Virus record (IMG/VR): IMGVR_UViG_3300034022_000267 | Span: 1 to 64,000 of that record | Direction: 5' to 3' (one strand) | Origin: a virus | Taxonomy: Duplodnaviria > Heunggongvirae > Uroviricota > Caudoviricetes | Length of the DNA: 64,000 nucleotides | Shown: piece after piece, positions 1-64,000 of the stretch | Position numbering within the stretch: position 1 is the first letter of the stretch | How the letters are laid out: each line of letters opens with the position of its first letter | Notes under the pieces: generated by a model | What the model saw: only the letters and a program-made list of their open reading frames with translations | The model's database searches: none | Told to the model about the DNA's origin: nothing | Position numbers and translations under genes: made by a program

Positions 1-124
1 AGGCTCAGTAGAGTGAAAACTCTCTAAGTGGTTAGAGTCTGTTAGTTTCCCTACTGCACGTTTGTCCATAGACGCTACACGAGCATAAGTAAAACCAGTT
101 AACCCAGGAATTGTTTGAATTGCC
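1..124 (-). CDS. 5' end (N-terminal ~41 aa) of a minus-strand gene running off the left edge; possible major capsid protein
   Basis: ATG at 124-122 (minus strand), open to the window edge (MAIQTIPGLTGFTYARVASMDKRAVGK...). It sits downstream of the portal and scaffold genes on the same strand, where the capsid gene lies in T7-like gene order. Confidence 0.3.
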
Positions 125-164
125 ATTGTTATTCGTTTTTATTAATTATTTATTTGTTGTTTTG

Positions 165-1430
165 TTATAAGAACCATGATTTTGAATTAGTACCACCATT
201 ACCTGATGGTCCACCTGTTTTAGCTTTTGTAACTTGTCTTGCAACTTCTCCAAACAGTTCGTTAGATTTCTTTGTAACGCCTGTTCTTTGTATGGTTGAT
301 AATGTAGGATCTTTTTCTAACATTTTTAAAAGAAGACCTATCTTAACTTTCTGTGCATGATTCTCTGGTCTTTTAAGATCCAATATAGCACGATCAAAAT
401 CAGTTAAGGTTTCTCCTGTTGGAGTTTTCCACTTATCAACTAATAAGAAGTCTTGTAGTTCTGTTGCTATTTTTGGATTGATAGGAATACCATCAAACTC
501 TTTTGCTTTCACCTTATCATTTAAGATGGATTGCACATTACTTATATACTGATTTCTAACTTGAGCTTTTTGTTGTAACTCTTGTTCAGACTTAGCTTCT
601 AAGTCTTGTAACTTAGCTGCTTCTTTTTTAACCAACACCTTGTGATGTTTAGTTGCAACGCTTTCTAAATCACCGTAGTTTTTAAGTCTTTCGATTTCTG
701 TTTCTACATCATCTGGATCAAATCCTTGATTAGTCAATGCTTGCTTCATTATTCTTTCTTGATTGTTCTCATCAGAAAGATCCATCTCAGCAAATCCAAC
801 AACATTGTTATATGTAGTGAAGTAATCTTTTGGATTAACTCCTTTTACAAATATGGCATCAAAAGCTTCTTGATAGTCTTCTCCAAATTGTCCAATGAAG
901 TTTTGTACTATTTCACTAGCACCTTTTTTCTTCTCTTCATTAAATCTTTCTAGAAATTCTTCTGCAGTGTTTACTGGTTCTTTATCATCATCATCAGATG
1001 TAAATACACCTAGTTTGTAAAGATCATTTGCAAGAGCAGTGAATTGTGTTCCTTCAGGAGCATCATCTACCTCTTCATCATTGGTATTTGATTTTGCAGC
1101 AGTTTTTGTTGGAGCAGGTGTGTCATTATCATCATTATCCTCATCTGGATCATCACTTAAGAAATCCGAGATCATTGATTGTCCTTCTAGTTTTTCATCA
1201 TCTGTTTTACCATCAACACTTAAAGGAGGAACAATTTCCTTACCTTTTGGTGAATCTGGTTTAGCAGGTGCAGCAGGAGGATTAGCTTCATTAATGATAG
1301 GAGTGACATCTTCTGGATTACCAGAAGCAGTTTCAGGTTCAAATAATCCCTGAAGTAATTCTTGGTTACCCATTCCCATTTCCATAGTACCTAAGATACC
1401 AAAGTTGCTTATATCTAAATTATCAGCCAT
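165..1430 (-). CDS. Putative scaffolding protein (acidic, coiled-coil)
   Basis: 421 aa, very acidic (D/E runs, DDPDEDNDDND) with a long predicted coiled-coil C-terminal half. It lies between the portal gene and the probable capsid gene. Confidence 0.4.
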   Translation of the reverse strand: MADNLDISNFGILGTMEMGMGNQELLQGLFEPETASGNPEDVTPIINEANPPAAPAKPDSPKGKEIVPPLSVDGKTDDEKLEGQSMISDFLSDDPDEDNDDNDTPAPTKTAAKSNTNDEEVDDAPEGTQFTALANDLYKLGVFTSDDDDKEPVNTAEEFLERFNEEKKKGASEIVQNFIGQFGEDYQEAFDAIFVKGVNPKDYFTTYNNVVGFAEMDLSDENNQERIMKQALTNQGFDPDDVETEIERLKNYGDLESVATKHHKVLVKKEAAKLQDLEAKSEQELQQKAQVRNQYISNVQSILNDKVKAKEFDGIPINPKIATELQDFLLVDKWKTPTGETLTDFDRAILDLKRPENHAQKVKIGLLLKMLEKDPTLSTIQRTGVTKKSNELFGEVARQVTKAKTGGPSGNGGTNSKSWFL

Positions 1431-1572
1431 ATGTAGTTGTATTTGTGTTTGGTTTATTAATGTAAAAGTATTATAAGTGTTTGTAATATCAAAGGGTTAT
1501 GAGTCAATGTGGTTCAATTTTCTTGATAATATAGCATTAAGATATTCTCCTCCTCCGAAGAGGAGAAGTTTT

Positions 1573-4158
1573 TTAACCTTTTTTGTTATTACGTCCCTTG
1601 GCATTCTCTTTTGCAACAGCAAGATCGTTTGTCATATTCTCTCTAGCCACTTTTATTTTTTCTTGTTCTATATTCATTTTATCATTTGCTTGTTTGCTTT
1701 TAGATTGAATATCAGCTATTTTTAATCCATATTCTTTAGTAGCTTTATCTTGATCATGAGCTAGTCTACTCATCTCCATTACATCAGGAATTTCATTAGA
1801 ATTAGTGTCTTCAGAAGCAACATTGCCAAATCCTGTAGCTTGTATAATAGCAATTTCTTTTTTAGATAATCTATCAAGTTCTTTTTGATAGTTTTCATTA
1901 GCTATATTAGAATCATATTGTTGTTGAGCTTGTGCTAATTGTGCTTGAGATTGTTCTTGTTGTTGTTGAACTTTTTGTTGTTCAAGTTCTTGTGCTTGTT
2001 GTTGTTGAGCAACTTGTTGATCTCTGAGATCTTTAAACACTTTCTTCATCTCTCTCATAGACTTGGTAGAATATAATTCTATTACATCATAAAGTGTGCC
2101 ACCATTTTGGATAATAGCTTGAGACAATTGTCTAAGTTCATTAAACATTTGTGTATCTTCTGGTCTATTAGTAAGGAACACTTTCAAATCACGAAAAGAA
2201 AGATCTGATCCATTTACTTGTACAAATGCAGATTCTCCTTCAGATGTAATATAAGAAAGAGTAGATTGTGGTTTAGATGATTCTACATAAAGTGCAGCAT
2301 CTATAATACTTTGATACAGCTGTCCAAGCACATACTCGTGAGCCACAAATAAGGGCTCTGTTTGAGAGTAACTCTGCTGCATTGCAGTGTTGGTCCCTGT
2401 AGCTGATTCAGAGGCAGAAATAGACCCCATACGTTGTTTAGACATACCTACAAGTTCCCAACATTCTTGTTTCATTTGTTGTGCAAGAGTGTAACGAGAT
2501 TGTATCTCTTGCGTACGTGTAAGATCAAGAGCTGTAAACTGATTAAATGAACTAGGACTCTTTAAATTCTCAGGACTATCATCAATAAATACCACTCCTC
2601 TATTACGTGCTTCCATTTCCCAAATGTCAAGAGCATCTTGTGCATCTCCATCTTTAGGAATAGGAATATGTCTCAATGACATAAGTTGCACCTTACCTAC
2701 CTCTTTCTCAAGAAGCTTGTATAATTGATTCATACACACATTGTATATCACCTGAAAAGGTTTCATAAGATCTACTAAGCTTTTTGCTTCTGTATTCTTC
2801 ACCTCATATGTTGTTCCTATAATAGGACAATAGTTTAATAACTTGAATGGTTTAATATGGTAGATGTCTGGTCCAATCTTAGTTCCTTGGTACCATTGGT
2901 TAATCCATCCCCATTCTAATGATTGTTGTTGAGGATGTGTTCCTGATTTATAATCTTCAGTAACAAGTGTTGATTGCTCATTACCCATATCATCTATGTA
3001 AATCAATTTGCCTATTTTCTTTTTAGATATCCAATATGATCTAACAACAACATACTTATATCCAAATGAACTTACGTTATTGGTAAGACCTAAGAAATCT
3101 TTTAAGCCATCATTGTTTTCTTTCATTTCTGATTCAATGATCATTCTTGTCTGTAAAACAAGAGGGTCAAATGTATCATACATTACAGAATCTTGTCCTG
3201 GAACAGCATCTGGATTACCTAGATTGGATTCTCTTACATTGATTAATCCATAATCCTGTAAAGAACTTCTAAGGTGATCTATTTCTTCTTTAGTTAAGTC
3301 TGGAATAGATTCAATAATTTCAGACAGTTCCATAACTTGCACAGTGCCAGCAGCATAAGCTCCTTGTGCTCTTCCTGTAGGATCTGATATATATTTTCTA
3401 TCAGGTGTACTTAAGAACCAAGTGTTCTTTGGGTTAGCCACTTCAATGTTAAATCCAAGCTTTGAGTTATCTTCGTATATGTGATAGAACTCTCTAGCAG
3501 ATATTAACATATCTCTAAATGCATCTTCGCTCTTTTCTTTAATGTTAAACTCAGCTTTCTGACATGTAAGAACATGATTGGCCCATTTCTCAGCAATAGA
3601 TGTATAGCTATCTAACTGATCTTTAACTTGTTCCATTGTCATTTGCTCCAATTGCTCAGGTTCAATTTCTTCTCCTTGCATTGCTGCTTTAGCTGTAAGC
3701 TGTTGCTTCACTTGACTAATAACATATTGTTGAAGAGTGTCTGTTTTGAATTGTAGTTCTTCTGATTGACTATCATCATCAAAAGCTTTCACTCTAAATG
3801 TATCTGGTCTTTTAGATATCTCTCCTACAAGTTCATTAATAGGAGTGGTGATAATTGAATACATCTTTACATAAGCAGGAAGTTCTAGATCTGATGTAAG
3901 AACATCTGTAAAGCTTCTTACCTCTGGTTCTTGATAGAAATCTTCCATACGTAAGATTCCTTTCATAAGATCATAATTTGGAACAAATGTATCTCTATTC
4001 TTTATGTATTCAGCATATGCTTTATTGGAAAAATAATCCATTGTATTCTTTATCCAACTTTCATCTTCTTTTTCCTTCTCTGTTTTAAACTGATCAGGGA
4101 ATATGTTTAAGTATGCATACCTAATGGTAGCGTCTTTTGTATATCTAATTATTGCCAT
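1573..4158 (-). CDS. Portal protein
   Basis: 861 aa, immediately downstream of the large terminase on the same strand. It has a glutamine-rich helical C-terminus (QQVAQQQQAQELEQQKVQQQQEQSQAQLAQAQQQ) reminiscent of P22-type portal barrels. Size fits large podovirus portals. Confidence 0.55.
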   Translation of the reverse strand: MAIIRYTKDATIRYAYLNIFPDQFKTEKEKEDESWIKNTMDYFSNKAYAEYIKNRDTFVPNYDLMKGILRMEDFYQEPEVRSFTDVLTSDLELPAYVKMYSIITTPINELVGEISKRPDTFRVKAFDDDSQSEELQFKTDTLQQYVISQVKQQLTAKAAMQGEEIEPEQLEQMTMEQVKDQLDSYTSIAEKWANHVLTCQKAEFNIKEKSEDAFRDMLISAREFYHIYEDNSKLGFNIEVANPKNTWFLSTPDRKYISDPTGRAQGAYAAGTVQVMELSEIIESIPDLTKEEIDHLRSSLQDYGLINVRESNLGNPDAVPGQDSVMYDTFDPLVLQTRMIIESEMKENNDGLKDFLGLTNNVSSFGYKYVVVRSYWISKKKIGKLIYIDDMGNEQSTLVTEDYKSGTHPQQQSLEWGWINQWYQGTKIGPDIYHIKPFKLLNYCPIIGTTYEVKNTEAKSLVDLMKPFQVIYNVCMNQLYKLLEKEVGKVQLMSLRHIPIPKDGDAQDALDIWEMEARNRGVVFIDDSPENLKSPSSFNQFTALDLTRTQEIQSRYTLAQQMKQECWELVGMSKQRMGSISASESATGTNTAMQQSYSQTEPLFVAHEYVLGQLYQSIIDAALYVESSKPQSTLSYITSEGESAFVQVNGSDLSFRDLKVFLTNRPEDTQMFNELRQLSQAIIQNGGTLYDVIELYSTKSMREMKKVFKDLRDQQVAQQQQAQELEQQKVQQQQEQSQAQLAQAQQQYDSNIANENYQKELDRLSKKEIAIIQATGFGNVASEDTNSNEIPDVMEMSRLAHDQDKATKEYGLKIADIQSKSKQANDKMNIEQEKIKVARENMTNDLAVAKENAKGRNNKKG

Positions 4159-4179
4159 TATATTGTTTATTTTTATTTA

Positions 4180-4419
4180 TTAAGAATGCATAAAATTACA
4201 TAAGTTTTCATTAGGACATTCAGGAATAAAATCATCTACTGATAAATCTTGATTTCTAAAATATAATAATGCACTTGGTTTTTTGTATTCTTCTAACATT
4301 ATTTTTCTATCTCTAATTGGTAAACTTAAATACCAATCAAGAGAAAAAGCTTTATTGTGTTCTCCAGCAGATTGTATATTATTGTAATATTTATCAATCC
4401 AATATTTTCTTGTTGCCAT
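4180..4419 (-). CDS. Hypothetical protein
   Basis: 79 aa ORF tightly packed between the portal and large terminase genes. Confidence 0.35.
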   Translation of the reverse strand: MATRKYWIDKYYNNIQSAGEHNKAFSLDWYLSLPIRDRKIMLEEYKKPSALLYFRNQDLSVDDFIPECPNENLCNFMHS

Positions 4420-4420
4420 G

Positions 4421-6451
4421 TTATCTAAACATTTTATGTTTGTTACTATTAAACATTCCCTTTGATTCAGAGAATAGTGAATTTTTTTTCTTTTTAGAAT
4501 AGAGAGAAGTTATCCTTACATCTTCAACTCCACCTGTTCTTCCCATTATAGGATTTAATTTCATCGCCAAAGATACAGCTAATTCTGCAGCAATGATTCT
4601 ATCAAAGTTGCCTGTCTCATTATATTGTATCATTTCTTCTAATAATACAGGATCAAATATCTTTGCCATCCCTTTTGTTTCAGAAATGACATTACCCTCA
4701 TCATCTTTTTCTACATGTATAACTTCTTCTGTGTATGTCTTTAAACATCCATGCAGAAAGTCTCGTATTTTTTCAGCAGATCTATGTATTCCATAATCCC
4801 TTCTAACTGTTGTATTAGGAACTATTTCTTTTAACCAATCTGGTTGTCTTTCTAAATAATGTGCATCTCCTTTTGAGATCATATAATCTATAAAAGAGAT
4901 TTCATCGTTTTCACACAATGTTCTAGCATTGTAGTACTTAATCAATAATCTTGCCTGCTCTTCCCATGTTTCTTTCTTGTCTGGTCTAGCACAATAACTA
5001 GCAACAAACATATCTTGATACTTTTCTCCTGCAATAGCATGCATTCTTTTGTATATATATACAGATCCTAATGAACTTGAATAAGCAGACTTACCTTGTC
5101 TATAAGGATCGACTCCTGCAACATATAATCCATAAGGAGGTGTGTCAATTGGAAACTCATATATAACTACAGGAGCATCTTTTTGATCACTGTTCTTTAA
5201 TGGGAAATTTGATATAGGAAGCTTATCTGTAAACTCATGTTTCACACCTTGTCCATCATCATATAAAACAACAGGAGTACCTGTTCTTTCTTGTGCTAAT
5301 AGCTTGGCTTTCTGACGTTTAGCTGCTTCTATATCAAATATGTTTGTATCTTCATTTAAGAATATGTCATCCACCTCTTGTGGATAATACATCTTTTCTT
5401 TTAAATATGCAAGTCTATCACCAGCTTTTTTTAATCTGTCAAGATTATCATTTGTAATCTTATCTGCTTTTTCTAAATTAGAAACAAGCATCTTTACATT
5501 ATGTAATTCAGAATCTTCTGGTTGTTCTAAATAAGCTCCTAATGTAGAATCTTCTTTAGCTTCCATTCTATATTTATGGGAGATGAATAGTCCATGGATT
5601 CTTTGATCATCCTTTGCACTATTATATTCCAGGAAGTTGAAATTGGCTACATCAAACATTAAGCTTTTTGCATCCATGAAATTCTGCATATCTCCACCTG
5701 TACCTGTAAGTATAGGGCTACAGCCCCAACCAAATGGTGTGGTGAAACCTGGTGTAGCAGCTTGTAATCCTCTGAGGAAATTACCCTTACCTATCTCATC
5801 AATGATAAGTCTTCTTGGTTTTGTACCTGCAATAGCCTCTTCATTATTACCACCATCTAAGTTACGAATAAGGATCTGAGAAAAGGGGATTCTCTCTCCT
5901 GCTTTTGTCTTGATCCCTAATGTAACTTGGTTTTTCCAGTTGTCTTCCACTCTCTGCCATCTCCAGGCTTCAGGTAGGAAGTTTAATCCTTTGTCAATCT
6001 TATCTGTGATAAGCTTTATATCGGGAGCATTCAATCCTGCTATAATGTTCTGGGAATTCTCATCGAATGTTGCCCCATGACCTATATAGGAACTCTCAAT
6101 TACTGACTTAGCCAAACGTCTAATACCTAGTATCACTAGGCCTTTCTTTTCTGTATGTGCTCTATCTATTTCATTTGTGATTATCCACTCATTATCACGT
6201 AGATATGGATTAGCATATTTTTGATTAATCCTTCCACGATCATCTATAATATCCACCTCTGTATTCCAGAAGTTTAAATGCCAATATAGAAAAGGGTTAA
6301 TATAAACTCCTCCCATTGTACAGCCATCAATACATAGTTGTTTATGGAAAGCATAAAATGCTTTATACTCTTCTGAGTCCTTTGATGGAACTCTCTTTTG
6401 ATTGATAAACCAATCTCCGTATTCAATACTCTGTAAGCCATCTATTATCAT
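4421..6451 (-). CDS. terL: Terminase large subunit
   Basis: 676 aa with an N-terminal ATPase (deviant P-loop GIRRLAKS, Walker B-like LIIDEIGK) and a C-terminal RNaseH-like nuclease with an acidic cluster (VAGVDPYRQGKS). Typical TerL architecture. Confidence 0.8.
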   Translation of the reverse strand: MIIDGLQSIEYGDWFINQKRVPSKDSEEYKAFYAFHKQLCIDGCTMGGVYINPFLYWHLNFWNTEVDIIDDRGRINQKYANPYLRDNEWIITNEIDRAHTEKKGLVILGIRRLAKSVIESSYIGHGATFDENSQNIIAGLNAPDIKLITDKIDKGLNFLPEAWRWQRVEDNWKNQVTLGIKTKAGERIPFSQILIRNLDGGNNEEAIAGTKPRRLIIDEIGKGNFLRGLQAATPGFTTPFGWGCSPILTGTGGDMQNFMDAKSLMFDVANFNFLEYNSAKDDQRIHGLFISHKYRMEAKEDSTLGAYLEQPEDSELHNVKMLVSNLEKADKITNDNLDRLKKAGDRLAYLKEKMYYPQEVDDIFLNEDTNIFDIEAAKRQKAKLLAQERTGTPVVLYDDGQGVKHEFTDKLPISNFPLKNSDQKDAPVVIYEFPIDTPPYGLYVAGVDPYRQGKSAYSSSLGSVYIYKRMHAIAGEKYQDMFVASYCARPDKKETWEEQARLLIKYYNARTLCENDEISFIDYMISKGDAHYLERQPDWLKEIVPNTTVRRDYGIHRSAEKIRDFLHGCLKTYTEEVIHVEKDDEGNVISETKGMAKIFDPVLLEEMIQYNETGNFDRIIAAELAVSLAMKLNPIMGRTGGVEDVRITSLYSKKKKNSLFSESKGMFNSNKHKMFR

Positions 6452-6783
6452 TATCTTCTACCTTTTAAGAAATCTTCTGCCATACTACCAAGCTCAACAC
6501 CACCTCTTACAGGCACCACCTTTGCTTCTTCTTTTTCACGTAGCTTCTCAACTTGTTCAAGAAGGGCAAGATAGTTTTTCATTGTCTCTTGTACAAACTT
6601 TCCTTGAGCTTCAATACTTGCAATTACCATAGGCATAGCACCACCAGCTTTGGTTTCTTTCCATTTGATTCTATCCTCTAATGTATGTAAAGGATTAGCA
6701 TCAATATAAGCTTTCCAGCTTATTAATTGTTCTTCGGCCCAATTTAATTCTGTTGATATATATGTAGTTTTCTTTAATGCCAT
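6451..6783 (-). CDS. Hypothetical protein; possible terminase small subunit
   Basis: 110 aa ORF directly upstream of terL with start and stop overlap. Assigned by position only. Confidence 0.3.
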   Translation of the reverse strand: MALKKTTYISTELNWAEEQLISWKAYIDANPLHTLEDRIKWKETKAGGAMPMVIASIEAQGKFVQETMKNYLALLEQVEKLREKEEAKVVPVRGGVELGSMAEDFLKGRR

Positions 6784-7304
6784 TATTCTATATATTGGTT
6801 AAATGCTTCATCCAATTTTTGTTTATACACTTGTATATCTTGTATCTCTGCTCTGATTTTCTTTTTACATTCTTCTATTCTATTTTGGCATTGATAAATC
6901 TCACTATAGTATTCATTTTGAATGTTACGAAATATAGCAAATTTATCTATACCATCTTCTTCTAAAAAGTCTTGTATAATATCACAACTGTTTTCTGGAT
7001 TACAAGCTGATATATCTTCATCTTCCAGAAAATCTTGAATCACTTTACATCCTTCGTCTCTTGGACATGGTTCAAATATTGATTCATTAGTATCCATTGA
7101 TTGTTTACTAAAAGGATTGCCTTTCCAAATAGCTTCATCCATCTTTTTCATCATTGCTGTTTTATCTGTTAACTCAGCAGCTAAGAATTCTTCTTCTGTA
7201 TGATTGTATTTATCTTTTTCTTTATATATAGAAAAGATGTATTTCCAATCTTCTATAGTGTAAAGATGGTAAGCTTTTCCATATAGTTTATAAATATGTT
7301 CCAT
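6783..7304 (-). CDS. Hypothetical protein (Cys/acidic)
   Basis: 173 aa ORF, translationally coupled to its neighbours. Confidence 0.4.
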   Translation of the reverse strand: MEHIYKLYGKAYHLYTIEDWKYIFSIYKEKDKYNHTEEEFLAAELTDKTAMMKKMDEAIWKGNPFSKQSMDTNESIFEPCPRDEGCKVIQDFLEDEDISACNPENSCDIIQDFLEEDGIDKFAIFRNIQNEYYSEIYQCQNRIEECKKKIRAEIQDIQVYKQKLDEAFNQYIE

Positions 7305-7329
7305 TATGTAGTTAGTATTATATTAGTTA

Positions 7330-7605
7330 TTAATCTTCCTCTTCTTCGAACAATGTGTTCTCTAAATTCATGCCATCTTTTATAATGGCTTCTATTTCTT
7401 CTTGATCAATGTGATCAACATCTGTATTTAATTCTAATTCATATTGTTGTAAAGAAAAGAATAACTCTTTATCTGTTACTCCCCAAATGTCAGCTCCATC
7501 TAATGCTGTAGAAATATGTCTTCCTATATTATACACAGGATGATCCTTATATAATCTATTTAACACTTTAATAATTTGAAGATGATAGTTTGGATATTTA
7601 CTCAT
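7330..7605 (-). CDS. Hypothetical protein
   Basis: 91 aa ORF. Confidence 0.35.
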   Translation of the reverse strand: MSKYPNYHLQIIKVLNRLYKDHPVYNIGRHISTALDGADIWGVTDKELFFSLQQYELELNTDVDHIDQEEIEAIIKDGMNLENTLFEEEED

Positions 7606-7610
7606 ACTAT

Positions 7611-7859
7611 TTAAATTAAATCATTAATGTCTTTTTCAGACAATGTGTTGTTCTCATCATCATCATCATCATCTTCTTCCATGTACTCAGGCTTCACTGT
7701 TATCTTTATCATATCTTTTAGTTGATCACTATCGGGGTTAGCATCTCCACCAGATATATCAATAAAATTTACACCCTCTTCATATAAATCTTGAAGAATT
7801 GTTATAAAATCCTGTAATGGTATTTTTTGTATTTTAGTCATTTGGAAAAGGTTTTGCAA
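7611..7859 (-). CDS. Hypothetical acidic protein
   Basis: 82 aa with a poly-acidic run (EEDDDDDDEN). Confidence 0.35.
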   Translation of the reverse strand: MQNLFQMTKIQKIPLQDFITILQDLYEEGVNFIDISGGDANPDSDQLKDMIKITVKPEYMEEDDDDDDENNTLSEKDINDLI

Positions 7860-8091
7860 TCCATTTACTTAATGGACATTCGCATGTTAAACATTTTGTT
7901 TTAGCTGAAAGTGTACATCCACAATTTATACAATGTGCATCAGGTCTTATTGATAAATGATTCTTAGAATGTTGATCACAACCATTACATATATCCATTC
8001 TTTCTTTACTAATGTATTCTATAAAAGCTTTTTGTCTTTCTTCAGGAAGAATGTGGTTCTTCCAGCCTTCGTATATTTTTTTTAAGCTCAT
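7834..8091 (-). CDS. Cys-rich zinc-binding protein
   Basis: 85 aa with CNGCDQH...HCINCGC...CLTCEC cysteine pairs. Confidence 0.4.
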   Translation of the reverse strand: MSLKKIYEGWKNHILPEERQKAFIEYISKERMDICNGCDQHSKNHLSIRPDAHCINCGCTLSAKTKCLTCECPLSKWIAKPFPND

Positions 8092-8432
8092 TGTATTTTT
8101 GGTTTTAATGTCTTAATACTTGTCTCTAATATTTGCAACTTAAGTGTAACAGCATTTCTTCTCACCTCTGTTATAGCTGGATCTTTTAACATGTTTTCAT
8201 AAGCTTTCTTAATAGCTAATAACTTATCATATTGTTTCTGAGCTTTCTTTTGATTAAAATAAAACTTACCAAATCCAGAAATCTCTACACTCTTATTAAC
8301 ATTAAGTGCATCATTAGCAGAATCAAACTGATATGTAACAACAGCATCAATAATCTTTTCTGATATCACCATGTTAATAGCCATCCTTTTAATCAGCCAT
8401 TCCTTCACTGACATTGATTGTGGTTTCTTCAT
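8088..8432 (-). CDS. Hypothetical protein
   Basis: 114 aa ORF. Confidence 0.35.
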   Translation of the reverse strand: MKKPQSMSVKEWLIKRMAINMVISEKIIDAVVTYQFDSANDALNVNKSVEISGFGKFYFNQKKAQKQYDKLLAIKKAYENMLKDPAITEVRRNAVTLKLQILETSIKTLKPKIQ

Positions 8433-8769
8433 GTACCAACTGTATATCTAAGTTTATATTCTTTTTGAAATCTATAACAATAACTGGATTGATTTTCACC
8501 TTACCATTCTCCTTAATAAATATACCTATTCTTTTAAGTTTGGAGATGATGTTATTGATTGTTGGAGATGTACTATTATATGTCTTGCAGAATTCTTCTC
8601 TCACATTAGCAAATGTAATGTTTCCTTTAATAGCTGTAAAAGCTATAAGTTGTATTTCTCTTTCTGTTAGATGAAGATTGTTAATAGCAGATAGAATACT
8701 ATAATACTTCTCAGCTAGTTCTATGTCTGTATCAATTGATCTCTTAAGTCTTTGTACTATCATCGTCAT
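8389..8769 (-). CDS. Putative HTH DNA-binding regulator
   Basis: 126 aa with a helix-turn-helix-like segment (LTEREIQLIAFTAIKGNITFANVREEF...INNIISKLKRIG). Confidence 0.35.
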   Translation of the reverse strand: MTMIVQRLKRSIDTDIELAEKYYSILSAINNLHLTEREIQLIAFTAIKGNITFANVREEFCKTYNSTSPTINNIISKLKRIGIFIKENGKVKINPVIVIDFKKNINLDIQLVHEETTINVSEGMAD

Positions 8770-8918
8770 GTAGTTTTATCTAATTATATTACAAATATAT
8801 ACAATAAACATATAACTTGTATACTTTTTTATTTTCCAATGCTATATTATGACTAAAATCTACATATGAATGTGTATAGATAACCACGCCCAACCTCCAC
8901 CCCAAATGTACAGAGTAT

Positions 8919-9524
8919 TTATAACATGTGCAAATATTTTTTTGAAATATATTTTATACATTTTTTAAAGTACTTATTATCAGAAGGTTTATGATAAAAT
9001 TTATTATTCTTTAAACTATTCTCTTCTTTAGTAAGTAGTTGTAAATTATGTAATGAGCAGCTTATGTTAATAGGTGTATCTTTTATAAACCATGACAATG
9101 GAATACAATGATCTATATCATATCCTTGTGGAATTATAGGAAACTTATCAATAAACTCTTGTTTTGTAAATCCTAATTTTTCATATACTTTATTAGAATC
9201 ATTATTATGTAATCTTTTTAAACAACTTCTAAAAAATGATCTTGCTCTTTTTTCTGGTGTAGCATTTCTAAGTCTACTTTTTTCTTTTAAACAAGATATA
9301 CACATTCCACTTAATCCATCAGAACCTCTTCCTGAATCTTTTTTAAAAGCATCTCCAGTCTTTATAGTTTTACATTTATAACACTTATATAATTTAGCAT
9401 CTTCACAAGAAATACATTTTTGCTTATACTTATTAAATTCTGATTTTGGTTTTACTATTTCACATACAACACAAGGTCTTTGTATTGCGTAATTTTTTTT
9501 CTGTTCAGCACTTATATAGCTCAT
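8919..9524 (-). CDS. HNH homing endonuclease with N-terminal zinc-ribbon
   Basis: 201 aa. HNH motif YDIDHCIPLSW...HNLQLLTKEEN, plus N-terminal CxxC pairs (CVVCEIVKPKSEF...CISCED...CYKC...CISC). Confidence 0.65.
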   Translation of the reverse strand: MSYISAEQKKNYAIQRPCVVCEIVKPKSEFNKYKQKCISCEDAKLYKCYKCKTIKTGDAFKKDSGRGSDGLSGMCISCLKEKSRLRNATPEKRARSFFRSCLKRLHNNDSNKVYEKLGFTKQEFIDKFPIIPQGYDIDHCIPLSWFIKDTPINISCSLHNLQLLTKEENSLKNNKFYHKPSDNKYFKKCIKYISKKYLHML

Positions 9525-9821
9525 AATATTTTATATTTTATACACCCCAAAGGTATAACATAAATTTTATATCTACCAAATATTTTTTAAAAAATTTTTT
9601 TCCAAATTTAGAAACCCTTTGTGTGTATGGGATGGTTGACCTATCCATATCAAAACCCCCCATCAAAATTTGCAAGTTGGGGCTATCCCCTGGTTGCTGT
9701 TTCACTTGGTAGGAAATGTGGCGTGATAACCACAATGATCCCAAGTAAACAAGGAGATAGAAAGCCTTGTTATTCTTACCAAAACCTTTTGAACAACCTA
9801 ATAACTTAATACATAATCATT

Positions 9822-10163
9822 ATGGAAAAATTCACAAGAATTATTAGCATAGAAGGAAACTATGCTTACAGCACAATTGGAGAAACATTCTTCGTAACAA
9901 ATGATTTGTTACCAATGCAACTACCTTGTATCATTAGTTACAATCCTGAATGGAAATCATCTATCAATAGAATTGCAATTGATACAGACGGAGAAGAACT
10001 ATACTACACAGTTAATGTAAGACATGCTGAGAGAGCATTTAGTTCAACAGAAGAATTGGCTCAATACAGAAAACAAAAATGGGACGAAGAACACACATTG
10101 CAAATAGCACCAATCGAAAGACTGATTGGTAATACAGACTTCAATAAACTAATAGCCATTTAA
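9822..10163 (+). CDS. Hypothetical protein
   Basis: 113 aa; first gene of the plus-strand block. Confidence 0.4.
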   Translation: MEKFTRIISIEGNYAYSTIGETFFVTNDLLPMQLPCIISYNPEWKSSINRIAIDTDGEELYYTVNVRHAERAFSSTEELAQYRKQKWDEEHTLQIAPIERLIGNTDFNKLIAI

Positions 10164-10285
10164 TTGGCTGTTAGTTTTCTTCCTATATATATAGGAGTGC
10201 ATATTTGCCTTATTTAAAAAACTTTTCATCCATCCCAAAACCTTTTTAACATCTTAATAAATAATAATTAAAAACAGAAAACAAA

Positions 10286-10687
10286 ATGAAAAATTACGTA
10301 ATTAACAACGGTGCTTTTACAGCAAATGGTAACTTTAGTGGATACACAGCTCTTGGTGTTCGTGTTCACCTTCACAAACGTCAAATGGAAGCTCTTGAAT
10401 GGAAAGCTAATGCAGACATCACTTTCCCTTTCTTCTGCATTGCAGAAGTAAAAGAAATTGGTAGCTTAAATGCAGACGGTAGTGCTGTGGTAGATGCTAA
10501 TGGTGTTGAAGTTAAATCAGAGCGTCTTACAGCTTTGAGCGCATTCAAAACTAAAGCTGAAATTACACAAGCTCACGCTGATAGCAAATTGCTTGATGTG
10601 GAAATTGCACAAGCTATTGAAACGCAAGCTAAAGCTTCAGGCTTAAGCGATAGTGCTATTGCTACACTTGCCAATGCTTCATTCTAA
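10286..10687 (+). CDS. Hypothetical protein
   Basis: 133 aa with clean codon usage, followed by a hairpin terminator. Confidence 0.45.
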   Translation: MKNYVINNGAFTANGNFSGYTALGVRVHLHKRQMEALEWKANADITFPFFCIAEVKEIGSLNADGSAVVDANGVEVKSERLTALSAFKTKAEITQAHADSKLLDVEIAQAIETQAKASGLSDSAIATLANASF

Positions 10688-10697
10688 TTAGTATTAT

Positions 10698-10733
10698 AAT
10701 AGCAGGTCCTTAATTGGACTTGCTATTATTATT
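10698..10733 (+). terminator. Rho-independent terminator
   Basis: Hairpin aatagcaggtcc / ggacttgctatt followed by a T-rich tract. Confidence 0.5.
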
Positions 10734-11743
10734 ATATATAAGGGTGGGTTTGGAAAATATGGGTGGGATGTTAAATAACTTCTACATTATATATATATAA
10801 AACTTTTTACGAGGGAGAAAAAAACTTTTATTTAGTTAACTTATTGATAATCAAGCATAATTTATTTTTATGTTGATTGATAAGAGAGCATAAATAGGTG
10901 GTAGTGGAGACACACACGTAATAAATACATAAAATCAAACAACGAACAAATCAAATAATAATCTAATACATATAGCATTATGAACTACTTATGCAAAGAC
11001 AAAGAAACAGGAGACTTATTTGTTATTACTAAATGGTCTAAAGACTTTAGTAAATACATAGAGAATAAAACTTGTGTATCATTAGGAATTAAATCTTTCT
11101 ATGTATTACAAGAAATAGAAGTTAGATAACAATGGGCTCTTCTTGGGCCCTTTACAATAACATGGAGTAAATATATGGTTCACTTATAAGATATGTACAT
11201 ACTTATTAGTTTCTGCGTACCATTAGTAGCACAATCTCTGAAGTAAGGTAAAATCATCCCTTACAAATAAAAAACTTAATAACTTCACAAGTCATTGAGT
11301 GCACCAGTTTCTTTAGTTTATAGACTATGATATATATAATAAGAACGATATGAGTGAAGAAACTCTTATTATATACCATAGCAATTAAAGTTTTAGGTGT
11401 AAAATGCAAATTTAAATAATAGTTAAGATGCAGTCTAGTCTGCCATAAATAAGTGTGATACATATACAGTGTATGAAACTAACATCAAAACTATTATTTT
11501 TTAAAACAAATTATTAACTGACTAAATAACAAAATTATGGAACAATTTAATTATGATGAACTATCTACATTACTATATGTATTAATTGTACACATGAATA
11601 AAAATATTAGTGATGAAGAGCTTCGTGATATTAAAAAGCTATCAGATAAAATTATTTTATTAAGAACAGAATAAAAACAAACATTAGTCAGTCAATTACA
11701 GGTAATGCTGGGTTGACTGATTATATTAAACACTGACTAAATT

Positions 11744-11950
11744 ATGAAACAATTTTTAGCAATCTTTAGCATCCTATTATTAGGAGCTATCATTGGAGTA
11801 TATATGAGTAATCTATATCAACCTAAATCAGAATATCACATTCAATTACTTGACTATGATCAAGTAGAGATAATGGATGATCAACACAATCTAATTAAGA
11901 CTACATCTCTTGATAGTCTTTCTTATCACTTAAATCAGGATAACATTTAA
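11744..11950 (+). CDS. Small membrane/secreted protein
   Basis: 68 aa with an N-terminal hydrophobic segment (FLAIFSILLLGAIIGVYM). Confidence 0.4.
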   Translation: MKQFLAIFSILLLGAIIGVYMSNLYQPKSEYHIQLLDYDQVEIMDDQHNLIKTTSLDSLSYHLNQDNI

Positions 11951-11970
11951 ATTCTTAATAACAAATAGAA

Positions 11971-12954
11971 ATGGAAGAAAACTTAACAGGTAGATATATT
12001 AAAGCTCTTGTAAATAGTCCTCAATCTACAGGTGTTAAAATTGGTGAAACAATAAAGATTATACGTGATAATGGTAGGTGTACACTAGATACAACATCTA
12101 GTGGAATTAGTGGAATGAGCATTAACAAACCCTTAAATCTTAAACACTGGGAATTATTACCATTAGAGACAACAAAAAAAGATGTCATTAAAGTAAATGA
12201 TTGGATTGTTAGAACAACAAATAGTAGTGGTGGGAATAAAGTAACTAAAGGTAAATCATATCAAGTCATAGAGGATACTCGTAGCAATGTTAACTTGATA
12301 GATGATGAAGGGAATGTAGATAACTTTGATACAAAGTATTTTAGACTTGCTGAACCACATGAAATTCCTAAACAAGAACCACCTAAACCTGATATGAAAG
12401 CTATTCAAGAAGAATGTAAAAGAAGATTTCCTATTGGATGTAAATTTATATCTAGCTGCAATTCTAAAGTTACTCGTGTTTTAAAAAACGATAGCTGTAC
12501 ATATTCTATATCAGAACATGTTAAAATATATGCAGGTTCTGGTCAAGGATTGTTGTACAAAGATGGAGTTTATGCACAATTAATGTCTTTACCAAAGACA
12601 TCTTTAGTAGGTAGATGGTTAAAAGCTTTAGTAGATCGTCCTCAACATACTTTTGTATTGAAAGGAGAGTATGTTAAAATACTTGACGAAAAATATGCTG
12701 GTTATGAAGTAAATATTGGTTTTAATCCTAATATTAAAAATGATACATGTAATTTTGGTGCTGATCCATCAATAACTGATTTATGGCAGTTGATGCCTGA
12801 AGAGTTTAGTACTGTATCAACAATTTATCATCCAACAACTGCATCTTTAGCAGATGTTTCAATATCAACAATTAAACAAAAACCATTAATAGAGAATGTG
12901 CAGTCCATTAGTGTTAACTTACGCATAAAAAAAACTAACAAATTTAAATTTTAA
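11971..12954 (+). CDS. Hypothetical protein with internal tandem duplication
   Basis: 327 aa. Two homologous ~60-aa segments: GRYIKALVNSPQSTGVKIGETIKII...WELLP and GRWLKALVDRPQHTFVLKGEYVKIL...WQLMP. Confidence 0.45.
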   Translation: MEENLTGRYIKALVNSPQSTGVKIGETIKIIRDNGRCTLDTTSSGISGMSINKPLNLKHWELLPLETTKKDVIKVNDWIVRTTNSSGGNKVTKGKSYQVIEDTRSNVNLIDDEGNVDNFDTKYFRLAEPHEIPKQEPPKPDMKAIQEECKRRFPIGCKFISSCNSKVTRVLKNDSCTYSISEHVKIYAGSGQGLLYKDGVYAQLMSLPKTSLVGRWLKALVDRPQHTFVLKGEYVKILDEKYAGYEVNIGFNPNIKNDTCNFGADPSITDLWQLMPEEFSTVSTIYHPTTASLADVSISTIKQKPLIENVQSISVNLRIKKTNKFKF

Positions 12955-12958
12955 AAAA

Positions 12959-13303
12959 ATGAACAAAATGAAATCATTTGTAAAAGAAGTAGTTGCAATA
13001 CTTAAAGGAGATGACGCAGAAGCAACGGGACAAAAAATCCTTAGACAAGCAGACAGTGCTTTCAAAACACAAATTGCTTCATTAACAGGAGATACAATTG
13101 CTCTTGAAGACAAATTGGAAGATGCTGTAGAAGCATTGAGACTTGCCAGATTAAACAATGGTAAAGTTATTAGTGATAGAAATTCTTATGTTAGAAATCT
13201 TCTTGATGCTAAGAACAATGTTACATCAGCAGAAGAAGCGTTGGAAGCACACAATGCTAAATTAGTTTTCTTAAAAGAACAAGCTGATTTGTTAGACGCA
13301 TAA
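12959..13303 (+). CDS. Hypothetical protein (coiled-coil)
   Basis: 114 aa ORF followed by a strong terminator. Confidence 0.4.
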   Translation: MNKMKSFVKEVVAILKGDDAEATGQKILRQADSAFKTQIASLTGDTIALEDKLEDAVEALRLARLNNGKVISDRNSYVRNLLDAKNNVTSAEEALEAHNAKLVFLKEQADLLDA

Positions 13304-13308
13304 ATATT

Positions 13309-13356
13309 ACACACACACACCCTTATTATAATTTTAGGGGTGTGTGTGTTTTTTTA
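13309..13356 (+). terminator. Rho-independent terminator
   Basis: Stem acacacacaccc / ggggtgtgtgtgt followed by TTTTTTT. Confidence 0.7.
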
Positions 13357-13378
13357 AATCTCCTTAATAATAAAAAAC

Positions 13379-13846
13379 ATGAAACATTTAAAAATTAGCA
13401 TACCAGATGGGTATGAGATTGATAAAGCTCAATCAACATTCGAGAACATTGTATTCAAACCAACAGTAACAGCTCTTCCTAAAACATGGATAGAGTTAAA
13501 TAAGATTAATGGTTATTCCATAGATGGAGCTTCAAGAATAGAAAAATTAGGTGATTCTGTGGGATGTATAGATATTAATAAGAATGTATTTGCTACAGAG
13601 GAACAAGCTAAAGCATCTATTGCATTAGCACAATTGTCTCAATTAATGCAAGTATATAATGATGGTTGGGTTCCAGATTGGAAAGATGATAACTATAAAC
13701 ATAATATTGAATATTATATAGATGAGACTATAATAGAAACAAGATGCTCATATAGTTCATTTCTTGCATTTAAAACTCAAGAAACAGCTAAACTATTCTT
13801 AGAGAATTTCAAAGATTTAATAACTAATGCTAAACCATTATTATAA
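13379..13846 (+). CDS. Hypothetical protein
   Basis: 155 aa, preceded by a TCCTTAATAA leader motif. Confidence 0.4.
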   Translation: MKHLKISIPDGYEIDKAQSTFENIVFKPTVTALPKTWIELNKINGYSIDGASRIEKLGDSVGCIDINKNVFATEEQAKASIALAQLSQLMQVYNDGWVPDWKDDNYKHNIEYYIDETIIETRCSYSSFLAFKTQETAKLFLENFKDLITNAKPLL

Positions 13847-14052
13847 TGAAAAGACTAGTAATGTTTTATATAAGCTATAAAGGTGGCGACATAGAAGGTC
13901 ATAGAATATCAACAAAGACATATCCTATCTTTACAAGAAAAAGTAGAATAGTTGATGATTTTTATGAATGGCAAGTAGAACAACTATTTATTGTAAATAA
14001 AGAAGATAGTCAAGTAGTATATATAACAAATACAAAAATCATTGGATTATGA
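13846..14052 (+). CDS. Hypothetical protein
   Basis: 68 aa with an ATGA start/stop overlap. Confidence 0.35.
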   Translation: MKRLVMFYISYKGGDIEGHRISTKTYPIFTRKSRIVDDFYEWQVEQLFIVNKEDSQVVYITNTKIIGL

Positions 14053-14240
14053 AACCAGAAAAAATTGAACAAAGGTTACAAGACATCAAGAATGAAATAC
14101 ATTCATTAGATAGTCTTAGAGATGCTCACGATGATACAAACATACATGAGATAGAGCACAAAGTGGATGTATTGTTAAATGAAAGACAACAACTAACATT
14201 CTTATTAGAGAGTTGTTTTGATGATCTTATTGGATTATAA
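14049..14240 (+). CDS. Hypothetical protein
   Basis: 63 aa with an overlapping start. Confidence 0.35.
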   Translation: MKPEKIEQRLQDIKNEIHSLDSLRDAHDDTNIHEIEHKVDVLLNERQQLTFLLESCFDDLIGL

Positions 14241-14413
14241 TGACTTATATATTTATATCATACCTAGTTATGCTGGGTATGATGATTGAAAGTTACAAAG
14301 ATGTAAAACGTACACCAATTGAAGCTTGGTTTATGTTTGTCTTTAGTCCATTTATTTTACCAATACTTATTGGTGTAATGTTAGCTGAAAATAAACCAAA
14401 ACAATAAATTTAT

Positions 14414-14656
14414 ATGAAATCATTTGAAGAATTACAAGAAACAATGGATTTACTAAATGAATTAGTAACTAACCAAAGTAAAGCACTAACTCTTTCTAAA
14501 GAAATTATTGAGGGTAAGAATAAAAGAATAGAGCTATGTGAGAGAGAAACAACTATCTATAAGAAAGAGAATAAAGCTCTTAAGATATGTTTATTTGGAA
14601 TTATAGTGTGTAGCGTGTTACAATTTATGATATCATGTTATGCGAATAAGGGTTAA
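14414..14656 (+). CDS. Small protein with C-terminal TM helix
   Basis: 80 aa; hydrophobic tail LFGIIVCSVLQFMISCY. Confidence 0.35.
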   Translation: MKSFEELQETMDLLNELVTNQSKALTLSKEIIEGKNKRIELCERETTIYKKENKALKICLFGIIVCSVLQFMISCYANKG

Positions 14657-14817
14657 TAAAGGAACATTAGTAGCATCTACTAATACATGTAGACATATAT
14701 TGTCTAAAAGGCTAATAATAGAAGTGATATATAATTTCAGAAATGGAGTTGTAAGAGAAAGAACAATAGACATAAGAAAATCAGTAGAACAATAAACAAT
14801 TTAATTCCTTAATAATT

Positions 14818-15315
14818 ATGAATGCATCAAAGTCAGGTGGTATATTCACCTTTGATCATGGTCAAAAAAAGCTTAACAAAGCAATTGGTGTAGAACAAGC
14901 CTATTTAGATGATCTTAGTGATCAAGTAAAAGAAACTATGAAGAATTTCTTATTTGATGAAAATAGAGAAATAAAAGAAGACATTTCTCCAAGTCAATTG
15001 GTAGAGATTGTAGCAAGTGAATATAGCTATTCACAATTAGTGGTAATGGCTTCTTTCTATTTACAAGACAAATTAGATGGATTTGCCACTTCATTAGAGA
15101 AGAAAATGGATGATATGAAATCAGCAATTAAAGCTATTAGATTAGATGCTGACGATATTCCACCTCACATTAAAGAGATTCTTGATGGTCTTACAGGAGG
15201 AGAAAGTAAATCTACTGCATTAGATGGTGATTCATTACCACAAGAGCTTAAAGACTTTCTTAAGAACTTAGCTGAAGAGCAAGAGAAACAAGATGGAGAT
15301 GGTGATGATGACTAA
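14818..15315 (+). CDS. Hypothetical acidic protein
   Basis: 165 aa with an acidic C-terminus (DGDGDDD). Both recurring upstream motifs are present. Followed by a terminator hairpin. Confidence 0.4.
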   Translation: MNASKSGGIFTFDHGQKKLNKAIGVEQAYLDDLSDQVKETMKNFLFDENREIKEDISPSQLVEIVASEYSYSQLVVMASFYLQDKLDGFATSLEKKMDDMKSAIKAIRLDADDIPPHIKEILDGLTGGESKSTALDGDSLPQELKDFLKNLAEEQEKQDGDGDDD

Positions 15316-15324
15316 CATTAACAA

Positions 15325-15351
15325 GGAGCATTGTAATGATGCTCCTTTTAT
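15325..15351 (+). terminator. Rho-independent terminator
   Basis: ggagcat-tgtaatg-atgctcc followed by TTTTAT. Confidence 0.5.
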
Positions 15352-15360
15352 ATTAAAGCT

Positions 15361-15783
15361 ATGACGAAATATAGATTTAAAACTGAAGAAGAGTTTAAAA
15401 GAGACAGTCAATGGGATTATATTCATAATGTACCAAGTGGTTGGAATTCAAGTCGTAAAATGAATGAATACATAGGACAAGACATTGATGATGATTATAA
15501 TGTCAGAATTGAATGTAAACTGTCATTTACCAATGGTAGATGGACATTTTCATCAAAAGCTTGTATTTTAAACTCAATAGAGCTATCAGAAGAAGAAACA
15601 ACAGAAATTTTAAAACAAATTAAAAACAATTCCTTAATAACAAAAAGAAAAATGAAATCAACAGCAACTAAATCAGTAAAGAAAAATCCAGTGGGAGACA
15701 AGTTCGTATTTATGGACAAAACAGTTAGCATTTTAAACGTAGGATTCTCTACACGTAAGAATGTTATTCTTTATGGTCCAGGT
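15361..15783 (+). CDS. MoxR/CobS-like AAA+ ATPase, exon 1; ends inside the Walker A motif (…NVILYGPG)
   Basis: The ORF stops two codons after …ILYGPG, the first half of a P-loop. The rest of the P-loop (GHGKSE) begins the ORF at 16749. Joining 15783 to 16749 gives GPGGHGKS, a perfect G-x4-GKS. Both exons are in phase 0. Confidence 0.55.
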
Positions 15784-16748
15784 GAATAAAAATTCTTTTT
15801 AACTTGCAGGGTAATATAATTTATATTATCTTAGCAGCATGAAAGTAATAATATATGCATTAGTAGATCCTATAACTTGCAAGGTGAGATATATAGGAAG
15901 AACTTCAGTGAGCATGAATGCTCGATTATCCAAACACATACATGATGCCAAGTATCATAAGAGAAAGACACACAAAGAAGATTGGATAAGAAGTTTACTC
16001 AAAATAAACTGTAAACCTTTAATCAGAAAGTTAACTGAGATTGAAGGTTGGGAAAAATCATATGAGTTAGAAGTTAGTCTTATTGAAAAATATAAAGACA
16101 GACTTACAAACTATTATGATAAGGGTCCTGGACATTTAAGACAATGTAGAGAAGAAGATAGAATTAAAATATCTAACACTCTTAAGTCTAAATATGCTCA
16201 AGGAACAATTGATAAACCAGTAGGTAAAACTATATATGTTTATAATAGAGATGGTTCATTTTATAATGAATATGTTTCTGTTAGTGAAGCTTGTACCAAA
16301 TTAAATGTTGGTAGAACTACAATAAAAAGACATATTAATGGTCATCATCATTTATTTAACTCTCCAACTGCAGATGGCAGAAAGAGATTTTTAGGTGGTA
16401 ATTATCAATTCAACACAGTTAAAGTTGAGAGAATGCATGATTATACTTCATGAAGAATACGCCGTCTATAGTAGTAATATTATAGATAATTAGTGGGCAA
16501 AAACGGTGAAAGCTAAACAGTGATGTATGCCAATACCGTGCTAAACATAGATAGTAACATATTTATGTCAGTGTAACGCATAGTGGGTGAAACTAGAAAT
16601 AGAATATAAACCACCACGAGTGTCCGCCATCCTAACAAGTAATGTTGAGGATGAAAATATATGCTAAACTGGGTTGGATTGACCAACCGATGCAAATGAG
16701 GGAAACCTCCAGAGGTGAAGATAAAAAGCTTCACGTTAATAACTATTG
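15784..16748 (+). mobile_element. Putative group I self-splicing intron (~965 nt) carrying a GIY-YIG homing endonuclease gene
   Basis: It interrupts an ATPase gene exactly at the P-loop. The upstream exon ends in U and the intron ends in G (omega-G). A GC-richer, ORF-free 3' segment (16454..16748) contains a CCGUGCUAAA element resembling T4 td/nrdB-type (IA2) intron cores. A free-standing homing endonuclease ORF sits inside. Confidence 0.5.
15839..16453 (+). CDS. GIY-YIG homing endonuclease (intron-encoded)
   Basis: 204 aa. N-terminus IYALVDPITCKVRYIGRT is a GIY-YIG motif. The basic C-terminal region is consistent with a DNA-binding domain (I-TevI-like). Confidence 0.7.
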   Translation: MKVIIYALVDPITCKVRYIGRTSVSMNARLSKHIHDAKYHKRKTHKEDWIRSLLKINCKPLIRKLTEIEGWEKSYELEVSLIEKYKDRLTNYYDKGPGHLRQCREEDRIKISNTLKSKYAQGTIDKPVGKTIYVYNRDGSFYNEYVSVSEACTKLNVGRTTIKRHINGHHHLFNSPTADGRKRFLGGNYQFNTVKVERMHDYTS

Positions 16749-17642
16749 GGCCATGGTAAATCAGAAATCACTCTTGATTTCTTAAAAGCTAAAGGTATTG
16801 ATCCATTCATTCAAACAATGGGTACAGGTATGACAACAGACAGATTGTTTGGTGGTCTTGATATACCAACATTCGAAACAACAGGTAAGATTGAATATCT
16901 TGTACATAATAGTTTCATGAACCATGAATATGTTATATTCGAAGAATTGTTTGATGCTCCTGATTTTATCCTAGAGCAATTGAAAGATATTCTATCATCT
17001 GGTATATTCAGAAATGGTACACAGATATTTCCTATTGAGACTAAATTCATCATCTGTTGTACTAACAGAACTCGTGATGAATTCTCTAAGAATATGTCAT
17101 TAAAAGCTCTTATGGAACGTTTCCCATTAGAATTGAATGTTATATGGGATAACTACACAGAGATCTCTTATAACAAGCTATTGGAGAGTAAATTTGGTGA
17201 AGGAGAAGTTGATCCTGTTATTCCTTATTTATTACAGGAATATGCTAAGAACAGCATTACCATCAGTCCTCGTGTTGCTGTAACAGCATATCAAGTGTAT
17301 GATGAGTGTGGTCCAGAATCATTAGCATTCATTGCTGAATTTGCTAAGAAACCATCATTGATTGCTGAAGCTATCAAGAAGTTTGAGAGCACAATGAAGT
17401 TTAGAGAGTTGTCTTCAACTATTACATATAGCATCGAAACTCTAAGTCACTTACCATTAGTGTCAAGAGAAGATGAGAAAATGTACAAAGAAGCTCTTAA
17501 CAGTCTTAGTATGCAATTGAAAGACATTCAAGGCCTAACTGTAGGTGATGATGTTGCTAATGTGCATGCACAACTTGTTAAAGCAGCTAAGTCTTCTGTA
17601 GACAAGTTTACTAAGAACTTAACTATCGCTGCATTTATCTAA
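16749..17642 (+). CDS. MoxR/CobS-like AAA+ ATPase, exon 2
   Basis: Starts GHGKSEITLDF... and continues with an AAA+ core (ICCTNRTRDE resembles sensor motifs). The listed ORF start 16746 is a TTG directly after an in-frame TAA and is not a real initiation site. The spliced product is predicted at ~439 aa. Confidence 0.55.
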   Translation, partial: GHGKSEITLDFLKAKGIDPFIQTMGTGMTTDRLFGGLDIPTFETTGKIEYLVHNSFMNHEYVIFEELFDAPDFILEQLKDILSSGIFRNGTQIFPIETKFIICCTNRTRDEFSKNMSLKALMERFPLELNVIWDNYTEISYNKLLESKFGEGEVDPVIPYLLQEYAKNSITISPRVAVTAYQVYDECGPESLAFIAEFAKKPSLIAEAIKKFESTMKFRELSSTITYSIETLSHLPLVSREDEKMYKEALNSLSMQLKDIQGLTVGDDVANVHAQLVKAAKSSVDKFTKNLTIAAFI

Positions 17643-18876
17643 TGAGTATATGGGATGATGGGTATGACGATTACTATGGTAGTCGTTATGCTCCAACCTA
17701 TACTACTAAAAAGAGTAAAGGTGGATGGAAAGATAAATATGGTGGTAGTGGGTGGAGTAAAAAAGGAGGATGGAGTTCCTTTACTTGGAGTTATGGTAGT
17801 GATACAGATAACAATGATGATCTTGTTGTTAAAGATCCTGTTACATATATAACACCAACCACTTCAGAGATCAGAAAGAAAGTGAGAGCTCCTAAACAAA
17901 CATCTATTGATACAATCAAAGAATTAGCACGAGTGTGTTATTTCAAAATGATTGATGAAAAAGACTATCTAGTTGAGCAATATGCAGATTATGATAATCT
18001 ACCTGATGAAGAAAAAGGTGCTATATCAACAAAGAAAGAATTGTACGATAGTATATTTGATCAATATATTCCTGGATTCTCTCCATTAGACCAAGCTATA
18101 TCTATTTATTTGAAGTTACAAAGTACTGATAAAGAGAAAGCTGATCCTAGGGATGATGAGGATGATGAAGACTTGGATATGAAGAAAGGCTTAGACTTTG
18201 ATAGAAATTTGTATTCTGATCCAAACATCAATGAACAACTAGAGCTTAATGAGCTTAGTAAAGATAGAAAGATGGAGATTATGAACCATCTATCTCTTGT
18301 TGGTCAGTTTGGTAGTGAATTCAAAGTGGAAAAGGAAATATCTGAAAAGATAGTTGCTAATTCTGATCAGTATGCTGCAATGATTATGAGAGACTACTCT
18401 CAAATTCATATGATGAATCTAATGCAAAAGGTATATCCTCATTTTAGAAGTAAGTTCTTAACTAAAGACTTGACAGTGAGTGTTCCTGTTGATAGAAAAG
18501 AACAGATTCAAAAGATTATCATCATTCTTGATTACTCAGGTTCTATGGGCTATGATGATAAACAGATATGGGTTAATGCTATATTAATCGACAGGTTTAA
18601 GTATGTCATGAGAGGAGAAGCTGAAGTGTTCTTTAGTTATTTTGTTGAAAATACAAGTGATCTTGATTTCCAACATATCAAGAACAGAGAAGATGTTATT
18701 GCATTTTGGCAAACATTCTCTAATGAACCAGGTGGTGGTATGACAGAAGTTGGTGATATGGTTGAACATATTTCTAATGAGATACAAGCTAAAAGATTAT
18801 GTAATCTTGATGTAGATCTTTCTGAAGAAAAGCCTGAAATCCTAATTATCAATGATGGTCAATTTGGCCTAGACAT
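17642..18876 (+). CDS. vWA-domain protein (CobT-like partner of the MoxR ATPase), exon 1
   Basis: MIDAS motif ILDYSGSM (DxSxS), a downstream Thr (GGGMTEVGD) and Asp (ILIINDGQ). Its start overlaps the ATPase stop (ATGA). The annotated stop at 18878-18880 follows ...GQFGLDI. Confidence 0.55.
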
Positions 18877-19839
18877 ATAGTAATATATGTCCGTAATTCC
18901 TTTAATTGCTGGGACCCCTAAGTTACACCTACGAGGGTAATATGGAAATCAGCAGCGAAATAATGTTATTTTATCTTGCATATCATTAATACTATTTGTA
19001 TCTTTGTTGTATAATCATAAATTATGAAAAAATACACATTTGATACAGATTATTTTAAACAAATTAACACAGAAGAAAAAGCCTATTGGTTAGGTTTTAT
19101 TGCAGCCGATGGTTATCTTAACAAAAGAGGTAACACATTAGGAATTTGTTTAGATATTAGTGATAAATCACATTTAGAAAAGTTTAAAACAAGTATAGCA
19201 TATACAGGTAATGTATTTACTAGAACATCTCAATACTCAAAAGAGCATAGAATTACAGAAAAAGCTGTAATTGAGATATATAGTACAGAGTTATCAAAAG
19301 ATATTAATACATATGGATTAGACTATGAAAAATCTAAAACACTTAGTACTATTAATAATGTACCAAAAGAACTAATGAATCACTTTATCAGAGGTCACTT
19401 TGATGGTGATGGATGTTTATTCTTCGAAAAAGGAAGAAAAGAAACACATAAAGGTTCTCCAGGTATAACAATAGTAGGAACTAAATCATTTTTAGAATAT
19501 ATATGTGAATTTATTCCAGATTCTCCAAAATCATTACAATATGATAAAAGAACTGCTGGAACTTACACTTTATATTTAAAATCTATTAAACGATATAAAA
19601 AGTTTACAGATTATATATACAAAGATGCAACAGTGTATCTTGATAGAAAGTTTTTAAAACATCAAGATATATTAAAAAAGATAGAATAACAAGAAACGTT
19701 CAACGACTATTGCTGAAATGCAAGTACACTCAAGTGAGTGGAAAAGGGGAACATCCTACGAGGATGGAGATATAGTCTGATCTTATAGGAAACTATAAGC
19801 AGTTCTTAAGAGAACGCTATTGTATTAACGAAACAATAG
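18877..19839 (+). mobile_element. Putative group I intron (~963 nt) carrying a LAGLIDADG homing endonuclease gene
   Basis: The 3' part contains GAGAUAUAGUCUGA, close to the P7/P9.0 region of the T4 td intron (GAAGAUAUAGUCUGAAC, recalled from memory). It ends in G 19839. The upstream exon can end on U 18876 with a possible P1 between gacat (18872-18876) and atgtc (18887-18891). Splicing keeps the reading frame into the 19847 ORF. Confidence 0.5.
19024..19689 (+). CDS. LAGLIDADG homing endonuclease (double-motif, intron-encoded)
   Basis: 221 aa with two LAGLIDADG motifs: WLGFIAADGYL and FIRGHFDGDGCLFF. Confidence 0.75.
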   Translation: MKKYTFDTDYFKQINTEEKAYWLGFIAADGYLNKRGNTLGICLDISDKSHLEKFKTSIAYTGNVFTRTSQYSKEHRITEKAVIEIYSTELSKDINTYGLDYEKSKTLSTINNVPKELMNHFIRGHFDGDGCLFFEKGRKETHKGSPGITIVGTKSFLEYICEFIPDSPKSLQYDKRTAGTYTLYLKSIKRYKKFTDYIYKDATVYLDRKFLKHQDILKKIE

Positions 19840-20029
19840 GAACATAATGCAAGATAGTATCCATACAGATAAATTCCCATACAAGGTGAATGCTGTATCA
19901 TTGATGGAATTCAGTGATGAACTAAAAGACTTGTGTAATGCTACAGGTGGTAAACAAATTGAGATTACAAATGATCTTCGTGTGTTTACATATTCCACTG
20001 AAGCAGGTAAACAAGAAATTAAGAGTTAA
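19840..20029 (+). CDS. vWA-domain protein, exon 2 (C-terminal ~62 aa)
   Basis: An in-frame stop at 19826-19828 bounds the exon on the 5' side. Joined to 18876 the frame continues ...GQFGLD-MNIMQDSIHTDKFPYK... The exact junction is uncertain. Confidence 0.4.
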
Positions 20030-20101
20030 TTTGTTTGGTTATTTCCCTCTGTAAGTCTATATTTGCAGAGGGTTAATGACTAAATAATAACAAAAACAGT
20101 T

Positions 20102-20272
20102 ATGATAAACAAAATCTTTTTAACATTCATAGTGGTAGCACTATGGATATTTGCATCAGTATGGTGCTTTAATCACATAAATGCCTGGATTGGGATAGGG
20201 GTATTTATATTAGGAATATACATCTCAGTAAAACAAATTTTTAAACCAAGTAAAAAAACAGAGGAAAAATGA
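20102..20272 (+). CDS. Small two-TM membrane protein (NfeD-like partner?)
   Basis: 56 aa (MINKIFLTFIVVALWIFASVWCFNHINAWIGIGVFILGIYISVKQIFKPSKKTEEK), not in the ORF track. Its stop overlaps the start of the next gene (ATGA). Confidence 0.4.
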   Translation: MINKIFLTFIVVALWIFASVWCFNHINAWIGIGVFILGIYISVKQIFKPSKKTEEK

Positions 20273-21084
20273 AAAAATTATTAGTAGTAGCGTTATTAGC
20301 AGTAGCAGGATTTGGATTATTAACATCATGTGATCGTGTAGCTCCAAATTATTATGGTGTTCTTATGGAAAACTATGGTAAAGATGGTAAATCAGATTAT
20401 ACAAAGGTGCAAGGTAGAGTGTCTACAATGTCACCTGGAACAGAATTGTTTGAAGTTCCTGCTTGGGAACAAAGAGGTGTATTCACTGATGACAATGGTG
20501 AAGACAGAGTGTTGCAAATAAAAGCTGCAGATAACACAGCATTTACATCTAAACCATTGTATTCATATAAAGTGATTGAAAATAGAGCAGTTGATGTTGT
20601 ATTCCAAAATGCTAGACTAGGTTCAGGTGGTGATTTTATGAATGCTTTACAAGATAATGTATTAGAGCCTCGTATATATGATATTATTAAAGAAGCTTCT
20701 AGAGGATATAGTACAGATCAATTAATGGCTAATGGTGGTTCATTAAAGTTTGAGCAGTATGTTCAAGATATAGTTGTTAAAGAATTTGATAAATCAGGAT
20801 TGGAATTGATTAGCTTTAGTCTTAATTTAGACTTCTCTAAGAAAGTGAAAGCAAAAATTGATAGTAGAAATGAGGTAAATACAAACATTTCTGTATTAGA
20901 TCAACAGATTGCTGAACAAAGAAAGCGTAATGAGCTAGAAACATTAAAGACTGAACAAAACAAAATCAGAAGTGCTGGTATTACACCACAATTGTTACAA
21001 GAACAAGCAATCAAGAAATGGAATGGACATTTACCAAGTACATATTCTGGTAGTGCATTACCATTTGTTAAAGCAGTAAATTAA
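20269..21084 (+). CDS. Lipoprotein with SPFH/band-7-like domain and coiled-coil
   Basis: 271 aa with a signal peptide plus lipobox (LLTSC). The central region resembles stomatin/prohibitin-type domains; the C-terminus is coiled-coil. Confidence 0.4.
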   Translation: MKKLLVVALLAVAGFGLLTSCDRVAPNYYGVLMENYGKDGKSDYTKVQGRVSTMSPGTELFEVPAWEQRGVFTDDNGEDRVLQIKAADNTAFTSKPLYSYKVIENRAVDVVFQNARLGSGGDFMNALQDNVLEPRIYDIIKEASRGYSTDQLMANGGSLKFEQYVQDIVVKEFDKSGLELISFSLNLDFSKKVKAKIDSRNEVNTNISVLDQQIAEQRKRNELETLKTEQNKIRSAGITPQLLQEQAIKKWNGHLPSTYSGSALPFVKAVN

Positions 21085-21507
21085 TAAAAAACAGGCTAAA
21101 CATTGACCCTTTGTAAGTTATCGAGTAGTAGAGATGTTGCAGAAATGCGTTATGACAAATCGAGAAGTAGATGATTACATAAAGATACTATCAGAGATGG
21201 TAGAACGTGAGTTGCCTTGAGAAAGCAATGAGCCATAGCTAAGAGAGTAAAAACTAAATCCGACTTCTCTACTCACGTAATGAGTTCTCAGCAAGTAGTT
21301 AATCCAACGGAGGAAAGGTAGAAATACTGAAGGACACTCAAAAGGGATGCAGGAAACCAAAGTCTTAGAAAGGTCTGTAACTACGTGACCTTACTCTTAT
21401 TATCCAAAGCTCTCTAGTGCTAAAATGTAATAAGAAAGAGGGTGCTAATACAAGTTGATCATTGGTCAACACAACTAAATGATAAGTGCCCTCACATGAG
21501 GGAAATT
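21085..21507 (+). other. Unassigned ~420-nt ORF-free region with elevated GC and multiple hairpins; candidate structured ncRNA
   Basis: No credible ORF on either strand. Local stems include aaggtc...gacctt, ttgc...gcaa and a long-range gtagaga/tctctac pair. It lies directly 5' of the tmRNA gene. Confidence 0.3.
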
Positions 21508-21843
21508 GGGGGTGACTGATTTTGACAGGTTACCAATAGTTAGTACAATCAGCCAGAGAGATAACTGTAAACTAAGGTGAATTATTTTAAATGGCAAAAA
21601 CACAAGTCGTGTAGTGGCTCTAGGAGCAAACGCACAAATCGAAGCTAACATGAACAAAGTGTTCTCACTTATCAGTGAGGATGTTGTAATAGTTGGTTTA
21701 GCAGCCTAAATTCAATAAGGATTTCCCTGTTAGATTAAACAGGGTGGTGGATCGTTAAGCCTAGCTTGACCCTAAATAAGCTGTATAAATTGTATTAATG
21801 AACGTAGATCTGGACCTGGGTTTGATTCCCAGCACCTCCACTA
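21508..21843 (+). ncRNA. ssrA: tmRNA (ssrA-like) gene
   Basis: 5' end GGGGGUGACUGAUUUUGACAGG resembles the E. coli 5' end GGGGCUGAUUCUGGAUUCGACGGG. 3' end GGACCUGGGUUUGAUUCCCAGCACCUCCA resembles GGACGGGGGUUCAAAUCCCCCCGGCUCCACCA. The acceptor stem is GGGGGUG/CACCUCC with a G3-U70 pair. A tag-like ORF ends ...VGLAA-TAA at 21707-21709. A terminator follows. Confidence 0.8.
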
Positions 21844-21862
21844 GCTGATTATCAGCATGTTA

Positions 21863-21888
21863 AGCCTCTGTAACAAGAGGCTTTTTTA
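21863..21888 (+). terminator. Rho-independent terminator after tmRNA
   Basis: gcctct-gtaaca-agaggc followed by TTTTTT. Confidence 0.7.
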
Positions 21889-21890
21889 TT

Positions 21891-21912
21891 TGTATTTTTT
21901 AATCCTTAATAA
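21891..21912 (+). promoter_or_regulatory. 22-nt leader repeat TGTATTTTTTAATCCTTAATAA (second exact copy at 22561..22582)
   Basis: Exact duplicate immediately upstream of two start codons (21923 and 22592). Related TCCTTAATAA elements precede 13379 and 14818. Confidence 0.45.
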
Positions 21913-21922
21913 CTAAATAACA

Positions 21923-22381
21923 ATGGAAATAAGTAAGATTTGTAGTAAATGTTTATTAATTAAACCACGTTCTCTTTTTTATAATGATAAGCGAAGTAAA
22001 TTAGGAATAACTTCAAGATGTAAAAATTGTATTAAAATTGCTAAACGTTCATACAATATGTCTGAAGAAACTAAATTAAAAAAATATGAATATGTAAAAA
22101 ACTTCAGAAAAAAACATCCTGAAAAAACAAAACTTTATTCTTGTAATAATGTAATTAAAATAAGAGAATGTTCTAAAAAAGCATATAATAATAATAAAGA
22201 TGCATATTTAAAAAGAACAGGTGCACGTTCTAAATTATTATGTTCTGAACTAAATGATGAATATATTTTGTTTTTATTACATAGAATTGTGCCTAAAAAT
22301 ATAATTATTTCTCAAGAACTTATAGAACTAAAACGAATCCAACTTAAAACTTATAGATTATGTCAACAATTACAAAATTAA
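21923..22381 (+). CDS. Basic zinc-ribbon protein (homing-endonuclease-like N-terminal DNA-binding module, no nuclease motif seen)
   Basis: 152 aa. ICSKCLLIKPRSLFYND...CKNCI parallels the N-terminus of the HNH endonuclease at 8919..9524 (CVVCEIVKPKSEF...CISC). Confidence 0.4.
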   Translation: MEISKICSKCLLIKPRSLFYNDKRSKLGITSRCKNCIKIAKRSYNMSEETKLKKYEYVKNFRKKHPEKTKLYSCNNVIKIRECSKKAYNNNKDAYLKRTGARSKLLCSELNDEYILFLLHRIVPKNIIISQELIELKRIQLKTYRLCQQLQN

Positions 22382-22560
22382 CAGAAAAAATGCTTGATAA
22401 CTATGAAAAACTAGAATCAGGTCAAAGATCAATTGCTAAGGCTAAAGCTCTTAATGAATCAGCTAATATTATTATTAGACTTGCTTTGTTACAACTCACA
22501 CATTCTATTCCTGCATCACAATCACCAAAGGTGAAAGTATTGAATGAAAAGAACCTATAA
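22360..22560 (+). CDS. Hypothetical protein
   Basis: 66 aa. Confidence 0.3.
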   Translation: MSTITKLTEKMLDNYEKLESGQRSIAKAKALNESANIIIRLALLQLTHSIPASQSPKVKVLNEKNL

Positions 22561-22591
22561 TGTATTTTTTAATCCTTAATAATTATAAATC

Positions 22592-22738
22592 ATGAAAAAA
22601 GTTGAAATGGAGCCAGTTGAATTCTGGCATTTTCGTAAATTAGCATTCGCAATGAGTATTGCGTTTGCATGTACAATAGCACATGGTGTGTATATTGTAG
22701 AAGCCAATATAGACCAACTACAACAGTTGGGTTATTAA
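22592..22738 (+). CDS. Small hypothetical protein
   Basis: 48 aa, not in the ORF track. Preceded by the 22-nt leader repeat and followed by a terminator. Confidence 0.3.
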   Translation: MKKVEMEPVEFWHFRKLAFAMSIAFACTIAHGVYIVEANIDQLQQLGY

Positions 22739-22752
22739 GGAGGGGAATTAAA

Positions 22753-22782
22753 GGGCTCTGTAGTGGAGCCCTTATTCTTTTA
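22753..22782 (+). terminator. Rho-independent terminator
   Basis: gggctc-tgtagtg-gagccc followed by a T-rich tract. Confidence 0.5.
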
Positions 22783-22860
22783 TAAATCACATTATAGTAT
22801 CATTTATATACTATATATCAGGTTTATCCTGACAATTTAACTATAAAATCACATTATAAT

Positions 22861-22979
22861 ATGAATAAATTTATATGTAGTGAGTGTGGTACAACGTACA
22901 GCTCACCAGAAACAACACCACCTCCAGGAATTAAATGGAGTGATGGTCATGTATGTACACCTAAACTTGTAAAAGAATG
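22861..22979 (+). CDS. Small zinc-ribbon protein
   Basis: 39 aa, CSECG...HVC. Not in the ORF track. Confidence 0.25.
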
Positions 22980-23157
22980 AGCCTATTAGCAGAAACAAAG
23001 AGAGTGGTGTTAAAGAAAGACACAGGTATTATATCTTTCATCAATGAAGAAGGAACATCAACACACGTATTGTACATCCAGAAACCACATATGGTAAAGG
23101 ATAAAGATTTCAAAGAAATAATGGAAGCATTAGAAATTAAATTTAAAAAGAAATAAT
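22976..23157 (+). CDS. Small hypothetical protein
   Basis: 59 aa with an ATGA overlap with the previous small ORF. Confidence 0.25.
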
Positions 23158-23160
23158 ATT

Positions 23161-23547
23161 ATGAAAAAATTACTATTAGGAGCTCTAATTTTATTGAGCA
23201 GCTTTGCATGTATTGCACAAGAAACTTCAACATTTGTTAAGAAATATACCTCTATGATATCTTTAGAAGATAATGTAGCAGGTGAATGGGTGTATAAAGA
23301 AACTACTGTTGTCTTTAACCCTGAAGGAAGATCAGAAGTTAAATTTTATTTTCCAAATGGTAACACATACACTTATTATCAAGTGGGAGATGTCACTGAA
23401 GGTGCAACAGAAGAGGGTTCTGATTATCAATTAATAGAATGTTTAACAGAAGAAGGTAAAACGGTGATGATTCAATTGTTTAAAGATGATAAGTGTGTAA
23501 GAGTGCTTATTTCTAAGGGATATAGAGTTGAATTCCATAAAGAATAA
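23161..23547 (+). CDS. Secreted/lipoprotein
   Basis: 128 aa with a signal peptide and lipobox-like LLSSFAC. Confidence 0.4.
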   Translation: MKKLLLGALILLSSFACIAQETSTFVKKYTSMISLEDNVAGEWVYKETTVVFNPEGRSEVKFYFPNGNTYTYYQVGDVTEGATEEGSDYQLIECLTEEGKTVMIQLFKDDKCVRVLISKGYRVEFHKE

Positions 23548-23626
23548 TAGTTATGAAAAACATACACATATTACCAAAGTTGGTATAATTGTTGTATCTT
23601 TGTATTGAACTAAAAATTTAATACAA

Positions 23627-24355
23627 ATGGCATATGTGTACACTTATACAAGACTTGATAAGAATGAAATATTCTATGTAGGGATAGGTTCTGATTCTAA
23701 ATACAAAAGAGCAAAGAATATATCATCAAGAACAGATTATTTTAAAAAGATTATAAATAAATCTAAATACAAATTAGATATAGTTTTTGATAATCTATCT
23801 TGGGAAGAAGCTTGTTTAAAAGAAATAGAACTTATTGCTTTATATGGAAGAAAAGATTTAAAAACTGGAACCCTTACAAACTTTACTAATGGTGGAGAAG
23901 GAAGACTTGGTTCACAAAATAGAATAACTCCAACTTATCAAATAGATTTAGAAGGTAATATTATAAAAGAATGGATTAACATAGAAACTATTTGTAAAGA
24001 ACTTAATATTCATAGACAAGGTTTATATGCTGTTCTTAATGGTAAAGTATTAACTTGTAATAAGTTTATATGGATATATAAGAAAGATTATTCTATGACT
24101 CTTGTTGAAAGTATACTAAATAAACTACAAAATGAGAAGATTAGAAGAACAAACAATCCTACACCTGGTAAGAAACCCATTGCAGTATTGCAATATGATT
24201 TAAATAATAATCTTATAGCAGAGTATAATTCTGTTTTAGAAGCATCAAAGAAAACATTAACAAGATGTTCTTGTATTGCACAATGTGTTAATCCAAAATA
24301 CAATAGAACAATAGCAAACAATTTTATATGGAAAAGAAAAGAAATTTATGGGTAA
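23627..24355 (+). CDS. GIY-YIG homing endonuclease (free-standing)
   Basis: 242 aa. VYTYTRLDKNEIFYVGIGS...R...E is a GIY-YIG core. The basic C-terminal region is consistent with a DNA-binding domain. Confidence 0.6.
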   Translation: MAYVYTYTRLDKNEIFYVGIGSDSKYKRAKNISSRTDYFKKIINKSKYKLDIVFDNLSWEEACLKEIELIALYGRKDLKTGTLTNFTNGGEGRLGSQNRITPTYQIDLEGNIIKEWINIETICKELNIHRQGLYAVLNGKVLTCNKFIWIYKKDYSMTLVESILNKLQNEKIRRTNNPTPGKKPIAVLQYDLNNNLIAEYNSVLEASKKTLTRCSCIAQCVNPKYNRTIANNFIWKRKEIYG

Positions 24356-25395
24356 TACCAACAGATAAACCAAGTAGGTTATGTTTAGATAGTAAAGACA
24401 AACTTTGGTTTGCTCCAAACTCTGGTTACACTATTGCAGATGGAAAACAAAACATCTACATCACTAATGATGAAGAAATTAAAGAAGGAGATTGGGTTTA
24501 TTGTACCGAAAGAAGATTATTTGGTAAAGTTGTAGAAATACAGTTAGCTAAATTTATATCAGATACTTCTATGCTTTATTTTGAAATAAATGATGAAGAA
24601 ATATGGTGTAAATTATTTAATTGCAAAAAAATCATCCTAACAACAGACCAAGATTTAATCAAAGATGGTATACAAGAATTATCAGAAAGATGGATTGAGT
24701 ATATTGTAGATAATCCAAACTGTAACTACTTAGAAATAACAGAAAGAAAAGTTAAAAAGTATGATGGAACTACTTTGTATAAAATCATCATTCCAAAAGA
24801 AAAACCTAAAAAAGATGATTTAGTTTACTTTACAAAAGGTAAAGAATATATTCAACAAGATGGTGTAGTTATTTTAGCTGGAGAAAAAGAGACTGATGGA
24901 ATGGTAATAGCAGACCCCAAAAAAACAAGAGGTATTGGTCATTATTCAAAAGATTGGAATCCAAAAGCATTTAAAATACTTGAAGAACCTAAACACCCAA
25001 AAGTTTTATCAGAAAGTGGTAATGAATTATTTTTTGATGGAAAAGCTTATCTAATTAAAGAAGAACCTAAAGAAGCATTAAGAAAATCATTAAAAAAATC
25101 ATTAGCTGAAAAAAATCTTAAACAAGAAATTAAACCACAACAAATTTGGAATGAAGAAAAAATGGAAGGTGTGAAGAATGTAATTAAAGAAGAAGAAACA
25201 GTTGAAGAAGCATTAAAAAATGAATTAGAATTTATACATAATTCAGTTAGAAATTTTTATTTTGATTTAGGTTTTAAAACAGGAGGTTTAATTGGTGCTA
25301 AATGGCAACAAGAACCTGAACAATTCTTTAATGATGATAGAGTGAAAACTTTAGAAAAAGCTATAGAATATCTTCTTAAAAAACAAGATGATTAA
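24328..25395 (+). CDS. Hypothetical protein (K/E-rich)
   Basis: 355 aa. Confidence 0.4.
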   Translation: MEKKRNLWVIPTDKPSRLCLDSKDKLWFAPNSGYTIADGKQNIYITNDEEIKEGDWVYCTERRLFGKVVEIQLAKFISDTSMLYFEINDEEIWCKLFNCKKIILTTDQDLIKDGIQELSERWIEYIVDNPNCNYLEITERKVKKYDGTTLYKIIIPKEKPKKDDLVYFTKGKEYIQQDGVVILAGEKETDGMVIADPKKTRGIGHYSKDWNPKAFKILEEPKHPKVLSESGNELFFDGKAYLIKEEPKEALRKSLKKSLAEKNLKQEIKPQQIWNEEKMEGVKNVIKEEETVEEALKNELEFIHNSVRNFYFDLGFKTGGLIGAKWQQEPEQFFNDDRVKTLEKAIEYLLKKQDD

Positions 25396-25579
25396 AGGTA
25401 TTTTTTATGTCTTAAAAGGCATTTTTATATGGTCTTGTTTTTGTTATTTACCTCTTGGATTAGTTATACTTTTAAGTATATGCAGTAAAACTATAGTTGA
25501 TTGGAAAATATTTACATTATTTGCAATTATTTGGTTAATTGCAGTGGTTGTTATGGATAAACAATTTAAAAACAAATAA
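25388..25579 (+). CDS. Small membrane protein ending ...QFKNK
   Basis: 63 aa, two TM helices. C-terminus and 3' flank are duplicated at 26018..26122. Confidence 0.35.
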   Translation: MIKGIFYVLKGIFIWSCFCYLPLGLVILLSICSKTIVDWKIFTLFAIIWLIAVVVMDKQFKNK

Positions 25580-25583
25580 GATT

Positions 25584-26021
25584 ATGAAATTAATTAGTAT
25601 GACAGATTTTGTGTTATGTGACGATGTAATATTTAAAGAAAAAAGAAAGTTTAAAGATTTAGTGTTAAACTACGCTAACTTCCTTAAACAACCTTTAGAA
25701 CTATGGATGTTTGTTCCTTGTGATGAAGATGGAAAAGTATTGGAAATGCCTATAAATTATGAAATTTGGTTAAAATTACACAACAATGATGTTAGTAGCG
25801 AAAAAGGAACTATTGGTTTCTTAATTCACGAGGAATACCAACAAGCAAAAGAAAGATGTTTGTTTGAGGGGTTTGAATATGTGAATGATTTACAAGCTGT
25901 AAGAAATCAGGATTGTCAAGCTATAATATTTACATCATTTATGAGTAGCCAATGTGTAGAAGATTTTACTCAATATGATTTACAACTAACCCAAACAGCA
26001 ATTAAACAATTAGGACTATGA
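25584..26021 (+). CDS. Hypothetical protein
   Basis: ORF 25539..26021 in the track. The more likely start is ATG 25584 (MKLISMTDF) after the TTTAAAAACAAATAAGAT leader. Confidence 0.4.
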   Translation: MKLISMTDFVLCDDVIFKEKRKFKDLVLNYANFLKQPLELWMFVPCDEDGKVLEMPINYEIWLKLHNNDVSSEKGTIGFLIHEEYQQAKERCLFEGFEYVNDLQAVRNQDCQAIIFTSFMSSQCVEDFTQYDLQLTQTAIKQLGL

Positions 26022-26122
26022 AAACATTAGAATTTATGGCGTGTTTAGCATTTGCATTAGCTTATGTAATTGCAATTGTTACTATACTTATGATAATACA
26101 AAAAAACTTTAAAAACAAATAA
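26018..26122 (+). CDS. Small membrane peptide ending ...NFKNK
   Basis: 34 aa (MKTLEFMACLAFALAYVIAIVTILMIIQKNFKNK). Paralog of the 25388..25579 C-terminus. Not in the ORF track. Confidence 0.25.
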   Translation: MKTLEFMACLAFALAYVIAIVTILMIIQKNFKNK

Positions 26123-26123
26123 G

Positions 26124-26354
26124 ATGGAAAATAAAAAACAAGTTACAGCGGTTGAGTGGTTAGCAGAGGTTTATGAAAAACGTGGTGGTTTATATAAATC
26201 AGATATTGTCCAAGCCAAAGAAATGGAAAAGAAAAACCTTGAAAGTTGCGCAATTTATTTTATGAATTATGCACTTGATTGTGTTGAAGGTGTAAAAGAA
26301 ATGAGTGGGAAAAAAGAATTTGAACAATACTTCGACGTAAAATTTAAAAAATAA
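26124..26354 (+). CDS. Hypothetical protein
   Basis: 76 aa. Confidence 0.35.
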   Translation: MENKKQVTAVEWLAEVYEKRGGLYKSDIVQAKEMEKKNLESCAIYFMNYALDCVEGVKEMSGKKEFEQYFDVKFKK

Positions 26355-26464
26355 CCTTTAACCACAAGATAAACCCTAAAAAATGGGGTTTATATAACAA
26401 CAAAAAGTAAGATGAAATACATTTTAATATTTGTAGCATACGAATTTATAAGACCAAAGATGAT

Positions 26465-26692
26465 TTGGTTAAAAGATTATTTAATAAGAAAAGCAAGTTA
26501 ATTATGACGCCAAAAGAAAAAGCAAAAGAGTTATTTGATAAATATTATGAAATAATGATATCAGCAAATAATATACTAAATATTTCAAGAGCTAAACAAT
26601 ATGCATTAATAGCAGTTGATTTTACTTTAGAATTTAATGATTTTCATATTGAATATTTATACGAAGTCAAACAAGAAATAGAGAAACTATGA
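26465..26692 (+). CDS. Small protein, paralog of 31871..32107
   Basis: 75 aa. Shares KEKAKEL...KYY and ...Y.EVKQEIEKL with the other ORF. Confidence 0.4.
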   Translation: MVKRLFNKKSKLIMTPKEKAKELFDKYYEIMISANNILNISRAKQYALIAVDFTLEFNDFHIEYLYEVKQEIEKL

Positions 26693-26880
26693 AACAACAC
26701 TATTCCTATACAGCAAATGAAATGGGTGAGAAACCTTTTGAAGCTAAAGTGAAACTTGAGAGTAGAATAAGAGCTATTTTCAATAGAGAGAAAGTTAGAA
26801 TAATGGATGTAATCATTGGTAATAGACTTATCGATGAATGGAAAAAATTAACAGGATATCAATCTAATGATAATCCATAA
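26689..26880 (+). CDS. Hypothetical protein
   Basis: 63 aa. Confidence 0.3.
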   Translation: MKQHYSYTANEMGEKPFEAKVKLESRIRAIFNREKVRIMDVIIGNRLIDEWKKLTGYQSNDNP

Positions 26881-26892
26881 AATAAAGAAAAC

Positions 26893-27126
26893 ATGCGTAT
26901 AATTGATGGAAAATGGCAGGATGACTTAGGTGATCCTGTAACAGTGTTTAATTACAATAAGATAAAAGAGATTGGAGACAATCTTGTAAACTTATATGGT
27001 GAAGATATTACATATAGTAGAATAGAATTAGTTTCTGTTATTAAATCTCTTACGCCTGAACAAGAAAGCAGTCTTGCTTATTTATTAAGTCAAGAAGGTG
27101 CTATTGCTAAACTAGCAGGATATTAA
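26893..27126 (+). CDS. Hypothetical protein
   Basis: 77 aa. Confidence 0.3.
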   Translation: MRIIDGKWQDDLGDPVTVFNYNKIKEIGDNLVNLYGEDITYSRIELVSVIKSLTPEQESSLAYLLSQEGAIAKLAGY

Positions 27127-27128
27127 TC

Positions 27129-27413
27129 ATGGCAACTATAAGTATAATAGGAAAAAAAGTGATAGGCTTTAAATTTAAAGGTGGACCAGGTTGGAATTCA
27201 GAAATGGATCAACATATTGGTAAGATTGGAACAATACACAAACAAAGTCATTCATGGTGTGTAGGGTATCCAGGTGGTAACTTTGCTCAAGCAGTGGTTA
27301 ATAATGATCTTAGTGAGGCATTTGGTAGAGCTGATGAGATTAATGTACATTGTATGAGATTTTATGTAATGTTAATGTATAACGTAGGAGCACCTACAAT
27401 TTTATTTCAATAG
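27129..27413 (+). CDS. Hypothetical protein
   Basis: 94 aa. Confidence 0.35.
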   Translation: MATISIIGKKVIGFKFKGGPGWNSEMDQHIGKIGTIHKQSHSWCVGYPGGNFAQAVVNNDLSEAFGRADEINVHCMRFYVMLMYNVGAPTILFQ

Positions 27414-27415
27414 TT

Positions 27416-27712
27416 ATGGCTTGGTATATATTAAACGAGAACAACAAACCTATAAGATCAACTATTGTTGATTGTGAAGAATGGTTAGAAAAAAATCCAG
27501 AAAGAAAAGCTGTGAGACAAGAAACTATAGGTGATATATTTGTATCAACAGTGTTTCTTGGTCTTGATCACGCTTGGAATAGTGGTATTCCTGTATTATG
27601 GGAAACTATGATATTTGGAGGAGAACATGACCAATATCAAGAGAGATATTCTTCTTATGAAGATGCTCTTGAAGGACATCAAATAGCGTTAAACCTTGTA
27701 AACAAACAATAA
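27416..27712 (+). CDS. Hypothetical protein
   Basis: 98 aa. Confidence 0.35.
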   Translation: MAWYILNENNKPIRSTIVDCEEWLEKNPERKAVRQETIGDIFVSTVFLGLDHAWNSGIPVLWETMIFGGEHDQYQERYSSYEDALEGHQIALNLVNKQ

Positions 27713-27713
27713 C

Positions 27714-28070
27714 ATGGCAAAATTAAACAAAGCAATACAAGATGTATTAGATAACACAAGTGATGTATTATACAGAGAAGAAATCTACATCAATGGTGTA
27801 CATGAATATGATTATCATAAGCTCAAGGTGGATGTAAACATTACAGTTCACACATTATATTATAGTGATCATGCTGAATGGGGTGATCATGTTAGAAAAA
27901 CAGTGGCTATGCAATTAGTAGATAATGGTAATGGTATAGAGATTATTGGTGTTAATGCTAAGAAAGAAATAAACTATGCAGAAGCTGAACAATTACACAT
28001 ATTGTTAAGATTATCTTGTACGCAATGTGTATATCAAATTTCTGAACCAACACTTAAAAAAGAGTTTTAA
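27714..28070 (+). CDS. Hypothetical protein
   Basis: 118 aa. Confidence 0.35.
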   Translation: MAKLNKAIQDVLDNTSDVLYREEIYINGVHEYDYHKLKVDVNITVHTLYYSDHAEWGDHVRKTVAMQLVDNGNGIEIIGVNAKKEINYAEAEQLHILLRLSCTQCVYQISEPTLKKEF

Positions 28071-28492
28071 TGTGGTATCCAGTTGAAATATCATTCTCAA
28101 GCTACCTTCCTGATGAATTAGAGGAAGGTATGCTTTTTATAAACAGAATATCTGTTGGTGTAATAGAACCTTATATAGAGCTCTTTGAACTTGAAGAGAT
28201 TCCTGAAGACATGGATGAGTTCATGAGCAAACATGGAGCTCCTGTAGACATTTTAATCATTGATGATGGAGATATAATTGCTTCACATGATCAAATTGGT
28301 TGGTGGGATGAAGGAGATGATACAGATGAACTCAGAGACATAACATTAGATGATATCAATTACATATTAAGAGAACTTGAGGGATGTGTTGATATTCAAA
28401 TAGAAGATGATGATGAAGACGCTTTCATACCAGTTATGTATGAAGATAAAATAGTACTATCTCTGGTTCCAGATGATGATGAAGAAGAATAA
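28070..28492 (+). CDS. Hypothetical acidic protein
   Basis: 140 aa, D/E-rich (DDDEDAF...DDDEEE). Confidence 0.35.
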   Translation: MWYPVEISFSSYLPDELEEGMLFINRISVGVIEPYIELFELEEIPEDMDEFMSKHGAPVDILIIDDGDIIASHDQIGWWDEGDDTDELRDITLDDINYILRELEGCVDIQIEDDDEDAFIPVMYEDKIVLSLVPDDDEEE

Positions 28493-28555
28493 CTAAAACA
28501 ATTATAATATTATAATATTTTTAGTTATATTTGTAACCCTTTTTAAAAATTTGAT

Positions 28556-30517
28556 ATGAAAGAAGAAGTAATAATATATGACATAGAAACTATGCAAGAA
28601 CTATTCTTAGTTGTATGTATGGTGCCTGGTAAGATAGGTAAAAGCTTTCAAGTGTCTAAATGGAAGAATCAACTTGATGCTTTTGTTAGATATACAGAAG
28701 CTCATAGTGATGCTTATTGGGTGGGTTATAATAACCTACGCTTTGACAGTCAAGTTGTTGAATGGATCTTACGAAACTATGAGAAGTGGCATGAGTTAAC
28801 TAATCTAGAGGTATGTGCACTAATTGCACAGAAGGCTGCAGATGTTATCCATGATGCTAATTATGATGTATTCCCAGAATATAGAGAGCATGAACTAAGC
28901 CTTAAGCAAATAGATTTATTCAAAATCAATCATTACGATAATAAAAATCGTATGGTGAGCTTGAAGAGACTAGAGTTTGAAATGGATCTAGAGAACATAG
29001 AAGAAATGCCTATACATCACACTAAGGTGAATATAACAAAAGAAGAAGTAGAGATGACTATTGACTATTGTTATAATGATGTTGATGCTACTTATGAATT
29101 CTACAAGGTTACAACAGGTAATTGTGATCATCCTCTATACAAAGGAAACAATCAAATAGAGTTGAGACAAGATATTGAAGAAGAGTTTGGTATACCATGT
29201 CTGAACTATTCAGATAGTAAGATTGGTGATGAGATGATTAAGAAGTATTATTGTTCTGAGAAAGGAATTCAATACAAAGAACTTCCTAGAAAAGGATATT
29301 TCAGAAAGAGCATTGATGTAAAGAATTGCATTGCTAAGTATGTTGTATTTGAAACTCCTCAACTGAAAGAGTTTCTGAAAAAGATTAATAAACTGCAGCT
29401 TGGTCTGCAAGATGATTTCAAAGAGCATATAGATTTCCATGGAAATATGTATTCTTTTATGAAAGGTGGTCTTCACACAGAGAATAGTCCTAAGATATTT
29501 GAAGCTGATGAAGACTATGAGATAATCGATTGGGATGTGTCTAGTTACTATCCTGCCATCATTATTAACAATGGTAAGTTTCCTGCTCATTTAGGCAAAG
29601 AATTCCTTAGGGGATACAAACAGATGTTTGAGAAGAGATTGGAGCTTAAACCACTTGCTAAGAGTGATAAAAAGATTAAAGGAATTGTTGGAGCACTTAA
29701 ACTTGCAGTTAACTCTGTATATGGTAAGTCATCTGATATGTTATCATGGATATATGATAGGCAACTCACTATGTTCACCACAATTACTGGTGAATTATCA
29801 TTGATGATGCTTATTGAGAAATATGAAACCAATGACATACATGTGATCTCTGCAAATACAGATGGTGTAACTATTAAGATTAAGAAAGATCAAATTCCTT
29901 TAATGCATGAAATCAATGCATGGTGGTGTGAACTCACTCAATATGAGCTTGAGAGAACAGACTACTCAAAGATTATCTTTAGTACTGTGAATGATTATTT
30001 AGCAATTATGACCAATGGAGAAATTAAAAAGAAAGGTGATTTCCTTACTGACTTTGAGTTACATAAGAATAAATCAGCCAGAGTGGTTCCTATTGCTCTT
30101 GAGCAGTGGTTTGTACATGGTGTTCCTGTGGATACTACGATACGTAACCATACTAATCTTTATGACTTCTGTTTAAGACAGAAAGCTACTAGAAGTTTCC
30201 ATTATGAAGGAACTAATAGGTCAACTGGTAAGAAAACAGTGTATGATAAACTCATACGTTATTATGTATCCAATGAGGGAGACAAAATCTTTAAAATTAA
30301 AAATGAAGAGTGTCAAACTAGAGCTGCCGCAATAAGTCAAGTGGAAGCTGGTGAGTGGGTATGTAAAGTTTGTAATTTTCTACCAAAGAACAGTGCTGTT
30401 GATAATGTCAATTATGATTATTATATTGAGAAAGCTAACAGAATAGTCACAAAGATTAACACTGAAGGAAGAAGAATTAAAACAGTGTACATTCCTAACC
30501 AATTAAATCTATTTTAA
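28556..30517 (+). CDS. Family B DNA polymerase with 3'-5' exonuclease
   Basis: 653 aa. Exo I IYDIET, Exo II YNNLRFD, Exo III YCYNDVD; pol motif A DWDVSSYYPAII, motif B KLAVNSVYGK, motif C-like SANTDGV. Compact size, comparable to small phage polB enzymes. Confidence 0.75.
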   Translation: MKEEVIIYDIETMQELFLVVCMVPGKIGKSFQVSKWKNQLDAFVRYTEAHSDAYWVGYNNLRFDSQVVEWILRNYEKWHELTNLEVCALIAQKAADVIHDANYDVFPEYREHELSLKQIDLFKINHYDNKNRMVSLKRLEFEMDLENIEEMPIHHTKVNITKEEVEMTIDYCYNDVDATYEFYKVTTGNCDHPLYKGNNQIELRQDIEEEFGIPCLNYSDSKIGDEMIKKYYCSEKGIQYKELPRKGYFRKSIDVKNCIAKYVVFETPQLKEFLKKINKLQLGLQDDFKEHIDFHGNMYSFMKGGLHTENSPKIFEADEDYEIIDWDVSSYYPAIIINNGKFPAHLGKEFLRGYKQMFEKRLELKPLAKSDKKIKGIVGALKLAVNSVYGKSSDMLSWIYDRQLTMFTTITGELSLMMLIEKYETNDIHVISANTDGVTIKIKKDQIPLMHEINAWWCELTQYELERTDYSKIIFSTVNDYLAIMTNGEIKKKGDFLTDFELHKNKSARVVPIALEQWFVHGVPVDTTIRNHTNLYDFCLRQKATRSFHYEGTNRSTGKKTVYDKLIRYYVSNEGDKIFKIKNEECQTRAAAISQVEAGEWVCKVCNFLPKNSAVDNVNYDYYIEKANRIVTKINTEGRRIKTVYIPNQLNLF

Positions 30518-30774
30518 TGAAAGCTAAAATTAACAGATCAAACATTACCAGACATCTTATCGAGTATCAACTTGATATGGTTGGTAAAAGACTAGTGGAT
30601 ACACTAGATGACGACATGTGGTACTTCAATTGGACCATGACACAAGAACAACATGATAAGTTTAAAGCTTATGCTATTCCTTTATTAAAGAAGATTTTTA
30701 AATTTAACAAAGGAAAAGCTGAATCAACCTTCCAATGGTTTGATTTACAGTTTGGATTGAGAATTAAATCATAA
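30517..30774 (+). CDS. Hypothetical protein
   Basis: 85 aa. Confidence 0.35.
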   Translation: MKAKINRSNITRHLIEYQLDMVGKRLVDTLDDDMWYFNWTMTQEQHDKFKAYAIPLLKKIFKFNKGKAESTFQWFDLQFGLRIKS

Positions 30775-30799
30775 CATTAACAATTAAATTTTAAAAATT

Positions 30800-31084
30800 A
30801 TGAATTATTATTTTATTATTTTATCAGTAATAGCAGTAGCTGTTAGTATTATTCTTCTTTATCTTGGATTAAAAGGAGCTTTTCACATGGAAGAAGAAGA
30901 AGATCCATTTATTATGCAAGAAGAGCCTAAGTTTCAACCCAGAAAGATGACTATTGTTTTTAAAGAAGAAGTTGAAGCACCTAAAAAGAAATATTACAAG
31001 AAGAAAAAGAAGAAACCAACTATTGCATTAAATGCATCAGTTGAAAAGAAACCTGTTGGAAGACCAAGAAAAACTACAGAATAA
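30800..31084 (+). CDS. Membrane-anchored basic protein with AT-hook-like motif
   Basis: 94 aa with an N-terminal TM helix and C-terminal KKKYYKKKKKKPT...KKPVGRPRKTTE (GRPRK is an AT-hook core). Confidence 0.4.
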   Translation: MNYYFIILSVIAVAVSIILLYLGLKGAFHMEEEEDPFIMQEEPKFQPRKMTIVFKEEVEAPKKKYYKKKKKKPTIALNASVEKKPVGRPRKTTE

Positions 31085-31293
31085 TGGATTGGTTAGAAGA
31101 TTGGGAATACCCAAACGATCATATTTATGCTATGGAAAGACAAAAAGATATTGAATCTTCATGGCAACAATGGGAGGAAGAGCAGATGTCTACGAGACTA
31201 CCTGCAACTATACAAGTTTTAACACCTATAACAACAGATGAAGCTGAATGTAACACCAGAACAATTCGAAGAGCTCATCAAAAGAAGTTATAA
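31084..31293 (+). CDS. Hypothetical protein
   Basis: 69 aa. Confidence 0.3.
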   Translation: MDWLEDWEYPNDHIYAMERQKDIESSWQQWEEEQMSTRLPATIQVLTPITTDEAECNTRTIRRAHQKKL

Positions 31294-31867
31294 CCTAGAC
31301 ATTTTATATTTATTGAAGCTGATAGACGAGCAATATGATGTTTCCCCACTATGTGAAGGAAGCATGAGGATTGCTGCTGTCTATCAAGCTTTGATAAGAA
31401 AAGGGTTAATAACAGACACTGATGACAAGCTCACAACATTAGGTAGAGATCTACTAGAATTCTTAAACTTAAAAGGAGGAGCAAAAATTATAAAAAGAAG
31501 GCCTGCTACAACAGATTTTGAAGAATGGTGGAAGAACTATCCAGGTACTGATTCTTTTGAGTATAAGGGTAAGAAGTTTACAGGTACAAGAGCTATTAGA
31601 AAAGGTAAGGATGACTGCAGACTAAAGTTTGATAAGATCATACTAGAAGGAGAATATACAGCTGTACAGCTTATAGCTGCTTTGAATTTTGAAATCTTAC
31701 AGAAGAAAGAATCATCTATACAAACTAATAGTAATAGAATGACCTTTATGCAAAATAGTGTCACATATCTAAGTCAAAGAGCTTTTGAACCTTATATAGA
31801 ATTAATTAACTCAGGAGAGGAAATCAAAGAATCTCTACAAAAACCAACAGGAGGTACAGATATTTAG
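31238..31867 (+). CDS. Hypothetical protein
   Basis: 209 aa. The start may be further downstream because it overlaps the previous ORF. Confidence 0.35.
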   Translation: MKLNVTPEQFEELIKRSYNLDILYLLKLIDEQYDVSPLCEGSMRIAAVYQALIRKGLITDTDDKLTTLGRDLLEFLNLKGGAKIIKRRPATTDFEEWWKNYPGTDSFEYKGKKFTGTRAIRKGKDDCRLKFDKIILEGEYTAVQLIAALNFEILQKKESSIQTNSNRMTFMQNSVTYLSQRAFEPYIELINSGEEIKESLQKPTGGTDI

Positions 31868-31870
31868 ATT

Positions 31871-32107
31871 ATGGAAACAGCAAAAGAAAAGGCTAAAGAG
31901 TTAGTATATAAATTCTATCCTAATGTTCAATGGAAACTTGGACAAGAAGATTGTTTAGAAAGAGCTAAAAGTTGTGCATTGATACTTTGTGAAGAAATGA
32001 TTAAAAAATTTGAAGACATGCTTGAAGGAGATGAAAGACCATCTGTTGCAGTTTATTATCAATGGGAATATTATAAAGAAGTAAAACAAGAAATAGAGCT
32101 ATTATGA
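31871..32107 (+). CDS. Small protein, paralog of 26465..26692
   Basis: 78 aa. KEKAKELVYKFY...YKEVKQEIELL. Its stop overlaps the helicase start. Confidence 0.4.
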   Translation: METAKEKAKELVYKFYPNVQWKLGQEDCLERAKSCALILCEEMIKKFEDMLEGDERPSVAVYYQWEYYKEVKQEIELL

Positions 32108-33168
32108 GTTTTGACATATTAGATGCAGAAGTGAACAAAGGATTGGCAGGTAAGAATAAAGGAATCCCTATGGGTTTTGATAGACTTACCAACTATGTAG
32201 GAATACGTAAGAGTATGTATTATTTGATAGGTGGTAACACTGGTTCAGGTAAGACAAGCTTTATTGATGATGCCTTTGTTCTTAATCCTGTTGATTGGGC
32301 TATGTCTAAAGAAGGAATAGCTTCAGGAATCAAGGTGAAGGTTTGGTATAGATCTATGGAAAGAAGTAGAGCCTATAAAATGGCTAAATGGATGTCACGT
32401 AAGATCTTTATAGACCAAGGAATTCTTATTCCTGTAGGTAAACTGTTAGGTTGGAAAGAGATTATGACTAAAGATGAACATGACCTGTATTTACACTACA
32501 AAGACTATATGAATGAGTTGTGTGAAGTGGTTACGCTTATTGATGGACCAGAAAATCCTGTAGGTATAGCTAAAGATCTTAAAGCTTATGCTCTTAGTAA
32601 AGGAAGAATTGAACAGATGGATGAATGGAATAAAATATACATTCCAGATGATCCAAATGAAATCACTCTTGATGTAATTGACCATATTGGATTATTGAAA
32701 ACAACCACAGCACAACCAACCAAGAAAGAAGCTATAGACAAGATGTCTGATGAACTCAGATATGCTAGAGACTTCTATGGTCATAGTCCTGTTGTTGTAA
32801 GTCAGTTCAATAGAAGTATTTCTAATCCTGCAAGAATAAAGAATGGAGATGTTGAACCTCAACTAGAGGATTTTGCAGATAGTTCATCAACACAGAATGA
32901 TGCTGATGTAGTTATGGCATTATTTGATCCTATTAGATACAAGGTGGCAGATCCTTCTGGATATAACTTAGACAAACTAGTAGACTCCTATGGAGCTAAA
33001 TATTTCAGAAGTCTTAGAGTGATTAAGAATTCTTATGGAGAAGATGACATTAGAATTGGTATGGGTTTCCTAGGCCAAATTGGTATGTTTAAAGAGCTCC
33101 CTAGAAAGAAAGACATCACAGATAGTGATTATGAAGCTATTATTAACAAATCATACTTTCTAAGATGA
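32104..33168 (+). CDS. DnaB/gp4-like replicative helicase (RecA-fold ATPase)
   Basis: 354 aa. Walker A GGNTGSGKTSF, Walker B-like ITLDVIDH, and overall DnaB C-terminal-domain-like organisation. Confidence 0.55.
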   Translation: MSFDILDAEVNKGLAGKNKGIPMGFDRLTNYVGIRKSMYYLIGGNTGSGKTSFIDDAFVLNPVDWAMSKEGIASGIKVKVWYRSMERSRAYKMAKWMSRKIFIDQGILIPVGKLLGWKEIMTKDEHDLYLHYKDYMNELCEVVTLIDGPENPVGIAKDLKAYALSKGRIEQMDEWNKIYIPDDPNEITLDVIDHIGLLKTTTAQPTKKEAIDKMSDELRYARDFYGHSPVVVSQFNRSISNPARIKNGDVEPQLEDFADSSSTQNDADVVMALFDPIRYKVADPSGYNLDKLVDSYGAKYFRSLRVIKNSYGEDDIRIGMGFLGQIGMFKELPRKKDITDSDYEAIINKSYFLR

Positions 33169-33506
33169 AAAAAAGACATTTACAAAGTAGTTACAACTAT
33201 CGATTTCAAGAGCAATCAAAGCGTAAAAGAGATTATGAAAAGCTAAAGAAAATGAAAGAAAAAGCTATAAAACCTGAAGATGCTACAGAAGAACTTGAAT
33301 ACATAAAGAAGCTGTTAGGTGGAGAAGATGTTGGTGATTTTGGTCCTGAAGAACCATTAAAAGAAGATGATTCTCTTCATTGGGCTTCTGGTAACCCTTG
33401 GTTATATTCTAGTGCTCCTATGACTGGACAACAATTGCAATCACATTACAACTCACTTTCAGAACTTCTAGAAGGAAAATCAATTACAAAAGGAAAAAGA
33501 TTATAA
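33165..33506 (+). CDS. Hypothetical protein
   Basis: 113 aa. Confidence 0.35.
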   Translation: MKKRHLQSSYNYRFQEQSKRKRDYEKLKKMKEKAIKPEDATEELEYIKKLLGGEDVGDFGPEEPLKEDDSLHWASGNPWLYSSAPMTGQQLQSHYNSLSELLEGKSITKGKRL

Positions 33507-33532
33507 CAATTAACAATTAAAAACAATTAACA
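33503..33532 (+). promoter_or_regulatory. Triple copy of recurrent upstream motif ACAATTAA (AACAATTAACAATTAAAAACAATTAACAATG)
   Basis: The same TTAACAATTAA-type element sits 5-20 nt upstream of start codons at 14818, 28556, 30800, 36519, 40055, 40442, 43067, 49846 and 54490, and (reverse-complemented) before minus-strand genes at 60600 and 62850. Confidence 0.4.
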
Positions 33533-34216
33533 ATGAAAACAAAAAATTATTCAAAATTCGTGTTCTCTAAACAAAACAGAGAAGTTAAAACAAAAACAGT
33601 ATTGTCTCTTAAAGAATCAATGGCTAAGTTTGGATTTATTCCAGGTAGACCAGTGTTGATTACAAAAGAATGGGTGATTGTTGATGGACAACATAGATTT
33701 TTAGCTGCTAGAGATCTTGGTATTGAAATAGAGTTTGAAATATTAGAAGGAGACTATCTTGATAAGATGATCCATTTAAATTCTACACAGTCTAATTGGA
33801 CTTTAGAAGATTATGTTAATTCATATGCAAGTCAAAACATTGATTGTTATAGAAAACTTTTGAAATTCAAAGAGAAGTATGATTTAAATCTTTCTTCTGC
33901 TATTACTATTTTCTTTAGTCCAAGTGTAAAATCTGTTAATATTAAAAAAGGAGAGATTCTTAAGATTAACAGTAATGCAGATCAAGTAGCAGATTTCATC
34001 TCAAACTGTCATACAGTGGCTTATAATAAAGATAATAAGTTTGTTAGAGCAATTGTATCAGTTTATGATAAACTTACAAAATCTCAATTGAGCAAGTTAA
34101 AATCAAGATTAATCATTGTTCCAAAATTATCTAACTCAAGTGATTTTATCACAGCCTTTGAAAACATTATCAATAAAGGAAAAAGAGGAGATTATAAAGT
34201 GGATTTAAGTAAATAA
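33533..34216 (+). CDS. ParB-like nuclease domain protein (DGQHR motif; DndB-like)
   Basis: 227 aa. PGRPVLITKEWVIVDGQHRFLAARDLG matches the ParB/Srx-fold DGQHR signature. Confidence 0.5.
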   Translation: MKTKNYSKFVFSKQNREVKTKTVLSLKESMAKFGFIPGRPVLITKEWVIVDGQHRFLAARDLGIEIEFEILEGDYLDKMIHLNSTQSNWTLEDYVNSYASQNIDCYRKLLKFKEKYDLNLSSAITIFFSPSVKSVNIKKGEILKINSNADQVADFISNCHTVAYNKDNKFVRAIVSVYDKLTKSQLSKLKSRLIIVPKLSNSSDFITAFENIINKGKRGDYKVDLSK

Positions 34217-34219
34217 TTT

Positions 34220-34414
34220 ATGAAACCAGGAATAAAAGATAAATTAAAAATTGAGGCATCATTACATGCTTTATCAGGGCTCTTATCTAATCCAAATATA
34301 ATTAAAGAACTTGATGTAGAAAGTAAATTTATGTGTGATTTAGCTATGACAGCTACATCTTATGCTGATACATTGATTGATCAATTAGAAGAAGAGGAAG
34401 AACTATGGGAATAA
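34220..34414 (+). CDS. Hypothetical protein
   Basis: 64 aa, acidic tail. Confidence 0.3.
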   Translation: MKPGIKDKLKIEASLHALSGLLSNPNIIKELDVESKFMCDLAMTATSYADTLIDQLEEEEELWE

Positions 34415-35481
34415 GAGATATTAGGCAGAAAGAGTTTGCTGATGTATGGTTAAAAGAAAAGCATGGTATACTCAATCTATGTCCAAGATTTGGTAAGATA
34501 AGAACTAGTATAAATATACTAGAACATTTCAAACCAAAACTTAAAAGTGTACTTATTGCTTACCCAGATAACAAGATTAAAGAATCTTGGCAATCTGATT
34601 TTGCTGATAGAGGTTATCTTGATGCTAATGTAACATATACTACTCACTTATCACTAAAGAAATATGTTGATGAGGAGTATGATATTATTATCATAGATGA
34701 GATACATCTACTGAGCGAAGCTCAAATAGAAGTGTGTAAGGACCTGTTCAGTAACAATGGACAGGTTCTTGGTCTCACTGGTACATTATCCAGTGATACA
34801 GAAAGAACCTTAGAAGAAGAACTTGATATACATGTAATAGCTCATTATCCAATTGAAAAAGCAATTGAAGAAGGAGTGATTGTAGATTATGAAATACATG
34901 TAATTAAAGTGCCTTTAGATAATATCACTATGCAATATAACAATAAACAAAAAACAGAGAAGAAACATTATGATGGATTATCATGGGTAATCAATAAACT
35001 TCAGAATAGTGGATCAGATACAATGTTTATGCGTCTTGCTAGAATGAGAGTTATTCAATCATCCCTGGCCAAAACTAATGCTACAAAGCGACTTTTGGCT
35101 GCACATAAAGATGAGAGGGTTCTTGTGTTCTGTGGAACCACCAAAGTGGCAGATAGTCTTGGTATTCCTTCCTATCACAATAAGTCTAAAGAGAAAGAAA
35201 TCTTTGAAGACTTTGCTGAAGGTAAAGGTAATCATCTAGCTGTTGTAAAGATTGGTAATACAGGAGTGACGTATAAACCTCTTGATCGAGTAATAATAAA
35301 CTATTTCGATAGTAATGCAGAGAATCTCGCACAAAAAATAAATCGATGCATGGCTATGGAATATAACACTCCAGATAAGAAAGCACATGTATATATAGTG
35401 AGCTCTAATGAACCTGTAGAATTGAAATGGTTATCAAAAGCACTTGAGTTCTTTGATAAAAGCAAGATAAAATATGTATAA
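34405..35481 (+). CDS. Superfamily-2 (DEAD/DEAH-like) helicase
   Basis: 358 aa. Motif II IIIDEIH, motif III-like LGLTGTLS, and a C-terminal helicase domain. Confidence 0.55.
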   Translation: MGIRDIRQKEFADVWLKEKHGILNLCPRFGKIRTSINILEHFKPKLKSVLIAYPDNKIKESWQSDFADRGYLDANVTYTTHLSLKKYVDEEYDIIIIDEIHLLSEAQIEVCKDLFSNNGQVLGLTGTLSSDTERTLEEELDIHVIAHYPIEKAIEEGVIVDYEIHVIKVPLDNITMQYNNKQKTEKKHYDGLSWVINKLQNSGSDTMFMRLARMRVIQSSLAKTNATKRLLAAHKDERVLVFCGTTKVADSLGIPSYHNKSKEKEIFEDFAEGKGNHLAVVKIGNTGVTYKPLDRVIINYFDSNAENLAQKINRCMAMEYNTPDKKAHVYIVSSNEPVELKWLSKALEFFDKSKIKYV

Positions 35482-35541
35482 TTAAAATAATTATTCGTAT
35501 CTTTATATAATGAAAATAACTAATTAAATAAATTAAAAACT

Positions 35542-36216
35542 ATGAGTTCAAAGCTAGTAGGGATTGTAGGTGCTACAGGTACAGGAAAGAGTACAGCCAT
35601 TAAGCATCTAAATCCAGAAGAAACGTACATTATTAATGTTGCAAAGAAAGAGCTTCCATTCAAAGGAAGTGAAAAGCTTTACAACACAGAGAACAAGAAT
35701 TACAAAGAAGTAGAAGATGCTAATGAAATTAGTCGTTTGCTAAAAACTATTTCTGAAAAAGCTCCTCACATTAAGAACATCATTATTGAAGACTCTAATT
35801 ACATTATGGGATTCAATATGGTGGCTAAAGCTACAGAGACAGGATTTACCAAATTTAGTCTTATGGCTAAAGACATGGTGGATTTGTTTAGAACAGCTAG
35901 ACAATTGAGAGATGACGTCACTGTATTCTATCTTACACATCCAGAAGAAGTGATGGATGGTCAAGATGTAATAGGATATAAAATCAAGACAGCAGGTAAG
36001 TTGATTGATAACCAAGTGTTACTTGAGGGATTATTAACTGTATGTCTATACACTCTTGTAGAAGAGAACAAAGATGGAACAGCTAATTATCAATTTGTAA
36101 CTAATCGTTATAGAAAGTATCCAGCTAAGAGTCCTGATGGGATGTTCCAAGAATTAAAAATACCTAACAATCTGCAAATGGTTGCAGAAAGTCTAACTAA
36201 TTATTATAATGCTTAA
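35542..36216 (+). CDS. P-loop ATPase (AAA_24/Sak4-like)
   Basis: 224 aa. Walker A GIVGATGTGKST, Walker B IIIEDSNY. The size is typical of phage Sak4-like recombination ATPases. Confidence 0.45.
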   Translation: MSSKLVGIVGATGTGKSTAIKHLNPEETYIINVAKKELPFKGSEKLYNTENKNYKEVEDANEISRLLKTISEKAPHIKNIIIEDSNYIMGFNMVAKATETGFTKFSLMAKDMVDLFRTARQLRDDVTVFYLTHPEEVMDGQDVIGYKIKTAGKLIDNQVLLEGLLTVCLYTLVEENKDGTANYQFVTNRYRKYPAKSPDGMFQELKIPNNLQMVAESLTNYYNA

Positions 36217-36226
36217 CTAAATTAAA

Positions 36227-36499
36227 ATGATACACGAAGATGAATTAATGCCACAATTAAATGCAGGAACAGGAGTTCAAGAAGATTGTGAAAAACAATG
36301 GAGACCTACAAGAATGGAATGTCTTAAAAATTATCAAATCAATATTGAATTCCTATCAATGGGATGCATTGTTCGAGTGGGATGTATGTCTATTCCTTTC
36401 CAATTTATAAATGATGCAATGGATGCAATAAAAGCATATACAGAACATCCATATGAGGAAAGACAGAGATGGGAAAAATTAATTGAATCAAGACAATAA
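36227..36499 (+). CDS. Hypothetical protein
   Basis: 90 aa. Confidence 0.35.
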   Translation: MIHEDELMPQLNAGTGVQEDCEKQWRPTRMECLKNYQINIEFLSMGCIVRVGCMSIPFQFINDAMDAIKAYTEHPYEERQRWEKLIESRQ

Positions 36500-37391
36500 C
36501 AAATTAAAATTAAAAATTATGAGTAGTATCGGAGGAAAGAAAAGAGAGAACACAGGAAGTGGTGATTCAGTAAAGAAAGTAGGATTGTTTGAGGCTAATA
36601 TAATAGCCATCAATCCAACAATTGAAGAGTATAAAGACAAGCTTGGTATTGAGCTTAAAGAAGACAGCAAAGCTGCTGAGTATTTAGGTGAGACTAAAGA
36701 TGGGAACAGTTATGTTCGTTTAGATTTTTGGTTACAGAAAGTTAATACTACAGATAATTATAAAGTTAGCTTTTTCTTAGAAGATAAAGAACGTGAGAAT
36801 AAAGATGGAACTAAGAAACAATATATCAATTCTATTGGTATGTGTTCTTGGGCAGGAGATGAAAATGATCTTGCTGAATGGTTTACTAAAGGAAGAGATT
36901 TCAGAGTGGCTAATACAGGAGAAGAAGATCTATACAACTTCATGAGAACATGGTTAGCTGATCTTGATTATCGTGATGTTGAAACTGTTCTACAATTAGA
37001 ATGGAAGAAACTAATGAGAGGCAATGTAAAAGACCTTAAAGATCAAATTGGAGGTGAATGGGCCAAATCTGTTGTAGCTCTTGCTACAGTGATTGTTAAA
37101 GAACGTGATGGAGAATCTAAAGAATATCAAGGAATCTACAATAAAGCTTTTATTGGTGGATATGCATTGAAACAATTTAGACTTGTTGATTATGGAAACA
37201 AAAAGACACAAGAAGCTCTTAAGAACAAAAAACCTAAAGAGTTGAAAGCACACGAGAAATTTGTTGTGAATGTTATAGGTGAATATGGTTGTAAAGACTA
37301 TTACACTCTTAAAGATCTACAAGACTATAATGCTGATGACAACTTAGTTGCTTCTGATGCATTTATTTCTGAAGATGGGGATGATTATTAA
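36483..37391 (+). CDS. Hypothetical protein (possible ssDNA-binding/replication protein)
   Basis: 302 aa ORF. A more likely start is the in-frame ATG at 36519 (MSSIGG), preceded by an AACAAATTAAAATTAAAAATT leader. A terminator hairpin follows. Confidence 0.4.
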   Translation: MNQDNNKLKLKIMSSIGGKKRENTGSGDSVKKVGLFEANIIAINPTIEEYKDKLGIELKEDSKAAEYLGETKDGNSYVRLDFWLQKVNTTDNYKVSFFLEDKERENKDGTKKQYINSIGMCSWAGDENDLAEWFTKGRDFRVANTGEEDLYNFMRTWLADLDYRDVETVLQLEWKKLMRGNVKDLKDQIGGEWAKSVVALATVIVKERDGESKEYQGIYNKAFIGGYALKQFRLVDYGNKKTQEALKNKKPKELKAHEKFVVNVIGEYGCKDYYTLKDLQDYNADDNLVASDAFISEDGDDY

Positions 37392-37411
37392 TAATTGTTA
37401 ATTGTGTAGAG

Positions 37412-37443
37412 AGCCTCATCATTAATTTGGTGAGGCTTTTTAT
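37412..37443 (+). terminator. Rho-independent terminator
   Basis: agcctca-loop-tgaggct followed by TTTTTA. Confidence 0.6.
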
Positions 37444-37455
37444 ATTTAAAGCTAT

Positions 37456-38457
37456 ATGATACAAGGTAGAAAAAGAATAAACTTGACACCTGATAGCATA
37501 TTAGAAAAGATATCTGAATATGATATTTATAAGTTCTATATGCCACATCAGAATTGGAAAATTAATGTTGTTACTTATTCACCCTTTAGAAATGAAAAAC
37601 ATCCTTCATTCATTATAGGATATAAAGGAGGAGCATTGAGATATTGTGATTTTGGAGATTCCAGCAAAAAAGGTGGATGCTTTGATTTTGTAATGATGCT
37701 ATTCAATATATCATTGCGAGAAGCATTGTTAATGATTGATAGAGATTTTGATCTAGGGATTGTCACAGAATCCTCTACAAAGAATTATGAGAGGATTATT
37801 TCTAATTATGCTCAACCAACTGCTACATCTAAACGTGAGTTCTTTATTCAAGTGAAGACAAGAAAGTTCACAAATGAAGAATTAGCATATTGGAATGGAT
37901 ATTATCAGGACATAGATGATCTTAGAGCTAATAATGTATATTCAATAGACACACTTTATCTAAACAAAAAGAAGTTCCCTATAAAGGACTCTGAGCTTAG
38001 ATTTGGTTATCTATATGAAGGACATTGGAAGCTATATAGACCATTTGCAGACAAAAAGAATAAGTGGATGCCAAATAATGTACCTATCACTATGATGGAT
38101 GGACTAGATGACATAAGAGATTGTGATGTTGCGTTCATCAATAAGAGTAAGAAGGATTACATGGTGATGAAAAAGATTTACCCATGTTGTTGTGCAGTTC
38201 AAAATGAGGGTATGGGATGTTTCTCTGAAGAGAACGTTGAATATCTAAAAGAGAACTCAGACAGACAGATCTTGAGCTTCGACAGTGATGAGGCTGGTGT
38301 AAAGAATTCTCAACTCGTGACAGATAAGTTTGGGTTTGAGTATTGCAATGTACCAAAGCTCTATCTAGGAGAAGGAATTAAGGACTGGGCTGATCTAGCT
38401 AAGACACATGGATTAAAAGTTATAGAAGAATATTTAACACAAAGAGAAATAATATGA
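37456..38457 (+). CDS. DnaG-like primase (TOPRIM) with degenerate zinc-ribbon
   Basis: 333 aa. YSPFRNEKHPSFII...YCDFGDSSKKGGCFDFVMM aligns to the DnaG zinc-binding-domain consensus CPFHxEKTPSF...HCFGCGxGG, but the zinc ligands are replaced (C to Y, H to R, C to D). TOPRIM-like ILSFDSDEAG. Confidence 0.5.
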   Translation: MIQGRKRINLTPDSILEKISEYDIYKFYMPHQNWKINVVTYSPFRNEKHPSFIIGYKGGALRYCDFGDSSKKGGCFDFVMMLFNISLREALLMIDRDFDLGIVTESSTKNYERIISNYAQPTATSKREFFIQVKTRKFTNEELAYWNGYYQDIDDLRANNVYSIDTLYLNKKKFPIKDSELRFGYLYEGHWKLYRPFADKKNKWMPNNVPITMMDGLDDIRDCDVAFINKSKKDYMVMKKIYPCCCAVQNEGMGCFSEENVEYLKENSDRQILSFDSDEAGVKNSQLVTDKFGFEYCNVPKLYLGEGIKDWADLAKTHGLKVIEEYLTQREII

Positions 38458-38723
38458 ACGACTTTAGTGATTTTTTGAAAGACTATATAGAATTGTGGCC
38501 ATCTTTCTGTTGGCATTTAGATCAAAATTCTAAACAAATTACAGATAGAGTTTTATTTAAAAAAGAGTTCACTTATGAAAGATGGAAAAAAGGTTATGAT
38601 ACTTATTATAACAATACAACTTTTACCCACACATTATGTGATGTCACCACTAAAAGAACAGTTAGAATTTCTTATAAGATTTATAGATTTGTTCCATTTA
38701 ATATTAAATATGAAATAATATGA
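38454..38723 (+). CDS. Hypothetical protein
   Basis: 89 aa. Confidence 0.3.
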   Translation: MNDFSDFLKDYIELWPSFCWHLDQNSKQITDRVLFKKEFTYERWKKGYDTYYNNTTFTHTLCDVTTKRTVRISYKIYRFVPFNIKYEII

Positions 38724-39115
38724 AGTTAACATCAGAAGAATTAAGTGATGTAGTGATAGAAAGTCTTGTACTAGCTAGTGCATTATTAGAAAGGTTTGAA
38801 ACAATGGATGAGAATGGTCTTTTTGTACAAAGAGCAAAGAATTCTATTAGAACAGCTCTTCCACATTTAGAACAATATGTAGAGAAGTTAATTAAACCTG
38901 CAGATGAAGATGAGGTGGTTCATTTCAAGAAAGGAGCTACAGCAATAACAGAAATATCAAGTAGAGTGGAAAAAGCTCTTGGAATGGAGAACATCTTAGA
39001 TATATCTAATAGAAAGAAATATCTAAAAGAGTTCATAGAAGAAACAACTTTGTTTCCTGTACAGAAGACAGAGTTATACGAGAAAATTAGAGATTCAGGA
39101 ATTTTAGATTATTAA
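38720..39115 (+). CDS. Hypothetical protein
   Basis: 131 aa. Confidence 0.35.
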   Translation: MKLTSEELSDVVIESLVLASALLERFETMDENGLFVQRAKNSIRTALPHLEQYVEKLIKPADEDEVVHFKKGATAITEISSRVEKALGMENILDISNRKKYLKEFIEETTLFPVQKTELYEKIRDSGILDY

Positions 39116-39117
39116 TT

Positions 39118-39282
39118 ATGAGAGCAACAGATGACGAGTTAGAAATACTCGAAGAAGAAATTAAAGAGAACATTGAATGGCTAAATGCATCAAGAGATTA
39201 TGATGTAGAATGTATAAGTGTAGAGAACTTAGAAGGAATATTAACAAGGTTCTTTCATAGAAAAATATCATTATCATCATGA
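39118..39282 (+). CDS. Small acidic protein
   Basis: 54 aa, not in the ORF track. ATGA overlap with the next gene. Confidence 0.25.
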   Translation: MRATDDELEILEEEIKENIEWLNASRDYDVECISVENLEGILTRFFHRKISLSS

Positions 39283-39998
39283 AATGGGAAGCGTTTAAAG
39301 ACAAGTTTCATCCAAGCTGGCATGCAAGGTTGCAGCCATTCATAGAGAGTGAAGAGTGTGATAAGATATATGCATATCTAAAAGCAGAGAGTAAGAGAGG
39401 CAAGAAGGTAGCTCCTATATCTATGCATGTTTGGAGATGTTTCTTAGAGACACCATTAGATGAACTTAAAGTGGTGTTAGTGGGCATGTGTCCTTATCAC
39501 ACATTTAAGAATGATGCACCAGTAGCAGATGGATTACTTATGGGATGTTCTGTAACAGGACAAGTTCAACCTTCCTTAGATCAGTTTTATAGAGCTATGG
39601 AAAAGGAATTCTACGATGGGCTAAACTTAGATATTATAGAGAACCCAGATGTAAGCTTCTTAGCTCACCAGGGAGTGTTGATGCTTAATGCTGCTTTAAC
39701 AACAGAGATGAACAAAGCTGGATCTCATATGGAAATATGGGAACCCTTTATCAAATATCTCTTTGAGGAAATTATAAACCACTTAGGTGTACCAATTGTC
39801 TTTTTAGGAAAAGACGCTGCTAGATACAAAAAATACACAGGTATATTTACACATGTATTTGAAATTAGTCATCCAGCAAGTGCTTCCTATAAAGGATTAG
39901 ATTGGGACACAGAAGGTGTGTTTAGCAAGGTATCACGACTTATTGAAGAAACTAACAATGAAACTATAAGTTGGGTACAAATTGACTGTCCTTTTTAA
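39279..39998 (+). CDS. Family-1 uracil-DNA glycosylase homolog with catalytic Asp replaced by Cys
   Basis: 239 aa. LKVVLVGMCPYH versus UNG VKVVILGQDPYH; GVLMLNAAL versus GVLLLNTVL; HPASASY versus HPSPLSAH. The catalytic Asp in GQDPYH is Cys here. Confidence 0.6.
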   Translation: MKWEAFKDKFHPSWHARLQPFIESEECDKIYAYLKAESKRGKKVAPISMHVWRCFLETPLDELKVVLVGMCPYHTFKNDAPVADGLLMGCSVTGQVQPSLDQFYRAMEKEFYDGLNLDIIENPDVSFLAHQGVLMLNAALTTEMNKAGSHMEIWEPFIKYLFEEIINHLGVPIVFLGKDAARYKKYTGIFTHVFEISHPASASYKGLDWDTEGVFSKVSRLIEETNNETISWVQIDCPF

Positions 39999-40054
39999 CA
40001 ATTATTTAACATTTTACCCATTGTTATTTAAATTATTTATAAAAATTAAAAATT

Positions 40055-40360
40055 ATGAAACCAAAAAAAGAACAAATTTTATGTGCTGCAATATGGTTAC
40101 AAGAAGCTGAAAGAGCAGTTCATAGACCTATTAATACACCAGGAGGTGTTGTTATTTGTGGATTTAGACATGGTAACTGTATATCATCTATAGTATCACT
40201 TACAGGTAAGAGATTACACGAACATGGAGAACATGTGCAAGGATTTTTAACTAACTTCAATAGATTTGTTGATAGAGAAGAAGGTGCTGAAATTTGGATT
40301 AGTAATGAAGGTAAATTAAGTTATTCTGAAAAAGAATTATATTCAGAAGATTTATATTAA
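40055..40360 (+). CDS. Hypothetical protein
   Basis: 101 aa. Confidence 0.35.
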   Translation: MKPKKEQILCAAIWLQEAERAVHRPINTPGGVVICGFRHGNCISSIVSLTGKRLHEHGEHVQGFLTNFNRFVDREEGAEIWISNEGKLSYSEKELYSEDLY

Positions 40361-40441
40361 AATTAAAGATTATTAGATGAAACCAATGGTGACACTGTCT
40401 TATGGGTAGACATTGATGCACCTTTTTAAACAATTAAAATT

Positions 40442-40699
40442 ATGGAAGAAAATAAATCAATTAGATTAGAAGATTTACAAGTAGGTGATGAAGTTATTGT
40501 TACAGGAATAAGATATTTTAAAATATTAAGAAATCCTACACTTAGAACAAAACCAACTACGTGGGGAGCTAATGGGTATAAAAGTGTGAAATGCTTAGAT
40601 ATGCAGTTAAGTAAATTTAGAAAAGGAAAAGATAGAGAAGTGTATTATGATTTTAACTATTGTGATATATGGTTAGTAAAAAGAGGAACAGAATTTTAA
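40442..40699 (+). CDS. Hypothetical protein
   Basis: 85 aa. Confidence 0.35.
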   Translation: MEENKSIRLEDLQVGDEVIVTGIRYFKILRNPTLRTKPTTWGANGYKSVKCLDMQLSKFRKGKDREVYYDFNYCDIWLVKRGTEF

Positions 40700-40709
40700 A
40701 TTTAGAAAA

Positions 40710-43001
40710 ATGATATTAGAAAAACAGAAAGAAGCAAATGTCCTAGAAGAAGGACAAGCACAAGAATCAATTGGAATGTCCCTAGACTTAGATTCTGCAC
40801 AAATATTGATGCAGATGTTAAGTAAGAATTTATATTCTGATGATATAGGCTCTGCTATCAGAGAATGTGCAAGTAATGCATTAGATAGCCATAGAAGAGC
40901 TGGTGTGGACACACCAATTGTAGTTTCATTTAAAGCATCTACAACTAACAATTATGAGTTTTGTGTAGAAGATTTTGGTATAGGCTTAGATGCTGATGAT
41001 GTGAGAAACATTATTAGTAAATATGGTAAATCTACCAAGAGAAATTCTACAACAGAATTAGGTATGATGGGTCTTGGTTTTAAAGCTCCTCTTGCATATT
41101 CTAGTAGTTTCTACTTTGTATGTAGAAAAGATGGAATGGAACGTAAGTATATGATGTATGAAGGAGAAGATACTAATACTATTGATCTTTTATATGAAAC
41201 AAAAACAGAAGAACCTAATGGTGTAAAGATCATTATTCCTGTTAAGTTTAATGATAGATGGAGTTTTATGAGGAAAATCAAAGAACAACTTTGTTATTTT
41301 GAGAGTGTGTATTTTGATGTACCAGAAGATTCAAGCATTACTAATGATTTCTTAATATCTAGACATACACATTTTCAATTCTCTGAAATGTCTACAGACA
41401 CAAGATTACATATATGTTTAGACAATGTGTATTATCCTTTAGACTTTGAGAAGATAGGAATTGATAGAATTGATTTTCCTATAGCTCTTAGATTTTCATT
41501 GAGTGATGGATTATTTCCTACACCAAATAGAGAATCTTTGCGTTATACACAAGAAGCTAAGAAGATAATTATGGACAAGCTTGCTCAAGTGGCAGATTAT
41601 TATGTTGAGACATATAATAAATCTTTAAACGAAGGAAGTGATATTAAATCTATGATTAATTATCTTGAGAAGAATGGACATTATATTGAAATGTCTAGTA
41701 GAAAGTATAAAATTGATAATTTTCTTAGATATGCCAGTGTTAAACCACTTATACCAGAATTAGAAGGAGTGAAGTTACTCAACTTTCCTTCTTTGTATAA
41801 AATGTACAAACAAAACATTCTAGTTGATGCTTTTCCTTCTAAATTTTCTTTAAGATATAAAAGACTGTCAAGTGCAGATAATTATGTATATGGATATAAC
41901 TTAGAGAGTGTGTGTAATGGACAAGCTAAAGTTTGGGTATATGATGATAGAATTCCTCAGATCAAGAAAGATTACCTAAGAGCTACATGTGTAGAAAATG
42001 AACACAATTTCATTGTTAAAAGAGCTGCTCCTATGAAACTAGGAGTTCCTGCTAAGTTTGATCTTAAAACTTACTATCACTTATTAGCACTTAAGAGTTA
42101 TCCAAAAGATCAATGGAGAGATGTCATTAAAGAGTATCAGCACATTATGTCTATGATTGAAGAAACTTTCATTGATCTTGATGCTCTTAATGTTCCTCAA
42201 GACTTTATTGATAGCAAGAAGAAAGCAAAGATTAGTAAAGCTGGTATAGCTAGTACTAAAAGATTAAAGCTACAAGGAGAAATTGTATGTAAAAAAGGTG
42301 TAGATCTACTTAGATATAATGGTGGTAAAAACTGTAAGTTTGATTCTCAAATCTACAAGTTAGAAAATCTTGAAAGTGATAAGAACTTAAAGATTTACAC
42401 TCATCATGATGACTGTCTAAAACTTGATCCTTTATATGGTATGATGTCAAAACAAAAAATGGAAGTGATTACATTCTCTAGTAGAGAACTAAAGATTGTA
42501 GAACAATTAAACATACACAATTTAATATCTTACGAAAAGTTTATGGAAGGTAAAACAGCACCATTTAAAAGAATCATTACATCTGTATTAATAAATGAGA
42601 TGATGGGTCTTTATAGAAGCACATTTGATAGGATTGATGCTGTAAGATATGTATCTACTGATTTAGCTAATAAACTAGATAGATTATCTCAATATAGAAG
42701 AGATAACTATGTATCAACAGATCATGATTTAAGAAAAGCTATGTTAGAAGTGGCATTAGAACATAACTTGTTTGATCCACAAATCTATACAGAGTATATA
42801 GAGATGTTAGACATCTTTGATAAGCTTACATTCTTAAATCCTGTATGTGCAAGATTGGGATACACTCGTGAAGATGATCCAATGATACCAGTGATAATTG
42901 ATCTTTTCAAGTATTACAAACATAGAGTGGATCTAAAGCATTATAATATCAAAATCAATGATGAAGTGCTTACAGAAGAAACAATAGATCAATTAGCATA
43001 A
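40710..43001 (+). CDS. Hsp90/HtpG-family GHKL ATPase homolog
   Basis: 763 aa. The N-terminus ILMQMLSKNLYSDDIGSAIRECASNALDS matches the Hsp90 helix-1/N-box [32 protein letters not shown]. G1 box VEDFGIGLD, G2 box GMMGLGFKAPLAYS. YMMYEGED...GVKIIIPVK parallels Hsp90 YVWES...GTKVILHLK. Confidence 0.55.
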   Translation: MILEKQKEANVLEEGQAQESIGMSLDLDSAQILMQMLSKNLYSDDIGSAIRECASNALDSHRRAGVDTPIVVSFKASTTNNYEFCVEDFGIGLDADDVRNIISKYGKSTKRNSTTELGMMGLGFKAPLAYSSSFYFVCRKDGMERKYMMYEGEDTNTIDLLYETKTEEPNGVKIIIPVKFNDRWSFMRKIKEQLCYFESVYFDVPEDSSITNDFLISRHTHFQFSEMSTDTRLHICLDNVYYPLDFEKIGIDRIDFPIALRFSLSDGLFPTPNRESLRYTQEAKKIIMDKLAQVADYYVETYNKSLNEGSDIKSMINYLEKNGHYIEMSSRKYKIDNFLRYASVKPLIPELEGVKLLNFPSLYKMYKQNILVDAFPSKFSLRYKRLSSADNYVYGYNLESVCNGQAKVWVYDDRIPQIKKDYLRATCVENEHNFIVKRAAPMKLGVPAKFDLKTYYHLLALKSYPKDQWRDVIKEYQHIMSMIEETFIDLDALNVPQDFIDSKKKAKISKAGIASTKRLKLQGEIVCKKGVDLLRYNGGKNCKFDSQIYKLENLESDKNLKIYTHHDDCLKLDPLYGMMSKQKMEVITFSSRELKIVEQLNIHNLISYEKFMEGKTAPFKRIITSVLINEMMGLYRSTFDRIDAVRYVSTDLANKLDRLSQYRRDNYVSTDHDLRKAMLEVALEHNLFDPQIYTEYIEMLDIFDKLTFLNPVCARLGYTREDDPMIPVIIDLFKYYKHRVDLKHYNIKINDEVLTEETIDQLA

Positions 43002-43066
43002 TTAACAGAGGGACATCAATGTCCCTCTTATTTAACAAGTAACAATTAATTAATAAATAAATCAAA

Positions 43067-44623
43067 ATGGAACACAAATTTTTATCATTAGATTGGTTCA
43101 AAGAAACCGCAGAAAATGCAATTGCTAATGTTGTAGCTAACAAGTTAGAAAGCTTAATGGGAGAAGAACAACAAGGTTCTGATCCTGCTATTGCTAAAAA
43201 AGTTGAAGGAAAACCATATTTTAGTATGAAGATGGTAAATGACACACTTACAGTGGTATTGAACGATGGTGCTATTATTAGTAAACCTAATGCATGTGAA
43301 GATGATTTCTATGCTATATCAAAAGCTACATCTGTAGAAGAAATATTAGTTATTATATCTTCTGCTGAAGTGATGGCTAATGTAGAGAAAGCAAAAGCTG
43401 AAGCAGCTAGAATCAAAGCATTACAACAAGGTATTGAAAGATTATCTATAGTTGATGATTTTACTATAAAAGGTAACTCAGTTTATCTAAAAGGCACATC
43501 TAGAAGTATGCCTCAATTATTAGTTGAGAAGTTTATAGAAATAGTATATAGAGTACACAATACTGACTTAGAATGTGGATTAGAACAATTGCAAGACATG
43601 TTGAACGAAGATGATGATTACATGGCCCATAAGAACTTCTTTATGTGGTGTTGTCTTAATCCAAGAGCTGAGGTTGCTAATGAACTATATAGATTCTTAA
43701 CAGACAATAGTTTCAAAATTACTAAACAAGGATTCTTTGTAGCTCTTAGAAATGTTGTTACTGTTCATGGATCTCCAGAACTAGTTCACTTCGTAAGTAA
43801 TGCTTACAACAAAGTGAAAGCTGTGTGGAAGAAAAATCCAGCTGAGTATACAGTTTTCTTAGAAGATGGTGAATACAAACTTATACATGATGATAAGTTA
43901 TTTGAAACTATAATTGTAGATGATACAACATGTACATGTTGTGATGGAAATGGTGGATGGTATACTGAGTGGAATGATGAAATGGAAGATGAAGAATGGG
44001 AAGACTGTGAACTATGTGATGGAACAGGAGAAGTGGAAGAATATGAATATGAACAAACAGTTCCTGTAGACCATGGTGAAAGAATAGGTGGTTTGACAGA
44101 ATTGTATTTAGATCTTCCTAATAGAGAAGAGAATAGATTCACTGATAACTGGACTAAAACATTTGACATTCGTGTTGGACAAGTGGTCTCTATGCCTAAA
44201 GAAGAATGTAACTGGAGTACACAAGATTGTGCTACAGCAGGTCTTCACTTTGCTGGTTATACAGCTCCTTATGTTCTTTGTGGTGATACCACTGTTATGA
44301 CTCTTCATAATCCTATGAAGGTTGTGGGTATTGGTGCAGTGAAAGGTAGATGTTGGGAATATCTCCCATTCATGCTAACCACTGTTGCTGAAGCAGATCA
44401 GATTATGAATGATAGAAGCTTTGATTTCTTACAATTAGATGAGCAATATGCTATTCGTGAATTAGAAAGCTTAGCTGAAAAAGCTAAAGAAGGATTTGCA
44501 GTTGAATCTAAGAAATATGAATTCAATATGCCAGCTATTTCTGCATCAGAAATCAACATGATTGTTGCCAATCTTAGTGAGATGAAAACTAAGATAAAAG
44601 ACAGAGTGGTTACAATTAAGTAA
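43067..44623 (+). CDS. Protein with two DnaJ-type CxxCxGxG zinc-finger repeats
   Basis: 518 aa. CTCCDGNGG and CELCDGTGE flank an acidic segment. No J-domain HPD motif seen. Confidence 0.4.
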   Translation: MEHKFLSLDWFKETAENAIANVVANKLESLMGEEQQGSDPAIAKKVEGKPYFSMKMVNDTLTVVLNDGAIISKPNACEDDFYAISKATSVEEILVIISSAEVMANVEKAKAEAARIKALQQGIERLSIVDDFTIKGNSVYLKGTSRSMPQLLVEKFIEIVYRVHNTDLECGLEQLQDMLNEDDDYMAHKNFFMWCCLNPRAEVANELYRFLTDNSFKITKQGFFVALRNVVTVHGSPELVHFVSNAYNKVKAVWKKNPAEYTVFLEDGEYKLIHDDKLFETIIVDDTTCTCCDGNGGWYTEWNDEMEDEEWEDCELCDGTGEVEEYEYEQTVPVDHGERIGGLTELYLDLPNREENRFTDNWTKTFDIRVGQVVSMPKEECNWSTQDCATAGLHFAGYTAPYVLCGDTTVMTLHNPMKVVGIGAVKGRCWEYLPFMLTTVAEADQIMNDRSFDFLQLDEQYAIRELESLAEKAKEGFAVESKKYEFNMPAISASEINMIVANLSEMKTKIKDRVVTIK

Positions 44624-44636
44624 TTTAATTATAGTT

Positions 44637-44667
44637 TAGTCCCTTATTTTGATTAAATTTGGGACTA
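44637..44667 (+). terminator. Hairpin (terminator/attenuator)
   Basis: tagtccc-17 nt loop-gggacta directly after the 43067..44623 stop. Confidence 0.4.
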
Positions 44668-44684
44668 AATTTAATTATAATAAT

Positions 44685-45095
44685 ATGGCAAAGAGAGTAT
44701 TGGTCCCAAAGACAAGATGTGCAGGTAGCATGAGCGAAGCTGCATTCTGGTCATTTATCAGAAGTGCTTTGAGACAAAAAAGTAGATGGTGGAAGCCCAT
44801 AGCAGTGTGTAAGTTAAATGCACGTAGAGATTACAAAGGACCTAGTAAAAGACAAAAATACGAATACCAATGTAAGAAGTGTAAAACTTGGACCACTGAA
44901 AAGAATATTAATGTGGATCATATCATCCCTGCAGGAAGCTTGAACACAGCACAAGATTTACCACTATTTGTGGAGAGATTGTTTTGTGAACAAGATAATT
45001 TGCAAGTGTTATGTACTGCATGCCATGATGTAAAAACACTTAAAGAGAAGCAATCTAAAAAGAAAACAGATGGAAAAACAAATAATACTCAATAG
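44685..45095 (+). CDS. HNH endonuclease
   Basis: Track ORF 44649..45095. The listed start lies inside the hairpin, so the likely start is ATG 44685 (MAKRVL). HNH motif VDHIIPAGS...NLQVLCTACHDVKT with CxxC pairs. Confidence 0.6.
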   Translation: MAKRVLVPKTRCAGSMSEAAFWSFIRSALRQKSRWWKPIAVCKLNARRDYKGPSKRQKYEYQCKKCKTWTTEKNINVDHIIPAGSLNTAQDLPLFVERLFCEQDNLQVLCTACHDVKTLKEKQSKKKTDGKTNNTQ

Positions 45096-45477
45096 AGTAC
45101 AGTGTAAAAGCTGTGGAGAAGTTTTAATCTCATACAATAAACATGATTATAAAACATGTGGATGTGAGAATGAAACAACGGTAGATGGTGGTACAGAATA
45201 TCAACACTATGGAGGTAAAGATCTAGATTTAGTTGATACTAGTTCTACTATATATCTATCAGAAGATCATGGAATGAACAGAAGTGCTGCTCATTGGGGA
45301 AATAGAGGTAAAGATGGTAAATCACCACTATCATATAAATCTATAGCAGATATGTCAAATGATCATCTTAATAATATCATTAAGGATATGGGAGGTAAAA
45401 TAGCTCCATGGATAGAAGATATTATGTTAACTGAATTATTATATCGTTTCACAATTAATATAAAAATAGATGACTAA
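45070..45477 (+). CDS. Cys-containing hypothetical protein
   Basis: 135 aa, CKSCG...CGC. Confidence 0.35.
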   Translation: MEKQIILNRVQCKSCGEVLISYNKHDYKTCGCENETTVDGGTEYQHYGGKDLDLVDTSSTIYLSEDHGMNRSAAHWGNRGKDGKSPLSYKSIADMSNDHLNNIIKDMGGKIAPWIEDIMLTELLYRFTINIKIDD

Positions 45478-45700
45478 CGCAATAACAATAAACAAGACAC
45501 CTGCATTTAATGAGGTGTACTACGAAGGCCATGTAGAGCATGAAGGGAAGTTCCATCATTTCTGGTTAATACATCCACAAGGATTAGATTCAAATGGACA
45601 CAACTATGAAATTGAAATTAGATGGTTTTTCAGCAAAGTACCAAGGGAGATACGAGCTCTGTATCCACAAATTATAGAAGCATTTAAACAAACATTATGA
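45470..45700 (+). CDS. Hypothetical protein
   Basis: 76 aa. Confidence 0.3.
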   Translation: MTNAITINKTPAFNEVYYEGHVEHEGKFHHFWLIHPQGLDSNGHNYEIEIRWFFSKVPREIRALYPQIIEAFKQTL

Positions 45701-46089
45701 ACGTATTCAAGATAATACCACTAGATGTATATGGACATGATATAGTTGTATCTATAGGACAATCAGATGATGATCTTTATGAACACATTCAAGAGAATAT
45801 ACCTAGGAAACAATTTAATAAACATATGACTAATCAAAAATCTATAGCAACTACTCACAAACTTAAAACTGGAAGTATTCTTATAAGATTTAAAGATGAT
45901 ATAAATGATCCAGGGATTGTAGCTCATGAAGCTTTTCATGCTGTTGTGTTCTTGTTTAAAAAAATAGGGATAGATTTTGTATATGAATCAGAAGAAGCTT
46001 ATGCTTATACATTAGAATATTTAACTAATCAAATTTTAAAAATAAAAGAAGATGAATACACACATTTGGGAGAATCAGCAACTCTTTAG
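45697..46089 (+). CDS. Putative zinc metallopeptidase-like protein (HExxH)
   Basis: 130 aa with VAHEAFHAV. Confidence 0.35.
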   Translation: MNVFKIIPLDVYGHDIVVSIGQSDDDLYEHIQENIPRKQFNKHMTNQKSIATTHKLKTGSILIRFKDDINDPGIVAHEAFHAVVFLFKKIGIDFVYESEEAYAYTLEYLTNQILKIKEDEYTHLGESATL

Positions 46090-46220
46090 TATAAATAGAG
46101 AGTTAAATCAATTTTTAAATGATATGAAAGTAAAGACTATTGTATCATTTAACTTAGTAGCTACAGAAGATCCAAAAGGATCACTGTCATTATATAGTGC
46201 AATATTAATCTATAAGTAGT

Positions 46221-46373
46221 ATGGTACACACTGTAATATCAGGAAACGAATGTTATATCTACATGAATGGTAAACTTCTACACAAGAAGTATATTAATCA
46301 TAATCAATCAGGAGTAACATTTGATGTAAGAGCCTATAGAAAGAACGATAGTTTAAAATCAATTAAATTATGA
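46221..46373 (+). CDS. Small hypothetical protein
   Basis: 50 aa, not in the ORF track. Tandem ATGA-coupled small ORFs 46221..46373 and 46370..46522. Confidence 0.2.
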   Translation: MVHTVISGNECYIYMNGKLLHKKYINHNQSGVTFDVRAYRKNDSLKSIKL

Positions 46374-46518
46374 AAGATGTAAAGAAACCTGTAAAATTTG
46401 TACCTTGTGATGATGATTCACAAGTGTATAGTTGGCAGAGAACCAATAAAAAATCTAAAATACGTCCTAAAGAGGAATTTCAAAGACAATTAAAAGCATT
46501 TAACATAAGAAAAAGAAC

Positions 46519-47571
46519 ATGATAAAAGGAGTAGCAAAAACAGAAGCTCAATACAGAGCAGTGGTAATGGATTCATCCAGTAGCCTAAAAGAGTTCTCAC
46601 AAGACAGAAAGAAGTATTACAAGAAATATTTCCTTGGAGAGAAGGTGGAAGATAAAGAAACATCAGCAACTAATATGGGTAGAATAGTTGAAACCCTACT
46701 TATGGAACCTCATCTATTTGATGATAAATTCTATATGTCATCTTGTGCTTCTACACCAACAGGACTAATGCTTGATTTTGTTGAAGCATTATATAGAGTT
46801 ACAAGAGATGCTACAGATGAATTTGGTAGAGTTAACAGAAATTTTGAAGATATATCCTCAGAGGCTTACAATATATCAGGATTTAAGATTAAATACGAGG
46901 CTGTAATAGGTAAGTTCTTTGGATCTGATGCTGAGATATACTATAATGAAATTAGAACTGTTAGAAGTAAGAATTTAACAGTGGTGAATACAATGGAAAT
47001 ATCCATTGCAGAGAAGATTGTAGAACAACTTAAGACCAATAGTACAACAGGTCCAATTGTTAATCTTGTAAACAGCTCTAGATATGAAATTATAGATCAA
47101 ATGCAAGTGGAAGGATATACAATTGATGGACATAAGTTCAAGAGTATGCTTGATAAAGTGATAATTGATCATGATAAAAAGACTATTCAACCATACGATT
47201 TGAAATGTACATGGTCTGTAGAAAACTTCTATGAAGAATATTACTTGTACAGAAGAGCGTACCTCCAAGCATTCTTATATTATAATGCAATGAAATATCT
47301 AGCAGAAGATGAAGCTAGTCCACATTATGGATATAAAGTGGAATACTTGAAGTTTATTGTATGTGACAGCACAAACTATTATCAACCATTAATCTATACA
47401 CTAGATGATGGAGATATGGATGATGCATACAAAGGATTTATACACAAAGGAAGAACTTATCCTGGTGTAGGAGATTTGATAGCAGCTCTTACTTGGTGCA
47501 AAGAAACAAACACATGGAGTATAAGCCACAAAAATTATTTATCTAACGGAATAGTAAACATCAAGGGATAA
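46519..47571 (+). CDS. Putative PD-(D/E)xK exonuclease (YqaJ/lambda-Exo-like)
   Basis: 350 aa. It lies in a recombination neighbourhood upstream of RecA, with D...E.K-like acidic/lysine motifs (IIDQMQVEGY...LDKVIID). Weak call. Confidence 0.3.
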   Translation: MIKGVAKTEAQYRAVVMDSSSSLKEFSQDRKKYYKKYFLGEKVEDKETSATNMGRIVETLLMEPHLFDDKFYMSSCASTPTGLMLDFVEALYRVTRDATDEFGRVNRNFEDISSEAYNISGFKIKYEAVIGKFFGSDAEIYYNEIRTVRSKNLTVVNTMEISIAEKIVEQLKTNSTTGPIVNLVNSSRYEIIDQMQVEGYTIDGHKFKSMLDKVIIDHDKKTIQPYDLKCTWSVENFYEEYYLYRRAYLQAFLYYNAMKYLAEDEASPHYGYKVEYLKFIVCDSTNYYQPLIYTLDDGDMDDAYKGFIHKGRTYPGVGDLIAALTWCKETNTWSISHKNYLSNGIVNIKG

Positions 47572-47574
47572 AAT

Positions 47575-48138
47575 ATGGAGATTAAAAAGAACATAACTAG
47601 CATTTTTATGGTACCTACACTCAAGGTACCTAAAGATGCTTTAAGAGGAAATGGATTTATCAATGCATATATAAAAGATAATAGAAAAGATGATGATTAT
47701 AAAGATTCAATCTATCTATTATTTAAACCTACAGACATTGATAAGTTCAGAGAGTTTTTAGAAAATGAATATGAGAGAACAAAAAACGTCATAGAAGACT
47801 ATGATTATGAAGATGGGTATGTTGTAGTAGTTTATCAACTTGATAAAAAATATAATAAAGATTTTATGTTAATCAAAGAAGGTAAATATTCAAAGACATC
47901 TGTTGAGTTTCAAAAATTATTTCCAAAAATAATTAAGATTGTTAAAAATGGATTGAATAGAGATGAATTATCTTTACAATATAGAATATTTAACAAATCT
48001 GAAGAGCTTATAGAATTCTGGGAAGAAAAACTTGGAATAGATCTAAAAAGCACAATAGGAAATGATTTTGAAGTGTGGGAAGGTTGGGATGAACAAAAAG
48101 AAATTTTAGAACTTAATACTATAAAAGAAAATGTATAA
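47575..48138 (+). CDS. Hypothetical protein
   Basis: 187 aa. Confidence 0.35.
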   Translation: MEIKKNITSIFMVPTLKVPKDALRGNGFINAYIKDNRKDDDYKDSIYLLFKPTDIDKFREFLENEYERTKNVIEDYDYEDGYVVVVYQLDKKYNKDFMLIKEGKYSKTSVEFQKLFPKIIKIVKNGLNRDELSLQYRIFNKSEELIEFWEEKLGIDLKSTIGNDFEVWEGWDEQKEILELNTIKENV

Positions 48139-48343
48139 CGAAGAAATATACCAAAAACTTCTAGAAGAATTTGGTGAAAATAAAATGGGAACCGTAACAG
48201 ATATCATATCTACATTGTATGATATAAAATATAATGCCACTAAACATGTAGATGTTCTTAATGAATATGATTATGAGAGAGATTGGTGGATGAGTAAACA
48301 TAAAGAAGTAATTAATAAAATAGAAAACACATGTCAGGACTAG
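48131..48343 (+). CDS. Hypothetical protein
   Basis: 70 aa. Confidence 0.3.
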   Translation: MYNEEIYQKLLEEFGENKMGTVTDIISTLYDIKYNATKHVDVLNEYDYERDWWMSKHKEVINKIENTCQD

Positions 48344-48717
48344 AATTATTACAGAAACATCCATTAACATCTAATGTGATAAAAGAATGGTTTCTTAAAT
48401 CAATGTTAGAATCATTTAAAGATGAAACTGTACCAGAAGAGTTCAAACAGTTTATGATTGAACAAGGAGTAGAAGAAGATAAAGTGGGAACGTTGATTGA
48501 TGTTAATCCTAGAATGTTATTAGATGTATTTGATGCTAGTGGATTATGTATTAACATTGAAAGAACAGAAAATAAAGAAGTAGAATGGGCATGGGGAATA
48601 GCATCTATAACATATGAAACAGCTATTTTTAAAACAAGAAAAGAAGCAGAATATGCTGCTATAGAAGAAGCTTTTGAATTATTAGAAATAAAACTATCTC
48701 CAAAAGTAGAAGAATAA
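48331..48717 (+). CDS. Hypothetical protein
   Basis: 128 aa. Confidence 0.35.
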   Translation: MSGLELLQKHPLTSNVIKEWFLKSMLESFKDETVPEEFKQFMIEQGVEEDKVGTLIDVNPRMLLDVFDASGLCINIERTENKEVEWAWGIASITYETAIFKTRKEAEYAAIEEAFELLEIKLSPKVEE

Positions 48718-48746
48718 TTAGGAATAACCAGGGAGATGATGTATAT

Positions 48747-49109
48747 TTGTCTCCCTATAATTTAAAAAACATGAGAACAAATAAAGAATTTAATGATAAG
48801 TATAAAGATTACTTAGAAGAAGGATATTATGGAATGGACATAGATGTCCCAGCTGTAATAACTTATGTAGATCAAATATTTGCTGATCTTATAAATATAC
48901 CAGGATTTAAATATGAGCAAATCAAAACTAAATATGGATTGGCTAAAGTGTATACAAATCTTGAAGAACTTCTTCCATTTGTAGGAAGAATTATTCAACA
49001 GGAACTTGAAGAGAAAATTAACTTCATTCTTAAAGTGGAATTTGAAGTGGAAAACAGACTAAAAAGTTTAAATCTAGATAAAAATGGAAGAGCTATTCAA
49101 TCAATTTAA
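48747..49109 (+). CDS. Hypothetical protein
   Basis: 120 aa. Confidence 0.35.
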   Translation: MSPYNLKNMRTNKEFNDKYKDYLEEGYYGMDIDVPAVITYVDQIFADLINIPGFKYEQIKTKYGLAKVYTNLEELLPFVGRIIQQELEEKINFILKVEFEVENRLKSLNLDKNGRAIQSI

Positions 49110-49338
49110 ACACATGTTAGTGATACATCCAACTTATCAAGGATATGTTTGTGGATACAACGAAGCTCATTTTATTTTAGCTGTAGAAACTAAAGATGAT
49201 AAAAACTTTTTTAGAAAACTACAAAATCCATACATCATGGAAGAATACAAGGATATTAAATATAGATATGTATACGAAGATGAAAGAGAACTTATAAAAC
49301 AGTATAGTAATGTCAAAGAAAATAAATTTGACAATTAA
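49084..49338 (+). CDS. Hypothetical protein
   Basis: 84 aa. Confidence 0.3.
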   Translation: MEELFNQFKHMLVIHPTYQGYVCGYNEAHFILAVETKDDKNFFRKLQNPYIMEEYKDIKYRYVYEDERELIKQYSNVKENKFDN

Positions 49339-49485
49339 GACAAAACTTCTTATATTTGAATATAAAGAAAAGTATCCAGAGTTATCAGCTGAATTTATGG
49401 CTGAATTATTTAACATAAGAACACACTCAATGATAGACTTATTTAAACAAGGTGAGATCATAGTGGCTTCTAAAATGAATAAGTT

Positions 49486-49668
49486 ATGAATAATGATGAT
49501 AAAAAAGAATTCATAGAAGGAATAGATTACTATTTAGAAGATGGAAGGATCCATTTTACTAAGGAGTATTTATTAAAGACTAAGAAACAATGTTGTGGAA
49601 ATGATTGCAGACATTGTCCTTATGATAAGCGTGAGAAAGGAAATACATCACTTAGAACAAGTGAATAA
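49486..49668 (+). CDS. Small Cys-rich protein
   Basis: 60 aa, CCGNDCRHCPY. A terminator follows. Confidence 0.3.
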   Translation: MNNDDKKEFIEGIDYYLEDGRIHFTKEYLLKTKKQCCGNDCRHCPYDKREKGNTSLRTSE

Positions 49669-49698
49669 AAAGTTCTGTTCTGTTTTTTAATTGTTGAG

Positions 49699-49728
49699 AG
49701 AGCCCTGAAGAAATTTGGGGCTTTTTTA
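49699..49728 (+). terminator. Rho-independent terminator
   Basis: agccc-loop-gggct followed by TTTTTT. Confidence 0.5.
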
Positions 49729-49845
49729 CCCTCAATTAACTAACATATTATCTATAATGTTCTATATATTACATAATTAGATAACATATTAATTAGGAAA
49801 TAAGCAGAAAAATGACTAACTTTAAACAATTAAAATAATTAAATA

Positions 49846-50943
49846 ATGGCAAAACAGAAAGCAGTGGCTAAAGAAACTAATAACAAGTTTCAAGAAGCAA
49901 TGGACAAATTGAACAAGACTTATGGTGTTGGTTCAATATTAGCGTTAGATTCTAAACCAGGAGGAGATTATGATGTTATCAGTACAGGAAGTATTGGTTT
50001 TGATCACATTACACTTGGTGTAGGAGGATTTGTAAAGGGGAAACTCTATGAACTTATGGGCTGGGAGGGCACAGGTAAATCTACAATATGTGGACATGCT
50101 GCAGCTGAATGTCAAAAAGCAGGTGGAACTGTTCTATATATAGATGGTGAACATGCTGTTGACAAGACTTATTTCAAGAAATTAGGAGTGGACACAACTA
50201 AAATGTTAATTGCTCAACCATCATGTGGTGAAGAAGGATTTAACATTGCTATGGAGATGATTAATACAGGAGAGATAGATCTTGTCATCATAGATAGCGA
50301 TAGTTCGCTTATACCTAAAAAGATGCTTGATGGTAATGTAGGAGACTCTACAATAGGCAGAAAAGCTTTATTGAATAGTAATGCTTATCCAAAGTTAAAA
50401 GGTGCTCTATCACAACATAATGTATGTGTTATCGTAATATCCCAATATAGAGAGAAGATTGGTGTTATGTTTGGTAATCCAACCACTACACAAGGAGGAC
50501 ATGCTCTTAAATTTTACAGTGATGTTCGTATTGAAGTGAGTAGAAGCTTAGCTAAAGATGGTGATGTAACTTATGGTAATATCACTAAACTAAAAGCTAT
50601 CAAGAACAAAATGTCTCCTCCATATAGAAAATCTGAATTTGAAATAGTATATGGATTAGGTATAGACAAACTTGATGAGATGATGAGTCTTCTTAATGAG
50701 TTTGAGCTAGGACGTAAGTATGGTAAAACAATGACAGTGGATGGAACTAAGTATGACTTAGAAGAATTCAAACAACTTGTTCTTGATAATCCAGAATTCT
50801 ATGATGAATTGAAAGCTAAAATTGTAGCTACAATTAACCAAACTGATCTTCCTATAGAAGAAGTAGAAGTGGAAGAAGATGTTGTAGTTTTACCTACAGC
50901 TCCATGTTCTAATCATGGTTTATTTAATGATGAAGAATTATGA
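49846..50943 (+). CDS. RecA/UvsX-family recombinase
   Basis: 365 aa. Walker A GWEGTGKST; Walker B DLVIIDSDS; RecA-like loop regions (GNPTTTQGGHALKFYSDVRIEV). Confidence 0.8.
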   Translation: MAKQKAVAKETNNKFQEAMDKLNKTYGVGSILALDSKPGGDYDVISTGSIGFDHITLGVGGFVKGKLYELMGWEGTGKSTICGHAAAECQKAGGTVLYIDGEHAVDKTYFKKLGVDTTKMLIAQPSCGEEGFNIAMEMINTGEIDLVIIDSDSSLIPKKMLDGNVGDSTIGRKALLNSNAYPKLKGALSQHNVCVIVISQYREKIGVMFGNPTTTQGGHALKFYSDVRIEVSRSLAKDGDVTYGNITKLKAIKNKMSPPYRKSEFEIVYGLGIDKLDEMMSLLNEFELGRKYGKTMTVDGTKYDLEEFKQLVLDNPEFYDELKAKIVATINQTDLPIEEVEVEEDVVVLPTAPCSNHGLFNDEEL

Positions 50944-51758
50944 GTATCATAGGTATAAATGGGAAAATTGGTGTTGGAAAAGATACTGTAGGTAGTATTA
51001 TTCAATATTTAACATCTGAATATAGAGATAAATATAATTTTATAGAATGGCAAGATAGAGTAGAAAATTATGGATCAAGTACATACTCACCATTTGAAAT
51101 TAAGAAGTTCGCAGGAAAATTGAAAACAATTGCTTCCCTTCTTACTGGTATACCTATAGAAAAGTTTGAAGACCAAGATTTTAAAAAACAAGTAATGTCT
51201 AAAGAATGGATACAACCTAAACATTATAATTGTGAAAATTATGATATAGAAGATGGAGGAGGTAATTGTTCTTTTTGTTCTTGTAAAGAAAAAGAAATGA
51301 CATATAGAGAATTTCTTCAAAAACTTGGTACAGAAGCAATGCGTGACGGTTTACATAAAGAAGTTTGGGTCAATGCTTTGTTTGCTGATTATAAAACAAC
51401 AATACCTGTAAATGATGAACATTTTGAACATGTGTCTACAGGACATTATACATTAAAACACGATGTAACTTTACCTAATTGGATTATTACAGACATGAGA
51501 TTTCCTAATGAAATGGAAGCGGTTGTAGAAAGAAAAGGTATTACTATTAGAGTCGTGAGACCAAAAATTGAATCTGTTGTAGATAAAATGAGACCTTATT
51601 CAGATTTAGTTCATTATGGAATACCTATGCCTGTAGAACATCCTTCAGAAACAGCTCTCGATGATGCTGAGTTTGATTATGAAATTATCAATGATGGATC
51701 TATAAAAGATCTAATAGAAAAAGTTAAACAAATATTAATAACAGAAAAAATTATATGA
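50940..51758 (+). CDS. Deoxynucleoside monophosphate kinase-like P-loop kinase
   Basis: 272 aa. The N-terminus GINGKIGVGKDTVGSII is similar to the T4 gp1 GxxRSGKDT P-loop. Confidence 0.5.
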   Translation: MSIIGINGKIGVGKDTVGSIIQYLTSEYRDKYNFIEWQDRVENYGSSTYSPFEIKKFAGKLKTIASLLTGIPIEKFEDQDFKKQVMSKEWIQPKHYNCENYDIEDGGGNCSFCSCKEKEMTYREFLQKLGTEAMRDGLHKEVWVNALFADYKTTIPVNDEHFEHVSTGHYTLKHDVTLPNWIITDMRFPNEMEAVVERKGITIRVVRPKIESVVDKMRPYSDLVHYGIPMPVEHPSETALDDAEFDYEIINDGSIKDLIEKVKQILITEKII

Positions 51759-52108
51759 CATTATCAATAGACTTTGATGGTACAATCTGTGAACATAGCT
51801 TTCCAGAAGTGGGAGCTCTTAGAAAAGATGCAGATGTATACATTAGAAAACTTTATGAAGAAGGACATAAGATTATCATTAGTACATGTAGATCTGGTAA
51901 GTATGAAGGAATGGCTCAAGATTTTCTTGATGATAATGATATTCCTTATCACTATATAAATAGTAACTTACCAGAGCTTATTGAACATTATGGACAAGAC
52001 TGTAGAAAGATTTCTGCAGATATATACATAGATGACAAATGCCTCATGGGATTACCAGAAACATGGGAAGAAATTTACACATTAATACAAATAAAACAAA
52101 TCGTATGA
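51755..52108 (+). CDS. HAD-family phosphatase (deoxyribonucleotidase-like)
   Basis: 117 aa with HAD motif I DFDGT at the N-terminus. Confidence 0.45.
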   Translation: MTLSIDFDGTICEHSFPEVGALRKDADVYIRKLYEEGHKIIISTCRSGKYEGMAQDFLDDNDIPYHYINSNLPELIEHYGQDCRKISADIYIDDKCLMGLPETWEEIYTLIQIKQIV

Positions 52109-52410
52109 AAACTTACAATGAATTAGAAGCCCTTGTTATAGTTTGGGCACATCAAAAAGGTATCCTAGACAATGGAACACCATATGCACAATGTGAAAAA
52201 ACAATGGAAGAAGTAGTAGAACTTCAAGAGGCCATTATTATGAAGGACAGAGAAGAGACAATTGATGCTCTAGGAGATATTCTAGTAACAATTATCATCC
52301 AAGCGGAGATGCAAGGATTGAGCTTGACAGAATGTTTAGAAAGTGCATACAATGTAATAGCTAAACGTACAGGAGTTATGAAGGATGGACAATTTCACAA
52401 AGATAAATAA
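52105..52410 (+). CDS. MazG-like nucleotide pyrophosphohydrolase
   Basis: Track ORF 52039..52410. The likely start is ATG 52105 (ATGA overlap with the HAD stop). EExxE-type motif MEEVVELQEAI and an all-alpha sequence. Confidence 0.45.
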   Translation: MKTYNELEALVIVWAHQKGILDNGTPYAQCEKTMEEVVELQEAIIMKDREETIDALGDILVTIIIQAEMQGLSLTECLESAYNVIAKRTGVMKDGQFHKDK

Positions 52411-52687
52411 TATGAAATATAGAAAAAAACCAGTCATAATTGAAGCAGTTCAATTGACTATAGAAAATGTAAAAAATAATACTATAACAAATTTTTTGGG
52501 TGATAAATTTACAGGATATATAAGTGAAAGTAAAAACTTAGAAGAGGTAATAACGTATATTGATACTTTAGAAGGTAGAATGAAAGCATCAACAAATGAT
52601 TATATTATAAAAGGAGTACAAGGAGAATTTTATCCATGTAAACCAGATATATTTGAATTAACGTATGAAATTGTAAAAGATGCTTAG
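52385..52687 (+). CDS. Hypothetical protein
   Basis: 100 aa. Confidence 0.35.
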   Translation: MDNFTKINNMKYRKKPVIIEAVQLTIENVKNNTITNFLGDKFTGYISESKNLEEVITYIDTLEGRMKASTNDYIIKGVQGEFYPCKPDIFELTYEIVKDA

Positions 52688-52985
52688 TTCTGACTACCCT
52701 CAATTGTGCACTAAGTGTCAAGGATATAAAACTATGCCTTATGCTTGGAATAGTACAGCACAACCAAGAATGTGTAGCTGTCCAAAAGTTTCCCTATCAT
52801 GGGAATGTCATAGATGTGGAAAGATAAATGCTCCATGGAAAGGAAGTTGTGATTGCACACCACCAACTAACAACTTTCCATACGGTAATCCAATCCCTGT
52901 TGCAGGTGTTAATGCTCCTACATATGGTACAGTTACTCAAGGTTATCCTATAGGTAGTAATATAACAAATACAAATGAAGTGTAA
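52680..52985 (+). CDS. Cys-rich hypothetical protein
   Basis: 101 aa with multiple C pairs (CTKCQG...CSCP...CHRCG...CDC). Confidence 0.35.
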   Translation: MLSSDYPQLCTKCQGYKTMPYAWNSTAQPRMCSCPKVSLSWECHRCGKINAPWKGSCDCTPPTNNFPYGNPIPVAGVNAPTYGTVTQGYPIGSNITNTNEV

Positions 52986-53370
52986 AACATGTGGAAAGAA
53001 CTCTGATGGAGAATATTGTTTTATACATAAAGCTAGAAAACCATTAGCTCAAAGTAGGTTAAAGCCAACATTAACCCCTAAAAAGGGGGTTAGTGATGGT
53101 TATATCATACAAAGAGAGATGTTTCTTAAGATATGGAAGAAGAGAACGCACCATTCAGAAGTGAGTGGTGCCTATCTTGGTAGTGAACCTATGTCTACAT
53201 ACTTCCATCACATACTACCTAAAGAAAAATACCCAGAAGCTTGTCTAGATGAAGAAAATATCGTATTATTGTCCCTTGAAGAACATAGCAATGTTGAAAA
53301 TGATATGTATAAGTATGAAGAGGTGAATAAAAGACGTGAACAACTAAAACTTAAATATAATATATTATGA
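52975..53370 (+). CDS. HNH-family endonuclease-like protein
   Basis: 131 aa. CKTCGK...C, then HHILPKEKYP...N...H. Confidence 0.4.
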   Translation: MKCKTCGKNSDGEYCFIHKARKPLAQSRLKPTLTPKKGVSDGYIIQREMFLKIWKKRTHHSEVSGAYLGSEPMSTYFHHILPKEKYPEACLDEENIVLLSLEEHSNVENDMYKYEEVNKRREQLKLKYNIL

Positions 53371-53642
53371 GTAAAAGATACATGTATGCTAGAACAACAA
53401 AAACTGCTGCTAAAATAACAAAACCCTTACACCTTAATAAACATATTGTTCCTGATTTATTAAAAGATGATGAAATAAAAATAATATTTGATCATGAATG
53501 GTCTAATGATGATTCTAGTTCAAAATGGTTAACAAATCAAAAAGGAGAAAGATTAGATTGTATTGTTTTTGTAGAAGCTGACAATAGAGAAAATCAATAT
53601 TTTGAACATTTATGTAATTTAAATAAATATGAAAGAACCTAA
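53367..53642 (+). CDS. Hypothetical protein
   Basis: 91 aa. Confidence 0.3.
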   Translation: MSKRYMYARTTKTAAKITKPLHLNKHIVPDLLKDDEIKIIFDHEWSNDDSSSKWLTNQKGERLDCIVFVEADNRENQYFEHLCNLNKYERT

Positions 53643-54276
53643 CAGAGAAAGAAAGAGTGACATTAAATATAATGTTACACTTAATGAAGAACAAAAGCTT
53701 GCTAAACAGCTTATAATAGACAATCAAATTGTTATTGTTACTGGTAGAGCTGGAAGTGGTAAATCTTTAGTGTGTGCTCAAGCTGCTTTAGATTTTTTAA
53801 TGAAGAAGCAATGTAACCATATATTAGTTACTAGAGCTTCTGTAGAGGTGGGAGCTTCTTTAGGTTTTCTTCCTGGAGATCTTAAAGAAAAATTTGATCC
53901 TTATTTAGAAGCTTTTCAAGAAAATCTTATTAAATGTTACGATAGGATGAAGATTGAAGAGTTCATTAAGAATCAAAAGATCAAAGCACTTCCTGTACAG
54001 TTTGTTAGGGGTAAAACAGTTGATGATGTCCTTGTTATAGAAGAAGCACAAAATTTAACCAAAGCTGAAATGCTTGCTCTTTTAACAAGACTTGGTAAAA
54101 CAGGAAAGATTATTATCAATGGTGACAATGAACAAAAAGACACCAAAGAATCATACACTGGATTATCTTATGCAATTGATATTTCTAAGAAGATAGAAGG
54201 TATAGAATGGATTAAACTTAAAGCCAATCATAGAAGTGATCTTGTTGGTAAAATATTAGATAACGAATATAATTAA
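53629..54276 (+). CDS. phoH: PhoH-like ATPase
   Basis: 215 aa. Walker A VIVTGRAGSGKSLV, Walker B VLVIEEAQN. Phage PhoH size and order. Confidence 0.6.
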   Translation: MKEPNRERKSDIKYNVTLNEEQKLAKQLIIDNQIVIVTGRAGSGKSLVCAQAALDFLMKKQCNHILVTRASVEVGASLGFLPGDLKEKFDPYLEAFQENLIKCYDRMKIEEFIKNQKIKALPVQFVRGKTVDDVLVIEEAQNLTKAEMLALLTRLGKTGKIIINGDNEQKDTKESYTGLSYAIDISKKIEGIEWIKLKANHRSDLVGKILDNEYN

Positions 54277-54287
54277 AAATATAAAAC

Positions 54288-54476
54288 ATGATTAGAAAAT
54301 TTTTGTTGTATCTATTAGAAATGAATAGTCAACACATCACAGGAGTTACAGGAAAAAAAGCTCGTATTAGTGGAATTTATAGAAGTGATGATCAATTTAT
54401 TCCTCTATCAAAGTATGAGACATTTCCTCCCTCATCAAATAAACCAGTAATATGGACATTAGTAGTAAACGTTTAA
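54288..54476 (+). CDS. Hypothetical protein
   Basis: 62 aa. Confidence 0.3.
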   Translation: MIRKFLLYLLEMNSQHITGVTGKKARISGIYRSDDQFIPLSKYETFPPSSNKPVIWTLVVNV

Positions 54477-54489
54477 ACAATTAACAAAT

Positions 54490-54768
54490 ATGAACAATCA
54501 ATTTATTTACACAGCTACAATAGCTGACAAGGAGTTCAAAGCTTCTTTAAATCTTAACAAGGTGATTAGATCCTTAACCAATGAAGATGGAAGTCTTATT
54601 GTCATCCTAGATGATTTCAATGAGAGAGTAACACAACAACCAGACATCGATATTAAGACTAATAAGATGAAAGGATACAAGAGTGTACGTGAAACTGTAC
54701 AATCAGAAATTCTATTGAATGTAGAAGACGCAGCAAGATTTTTTAACTTAACAGAATACAAATCATAA
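54490..54768 (+). CDS. Hypothetical protein
   Basis: 92 aa, preceded by a TTTAAACAATTAACAAAT leader. Confidence 0.35.
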   Translation: MNNQFIYTATIADKEFKASLNLNKVIRSLTNEDGSLIVILDDFNERVTQQPDIDIKTNKMKGYKSVRETVQSEILLNVEDAARFFNLTEYKS

Positions 54769-54945
54769 TGACAACAGAAGAAAAAGATTTTAATGCTAAA
54801 GTTTTAGAAGCTGTAACATTGGGAGTAGTTTCAGGAGCTTTTTGTGCTCATGAGTGCTATAAAAAAGGAGAACCTGTTGATGAGTATTTTAAACAAATCG
54901 AAGATCTTTTAAAACAATATAATGAATTAACAAAAAAATAAAACC

Positions 54946-55233
54946 ATGGCAAAATTATTAGGAAACCGTATCTACTTAGAGATACCAAAGAAAGAAGAAA
55001 GCAAACTTATTGTAGATGAAAATACAAAAGAAGCTTTAGAGAAAGAAATGATTAAGAAGATGTCTAAACTAACTATTCATAGCGTTGGTACAGCTAACAT
55101 GGATGAATCATTAGTTGTAGGAGCTGTTGTTCTTGTAGATCCAGAAGCTTTATCAAAAGCTAGATTGATTCCTTTATCAGAAGATGAAACTGTATTATTA
55201 GTTTCTCCATTTGACATCATACAAACCTGGTAA
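54946..55233 (+). CDS. GroES-like co-chaperonin (Cpn10 / T4 gp31 analog)
   Basis: 95 aa. AKLLGNRIYLEI resembles the IRPLHDRVIVKR pattern. VGAVVLVDPEA...DETVLLVSPFDIIQT resembles GroES VGDIVIF...EEVLIMSESDILAIV. Confidence 0.45.
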   Translation: MAKLLGNRIYLEIPKKEESKLIVDENTKEALEKEMIKKMSKLTIHSVGTANMDESLVVGAVVLVDPEALSKARLIPLSEDETVLLVSPFDIIQTW

Positions 55234-55247
55234 TTTAAATAGAAACT

Positions 55248-55883
55248 ATGATCGATATAATAACACAAGAAGTTAAAGACCACATATCTAATATAGGTGA
55301 TATATTAGATAGAATTGGTGAAAGAGTAGAAGGTAATCTGATATGCGATATAACATCTGATAATCTTACAGATGTTGCAAATGAAAGTAAAATATACAAC
55401 CTACTAAAACTATCTGAAAATAAATCGAAAATATGTGAAATAGGAGTTAATGCTGGCCATAGTTTATTACTTATGGTCAGTGCTAATCCTGAAGCAGAAT
55501 ATTTGATTTTTGATTTAGGTGGACATGTTTATACTAGACCATGTGTACAGTATATTAAAAATGCATATCCATCTACAAAGATAACAGAAGTATATGGAGA
55601 TAGTAATATAACATTAAAAAAGTATATAGAGTCTAATGAATTACATACATTTGATTTGATTCATATTGATGGAGGTCATGAAACTGCCACTGTTGAAAAT
55701 GATTTTACTTGTACACAAGAACTACTTACAAAAGATGGAGTTGTTGTTTTTGATGACTATAACTTTGGTAATATACGTACAGTGATTGATAGTTATGTAG
55801 ATAAAGGAGTTATATCTGAGTATACAGAAGATGTAGTTAAAACTGATCTACATTTTATATATAAACTAAATGATAGAAAATAA
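55248..55883 (+). CDS. Class I SAM-dependent methyltransferase (O-MTase-like)
   Basis: 211 aa. EIGVNAGHS (motif I-like) and FDLIHIDGGHE (the FDxIxIDG signature typical of this O-MTase family). Confidence 0.5.
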   Translation: MIDIITQEVKDHISNIGDILDRIGERVEGNLICDITSDNLTDVANESKIYNLLKLSENKSKICEIGVNAGHSLLLMVSANPEAEYLIFDLGGHVYTRPCVQYIKNAYPSTKITEVYGDSNITLKKYIESNELHTFDLIHIDGGHETATVENDFTCTQELLTKDGVVVFDDYNFGNIRTVIDSYVDKGVISEYTEDVVKTDLHFIYKLNDRK

Positions 55884-56517
55884 CATACATCAGATTTGGG
55901 TAGGTGATGCTAGAACACCAAGTCATATAAAACATTATATAGATGAAGTGAAAGAACGTCATCCAGACTTTAATTACTATCTCTGGACTGATGATAATCT
56001 ACCTGAACTACCAGAACATCTTAAGAAGATATATGATGCATATAATGAACCAGCAATCAAAGCAGATCTATTACGAATGTATGTAGTGTATAAGTTTGGT
56101 GGAATTTATTTAGATGCTGATTTTAAAACAATAGAGGGGTTTTATTCAAGTGTTATACCACATAAAGAACATGATGGTTTTATTGTCTATAACGATTCTT
56201 ATAAAATGTCTGCATTAGCTAACACTATATTTGGTTTTAAAAAAGAGAATCCACTTTTAGGATATATGATCGATAATATAACCCAAGAAGGTCAATGGAT
56301 TGGTCCAAACTGGTGGGCTCAGATAATTTGTAAATATTTTGGACTTCATCCTGATAAATCTACAGTTGAAGAACTTAAAGAAAAATTAAATAAAATTAAT
56401 TTACAAGTAGTTCATTGGAAAGATGTAGAAGATAAATGTTTTAGACATGAAGCATTAGCCTCTTGGGTACATGGATCTATTTGGAATGAAAAACTAAAAA
56501 GTGGAAATTATGATTAG
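55870..56517 (+). CDS. Glycosyltransferase (GT32-like, DxD motif)
   Basis: 215 aa. IHQIWVG N-terminal motif and YLDADF DxD. Confidence 0.45.
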   Translation: MIENNIHQIWVGDARTPSHIKHYIDEVKERHPDFNYYLWTDDNLPELPEHLKKIYDAYNEPAIKADLLRMYVVYKFGGIYLDADFKTIEGFYSSVIPHKEHDGFIVYNDSYKMSALANTIFGFKKENPLLGYMIDNITQEGQWIGPNWWAQIICKYFGLHPDKSTVEELKEKLNKINLQVVHWKDVEDKCFRHEALASWVHGSIWNEKLKSGNYD

Positions 56518-57196
56518 TGTTTTAACTCTTACATATAAAAGACCTCATCTATTAGAAGAGGCAATTCAATCATTTCTTGTACAAGAAAACTCACCAGAAT
56601 GTGAAATGGTTATTATAAATGACAATGCTGAGGTAGATTATATATATGATCATCCAAAGATAAGAATCATTAATCACAAAGAGAGATTTTCTTCTATAGC
56701 TGCTAAGCTTGAATGGGGATTCAAACAATGTAAATATGATTATATCTATAGATTAGATGATGATGATTTACTAGCCCCTTGGGCTTTAGAGAATACAAAG
56801 ATTGATATAGATGCAAATCCTGGATTTGAAATCTATAGAAGTAAAGGAATGCATTTCTTTTTAAATAATATCTATGAAAGAGAAGGTGGTAGTGTAAACA
56901 ATGGTAATGTATATACAAAAGCTTATATAGATAGAATTGTATTTCCAGATAGTAGTTGTGATGAAGATTCACAAATAACGTTTGGTAACAATTCTAAAAT
57001 ATATACATCAAAGTTAGGACACACAATGATTTATAGATGGGGCATGGGAACATTACATGTATCAGGAATGGGTAAACAGTCTAATGAAACTATATTAGCT
57101 CAAGCAGATAAAGTGTTAGATGATACAAAAGGAGAAATAATTCTCAATCCACATTTTGATAATGATTATTATACACAAATAAAAAGCCTCAATTAA
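56501..57196 (+). CDS. Family 2-like glycosyltransferase
   Basis: 231 aa. The N-terminus ISVLTLTYKRPHLLEEAIQS resembles GT2 openings. The acidic DxD-like cluster is LDDDDLL. Confidence 0.4.
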   Translation: MEIMISVLTLTYKRPHLLEEAIQSFLVQENSPECEMVIINDNAEVDYIYDHPKIRIINHKERFSSIAAKLEWGFKQCKYDYIYRLDDDDLLAPWALENTKIDIDANPGFEIYRSKGMHFFLNNIYEREGGSVNNGNVYTKAYIDRIVFPDSSCDEDSQITFGNNSKIYTSKLGHTMIYRWGMGTLHVSGMGKQSNETILAQADKVLDDTKGEIILNPHFDNDYYTQIKSLN

Positions 57197-57209
57197 GAGG
57201 CTTTTTTTA
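57185..57209. terminator. Bidirectional rho-independent terminator between convergent gene blocks
   Basis: agcctc-aattaa-gaggct, flanked by AAAAA on one side and TTTTTTT on the other. Confidence 0.7.
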
Positions 57210-57386
57210 TTTTGATAATGATTTTTTCTTCATTGGTTGTTGAGCTGAGGTTCTTCTCACTTTATCATCCATAGCTTTGTTCTGAGAGAAGGGTTTGTCC
57301 TTTTTAGGTATAGGCACTTTAGGAGCCATTCTTGGTGCTCCACTCTTCTTAGCTTTCCCAAATGTTGTTTTTTTACTTGCAGCCAT
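57208..57386 (-). CDS. Small lysine-rich basic protein
   Basis: 59 aa (MAASKKTTFGKAKKSGAPRMAPKVPIPKKDKPF...), not in the ORF track. Last member of the basic-protein run. Confidence 0.3.
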
Positions 57387-57651
57387 ACTTACACTTAGCT
57401 ATTTTAGCACCTTTCTTAGCTATAACACCACGTCCTTTAAGGATGTCTGCTTTAGTTACCTTTCCATCTTTATTAAGATCAGGGAATGATTTACCATTTT
57501 TAGCAGTTCCCATTGTAGGTTTAACTCTTCCTGTTTTAGGACCAGTTGGTCTACCAATTTCGCCACCTAGATTTTTAAATCTATCTTTTTTAAGCATAGG
57601 TTTAATGACTGTACTTTCTGCTTTCTTTGCAGGTTTTTTAGGTTGTAACAT
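57373..57651 (-). CDS. Lysine-rich basic protein
   Basis: 92 aa, pI clearly >10 (K/R/G-rich). Confidence 0.45.
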   Translation of the reverse strand: MLQPKKPAKKAESTVIKPMLKKDRFKNLGGEIGRPTGPKTGRVKPTMGTAKNGKSFPDLNKDGKVTKADILKGRGVIAKKGAKIAKCKYGCK

Positions 57652-57671
57652 AATATATTATTGTTTAGTTG

Positions 57672-57944
57672 TTAACAATTCCATTTCTTCAAAGCAAGAG
57701 CTTTTCTTGTAGGCTTACCACTTGGTTTCTTCATAGGTCCTTTTACACCACCCATTCTAGCACAAAATGATTTTCTTCTATTAGCTGATTTACTTCCAGG
57801 TTTTAACTTAGAAGGTTTAGTAGTTACAGCCATTTTTAATTTACTACCAGGATTAGCTTTTCTATAAGAAGCAACACCTTTTCTATTGAGGCCTCCTTTG
57901 GGATCTTTCCCTTCAGATCTAGTCCATGCAGGAGTTTTTGCCAT
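57672..57944 (-). CDS. Lysine-rich basic protein
   Basis: 90 aa, K/R/P/G-rich. Confidence 0.45.
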   Translation of the reverse strand: MAKTPAWTRSEGKDPKGGLNRKGVASYRKANPGSKLKMAVTTKPSKLKPGSKSANRRKSFCARMGGVKGPMKKPSGKPTRKALALKKWNC

Positions 57945-58537
57945 TATTTCTTAGTTTTAGCTTTTATTTTCTTCTCTTGTACCAACATTTGCTTTGTAGG
58001 CTTCTTTCCAGATCCTTTATTAGCTCTTATGTTATCCCATAATCCTCTCTTAGACATAGATCCATCAGCACGTTTAATGAGACCACCATTCTTTTTCTTT
58101 TTGAAATCAGATTTAGATTGTTTAGCAGCAGCTTTACTTATACCACATTTTGTAGAACTAAAATTAGGATCATTTAAATCACAAGAAGTAGCATCAGGTT
58201 TCTTTTTATCAGCTACTTGTTGCTTTTTTACTTGCTCTCTTGTCATTCCTTTAGCAGAAGCATTTCTATTAAGGATAGAATCTCTCACTCTAATGTTCTT
58301 TTGCTTTACAATTTCTTGTGCTGCACGTTTTTCAGCATAAGTCATAGGTTTTTTAACAGTTAATGTGTCACCATTCTGTGCTTTCTTGATTGTACCACCA
58401 GATTTCAATGTGCTTCCTTTAAATGGGCCTTTCTTCTTAATAAGAGGACCATCTGGAACTTTTGTTATCTTACCACCTTTACGTAATACACCAGGGCCTA
58501 CATAAGCTGTAGCGTTCTGAGGATTTAACTTAGACAT
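57944..58537 (-). CDS. Lysine-rich basic protein (KKAQNG motif)
   Basis: 197 aa, ...GGTIKKAQNGDT... Confidence 0.45.
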   Translation of the reverse strand: MSKLNPQNATAYVGPGVLRKGGKITKVPDGPLIKKKGPFKGSTLKSGGTIKKAQNGDTLTVKKPMTYAEKRAAQEIVKQKNIRVRDSILNRNASAKGMTREQVKKQQVADKKKPDATSCDLNDPNFSSTKCGISKAAAKQSKSDFKKKKNGGLIKRADGSMSKRGLWDNIRANKGSGKKPTKQMLVQEKKIKAKTKK

Positions 58538-58538
58538 A

Positions 58539-58679
58539 ATTATTTCTTTTTAGCTATTTTACGTAATGTTTGAGCAAGTGCTTTACGTTTGGGAGTACAA
58601 GTTTTTTTAGTTTGCGGAGTACAAAATCCCTTATGTTTAGGGTTTATTGCTTTCTGTATCCACTTTTTATCAGTGGACA
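58539..58679 (-). CDS. Small lysine-rich basic protein
   Basis: 46 aa (MSTDKKWIQKAINPKHKGFCTPQTKKTCTPKRKALAQTLRKIAKKK), not in the ORF track. Tightly packed between neighbours. Confidence 0.3.
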
Positions 58680-59066
58680 TTATTTCTTGGACATTTTGGT
58701 AGCACCAAGTTGTTTATCTTTGGTAAGAGAAGCTTTTCCTTTAGCACCAGCTAATGTTTTCTTTTGCACCTTTGTGAATGCTCCTTTAGGATCTACAGGT
58801 CCAACTCTTTTGTTTGATGCTTTAAGTCCAGTTAGACTTCCACCATTTTTCATTTTCATTTTACCTGCTGCTTTTGGTGCACCTTTTAAAAATCCTTTTA
58901 ATGTTCTTCTTTGAACAGCACTAGTTGGTGCAGAAGTATCACTACCACCTTTAAATTTCATTTTATAGTTTCCATCTTCAGAAACATATTTATTTTCTCC
59001 AACTTTACGAGCATCTTTACCCATAGGTTGAAAAGTACCATTTTGTGCTTTTTTAATTTTTGCCAT
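58680..59066 (-). CDS. Lysine-rich basic protein (KKAQNG motif)
   Basis: 128 aa, MAKIKKAQNGTFQPMGKD... Confidence 0.45.
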   Translation of the reverse strand: MAKIKKAQNGTFQPMGKDARKVGENKYVSEDGNYKMKFKGGSDTSAPTSAVQRRTLKGFLKGAPKAAGKMKMKNGGSLTGLKASNKRVGPVDPKGAFTKVQKKTLAGAKGKASLTKDKQLGATKMSKK

Positions 59067-59256
59067 TGCGTTTAAATGTTATATTGGGTTTAACAATAAG
59101 ATCACGATGGGTATATTGCCAAAGTTCTCCAGTTTGATTAATTATTATTGTATAGATAGTATCAGTTTCATAACCATAATCGGTAATAAACATGATTGAG
59201 CCATCTCCCTTTGGCGTTATAACATCTATTCTATTCTTTGGTTCGTATATTCTCAT
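59053..59256 (-). CDS. Hypothetical protein
   Basis: 67 aa. Confidence 0.3.
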   Translation of the reverse strand: MRIYEPKNRIDVITPKGDGSIMFITDYGYETDTIYTIIINQTGELWQYTHRDLIVKPNITFKRNGKN

Positions 59257-59311
59257 AGAGAAGAGCTTTTGTTTGAAAAGAGCTGTTATTCGTCTCCCAA
59301 CAGCTACGTTA

Positions 59312-59542
59312 TTATTCTGCTATAGCATCAACAGCTTCTATCACTGTTCCAGCTTCTACAGCTTTAGCCATTGCTGCTTCAATTGCTGCATTAGCTTGTT
59401 GTGCTAATAAGATTTTAGCTGCTTCCTCTGTATTAAGAATAGCTCTTAATGTGTTTAGGATTAATCCAAAATCACGTCCTGATAATTCAAATGTGTCTTC
59501 AGGTCCCCATGTATATCTTTTTGAAGGATCATACTGTGTCAT
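59312..59542 (-). CDS. Hypothetical protein (Ala-rich helical)
   Basis: 76 aa. Confidence 0.35.
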   Translation of the reverse strand: MTQYDPSKRYTWGPEDTFELSGRDFGLILNTLRAILNTEEAAKILLAQQANAAIEAAMAKAVEAGTVIEAVDAIAE

Positions 59543-59604
59543 AATATGTTTGGTTTTTAAAAATTAACAGTAAAAGTAAATAATGTTTTTTATATATACA
59601 AGTA

Positions 59605-60600
59605 TTAATATATTTTTGTTAGTGTAAAGTTTCTAGATAATATTGAATTACCTGCGTTAGTTGTATTCCATTGAACAGTGACTACAAGTGTATTATTAAT
59701 AGTTGTATCAAATGTTGTATTATTTACTGCACTTAAAACATATCCTTCAAACTGTGTACCACCATTTCTTATATAAGAAAACAATCCTCCTGATGAAATA
59801 GATGCAACACCTGGTGCTCCTAATGTTCTAATTGTAAAATATAAACTTAATATCCAAGACTTGTTAGTAGCTGCTGCTAAGTCAATTATTCCTGTATCAG
59901 CAAGTAATGCACCACTTAATGTTTTAATTCTAACTTGTATTTCTCCTGAGCTTATACAAGATATTATACCATCTAATGCACAAGTGAAACTATCTCCTAT
60001 TTGAAATCCATTAGCAGGAACTGTTAATGTTCCAACACCTGGTCCTATTATTGTTGTTTCTACTATTGTACCAGTTACAGGTCCTCCATCTGCAGTTTGA
60101 GCAAATAAACCTGTAAGTCCTGCAGGACCCTGTGGACCTTGTTCCCCTTGTATTCCTTGTGGGCCAGTAGGTCCTTGATCTCCTTGAGGTCCTTTTATAT
60201 CTCCTGCATCAAACCATACTGCACCATTCCACGTCATTAAAGATCCATCTGATAAAAGAATCCATGAATCTCCAACATTAGCTCCAGGACTTCCACCTGC
60301 ACCAGCTAAGAAAGCTGCATAATCTGCATATGAACCAAGAATAGTTACAGAGTTACCAGCAGTTCCTTGAGGACCTTGATCTCCAGTCATACCTTGTTCT
60401 CCCTGAATTCCCTGGATTCCTTGATCACCTTCAATTCCTTGTTCTCCTTGCACCCCTTGAGGGCCTTCAGGACCTTGAGGACCAGGAACTCCTGGACCAG
60501 CTATACTTTCTATCAATTGATCTAAATTAAGCCATCCTTTATATCCAATACAAGGTTTACATAATTTTTGCCAGAATCCAGCTTTTATCCAAGTTGCCAT
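59605..60600 (-). CDS. Collagen-like tail fiber protein
   Basis: 331 aa with two G-X-Y repeat tracts (GPGVPGPQGPEGPQGVQGEQGIEGDQGIQG...; GPQGDQGPTGPQGIQGEQGPQGPAG). Its N-terminus shares an IKAG[FL]W motif with the adjacent fiber. Confidence 0.6.
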   Translation of the reverse strand: MATWIKAGFWQKLCKPCIGYKGWLNLDQLIESIAGPGVPGPQGPEGPQGVQGEQGIEGDQGIQGIQGEQGMTGDQGPQGTAGNSVTILGSYADYAAFLAGAGGSPGANVGDSWILLSDGSLMTWNGAVWFDAGDIKGPQGDQGPTGPQGIQGEQGPQGPAGLTGLFAQTADGGPVTGTIVETTIIGPGVGTLTVPANGFQIGDSFTCALDGIISCISSGEIQVRIKTLSGALLADTGIIDLAAATNKSWILSLYFTIRTLGAPGVASISSGGLFSYIRNGGTQFEGYVLSAVNNTTFDTTINNTLVVTVQWNTTNAGNSILSRNFTLTKIY

Positions 60601-60614
60601 AATATTTTATTTAT

Positions 60615-61925
60615 TTATAATTTTACTATTGTTAATATTCTGTTAGCAAGAATTACTTTTCCGATGTCAGTTCTCCATCTCACAGATATTGATTCAGTCC
60701 CATTAACTGTTACAATTGAACTTAATGCAACATCTTCAACATAAGTGTTGTAATATCTGTAACGTTCTGTAAACGGTATCAGCGTGTTACCCTTGTACAA
60801 TGAAAAAACATTCGTATCACCAAATGGTTGTGTAACATCAAATGAAACACCGTTAAATACGCTACCTACAAATATAACTACCGTAGCACTTCCTGTCCCT
60901 AGATTTCCTGTAATTACTGCTAATGCTGTATTTTGAATACCTCCTCCATTTGTAAAACCTAAAAAACTTTCTAAAATTCCTATGGGGATAAGACTCACAT
61001 CAATTGGCTTACTTATTGTTCCAGCTCCAAATGCAATTGATCCAGCAGTTGATAATAGTCTACCATTAAATGTAGCGTCTGCACCTAATGCAGCTGCCGC
61101 ACCAACCGCAATGAAATTACCATTTAGAACATTATTAGCCCCTAAACCTAAAGCACCATTTGCTAAGAAAAATACATTAGCAGATTTCACTCCCCCTGTT
61201 AATTGAACTGTCGTAAATGATGCTGTGTTTATCGCACCAGCAGAACGAAACACAAATATATCATTTGCTCCACCACTTAATGTTAAGACACCAGCAATTG
61301 ACATTGCCCCAGCAACATCATATACACCAGCTGTTAATGTTTCTCCACTTCCAAATGACAATCCATGAGTGCCTGTTGCTGTAAGGTTGTTAATATATAA
61401 CTTTAGCACTTGCAGATCTAATGTAGCAATTGCAACAACATTACCAGGGATTGAAAGATAATGCCCGTTAAAATCTACCTTATACGTTCCTGCAGGTGGT
61501 GTAACTGTCAATCCTGTGGCTACAACATCAATGTTAGATGTTGTTTCAATTTGTGTTGATTCAGTTATAGATTGATGAAATTTATCAAACAAACTACCAT
61601 CTCCTTGTACTAATTGAGAAGATGTACCATTTACATAAGATATAACACCTGCTGTTGATTTTACAATTCCTGTACCTGATAAAGTATTTAGTTTGTTATT
61701 AAAAGTGTTCCAATCATCAGCAGTTAAATATCCAGGAACTAAAGATGATGCAGCTGGAATAGCGATTACAGGAGCTGTACCACCACTAGATGTTACAGGT
61801 GATGTAGCAGTAACACTTGTTACACCACTACCACCATTTTGTTGAATATAGTGTGTTAAATTAAATTCACCTTTATTTCCAAATCTTTTTTCAACCCAAA
61901 GTCCTGCTTTTATAAATATTGACAT
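60615..61925 (-). CDS. Tail fiber / receptor-binding protein
   Basis: 436 aa, Gly/Thr/Ala/Ser-rich, beta-rich composition. N-terminal MSIFIKAGLW parallels MATWIKAGFW of the collagen-like fiber. Confidence 0.5.
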   Translation of the reverse strand: MSIFIKAGLWVEKRFGNKGEFNLTHYIQQNGGSGVTSVTATSPVTSSGGTAPVIAIPAASSLVPGYLTADDWNTFNNKLNTLSGTGIVKSTAGVISYVNGTSSQLVQGDGSLFDKFHQSITESTQIETTSNIDVVATGLTVTPPAGTYKVDFNGHYLSIPGNVVAIATLDLQVLKLYINNLTATGTHGLSFGSGETLTAGVYDVAGAMSIAGVLTLSGGANDIFVFRSAGAINTASFTTVQLTGGVKSANVFFLANGALGLGANNVLNGNFIAVGAAAALGADATFNGRLLSTAGSIAFGAGTISKPIDVSLIPIGILESFLGFTNGGGIQNTALAVITGNLGTGSATVVIFVGSVFNGVSFDVTQPFGDTNVFSLYKGNTLIPFTERYRYYNTYVEDVALSSIVTVNGTESISVRWRTDIGKVILANRILTIVKL

Positions 61926-61929
61926 AATG

Positions 61930-62217
61930 TTATTCGTTTAATGTTATTTCAAATGTAATCACTGAACTTGTTTTAATACTCTTGCTCATGTCAATTCTAA
62001 TTTGAAACATGTTACAGAATTTTAATATTTCTTCTATAAGCATATTGTTGTACATTGGATGACTAGCTGCTATTCTGAATCTATAGTTATCAGCGTTCTT
62101 TGTTATTTCAAGACTACATAGTTCATCAATAGAAGAGACAACACCTTCTAAATGTGCTAAGAAGATTTCATCATTATCTTGCATCACTTTAGGAAAATGT
62201 TTTCTATTAATTTCCAT
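61930..62217 (-). CDS. Hypothetical protein
   Basis: 95 aa. Confidence 0.35.
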   Translation of the reverse strand: MEINRKHFPKVMQDNDEIFLAHLEGVVSSIDELCSLEITKNADNYRFRIAASHPMYNNMLIEEILKFCNMFQIRIDMSKSIKTSSVITFEITLNE

Positions 62218-62633
62218 TATGACAATGTTAGTAGATATTTTGTCTTAGCTGCTTCTCCAGATAAGCTATCTGCTAGATTACATACATCATGAAAAGAATT
62301 CTTTTCACCATATACTTTTAATTGAGAAGCAAATGACATAAGATCAGAAACAACAGATGTAGCATTTGCTCCACCAAGAGGTTCTATTTTATAAGCTCCA
62401 GGTCTTTTTCCTGTATATCCCATAATCTTTTCTACCAATCCATCTTTGAAATCATGTACATAATCATATAAGCCACCTAGGGCTTGATGTTCTGCGTAAG
62501 AGGTTGTCTGCCAGTGCAACAAATGTAGTTGCTCATGAAAGTAAGTAAGCTTAGCAGCAATGCTCTCTAATGAGAGCTCGCTACTAGGTCCTTTACTCAT
62601 CATATCTTCTGGGAATAATGATTTTAGTGACAT
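62217..62633 (-). CDS. Hypothetical protein (possible ferritin/Dps-like four-helix bundle)
   Basis: 138 aa. EQLHLLHWQTTSYAEHQALG weakly resembles Dps/ferritin helix motifs. Confidence 0.3.
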   Translation of the reverse strand: MSLKSLFPEDMMSKGPSSELSLESIAAKLTYFHEQLHLLHWQTTSYAEHQALGGLYDYVHDFKDGLVEKIMGYTGKRPGAYKIEPLGGANATSVVSDLMSFASQLKVYGEKNSFHDVCNLADSLSGEAAKTKYLLTLS

Positions 62634-62643
62634 GGTTTAAATA

Positions 62644-62850
62644 TTAAACTGGTGCAGTGGTTGTTGTGGTGGTAGTAGGTGCTACAGTGGTGGTAGTAGT
62701 CGTCGTGGTAGGATTACAGCACTCATATGCTGTTATTTCTTGCCATTTACCCACTTTAGGTTTGTTTCTTCTTAGGATTAAACTTCCTGCTACAACTCTG
62801 CCAGATCCATCGAATCTTACATAGGCCTTAAGGTCTCTCTTGTTACTCAT
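62644..62850 (-). CDS. Small protein with poly-Thr tail
   Basis: 68 aa, ...CCNPTTTTTTTTVAPTTTTTTTAPV. Confidence 0.35.
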   Translation of the reverse strand: MSNKRDLKAYVRFDGSGRVVAGSLILRRNKPKVGKWQEITAYECCNPTTTTTTTTVAPTTTTTTTAPV

Positions 62851-62861
62851 GATAATTGTAT

Positions 62862-63875
62862 TTAATAGTTAATGTTATATTTTATTGATAATTGTTTTAA
62901 TTTGTTTGCGTAATACCATGTACAATACTTTTGTGATTGTTCATTGTTAAGAATAGCATCTAAGCTAGCATCTTTTGTTGGATCAGATCCCATATGATAT
63001 TTTCCTTTATAGAAACATGGGTAACCATTCATTTCTGTTCCTGTTATTCCTGCATTGTGAAGAATAGGATAGGTGTCTATTTTTATAATTGGATCTGTGG
63101 CCCATGCAAATTCTAATTCTTTAGCCACCCTACTTTCTTTTTTAAAGAACCAAAGATTAAATTGTACAGCCCAAAGATCTGCACACCATGATTGAATTCC
63201 ACTATTCTCATCTTTAAAGAATTCTCTATTCATTTGTTGAAGATACATTCTTATTTTAAGAACATCTGTTTCTACTTTTTGCCAAAAAGCTGAATCAATA
63301 TCTTTTAATATATATTGTACTCCTCCTGTATTAGAATTGTTATCTATTACAACTTGTTTGTCTATTCCTATTATATCACACACTCCTTTTAAGAAATCTA
63401 TGGATCTTGCTTCTTCTAATTTTTCTGGAAGCACATCTTTATATTTACTTTCAAAATATGTATGATTCAAATAAGAATTAGCATCACTTACATAGTTTAC
63501 ATCATCATCTAATAAATGATTTATGTTTAATGATTTCAACCAAAGAATGTCACAATCTGTATATATGATTGTTCTATCTTGTAATTCTGGAAAAGCTTCA
63601 AAATGTTGTTTAAGAATATGTGGTCTTAATATAGGAATGTATGTTCCTAAATATTGTTGAATCCCTTTATCTTGATATACAAATATATTTAGTTTTGGAT
63701 AGTATTCTTTTAATTTATCCCAATTAGCATTATCAGGTCTCCCTATAGGATTGTATAAAAGAATATGTATTTGTTCTTCTTCAAATCCTTGCTCTAAACA
63801 AGATTCTATAAACATTTGATTTTGCCATACAAAATATGTATCAGTTGGCTGACATGTAATTAAAATTGGTTTCAT
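62862..63875 (-). CDS. Hypothetical protein (possible DxD nucleotide-sugar transferase)
   Basis: 337 aa, IIYTDCDILW DxD-like segment. Weak call. Confidence 0.35.
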   Translation of the reverse strand: MKPILITCQPTDTYFVWQNQMFIESCLEQGFEEEQIHILLYNPIGRPDNANWDKLKEYYPKLNIFVYQDKGIQQYLGTYIPILRPHILKQHFEAFPELQDRTIIYTDCDILWLKSLNINHLLDDDVNYVSDANSYLNHTYFESKYKDVLPEKLEEARSIDFLKGVCDIIGIDKQVVIDNNSNTGGVQYILKDIDSAFWQKVETDVLKIRMYLQQMNREFFKDENSGIQSWCADLWAVQFNLWFFKKESRVAKELEFAWATDPIIKIDTYPILHNAGITGTEMNGYPCFYKGKYHMGSDPTKDASLDAILNNEQSQKYCTWYYANKLKQLSIKYNINY

Positions 63876-64000
63876 AATGTAGTTTGGTTTTAATTTTTAT
63901 TTTATTTTATAAACAAATACCTATATCTTCTATGGAATATTGTTCAGAAGGAACAACAGAAAAAGCACATAAATTATAAGTTTCTCCTATAATACTTTCT

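What the first reader, a model, noticed from the sequence alone, without database searches (positions are those of the whole stretch)
39279..39998. Family-1 uracil-DNA glycosylase homolog with the water-activating Asp replaced by Cys (GMCPYH instead of GQDPYH)
All UNG signature blocks are recognisable (LVG-x-x-PYH, GLLMGCSV, QPSLDQFY, GVLMLNAAL, HPASASY). The uracil-recognition Tyr, Asn and the C-terminal His are kept. The catalytic Asp (D64 in E. coli) is Cys and the preceding Gln is Met. This predicts altered or abolished glycosylase chemistry. It could be a uracil-DNA binding or decoy protein, or have a different substrate specificity, perhaps linked to modified bases given the nearby MTase and glycosyltransferases.
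Basis: partly seen in the sequence, partly recalled or inferred. Interest (0 to 1): 0.55.

Follow-up and report, generated by a model that had tools for sequence, protein, structure and literature searches.

The report
Phage UNG-like protein lacking catalytic Asp
A phage replication-module gene encodes an intact uracil-DNA-glycosylase fold that keeps its uracil pocket but has lost the water-activating aspartate, and related phages show the same gene losing its catalytic site step by step, which suggests its main job in replication does not need glycosylase chemistry.

Summary
ORF 39279-39998 (+, 239 aa) is a family-1 UNG-fold protein (Pfam UDG, PDB UNGs at E~1e-15, AF2 pLDDT 96.6, TM~0.8). GMCPYH aligns to GQDPYH. 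Tyr, Asn and the motif-2 His are kept. This is not an error. None of about 200 relatives at 62-93% identity has Asp (Cys, Ala or Ser only), and dN/dS is about 0.15. The Cys itself is not special: Ala arose at least 4 times while the rest of the pocket stayed invariant. The gene lies in the replication module of an uncultured crAss-related phage, just after the primase. In the same slot, sister phages carry Asp-bearing forms, Cys/Ser/Ala forms, or fully degenerate forms lacking Asp, His and sometimes Asn. Across the wider phage family, Asp was lost about 17 times. Best reading (confidence about 0.45): a uracil-recognising replication accessory with weak or no excision and a glycosylase-independent core role, as in vaccinia D4. 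Main rival (about 0.3): a still-active glycosylase using Asp-independent chemistry, as in UDG families 4-6. The link to the MTase and glycosyltransferases is unsupported. This is a new variant of a known kind, of moderate interest.

The parts
39279..39998 (+). UNG-like gene (239 aa), a family-1 UDG fold without the water-activating Asp
   Evidence: ORF; Pfam UDG; PDB UNG matches; AF2 model and Foldseek; dN/dS 0.13-0.16
39483..39500 (+). Motif 1, G69-M70-C71-P72-Y73-H74 (E. coli GQDPYH); the Cys codon TGT is at 39489-39491
   Evidence: In the clade C71 is 94% Cys with the rest Ala or Ser, while Y73 and H74 are invariant
39531..39548 (+). G85-L-L-M88-G-C90. M88 replaces the uracil-stacking Phe77. 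C90 is a family-wide Cys whose presence does not depend on residue 71
39669..39701 (+). QGVLMLNAALT, with the uracil-specificity Asn137 (codon 39687-39689) invariant
39870..39887 (+). Motif 2, H198-P-A-S-A202-S (E. coli HPSPLS). The leaving-group His is kept and the intercalating Leu is replaced by Ala
37456..38457 (+). DnaG-type primase, the conserved upstream neighbour of the UNG-like gene
   Evidence: Pfam Toprim_2 and Zn_ribbon_DnaG, both weak; PHROG 12622; present upstream in 74 of 80 loci; 57-65% identical in the loci of the other active-site grades
39118..39282 (+). Small acidic ORF (54 aa, pI 4.35) whose stop overlaps the UNG-like start (ATGA). A variable accessory gene
   Evidence: found in 40 of 80 loci and not always adjacent
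28556..30517 (+). Divergent DNA polymerase with a weak family-B signal. Head of the replication module
   Evidence: PHROG 1252; TIGR00592 at E 4.8e-6, below cutoff; no Pfam or PDB sequence hit
32104..36216 (+). DnaB-like helicase (32104-33168), SNF2-type helicase (34405-35481) and Sak4-like ATPase (35542-36216)
   Evidence: synteny
40710..44623 (+). rIIA-like (40710-43001) and rIIB-like (43067-44623) genes, the conserved downstream neighbours
   Evidence: present in 69 and 61 of 80 loci

Best explanation
The gene encodes a replication-module accessory protein built on an intact family-1 UNG fold. It still recognises uracil in DNA through the retained pocket (Tyr73, Asn137, His198, with Met88 in place of the stacking Phe). 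It has lost the general-base Asp, its partner Gln and the duplex-intercalating Leu. I expect it to bind uracil-containing DNA, probably template or single-stranded DNA at the fork. I expect excision to be very slow (orders of magnitude below a canonical UNG) or absent. Its main selected role would be a glycosylase-independent one within the phage replication machinery, as for vaccinia D4 and herpesvirus UNGs. What is shown: the fold, the residue assignments, purifying selection, the dispensability of the Cys side chain, the position in the replication module, and orthologs in the same slot with completely degenerate active sites. What is inferred: uracil binding, attenuated chemistry, and any physical association with the replisome.
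For: (1) Fold and residue mapping come. (2) The gene is functional. dN/dS is 0.13 against an 89%-identical relative, and the median is 0.16 over 141 unsaturated pairs. (3) Among 79 genes at 62-93% identity, Y73, H74, M88, C90, N137, H150, K178, H198 and P199 are invariant, but residue 71 is Cys, Ala or Ser. Ala arose at least 4 times, in clades of 18, 3, 3 and 1, with up to 26% divergence among them, and all keep the rest of the pocket. The side chain at the old Asp position therefore does no essential chemistry. (4) Synteny is primase, UNG-like gene, rIIA, rIIB within a module of DNAP, DnaB, SNF2 and Sak4 genes. (5) Orthologs 40-47% identical to the query sit directly after a 57-65%-identical primase yet lack Asp and the motif-2 His. 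P0125 also lacks Asn and P0143 keeps it. P0125 reads GPPPSY / LLLH / LPDIELY, and P0143 reads GGNPYD / MMLN / LEDLPGT. P0143 still models as a confident UNG fold (pLDDT 95, TM~0.8). The orthologous group therefore has a function that needs no glycosylase chemistry. (6) Among 134 full-length 50%-identity representatives the grades are: D+H+N 56, C/S/A+H+N 36, E+H+N 11, other+H+N 7, and about 23 without His. Parsimony on an NJ tree gives Asp as ancestral, with about 17 changes between Asp and non-Asp. The cultured Cellulophaga phage phi14:2 gp053 reads GKEPY and EDPIQ. (7) Precedents exist. [quoted passage not shown] EBV and HCMV UNGs are structural replisome elements (PMC5934625). D145N/H268N hUNG keeps specific uracil-DNA binding (PMC4756853). 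D145E and H268L strongly reduce hUNG excision (PMC8730318).
Against: There is no biochemical or interaction evidence. His198, Asn137, Tyr73 and His74 are invariant across about 180 distinct sequences. That is what one would expect if catalysis, and not only binding, were still selected. UDG families 4, 5 and 6 lack this Asp, carrying a small Gly or Ala there, and family 4 is nevertheless a robust enzyme (PMC5387724). Loss of Asp co-varies with His at +3 (25 of 37 against 5 of 56; Fisher p=6e-9, not corrected for phylogeny), which could be a compensatory water-positioning residue. The degenerate orthologs show a non-catalytic function for the group, but they do not show that the query's own form is inactive. 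No A20-like bridging partner was identified. The NJ and parsimony count of losses is rough.
Confidence: 0.45

Rival explanations
1. It is still a competent uracil-DNA glycosylase that works without the Asp, as UDG families 4, 5 and 6 do. His198 would stabilise the uracilate leaving group in an SN1-like step. Water would be positioned by the backbone, by His74 or by another residue. A small residue (Cys, Ala or Ser) at position 71 would simply make room for that water.
For: His198, Asn137, Tyr73 and His74 are invariant, and only small residues occur at position 71 in about 200 relatives. His at +3 accompanies Cys, Ser or Ala in several separate clades, whereas the Asp forms mostly have Pro there. 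PMC5387724 reports that the Asp is missing in families 4, 5 and 6, that family 4 has Gly or Ala there yet is robust, and that the Q-D doublet co-evolves; here both residues changed together. PMC8730318 notes possible assistance from His148 and a cleaved bond in a D145N/L272R crystal.
Against: In family-1 enzymes, replacing the Asp (even D145E) strongly reduces excision (PMC8730318). The protein also lacks the intercalating Leu, two of the four phosphate-pinching Ser residues and the stacking Phe. Close orthologs have gone on to lose His and Asn entirely while staying in place, which argues that catalysis is not what holds the gene. No equivalent of the family-4 motif-3 Asn could be placed without coordinates.
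Confidence: 0.3
2. It is a counter-defence or protective binder. Either it shields uracils in phage DNA from host UNG and AP-endonuclease cleavage, or it acts as a decoy that soaks up UNG-directed inhibitors or sensors.
For: The uracil pocket is retained without the general base. Absence of the Leu that Ugi grips implies insensitivity to Ugi-type inhibitors (PMC1936997 for vvUDG). No dUTPase or thymidylate synthase was found among the window ORFs scanned. A crAssphage paper speculates that its UDG has an anti-defence role (PMC10983915).
Against: Stoichiometric shielding is inefficient. The gene is fixed inside the replication module next to the primase, not among variable anti-defence genes. 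Degenerate orthologs that cannot bind uracil are still kept. Only 64 kb of a genome of about 100-118 kb was examined, so a dUTPase may lie elsewhere.
Confidence: 0.1
3. It has a changed substrate specificity and acts on a modified base in hypermodified phage DNA, in connection with the nearby methyltransferase and glycosyltransferases.
For: A T4-type dNMP kinase (50940-51758) and an MTase plus two glycosyltransferases (55248-57196) lie in the window. UDG-fold enzymes that act on modified bases are known (Brig1-type glycosylases, cited in 10.1101/2025.03.26.645540).
Against: Tyr73, which excludes 5-substituted pyrimidines in UNG, and Asn137, which selects uracil over cytosine, are invariant. 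The MTase is O-methyltransferase-like and the transferases are GT2 and DXD sugar transferases. They lie 16 kb away in a separate block of auxiliary genes and are not syntenic with the UNG-like gene across loci. The same Asp loss occurs in many unrelated genomic contexts.
Confidence: 0.05
4. The Cys is a new functional group: a nucleophile forming a covalent DNA-protein link as in UdgX, a metal ligand, or a redox switch.
For: The thiol sits where the attacking water is normally held. Cys is the commonest residue at this position (94% in the clade). An invariant second Cys (C90) is nearby in sequence.
Against: Ala replaced Cys at least 4 times in long-lived, diversified lineages, and Ser also occurs, with every other pocket residue unchanged. 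C90 is equally common in the Asp-bearing forms (41 of 57), so it is not coupled to residue 71. There is no UdgX-type loop, and the best matches are family 1, not the family-4-like group.
Confidence: 0.03
5. It is a sequencing error, a strain-specific mutation or a decaying pseudogene.
For: None beyond the atypical motif.
Against: None of about 200 relatives has Asp. The ORF is intact in 78 of 80 loci with an ATG start. dN/dS is about 0.15.
Confidence: 0.01

Closest known systems
Family-1 uracil-DNA glycosylase (E. coli Ung, human UNG)
   Same: The fold is the same (TM 0.77-0.87) and the sequence matches are the best found (E~1e-15). Tyr66, Asn123, His187 and His67 are conserved, as are the PSL and QGVLLLN blocks.
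   Different: Motif 1 is GMCPYH rather than GQDPYH, so there is no water-activating Asp. Phe77 is Met. HPSPLS is HPASAS, so there is no intercalating Leu. The Gly-Ser loop Ser is Lys. The protein scores 76-110 bits against NCBIfam ung equivalogs whose cutoffs are 143-237.
UDG of cultured crAss-like phages (crAss001 gp74, DAC15 gp86, IAS virus, FpV4 gp54; PHROG 12143)
   Same: It belongs to the same phage-type branch: PHROG 12143 at E 1.8e-30 and 28-35% identity. It sits in a replication or nucleotide-metabolism module, and it shares HPA-type motif 2 without Leu.
   Different: Those proteins keep GQDPY[PC] and the stacking Phe, whereas the window's clade has lost Gln, Asp and Phe. Public records simply name them uracil-DNA glycosylase, or hypothetical protein, without comment.
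Poxvirus D4 (vaccinia UNG, mpox E4), a subunit of the polymerase processivity factor
   Same: It is a viral UNG-fold protein tied to replication, and the essential role of D4 does not need the catalytic site (PMC2630940, PMC1936997). Motif 2 is altered in both (HPAARDR in D4) and lacks the Leu. This is the best functional analogy.
   Different: D4 keeps Asp68 and is an active glycosylase. It binds A20, and no A20 counterpart is identified here. Sequence similarity is weak: UDG chains 8qam_B and 4qc9_A, which I take to be poxvirus D4/E4 from their lengths and from memory (not checked), match at E 5e-4 to 1e-2. The polymerase partner here is unproven.
UDG families 4, 5 and 6 (UDGa, UDGb, HDG), active glycosylases without the motif-1 Asp
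   Same: A small non-acidic residue sits at the Asp position, and the motif-2 His is retained for leaving-group stabilisation (PMC5387724).
   Different: They are different families, with GE[AG]PG or GLAPG motifs. From my own knowledge, families 4 and 5 carry an Fe-S cluster, and family 4 uses a motif-3 Asn for water. The query's sequence and fold matches are all family 1.
Engineered catalytically dead hUNG (D145N/H268N) used as a uracil-DNA sensor
   Same: It shows that a family-1 fold without the Asp keeps tight, specific uracil-DNA binding (PMC4756853). The window protein looks like a natural counterpart of the D145 half of that design.
   Different: The natural protein keeps the His. It also differs at the Leu, Phe and Ser positions. 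Its binding is untested.
UdgX (covalent uracil-DNA binding protein)
   Same: It is a UDG-superfamily member that recognises uracil but does not turn over (PMC4787834).
   Different: UdgX is family-4-like and, from my own knowledge, cross-links through a dedicated His loop. Here the candidate nucleophile Cys is replaceable by Ala.

Membership tests
UDG superfamily (Pfam PF03167) | Score above the Pfam gathering threshold | tested here: met
   32.4 bits against a cutoff of 24.3, E 1.2e-7
Family-1 UDG (UNG) | Family-1 alpha/beta fold and topology | tested here: met
   AF2 pLDDT 96.6. All top-50 Foldseek PDB hits are family-1 UNGs at TM 0.70-0.87. phmmer finds 45 UNG chains
Family-1 UDG (UNG) | Motif A, GQDPY, with the water-activating Asp (E. 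coli D64) | tested here: not met
   The query has GMCPY. Asp is absent in about 200 close relatives
Family-1 UDG (UNG) | Motif B His (H187), which stabilises the leaving group | tested here: met
   H198 is invariant in 79 of 79 genes
Family-1 UDG (UNG) | Intercalating Leu in HPSPLS (L191) | tested here: not met
   The query has HPASAS. Among 150 phage-type representatives this column is Ala in 96 and Leu in none
Family-1 UDG (UNG) | Uracil-specificity residues Tyr66 and Asn123 | tested here: met
   Y73 and N137 are invariant
Family-1 UDG (UNG) | Uracil-stacking Phe77 | tested here: not met
   M88 is invariant in the clade. Family-wide the column is F 75, M 39, L 31
Family-1 UDG (UNG) | NCBIfam 'ung' equivalog score cutoffs | tested here: not met
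   76-110 bits against cutoffs of 143-237 for five models
Family-1 UDG (UNG) | Uracil excision activity | not testable with these tools
   Needs an enzyme assay
Phage-type UDG branch (PHROG 12143; crAss-like phage 'UDG') | Full-length profile match and placement in the replication module | tested here: met
   PHROG 12143 at E 1.8e-30 over 8-232 of the protein and 4-227 of the profile. Synteny
Replisome-associated viral UNG (poxvirus D4-like) | A function that persists without the catalytic site | tested here: inconclusive
   Orthologs in the same slot lack Asp and His, and in one case also Asn, yet are maintained. This shows the point for the group, not directly for the query's form
Replisome-associated viral UNG (poxvirus D4-like) | Physical binding to the polymerase or to a bridging cofactor (A20-like) | not testable with these tools
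   No complex prediction or pull-down is available. No A20 homolog was sought or found
UDG families 4/5 (Asp-less active glycosylases) | GE[AG]PG or GLAPG motif A and a family-4/5 sequence signature | tested here: not met
   All sequence and fold matches are family 1. Motif A keeps the family-1 PY(H)
UdgX-type covalent binder | An essential nucleophilic residue that cross-links to the abasic sugar | tested here: not met
   The candidate Cys71 is replaced by Ala in at least 4 independent lineages

The most novel reading that the evidence does not exclude
The whole phage-type UDG branch found in crAss-like and related phages may be first of all a structural or DNA-tracking subunit of the phage replisome. 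That would be a bacterial-virus counterpart of poxvirus D4 and herpesvirus UNG. Nature would then have produced a graded series in one orthologous slot: Asp forms, then Cys/Ser/Ala forms, then forms with no Asp, His or Asn, as catalysis is shed repeatedly. In the window's clade, the loss of Asp coincides with replacement of a PolA by a divergent PolB-like polymerase, so the state of the active site may track the polymerase partner.
Probability: 0.3. Interest if true: 0.7.

Novelty: new variant of a known kind. Interest (0 to 1): 0.5.

Why it matters
These genes are routinely annotated as 'uracil-DNA glycosylase', so in many phage genomes and metagenomes they would be counted as repair capacity. 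This analysis shows that a large and abundant lineage lacks the defining catalytic Asp, and that some orthologs have no catalytic site at all. More than 555 IMG/VR stretches encode relatives, and 1202 clusters match in the protein database. If the core role is glycosylase-independent, phages would offer a natural mutational series and simple genetic systems for an open question from eukaryotic virology: why DNA viruses build a UNG fold into their replication machinery. Cellulophaga phage phi14:2, crAss001 and FpV4 are candidate systems. If the protein is instead still active, it would be the first family-1 enzyme that works without the Asp, which bears on the long debate over the UNG mechanism.

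Tried and rejected
(1) Sequencing error or pseudogene: rejected, because about 200 relatives have no Asp and dN/dS is about 0.15.

(2) Cys as a nucleophile, metal ligand or disulfide partner of C90: rejected, because of the independent Ala and Ser lineages and because C90 is equally frequent in Asp forms.

(3) Link to the MTase and glycosyltransferases: these are an O-MTase-like protein and GT2 and DXD sugar transferases 16 kb away, with no conserved linkage.

(4) The small acidic upstream ORF (39118-39282) as a Ugi- or p56-like partner: it is present in only 40 of 80 loci, is not always adjacent, and has no family hit. I left it as a side note.

(5) The closest cultured relative by TerL, Leptolyngbya phage Lbo-JY46: it has no UNG-like gene, so it is not a model system.

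(6) Near-identical DNA in the phage collection: none found.

(7) The search for related loci with the diverse alignment A2 failed because no conserved stretch was available. Scans with P0125 and P0123 as queries found nothing in IMG/VR.

(8) Correlation of active-site grade with polymerase type: the Cys/Ala/Ser clade has the window-type DNAP in 47 loci and PolA in 1, while the Asp and degenerate sisters have PolA. This is effectively one clade and one event, so it is a lead and not a result.

(9) Classifying the DNAP: there is no Pfam or PDB sequence hit and only a weak pol2 signal.

(10) Literature searches for a prior description of Asp-less phage UNGs found none. The library is incomplete, so this is absence of evidence only.

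(11) Atomic distances around residue 71, and a possible alternative water-positioning residue (E143, N145), could not be checked because model coordinates are not exposed.
Full report
**The observation**

Window 39279..39998 (+) is an intact ATG-to-stop ORF of 239 aa. It matches Pfam UDG PF03167 above the gathering threshold (32.4 against 24.3 bits). It matches 45 solved family-1 uracil-DNA glycosylases by sequence, the best at E~1e-15. The printed alignments place 'vlvgmcpyh' on 'vvilgqdpyh', 'gvlmlnaalt' on 'gvlllntvlt' and 'hpas' on 'hpsp'.

An AlphaFold2 model built on 104 relatives is very confident (pLDDT 96.6, pTM 0.92). All of its top 50 Foldseek matches in the PDB are family-1 UNGs at TM 0.70-0.87.

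Mapping to E. coli Ung gives Q63->M70, D64->C71, Y66->Y73, H67->H74, N123->N137 and H187->H198. Three further departures were not noted: the uracil-stacking Phe77 is Met88, the intercalating Leu191 is Ala202 (HPSPLS becomes HPASAS), and the Gly-Ser-loop Ser166 is Lys178. The protein scores far below the curated cutoffs of all five NCBIfam 'ung' equivalog models. Its best phage family is PHROG 12143, annotated 'unknown function'.

**Not an error, and not about the Cys**

Among the 120 closest database proteins (71-90% identical) the motif is G[LMF]CPY in 95, GMAPY in 23 and GMSPY in 2. Asp never occurs. Among 80 IMG/VR loci (62-93% identical) the position is Cys in 73 (TGT 60, TGC 13), Ala in 4 and Ser in 1.

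The gene is under purifying selection. dN/dS is 0.13 against an 89%-identical relative, and the median is 0.16 over 141 unsaturated pairs.

In that clade Y73, H74, M88, C90, N137, H150, K178, H198 and P199 are invariant, while residue 71 is not. On a tree of 179 distinct sequences, Ala arose at least four times (clades of 18, 3, 3 and 1). Those lineages have diverged by up to 26% and keep all the other pocket residues.

So the side chain at the former Asp position carries no essential chemistry. That rejects a nucleophile, metal-ligand or redox role for the Cys. The neighbouring invariant Cys90 is just as common in Asp-bearing relatives.

**Genomic setting**

The window is AT-rich (about 31% GC). 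It has no near-identical relative among deposited phages. Its large terminase is closest to Leptolyngbya phage Lbo-JY46 (40%), then to Cellulophaga phages phi17:2 and phi4:1 (31%), then to Crassvirales (25-27%). The portal and terminase fall in PHROGs 6547 and 6681. Relatives lie on contigs of 100-123 kb.

The UNG-like gene sits inside a co-oriented replication module:
- a divergent DNA polymerase (28556-30517; PHROG 1252; only a weak family-B signal);
- a DnaB-like helicase;
- an SNF2-type helicase;
- a Sak4-like ATPase;
- a DnaG-type primase (37456-38457);
- a few small ORFs;
- the UNG-like gene;
- a T4 Y16D-like ORF;
- rIIA- and rIIB-like genes;
- an exonuclease;
- RecA/UvsX.

Across the 80 loci the primase is upstream in 74, and rIIA and rIIB are downstream in 69 and 61. 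No dUTPase, thymidylate synthase or second UDG was detected among the window ORFs scanned. Only 64 kb of the genome is in view, however.

They look like an O-methyltransferase and sugar transferases. Nothing connects them to this gene or to DNA.

**The wider family**

An exhaustive search of 1.84 billion representatives found 139 proteins at E<=1e-30. In the best 150, the E. coli D64 column is D 58, C 24, S 23, E 15, G 6, A 5 and N 4. Q63 is Q 44, L 29 and M 27. F77 is F 75, M 39 and L 31. N123 is Asn in 140. H187 is His in 119. L191 is Ala in 96 and Leu in none.

Among 134 full-length members the grades are as follows:

| Grade | Count |
|---|---|
| Asp + His + Asn | 56 |
| Cys/Ser/Ala + His + Asn | 36 |
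| Glu + His + Asn | 11 |
| other + His + Asn | 7 |
| no motif-2 His | about 23 |

On a neighbour-joining tree rooted on E. coli Ung, parsimony infers Asp as ancestral, with about 17 changes between Asp and non-Asp (a rough estimate).

Cultured Steigviridae crAss-like phages (crAss001 gp74, DAC15, PhiCrAssBcn, IAS virus) and Flavobacterium phage FpV4 keep GQDPY and Phe, although they too lack the Leu. Cellulophaga phage phi14:2 gp053, annotated 'uracil-DNA glycosylase', reads GKEPY and EDPIQ, so it has neither the Asp nor the His. Published crAss-phage analyses simply list 'UDG' (PMC7886860; PMC10983915). My literature searches found no description of Asp-less phage UNGs.

**Orthologs with no active site**

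The strongest functional clue comes from proteins 36-50% identical to the query. They share its N-terminal 'FHxSWH...PFIESEECDxIY' and C-terminal 'W...VPF' segments but have lost the catalytic motifs.
- P0125 (46% identical) reads GPPPSY for GMCPYH, LLLH for LMLN and LPDIELY for SHPASAS.
- P0143 (40% identical) reads GGNPYD, and LEDLPGT in place of motif 2.

Both are encoded immediately after a primase that is 57-65% identical to the window's, in the same DNAP, DnaB, SNF2, Sak4 and primase module. P0143 lies on a 122.7-kb contig.

P0143 still models as a confident UNG fold (pLDDT 95.0; TM about 0.8 to family-1 UNGs). The caveat is that its alignment contains catalytic relatives. An IMG/VR relative only 53% identical to P0143 shares the degenerate state, so that state is old.

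Asp-bearing sisters (P0123 MDPYN, P0124 QDPYF, both with HPASAA) occupy the same slot after a 57-60%-identical primase. One orthologous position therefore holds all three grades. The group as a whole must have a selectable function that needs neither glycosylase chemistry nor, in some lineages, uracil recognition.

**How it most likely works**

I commit to the following. The window protein is a replication-module accessory that retains a uracil-specific pocket and so still recognises uracil in DNA. With the general base, its partner Gln, the intercalating Leu and two of the four phosphate-pinching serines gone, it excises uracil very slowly or not at all. Its main selected role is glycosylase-independent, within or beside the replisome.

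The steps that are shown are the fold, the residue mapping, selection, dispensability of the side chain at 71, module context and the degenerate orthologs. The steps that are inferred are uracil binding, the degree of catalytic attenuation and any physical association with replisome proteins.

The analogy is vaccinia D4:
- its motifs are GIDPYP and HPAARDR, with no Leu (PMC1936997).

EBV and HCMV UNGs likewise serve as structural replisome elements (PMC5934625). A D145N/H268N human UNG keeps specific, tight uracil-DNA binding (PMC4756853). Even D145E strongly reduces excision in hUNG (PMC8730318).

**The main rival**

UDG families 4, 5 and 6 lack this Asp, and family 4 has Gly or Ala there. 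Family 4 is nevertheless a robust enzyme that relies on the motif-2 His, and the Q-D doublet co-evolves (PMC5387724).

Here both Q and D changed, only small residues are tolerated at 71, and His198, Asn137 and Tyr73 are invariant. His at +3 (H74) accompanies Cys, Ser or Ala in several separate clades, whereas Asp forms mostly have Pro (25 of 37 against 5 of 56; Fisher p=6e-9, uncorrected for phylogeny). His148 has been suggested to assist Asp145 in hUNG (PMC8730318).

So an Asp-independent but still competent glycosylase cannot be excluded. I give it about 0.3, against 0.45 for the attenuated or non-catalytic reading. Lesser rivals (uracil shielding or decoy, modified-base specificity, Cys chemistry, artefact) are treated in the rival list.

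**A lead, not a result**

In the Cys/Ala/Ser clade the polymerase upstream is the window type in 47 loci and PolA in 1. The Asp-bearing sisters (L112, L115) and the degenerate forms (L099, L105) carry a PolA unrelated to the window's polymerase. This looks like the polymerase switching described for crAss-like phages (PMC7886860). It might be linked to the state of the UNG-like active site, but it amounts to one clade and needs a proper comparative test.

**Verdict**

The protein is a member of the UDG superfamily and of the phage-type branch of family 1. It fails three defining features of canonical UNG (Asp, Leu, Phe) and the curated equivalog thresholds, so it should not be annotated as a uracil-DNA glycosylase without qualification.

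I rate it a new variant of a known kind and of moderate interest (0.5). The finding is not the single substitution. It is that a widespread phage replication gene is shedding its catalytic site in stages.

Noticed in passing
window 21508-21843 (+): A phage-encoded tmRNA gene. ARAGORN predicts the tag peptide ANAQIEANMNKVFSLISEDVVIVGLAA*. Rfam RF00023 scores 74.7 bits against a gathering score of 47 (E 3.4e-27), a full-length match.
   Followed up: partly
window 28556-30517 (+); L099, L105, L112, L115: The window's DNA polymerase has no Pfam or PDB sequence hit and only a weak family-B (pol2) signal. Sister phages whose primase is 44-65% identical (and, in L105, whose DnaB is 63% identical) carry an unrelated PolA (PF00476) in the same slot. 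This is polymerase switching within one phage group, possibly correlated with the UNG-like active-site grade.
   Followed up: partly
window 39118-39282 (+): A small acidic ORF (54 aa, pI 4.35) whose stop overlaps the UNG-like start codon (ATGA). Homologs occur in 40 of 80 related loci but are not always adjacent. It has no family hit. A Ugi- or p56-like role was considered but nothing supports it.
   Followed up: partly
L095 (Cellulophaga phage phi14:2, KC821624.1) 5968-6678: gp053 of this cultured crAss-like phage is annotated 'uracil-DNA glycosylase', but it reads GKEPY and EDPIQ and so lacks both the catalytic Asp and the motif-2 His. It could serve as an experimental system.
   Followed up: partly
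window 8919-9524 (-), 15839-16453, 19024-19689, 23627-24355, 44649-45095 (+): The window has an unusually high density of homing-endonuclease-like ORFs: GmrSD_C/HNH-like, GIY-YIG+NUMOD, LAGLIDADG, NUMOD and HNH. In relatives a LAGLIDADG ORF interrupts or abuts the DNAP and rIIA regions.
   Followed up: no
window 40710-44623 (+); L097 (IAS virus): rIIA- and rIIB-like genes lie directly downstream of the UNG-like gene. In IAS virus, genes annotated 'protector from prophage-induced early lysis' lie directly upstream of its UDG. This suggests a conserved UDG-rII linkage across distant crAss-like phages.
   Followed up: no
window 40055-40360 (+): A 101-aa ORF belonging to Pfam PF26092 (T4_Y16D, uncharacterised) lies just downstream of the UNG-like gene and is conserved in close relatives.
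   Followed up: no
window 16746-18880, 20269-21084, 50940-51758, 53629-54276, 55248-57196 (+): Auxiliary genes in the window: a MoxR-like AAA+ ATPase with a 412-aa partner of unknown family, an SPFH/Band-7 protein, a T4-type dNMP kinase, PhoH, and a block of one O-methyltransferase-like gene plus two glycosyltransferases.
   Followed up: no
L092-L094 (Leptolyngbya phage Lbo-JY46, PP438436.1): This is the closest cultured relative by terminase (40%). It shares primase, DnaB and RecA homologs but has no UNG-like gene, so the gene is not universal in this phage group.
   Followed up: yes

Follow-up and report, generated by a model that had tools for sequence, protein, structure and literature searches.

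A divergent rIIA-rIIB operon with a probable accessory counter-defence role in a large aquatic phage

Two adjoining genes in a window of 64,000 nucleotides (positions 1 to 64,000 of IMG/VR record IMGVR_UViG_3300034022_000267) very probably form a divergent rIIA-rIIB operon with a likely accessory role in counter-defence. Judged by its sequence, the product of the first gene (ORF1) belongs to the rIIA family and that of the second (ORF2) to the rIIB family, and the locus is largely ordinary, a distant relative of the classic T4 pair. T4 rIIA and rIIB constitute Benzer's rII locus, a widespread module which is still poorly understood. A sequence-only reading of the same DNA had described a phage-borne Hsp90-like chaperone beside a DnaJ-type zinc-finger protein, and although both open reading frames were present exactly as it had delimited them (Table 1), its view that the pair is not a standard phage module did not hold, as the genes are the classic and widespread rIIA and rIIB (PHROG 612 and 609).

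The source phage is large and aquatic, and its packaging genes are crAss-like. The phage replication region proposed as the setting of the locus was borne out by the genes surrounding rIIA-rIIB, which encode DNA polymerase, helicases, Sak4, primase, UDG, HNH endonuclease, exonuclease, UvsX/RecA and dNMP kinase; portal and terminase genes are likewise encoded inside the window. A near-identity DNA search of GenBank phages, with 24 kb from the window as query, gave 0 matches, so the phage has no cultured close relative among them.

Table 1. Features of the rIIA-rIIB locus, in positions of the window
Feature	Position	Strand	Remarks
rIIA homologue (ORF1), 763 aa	40710..43001	+	N-terminal GHKL ATPase, conserved rIIA core, lineage-variable C-terminal half
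Bergerat-fold (GHKL) ATPase domain, aa ~25-195	40782..41294	+	
Second conserved rIIA region, aa ~196-300	41295..41609	+	covered by the alignment with T4 rIIA
9-bp G+C-rich stem-loop, AGAGGGACA-tcaa-TGTCCCTCT then TATTT	43007..43028	+	in the 65-nt rIIA-rIIB spacer
rIIB homologue (ORF2), long variant, 518 aa	43067..44623	+	
rIIB conserved block 1, aa 153-230 (F191, N198-P199, G222, R228)	43523..43756	+	aligns with T4 rIIB 132-217
Clade-specific insertion, aa ~281-337, predicted zinc-knuckle-capped beta-hairpin	43907..44077	+	
rIIB conserved block 2, aa 354-506	44126..44584	+	aligns with T4 rIIB 221-287 and cr116_1 rIIB 160-310

Homology of the two genes to rIIA and rIIB

ORF1 matched PHROG 612, 'RIIA lysis inhibitor', at 5.7e-59 (aa 1-699 on profile positions 1-645 of 725) and was colinear with T4 rIIA across aa 1-343 (BLASTP, 4e-18). 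A tblastn search matched 2649 phage records, and the named ones among the 30 matches listed were mostly rIIA. The N-box, G1 and G2 strings that had been pointed out in ORF1 were all found, and Pfam HATPase_c_3 scored above its cutoff (30.4 bits against 25; E = 4.6e-7). The N-box lies in NLYSDDIGSAIRECASNALDS (E52-x3-N56-A-x-D59, at 40863-40886), the G1 box in VEDFGIGLD (D88-x-G90-x-G92, at 40971-40985) and the G2 box in ELGMMGLGFKAP (G118-xx-G121-x-G123, at 41061-41078). In a cross-phylum rIIA alignment (A4) that includes T4, Dorin, Comrade, Papperlapapp and RBC63, residues E52, N56, D59, D88, G90, G92, G118, G121 and G123 were invariant across phyla, as were Y242-P243 and P272-x-R274-E275 (the latter at 41523-41534) of the second conserved region, which may serve as a GHL 'transducer'. 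T4 rIIA thus has the same residues in all three boxes and remains colinear to residue ~343, including YP and P-x-R-E, at ~21% identity, whereas BLAST cannot align the C-terminal halves. With its ATP-binding motifs intact, the GHL-type ATPase domain is apparently competent to hydrolyse ATP. A search with a mixed rIIA alignment, aimed at diverse rIIA, gave the same close clade again, and the rIIA structure model was only moderate because its alignment was shallow (65-89% identity).

The Bergerat-fold N-terminal ATP-binding domain of Hsp90/HtpG has boxes equivalent to those of ORF1, and the YxWES-like stretch that had been noted was recovered as YMMYEGED, aligned with VFWESAGEG of HtpG in the profile alignment. 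The proposed Hsp90 homology therefore stood for the Bergerat N-domain only, as middle and C-terminal domains were missing and scores fell far below the family cutoffs. A check of ORF1 for the Hsp90 middle-domain catalytic Arg and the C-terminal dimerisation domain was negative, and membership of Hsp90 was ruled out on the lack of the middle domain, the catalytic-loop Arg context and the dimerisation domain. DNA-topoisomerase/MutL-type membership was also rejected, with none of the partner domains (Toprim, endonuclease, CW, S5-fold transducer) demonstrated. In comparison with Topo VI-B, GyrB/ParE, MutL and MORC, the rest of ORF1 is instead rIIA-specific.

ORF2 matched two 'RIIB' profiles, PHROG 609 at 1.1e-13 and PHROG 36818 at 7e-5, and aligned by BLASTP with T4 rIIB in two colinear blocks (9e-6 and 3e-4) and with the rIIB of the crAss-like phage cr116_1 (5e-13 and 2e-11), which was the sole match in a tblastn search of phages at 1e-5. 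A convincing link to T4 rIIB required a family profile. The HMM, built without the T4 sequence, gave 88 bits for T4 rIIB, 218 for cr116_1, 97 for RBC63, 86 for Comrade and 70 for Dorin; besides T4 rIIB, five annotated rIIB proteins or neighbours of rIIA scored in this range of 70-218 bits. Both conserved blocks are common to ORF2 and T4 rIIB (~27% identity), including the N-P, Y/L-R and G-L-H motifs (NP...G..R in block 1; GLH...NP...K.R in block 2). In alignments A1 and A2 the block 1 columns were invariant or almost so, and T359, G371, G392-L393-H394, G406, N415-P416, K426 and R428 of block 2 were invariant. The T4 protein has 312 aa with an N-terminal helix-turn-helix (HTH), matched by sigma-70 and DeoR-type models at aa 7-65 when it was scanned alone, whereas the longer ORF2 gave no HTH in the Pfam scan and has an additional central segment (aa 231-280) and the zinc-knuckle insertion. 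HTH families matched only 1 of the 49 members scanned, a protein other than ORF2. The alignment of cr116_1 rIIB with the family profile begins at residue 2 of cr116_1 rIIB, so that a further domain could not fit ahead of it. On these comparisons, the HTH looks lineage-specific rather than family-defining.

The closest annotated rIIB is that of cr116_1 (MT774389; 'protector from prophage-induced early lysis'), which is 28% identical over two blocks that together span most of its 320 aa. Its neighbourhood is as in the window (primase, rIIA, rIIB, UDG, PD-(D/E)XK exonuclease, HNH) and its terminase is of a related type, but its rIIB has neither the central segment nor the zinc insert, and its rIIA, unlike the intact one in the window, is interrupted by an endonuclease-carrying insertion. 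The order rIIA then rIIB on one strand is common to the window, T4, cr116_1, Dorin, Comrade, Papperlapapp and RBC63, although the window phage differs from T4-type myoviruses in its crAss-like packaging genes. The pairing was also found in a metagenomic relative (28% identical) that has no zinc insert. Among related IMG/VR loci, co-occurrence of both genes was observed in all 65 for which the upstream DNA was long enough, rIIA being upstream each time. PHROG 609 (1055 columns) matches ORF1 with its N-terminal part and ORF2 with its C-terminal part, which suggests that natural rIIA-rIIB fusions exist. A spacer hairpin was present at the same position, with other stem sequences, in 11 of the 15 related loci examined.

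The CxxCxGxG insertion in rIIB

The two CxxCxGxG repeats ascribed to ORF2 were confirmed as exactly two, at aa 289 (CTCCDGNG, 43931-43954) and aa 314 (CELCDGTG, 44006-44029), within an insertion whose edges are seen in alignment A1. Both were kept in 119/120 close homologues despite variation in the length of the acidic linker that joins them (motif starts 19-32 residues apart), and so they are not there by chance; the pattern indicates that the four cysteines are under purifying selection. The motifs occurred in 75/80 related viral loci and in just 8/150 of the 50%-identity representatives listed. In the AF2 model of ORF2 (pLDDT 86.7) the insertion had a pLDDT of 84-98, and the motifs lie between strands 279-288 and 322-333.

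The knuckles share their consensus with DnaJ and Anti-TRAP-type zinc knuckles, and are predicted to cap a beta-hairpin in ORF2. DnaJ has four repeats and two zinc centres, whereas the two repeats of ORF2 would give a single, putatively zinc-binding Cys4 centre of two DnaJ-like knuckles, with an acidic tip. They are embedded in rIIB without the J-domain, G/F region or C-terminal domains of DnaJ; the J-domain had been reported absent, and the J-domain family (DnaJ) gave no match to ORF2 at E <= 1. Pfam DnaJ_CXXCXGXG reached 14.2 bits (E 0.055), below its cutoff of 32.7. Membership of DnaJ/Hsp40 was ruled out on the two repeats, the sub-threshold Pfam score and the lack of a J-domain with HPD. 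Most plausibly, the hairpin gives the rIIB of this clade a new or redirected surface for contact with other proteins.

Function and competing explanations

ORF1 is an rIIA protein with a GHL-type ATPase domain, conserved core and lineage-specific C-terminal half, and the adjoining same-strand gene encodes an rIIB protein that in this clade has gained a beta-hairpin, putatively stabilised by zinc. We propose that, by homology to the rII of T4, N4 and other coliphages, the two proteins, presumably in a complex, would act jointly as an accessory counter-defence device, blocking early killing of the infected cell by RexAB-type abortive infection (membrane depolarisation) of a host or prophage. The rII proteins of coliphages counteract RexAB, an activity common to modules of less than 40% identity from T4, MM02, EdH4, SUSP1 and N4; this resistance is known only from coliphage genetics (PMC11879866; bioRxiv 10.1101/2025.11.20.689424). 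A CARD-gasdermin system is triggered by RIIB alone (PMC10312443). One description of rIIA divides it into a GHKL domain at the N terminus and a C-terminal domain that varies, and places it in a counter-defence system that is poorly understood (PMC7824862). By analogy with these coliphage modules, an anti-defence role in the host of this phage is most likely.

The pair might instead be a DNA-directed GHL ATPase (a Topo VI-B, MutL or MORC-like clamp) and a DNA-binding partner, working in replication, recombination or transcription control rather than counter-defence. We consider this unlikely, as neither ORF1 nor ORF2 showed a Toprim, endonuclease, CW or other domain for handling DNA and ORF2 is missing the HTH of T4 rIIB; moreover, where RexAB is absent, both knock-down of rII and transposon insertion into it are neutral in coliphages (PMC11879866; 10.1101/2025.11.20.689424), which argues against a core replication function for the module. 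It is quite unlikely that rII is an ATP-driven protein-remodelling device, in which rIIA would be a dimerising GHL-type clamp and rIIB an adaptor or effector whose conserved core acts on a host abortive-infection component, with the zinc hairpin as target-binding surface in this clade.

ADP-ribosyltransferases have a split beta-sheet NAD+-binding core with a triad of the H-Y-E or R-S-E type. The rIIB core bears a faint resemblance to them and has no confident solved structural relative; a sequence search of the PDB with ORF2 gave nothing meaningful, and in the literature nothing relevant was found on rIIB together with ADP-ribosyltransferase, zinc or crAss. That the C-terminal core of rIIB is a divergent, NAD+-using fold of this kind with rIIA as its ATP-driven regulator is very unlikely. 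An Hsp90/HtpG-type chaperone with a DnaJ-like, zinc-finger client-binding partner, together folding or remodelling proteins, is largely refuted at the family level and is the most improbable of these explanations.

Significance for the rII family

These results chiefly correct an annotation, from an apparent phage Hsp90/DnaJ system to the classic rIIA-rIIB module. They extend rII, at 21-28% identity to T4, into very abundant uncultured aquatic phages of ~110-120 kb with crAss-like packaging genes. The cross-phylum alignment fixes invariant residues as targets for mutagenesis, namely the ATPase boxes, YP and PxRE of rIIA, alongside R228, G-L-H394, N-P416, K426 and R428 of rIIB. If the remodelling explanation were true, the compact and soluble-looking rIIB variant of this abundant aquatic clade could at last explain the 70-year-old rII problem in biochemical terms. 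With its strictly conserved, predicted Cys4 zinc hairpin and a confident AF2 model, the rIIB of this clade may be a tractable homologue for the study of rII function.

ORF1 and the rIIA family

ORF1 was found to carry the Bergerat-fold N, G1 and G2 boxes quoted in the sequence-only reading, E52-x3-N56-A-x-D59 (RECASNALDS), D88-F-G-I-G92 and G118-M-M-G-L-G123, and matched Pfam HATPase_c_3 at 30.4 bits (gathering threshold 25, E = 4.6e-7). Its proposed membership of the Hsp90/HtpG family gave way to rIIA, with a match over aa 1-699 to the PHROGs family phrog_612 'RIIA lysis inhibitor' (5.7e-59), matches to five more RIIA families in PHROGs and a colinear BLASTP alignment with T4 rIIA running from Met1 of both proteins to residue 343 (4e-18). 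Homologues were detected by tblastn in 2649 GenBank phage records, the named features being mostly rIIA among the 30 matches listed. When ORF1 was aligned with rIIA of T4, the actinophages Dorin and Comrade and the alphaproteobacterial jumbo phages Papperlapapp and RBC63, invariant residues were Y42, R51, E52, N56, D59, H61, D88, G90, G92, S108, K110, G118, G121, G123, K125, Y130, Y242-P243, P272, R274-E275 and K620. As the ATP-binding residues are invariant across this alignment, the ATP-binding machinery of ORF1 looks intact. A second conserved rIIA region lies C-terminal to the ATP-binding part.

The rIIA gene of several related phages is interrupted by an element of ~1 kb with a 253-aa double-LAGLIDADG-type ORF; the insertion point falls precisely at the G121/L122 junction within the G2 ATP-binding box. 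This element matched the whole of the Rfam group I intron model RF00028 with a score below gathering (29.6 bits, E = 2.5e-5). The rIIA of the crAss-like phage cr116_1 is likewise split, by an 'intron-encoded endonuclease'; the insertion is absent from the window's rIIA at the equivalent site (codon 121/122, ~41072).

Coordinates of the rII genes and associated features (L handles denote compared viral loci; L002 is T4)
Feature	Sequence	Position	Strand	Length
ORF1, rIIA	window	40710..43001	+	763 aa
ORF2, rIIB	window	43067..44623	+	518 aa
Spacer stem-loop and T-rich stretch	window	43007-43028		
Spacer hairpin in related loci	L016, L021, L026, L029, L033, L035, L042, L043, L047, L049, L087			
T4_Y16D-family protein	window	40055-40360		
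HNH endonuclease	window	44649-45095		
Match to phrog_609 N-terminal part (ORF1 aa 33-300)	window	40806-41609		
Match to phrog_609 C-terminal part (ORF2 aa 172-231)	window	43580-43759		
Interrupted rIIA	L020	2015-3007		
Interrupted rIIA	L024/L025, L037, L038, L040/L041			
T4 rIIB	L002	1966-2904		
ORF2 start compared with T4 rIIB	window	43067-43210		
PARP-family protein	L011	10038-11237		399 aa
PARP-family protein	L012	7714-8913		399 aa

ORF2 as rIIB and its predicted zinc hairpin

ORF2, read earlier as a possible DnaJ-like partner of the ATPase, matched phrog_609 'RIIB' (1.1e-13) and phrog_36818 'RIIB' (7e-5), and BLASTP aligned it with T4 rIIB in two colinear blocks (aa 153-230 with T4 132-217, 9e-6; aa 358-422 with T4 221-287, 3e-4), the same two blocks being shared with cr116_1 rIIB (2e-11 and 5e-13). 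Among 1.84 billion representatives searched exhaustively, 896 relatives were found (419 at 1e-10 or below), and a family HMM built from 118 of these, without any T4-like sequence, scored 88 bits for T4 rIIB, 218 for cr116_1 rIIB, 97 for Caulobacter phage RBC63 rIIb, 86 for Streptomyces phage Comrade rIIB, 70 for Rhodococcus phage Dorin rIIB and 84 for an unannotated gene 3' of a Brevundimonas phage 'histidine kinase', while neither rIIA nor HtpG was matched. By these profile and alignment matches, ORF2 is rIIB. Family-invariant residues are G222, R228, H394 (in G-L-H), G406 and P416, and F191, P199, K426 and R428 are nearly invariant. The AF2 model of ORF2 was good (pLDDT 86.7, pTM 0.76), and in it a long amphipathic helix (aa 8-35) at the N-terminus leads into a low-confidence linker. 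T4 rIIB, scanned alone, has an N-terminal helix-turn-helix (sigma-70 and DeoR-type models, aa 7-65), and HTH_7 (5.6e-5) was matched in one member of the rIIB-family alignment, presumably T4 rIIB; no such N-terminal helix-turn-helix was found in ORF2.

Exactly two CxxCxGxG motifs (aa 289 and 314) and no J-domain match were found in ORF2, as first described. Both motifs lie inside a ~55-residue insertion (aa ~281-337) confined to the closest clade; rIIB of T4 and cr116_1 also lacks the preceding segment, aa 231-280. Every full-length representative that has the region and is at least ~51% identical contains both, as do 119 of 120 homologues within the clade and 75 of 80 related IMG/VR loci, whereas only 8 of the 150 representatives listed had any such motif. 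The Asp/Glu-rich linker between them varies in sequence and length (motif starts 19-32 residues apart), and the four cysteines are, from these alignments, strongly constrained within the clade. In the AF2 model the motifs cap a long beta-hairpin (strands 279-288 and 322-333, pLDDT 84-98).

The CxxCxGxG knuckle pair of the zinc-finger claim stood, but the element was rejected as a DnaJ central domain, in which four repeats form two zinc centres. Pfam DnaJ_CXXCXGXG gave ORF2 14.2 bits against a cutoff of 32.7 and reached 3.9e-4 in the best member of the rIIB family, alongside Anti-TRAP, another CxxCxGxG zinc protein; the best Foldseek match in the PDB was DnaJA2 (E = 0.29). The element thus amounts to one Cys4 knuckle pair of the DnaJ type, inserted in rIIB.

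Pairing of the genes and their genomic setting

The order rIIA then rIIB on one strand was found in T4, cr116_1, Dorin, Comrade, Papperlapapp and RBC63, in every one (65 of 65) of the related viral contigs whose upstream DNA reaches 2.4 kb or more, and in a metagenomic relative with a 28%-identical rIIB that lacks the zinc insert and follows a 737-aa gene scoring 178 bits on the rIIA profile. The ATPase is therefore strictly accompanied by rIIB, whether or not that rIIB has the zinc hairpin. A single phrog_609 profile (1055 columns) spans both the rIIA ATPase and rIIB, hinting that natural rIIA-rIIB fusion proteins may exist. In two distant relatives (L011 and L012) a 28%-identical rIIA-rIIB pair is followed, a few genes further on, by genes for a PARP-family (PF00644) protein and for an ATP-dependent DNA ligase.

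The 65-nt spacer between ORF1 and ORF2 holds a 9-bp G+C-rich stem-loop, then a T-rich stretch, 6 nt 3' of the rIIA stop codon. Of 15 related loci examined, 11 have a hairpin at this place, with differing stem sequences (compensatory changes), suggesting that an element conserved between rIIA and rIIB acts as a terminator, an attenuator or a determinant of mRNA stability.

The pair does lie in a phage replication/recombination region, surrounded by a family-A-type DNA polymerase, helicases, Sak4, primase, UDG, HNH endonuclease, PD-(D/E)XK-type exonuclease, UvsX/RecA and dNMP kinase, with portal, large terminase and tail-fibre genes at the window ends. A small T4_Y16D-family protein (Pfam PF26092, matched on an identical contig) flanks it 5', and an HNH endonuclease (phrog_1985, 4.4e-24) follows directly 3'. 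Both the coding strand and the GC skew change over at ~10 kb and ~57 kb, packaging and tail genes being on the minus strand at both ends of a central plus-strand replication block of ~46 kb; G+C is ~31%.

A near-identity search with 24 kb of the window returned no close GenBank phage at the DNA level. Terminase and portal belong to the crAss-like / Cellulophaga phi4:1 type. The nearest cultured relative is Leptolyngbya phage Lbo-JY46, with 40% identity in the large terminase; the figure is ~31% for the Cellulophaga phages phi4:1 and phi17:2, and ~27% for crAss-like phages. An identical ORF1 was present on a 117 kb metagenomic contig, and a 14 kb contig from sample 3300037516 has it too, flanked by genes in the same order. 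Relatives occur in many aquatic metagenomes, TARA among them, on contigs of 110-120 kb.

The sequence-only reading was therefore correct in observation, including both ORFs as delimited, and mistaken in the families to which the genes were assigned: they form a divergent rIIA-rIIB module whose rIIB is a clade-specific zinc-hairpin variant. What remains new is the zinc hairpin itself, the set of invariant residues now defined, and an ADP-ribosyltransferase-like signal in the rIIB core that is weak and unconfirmed.
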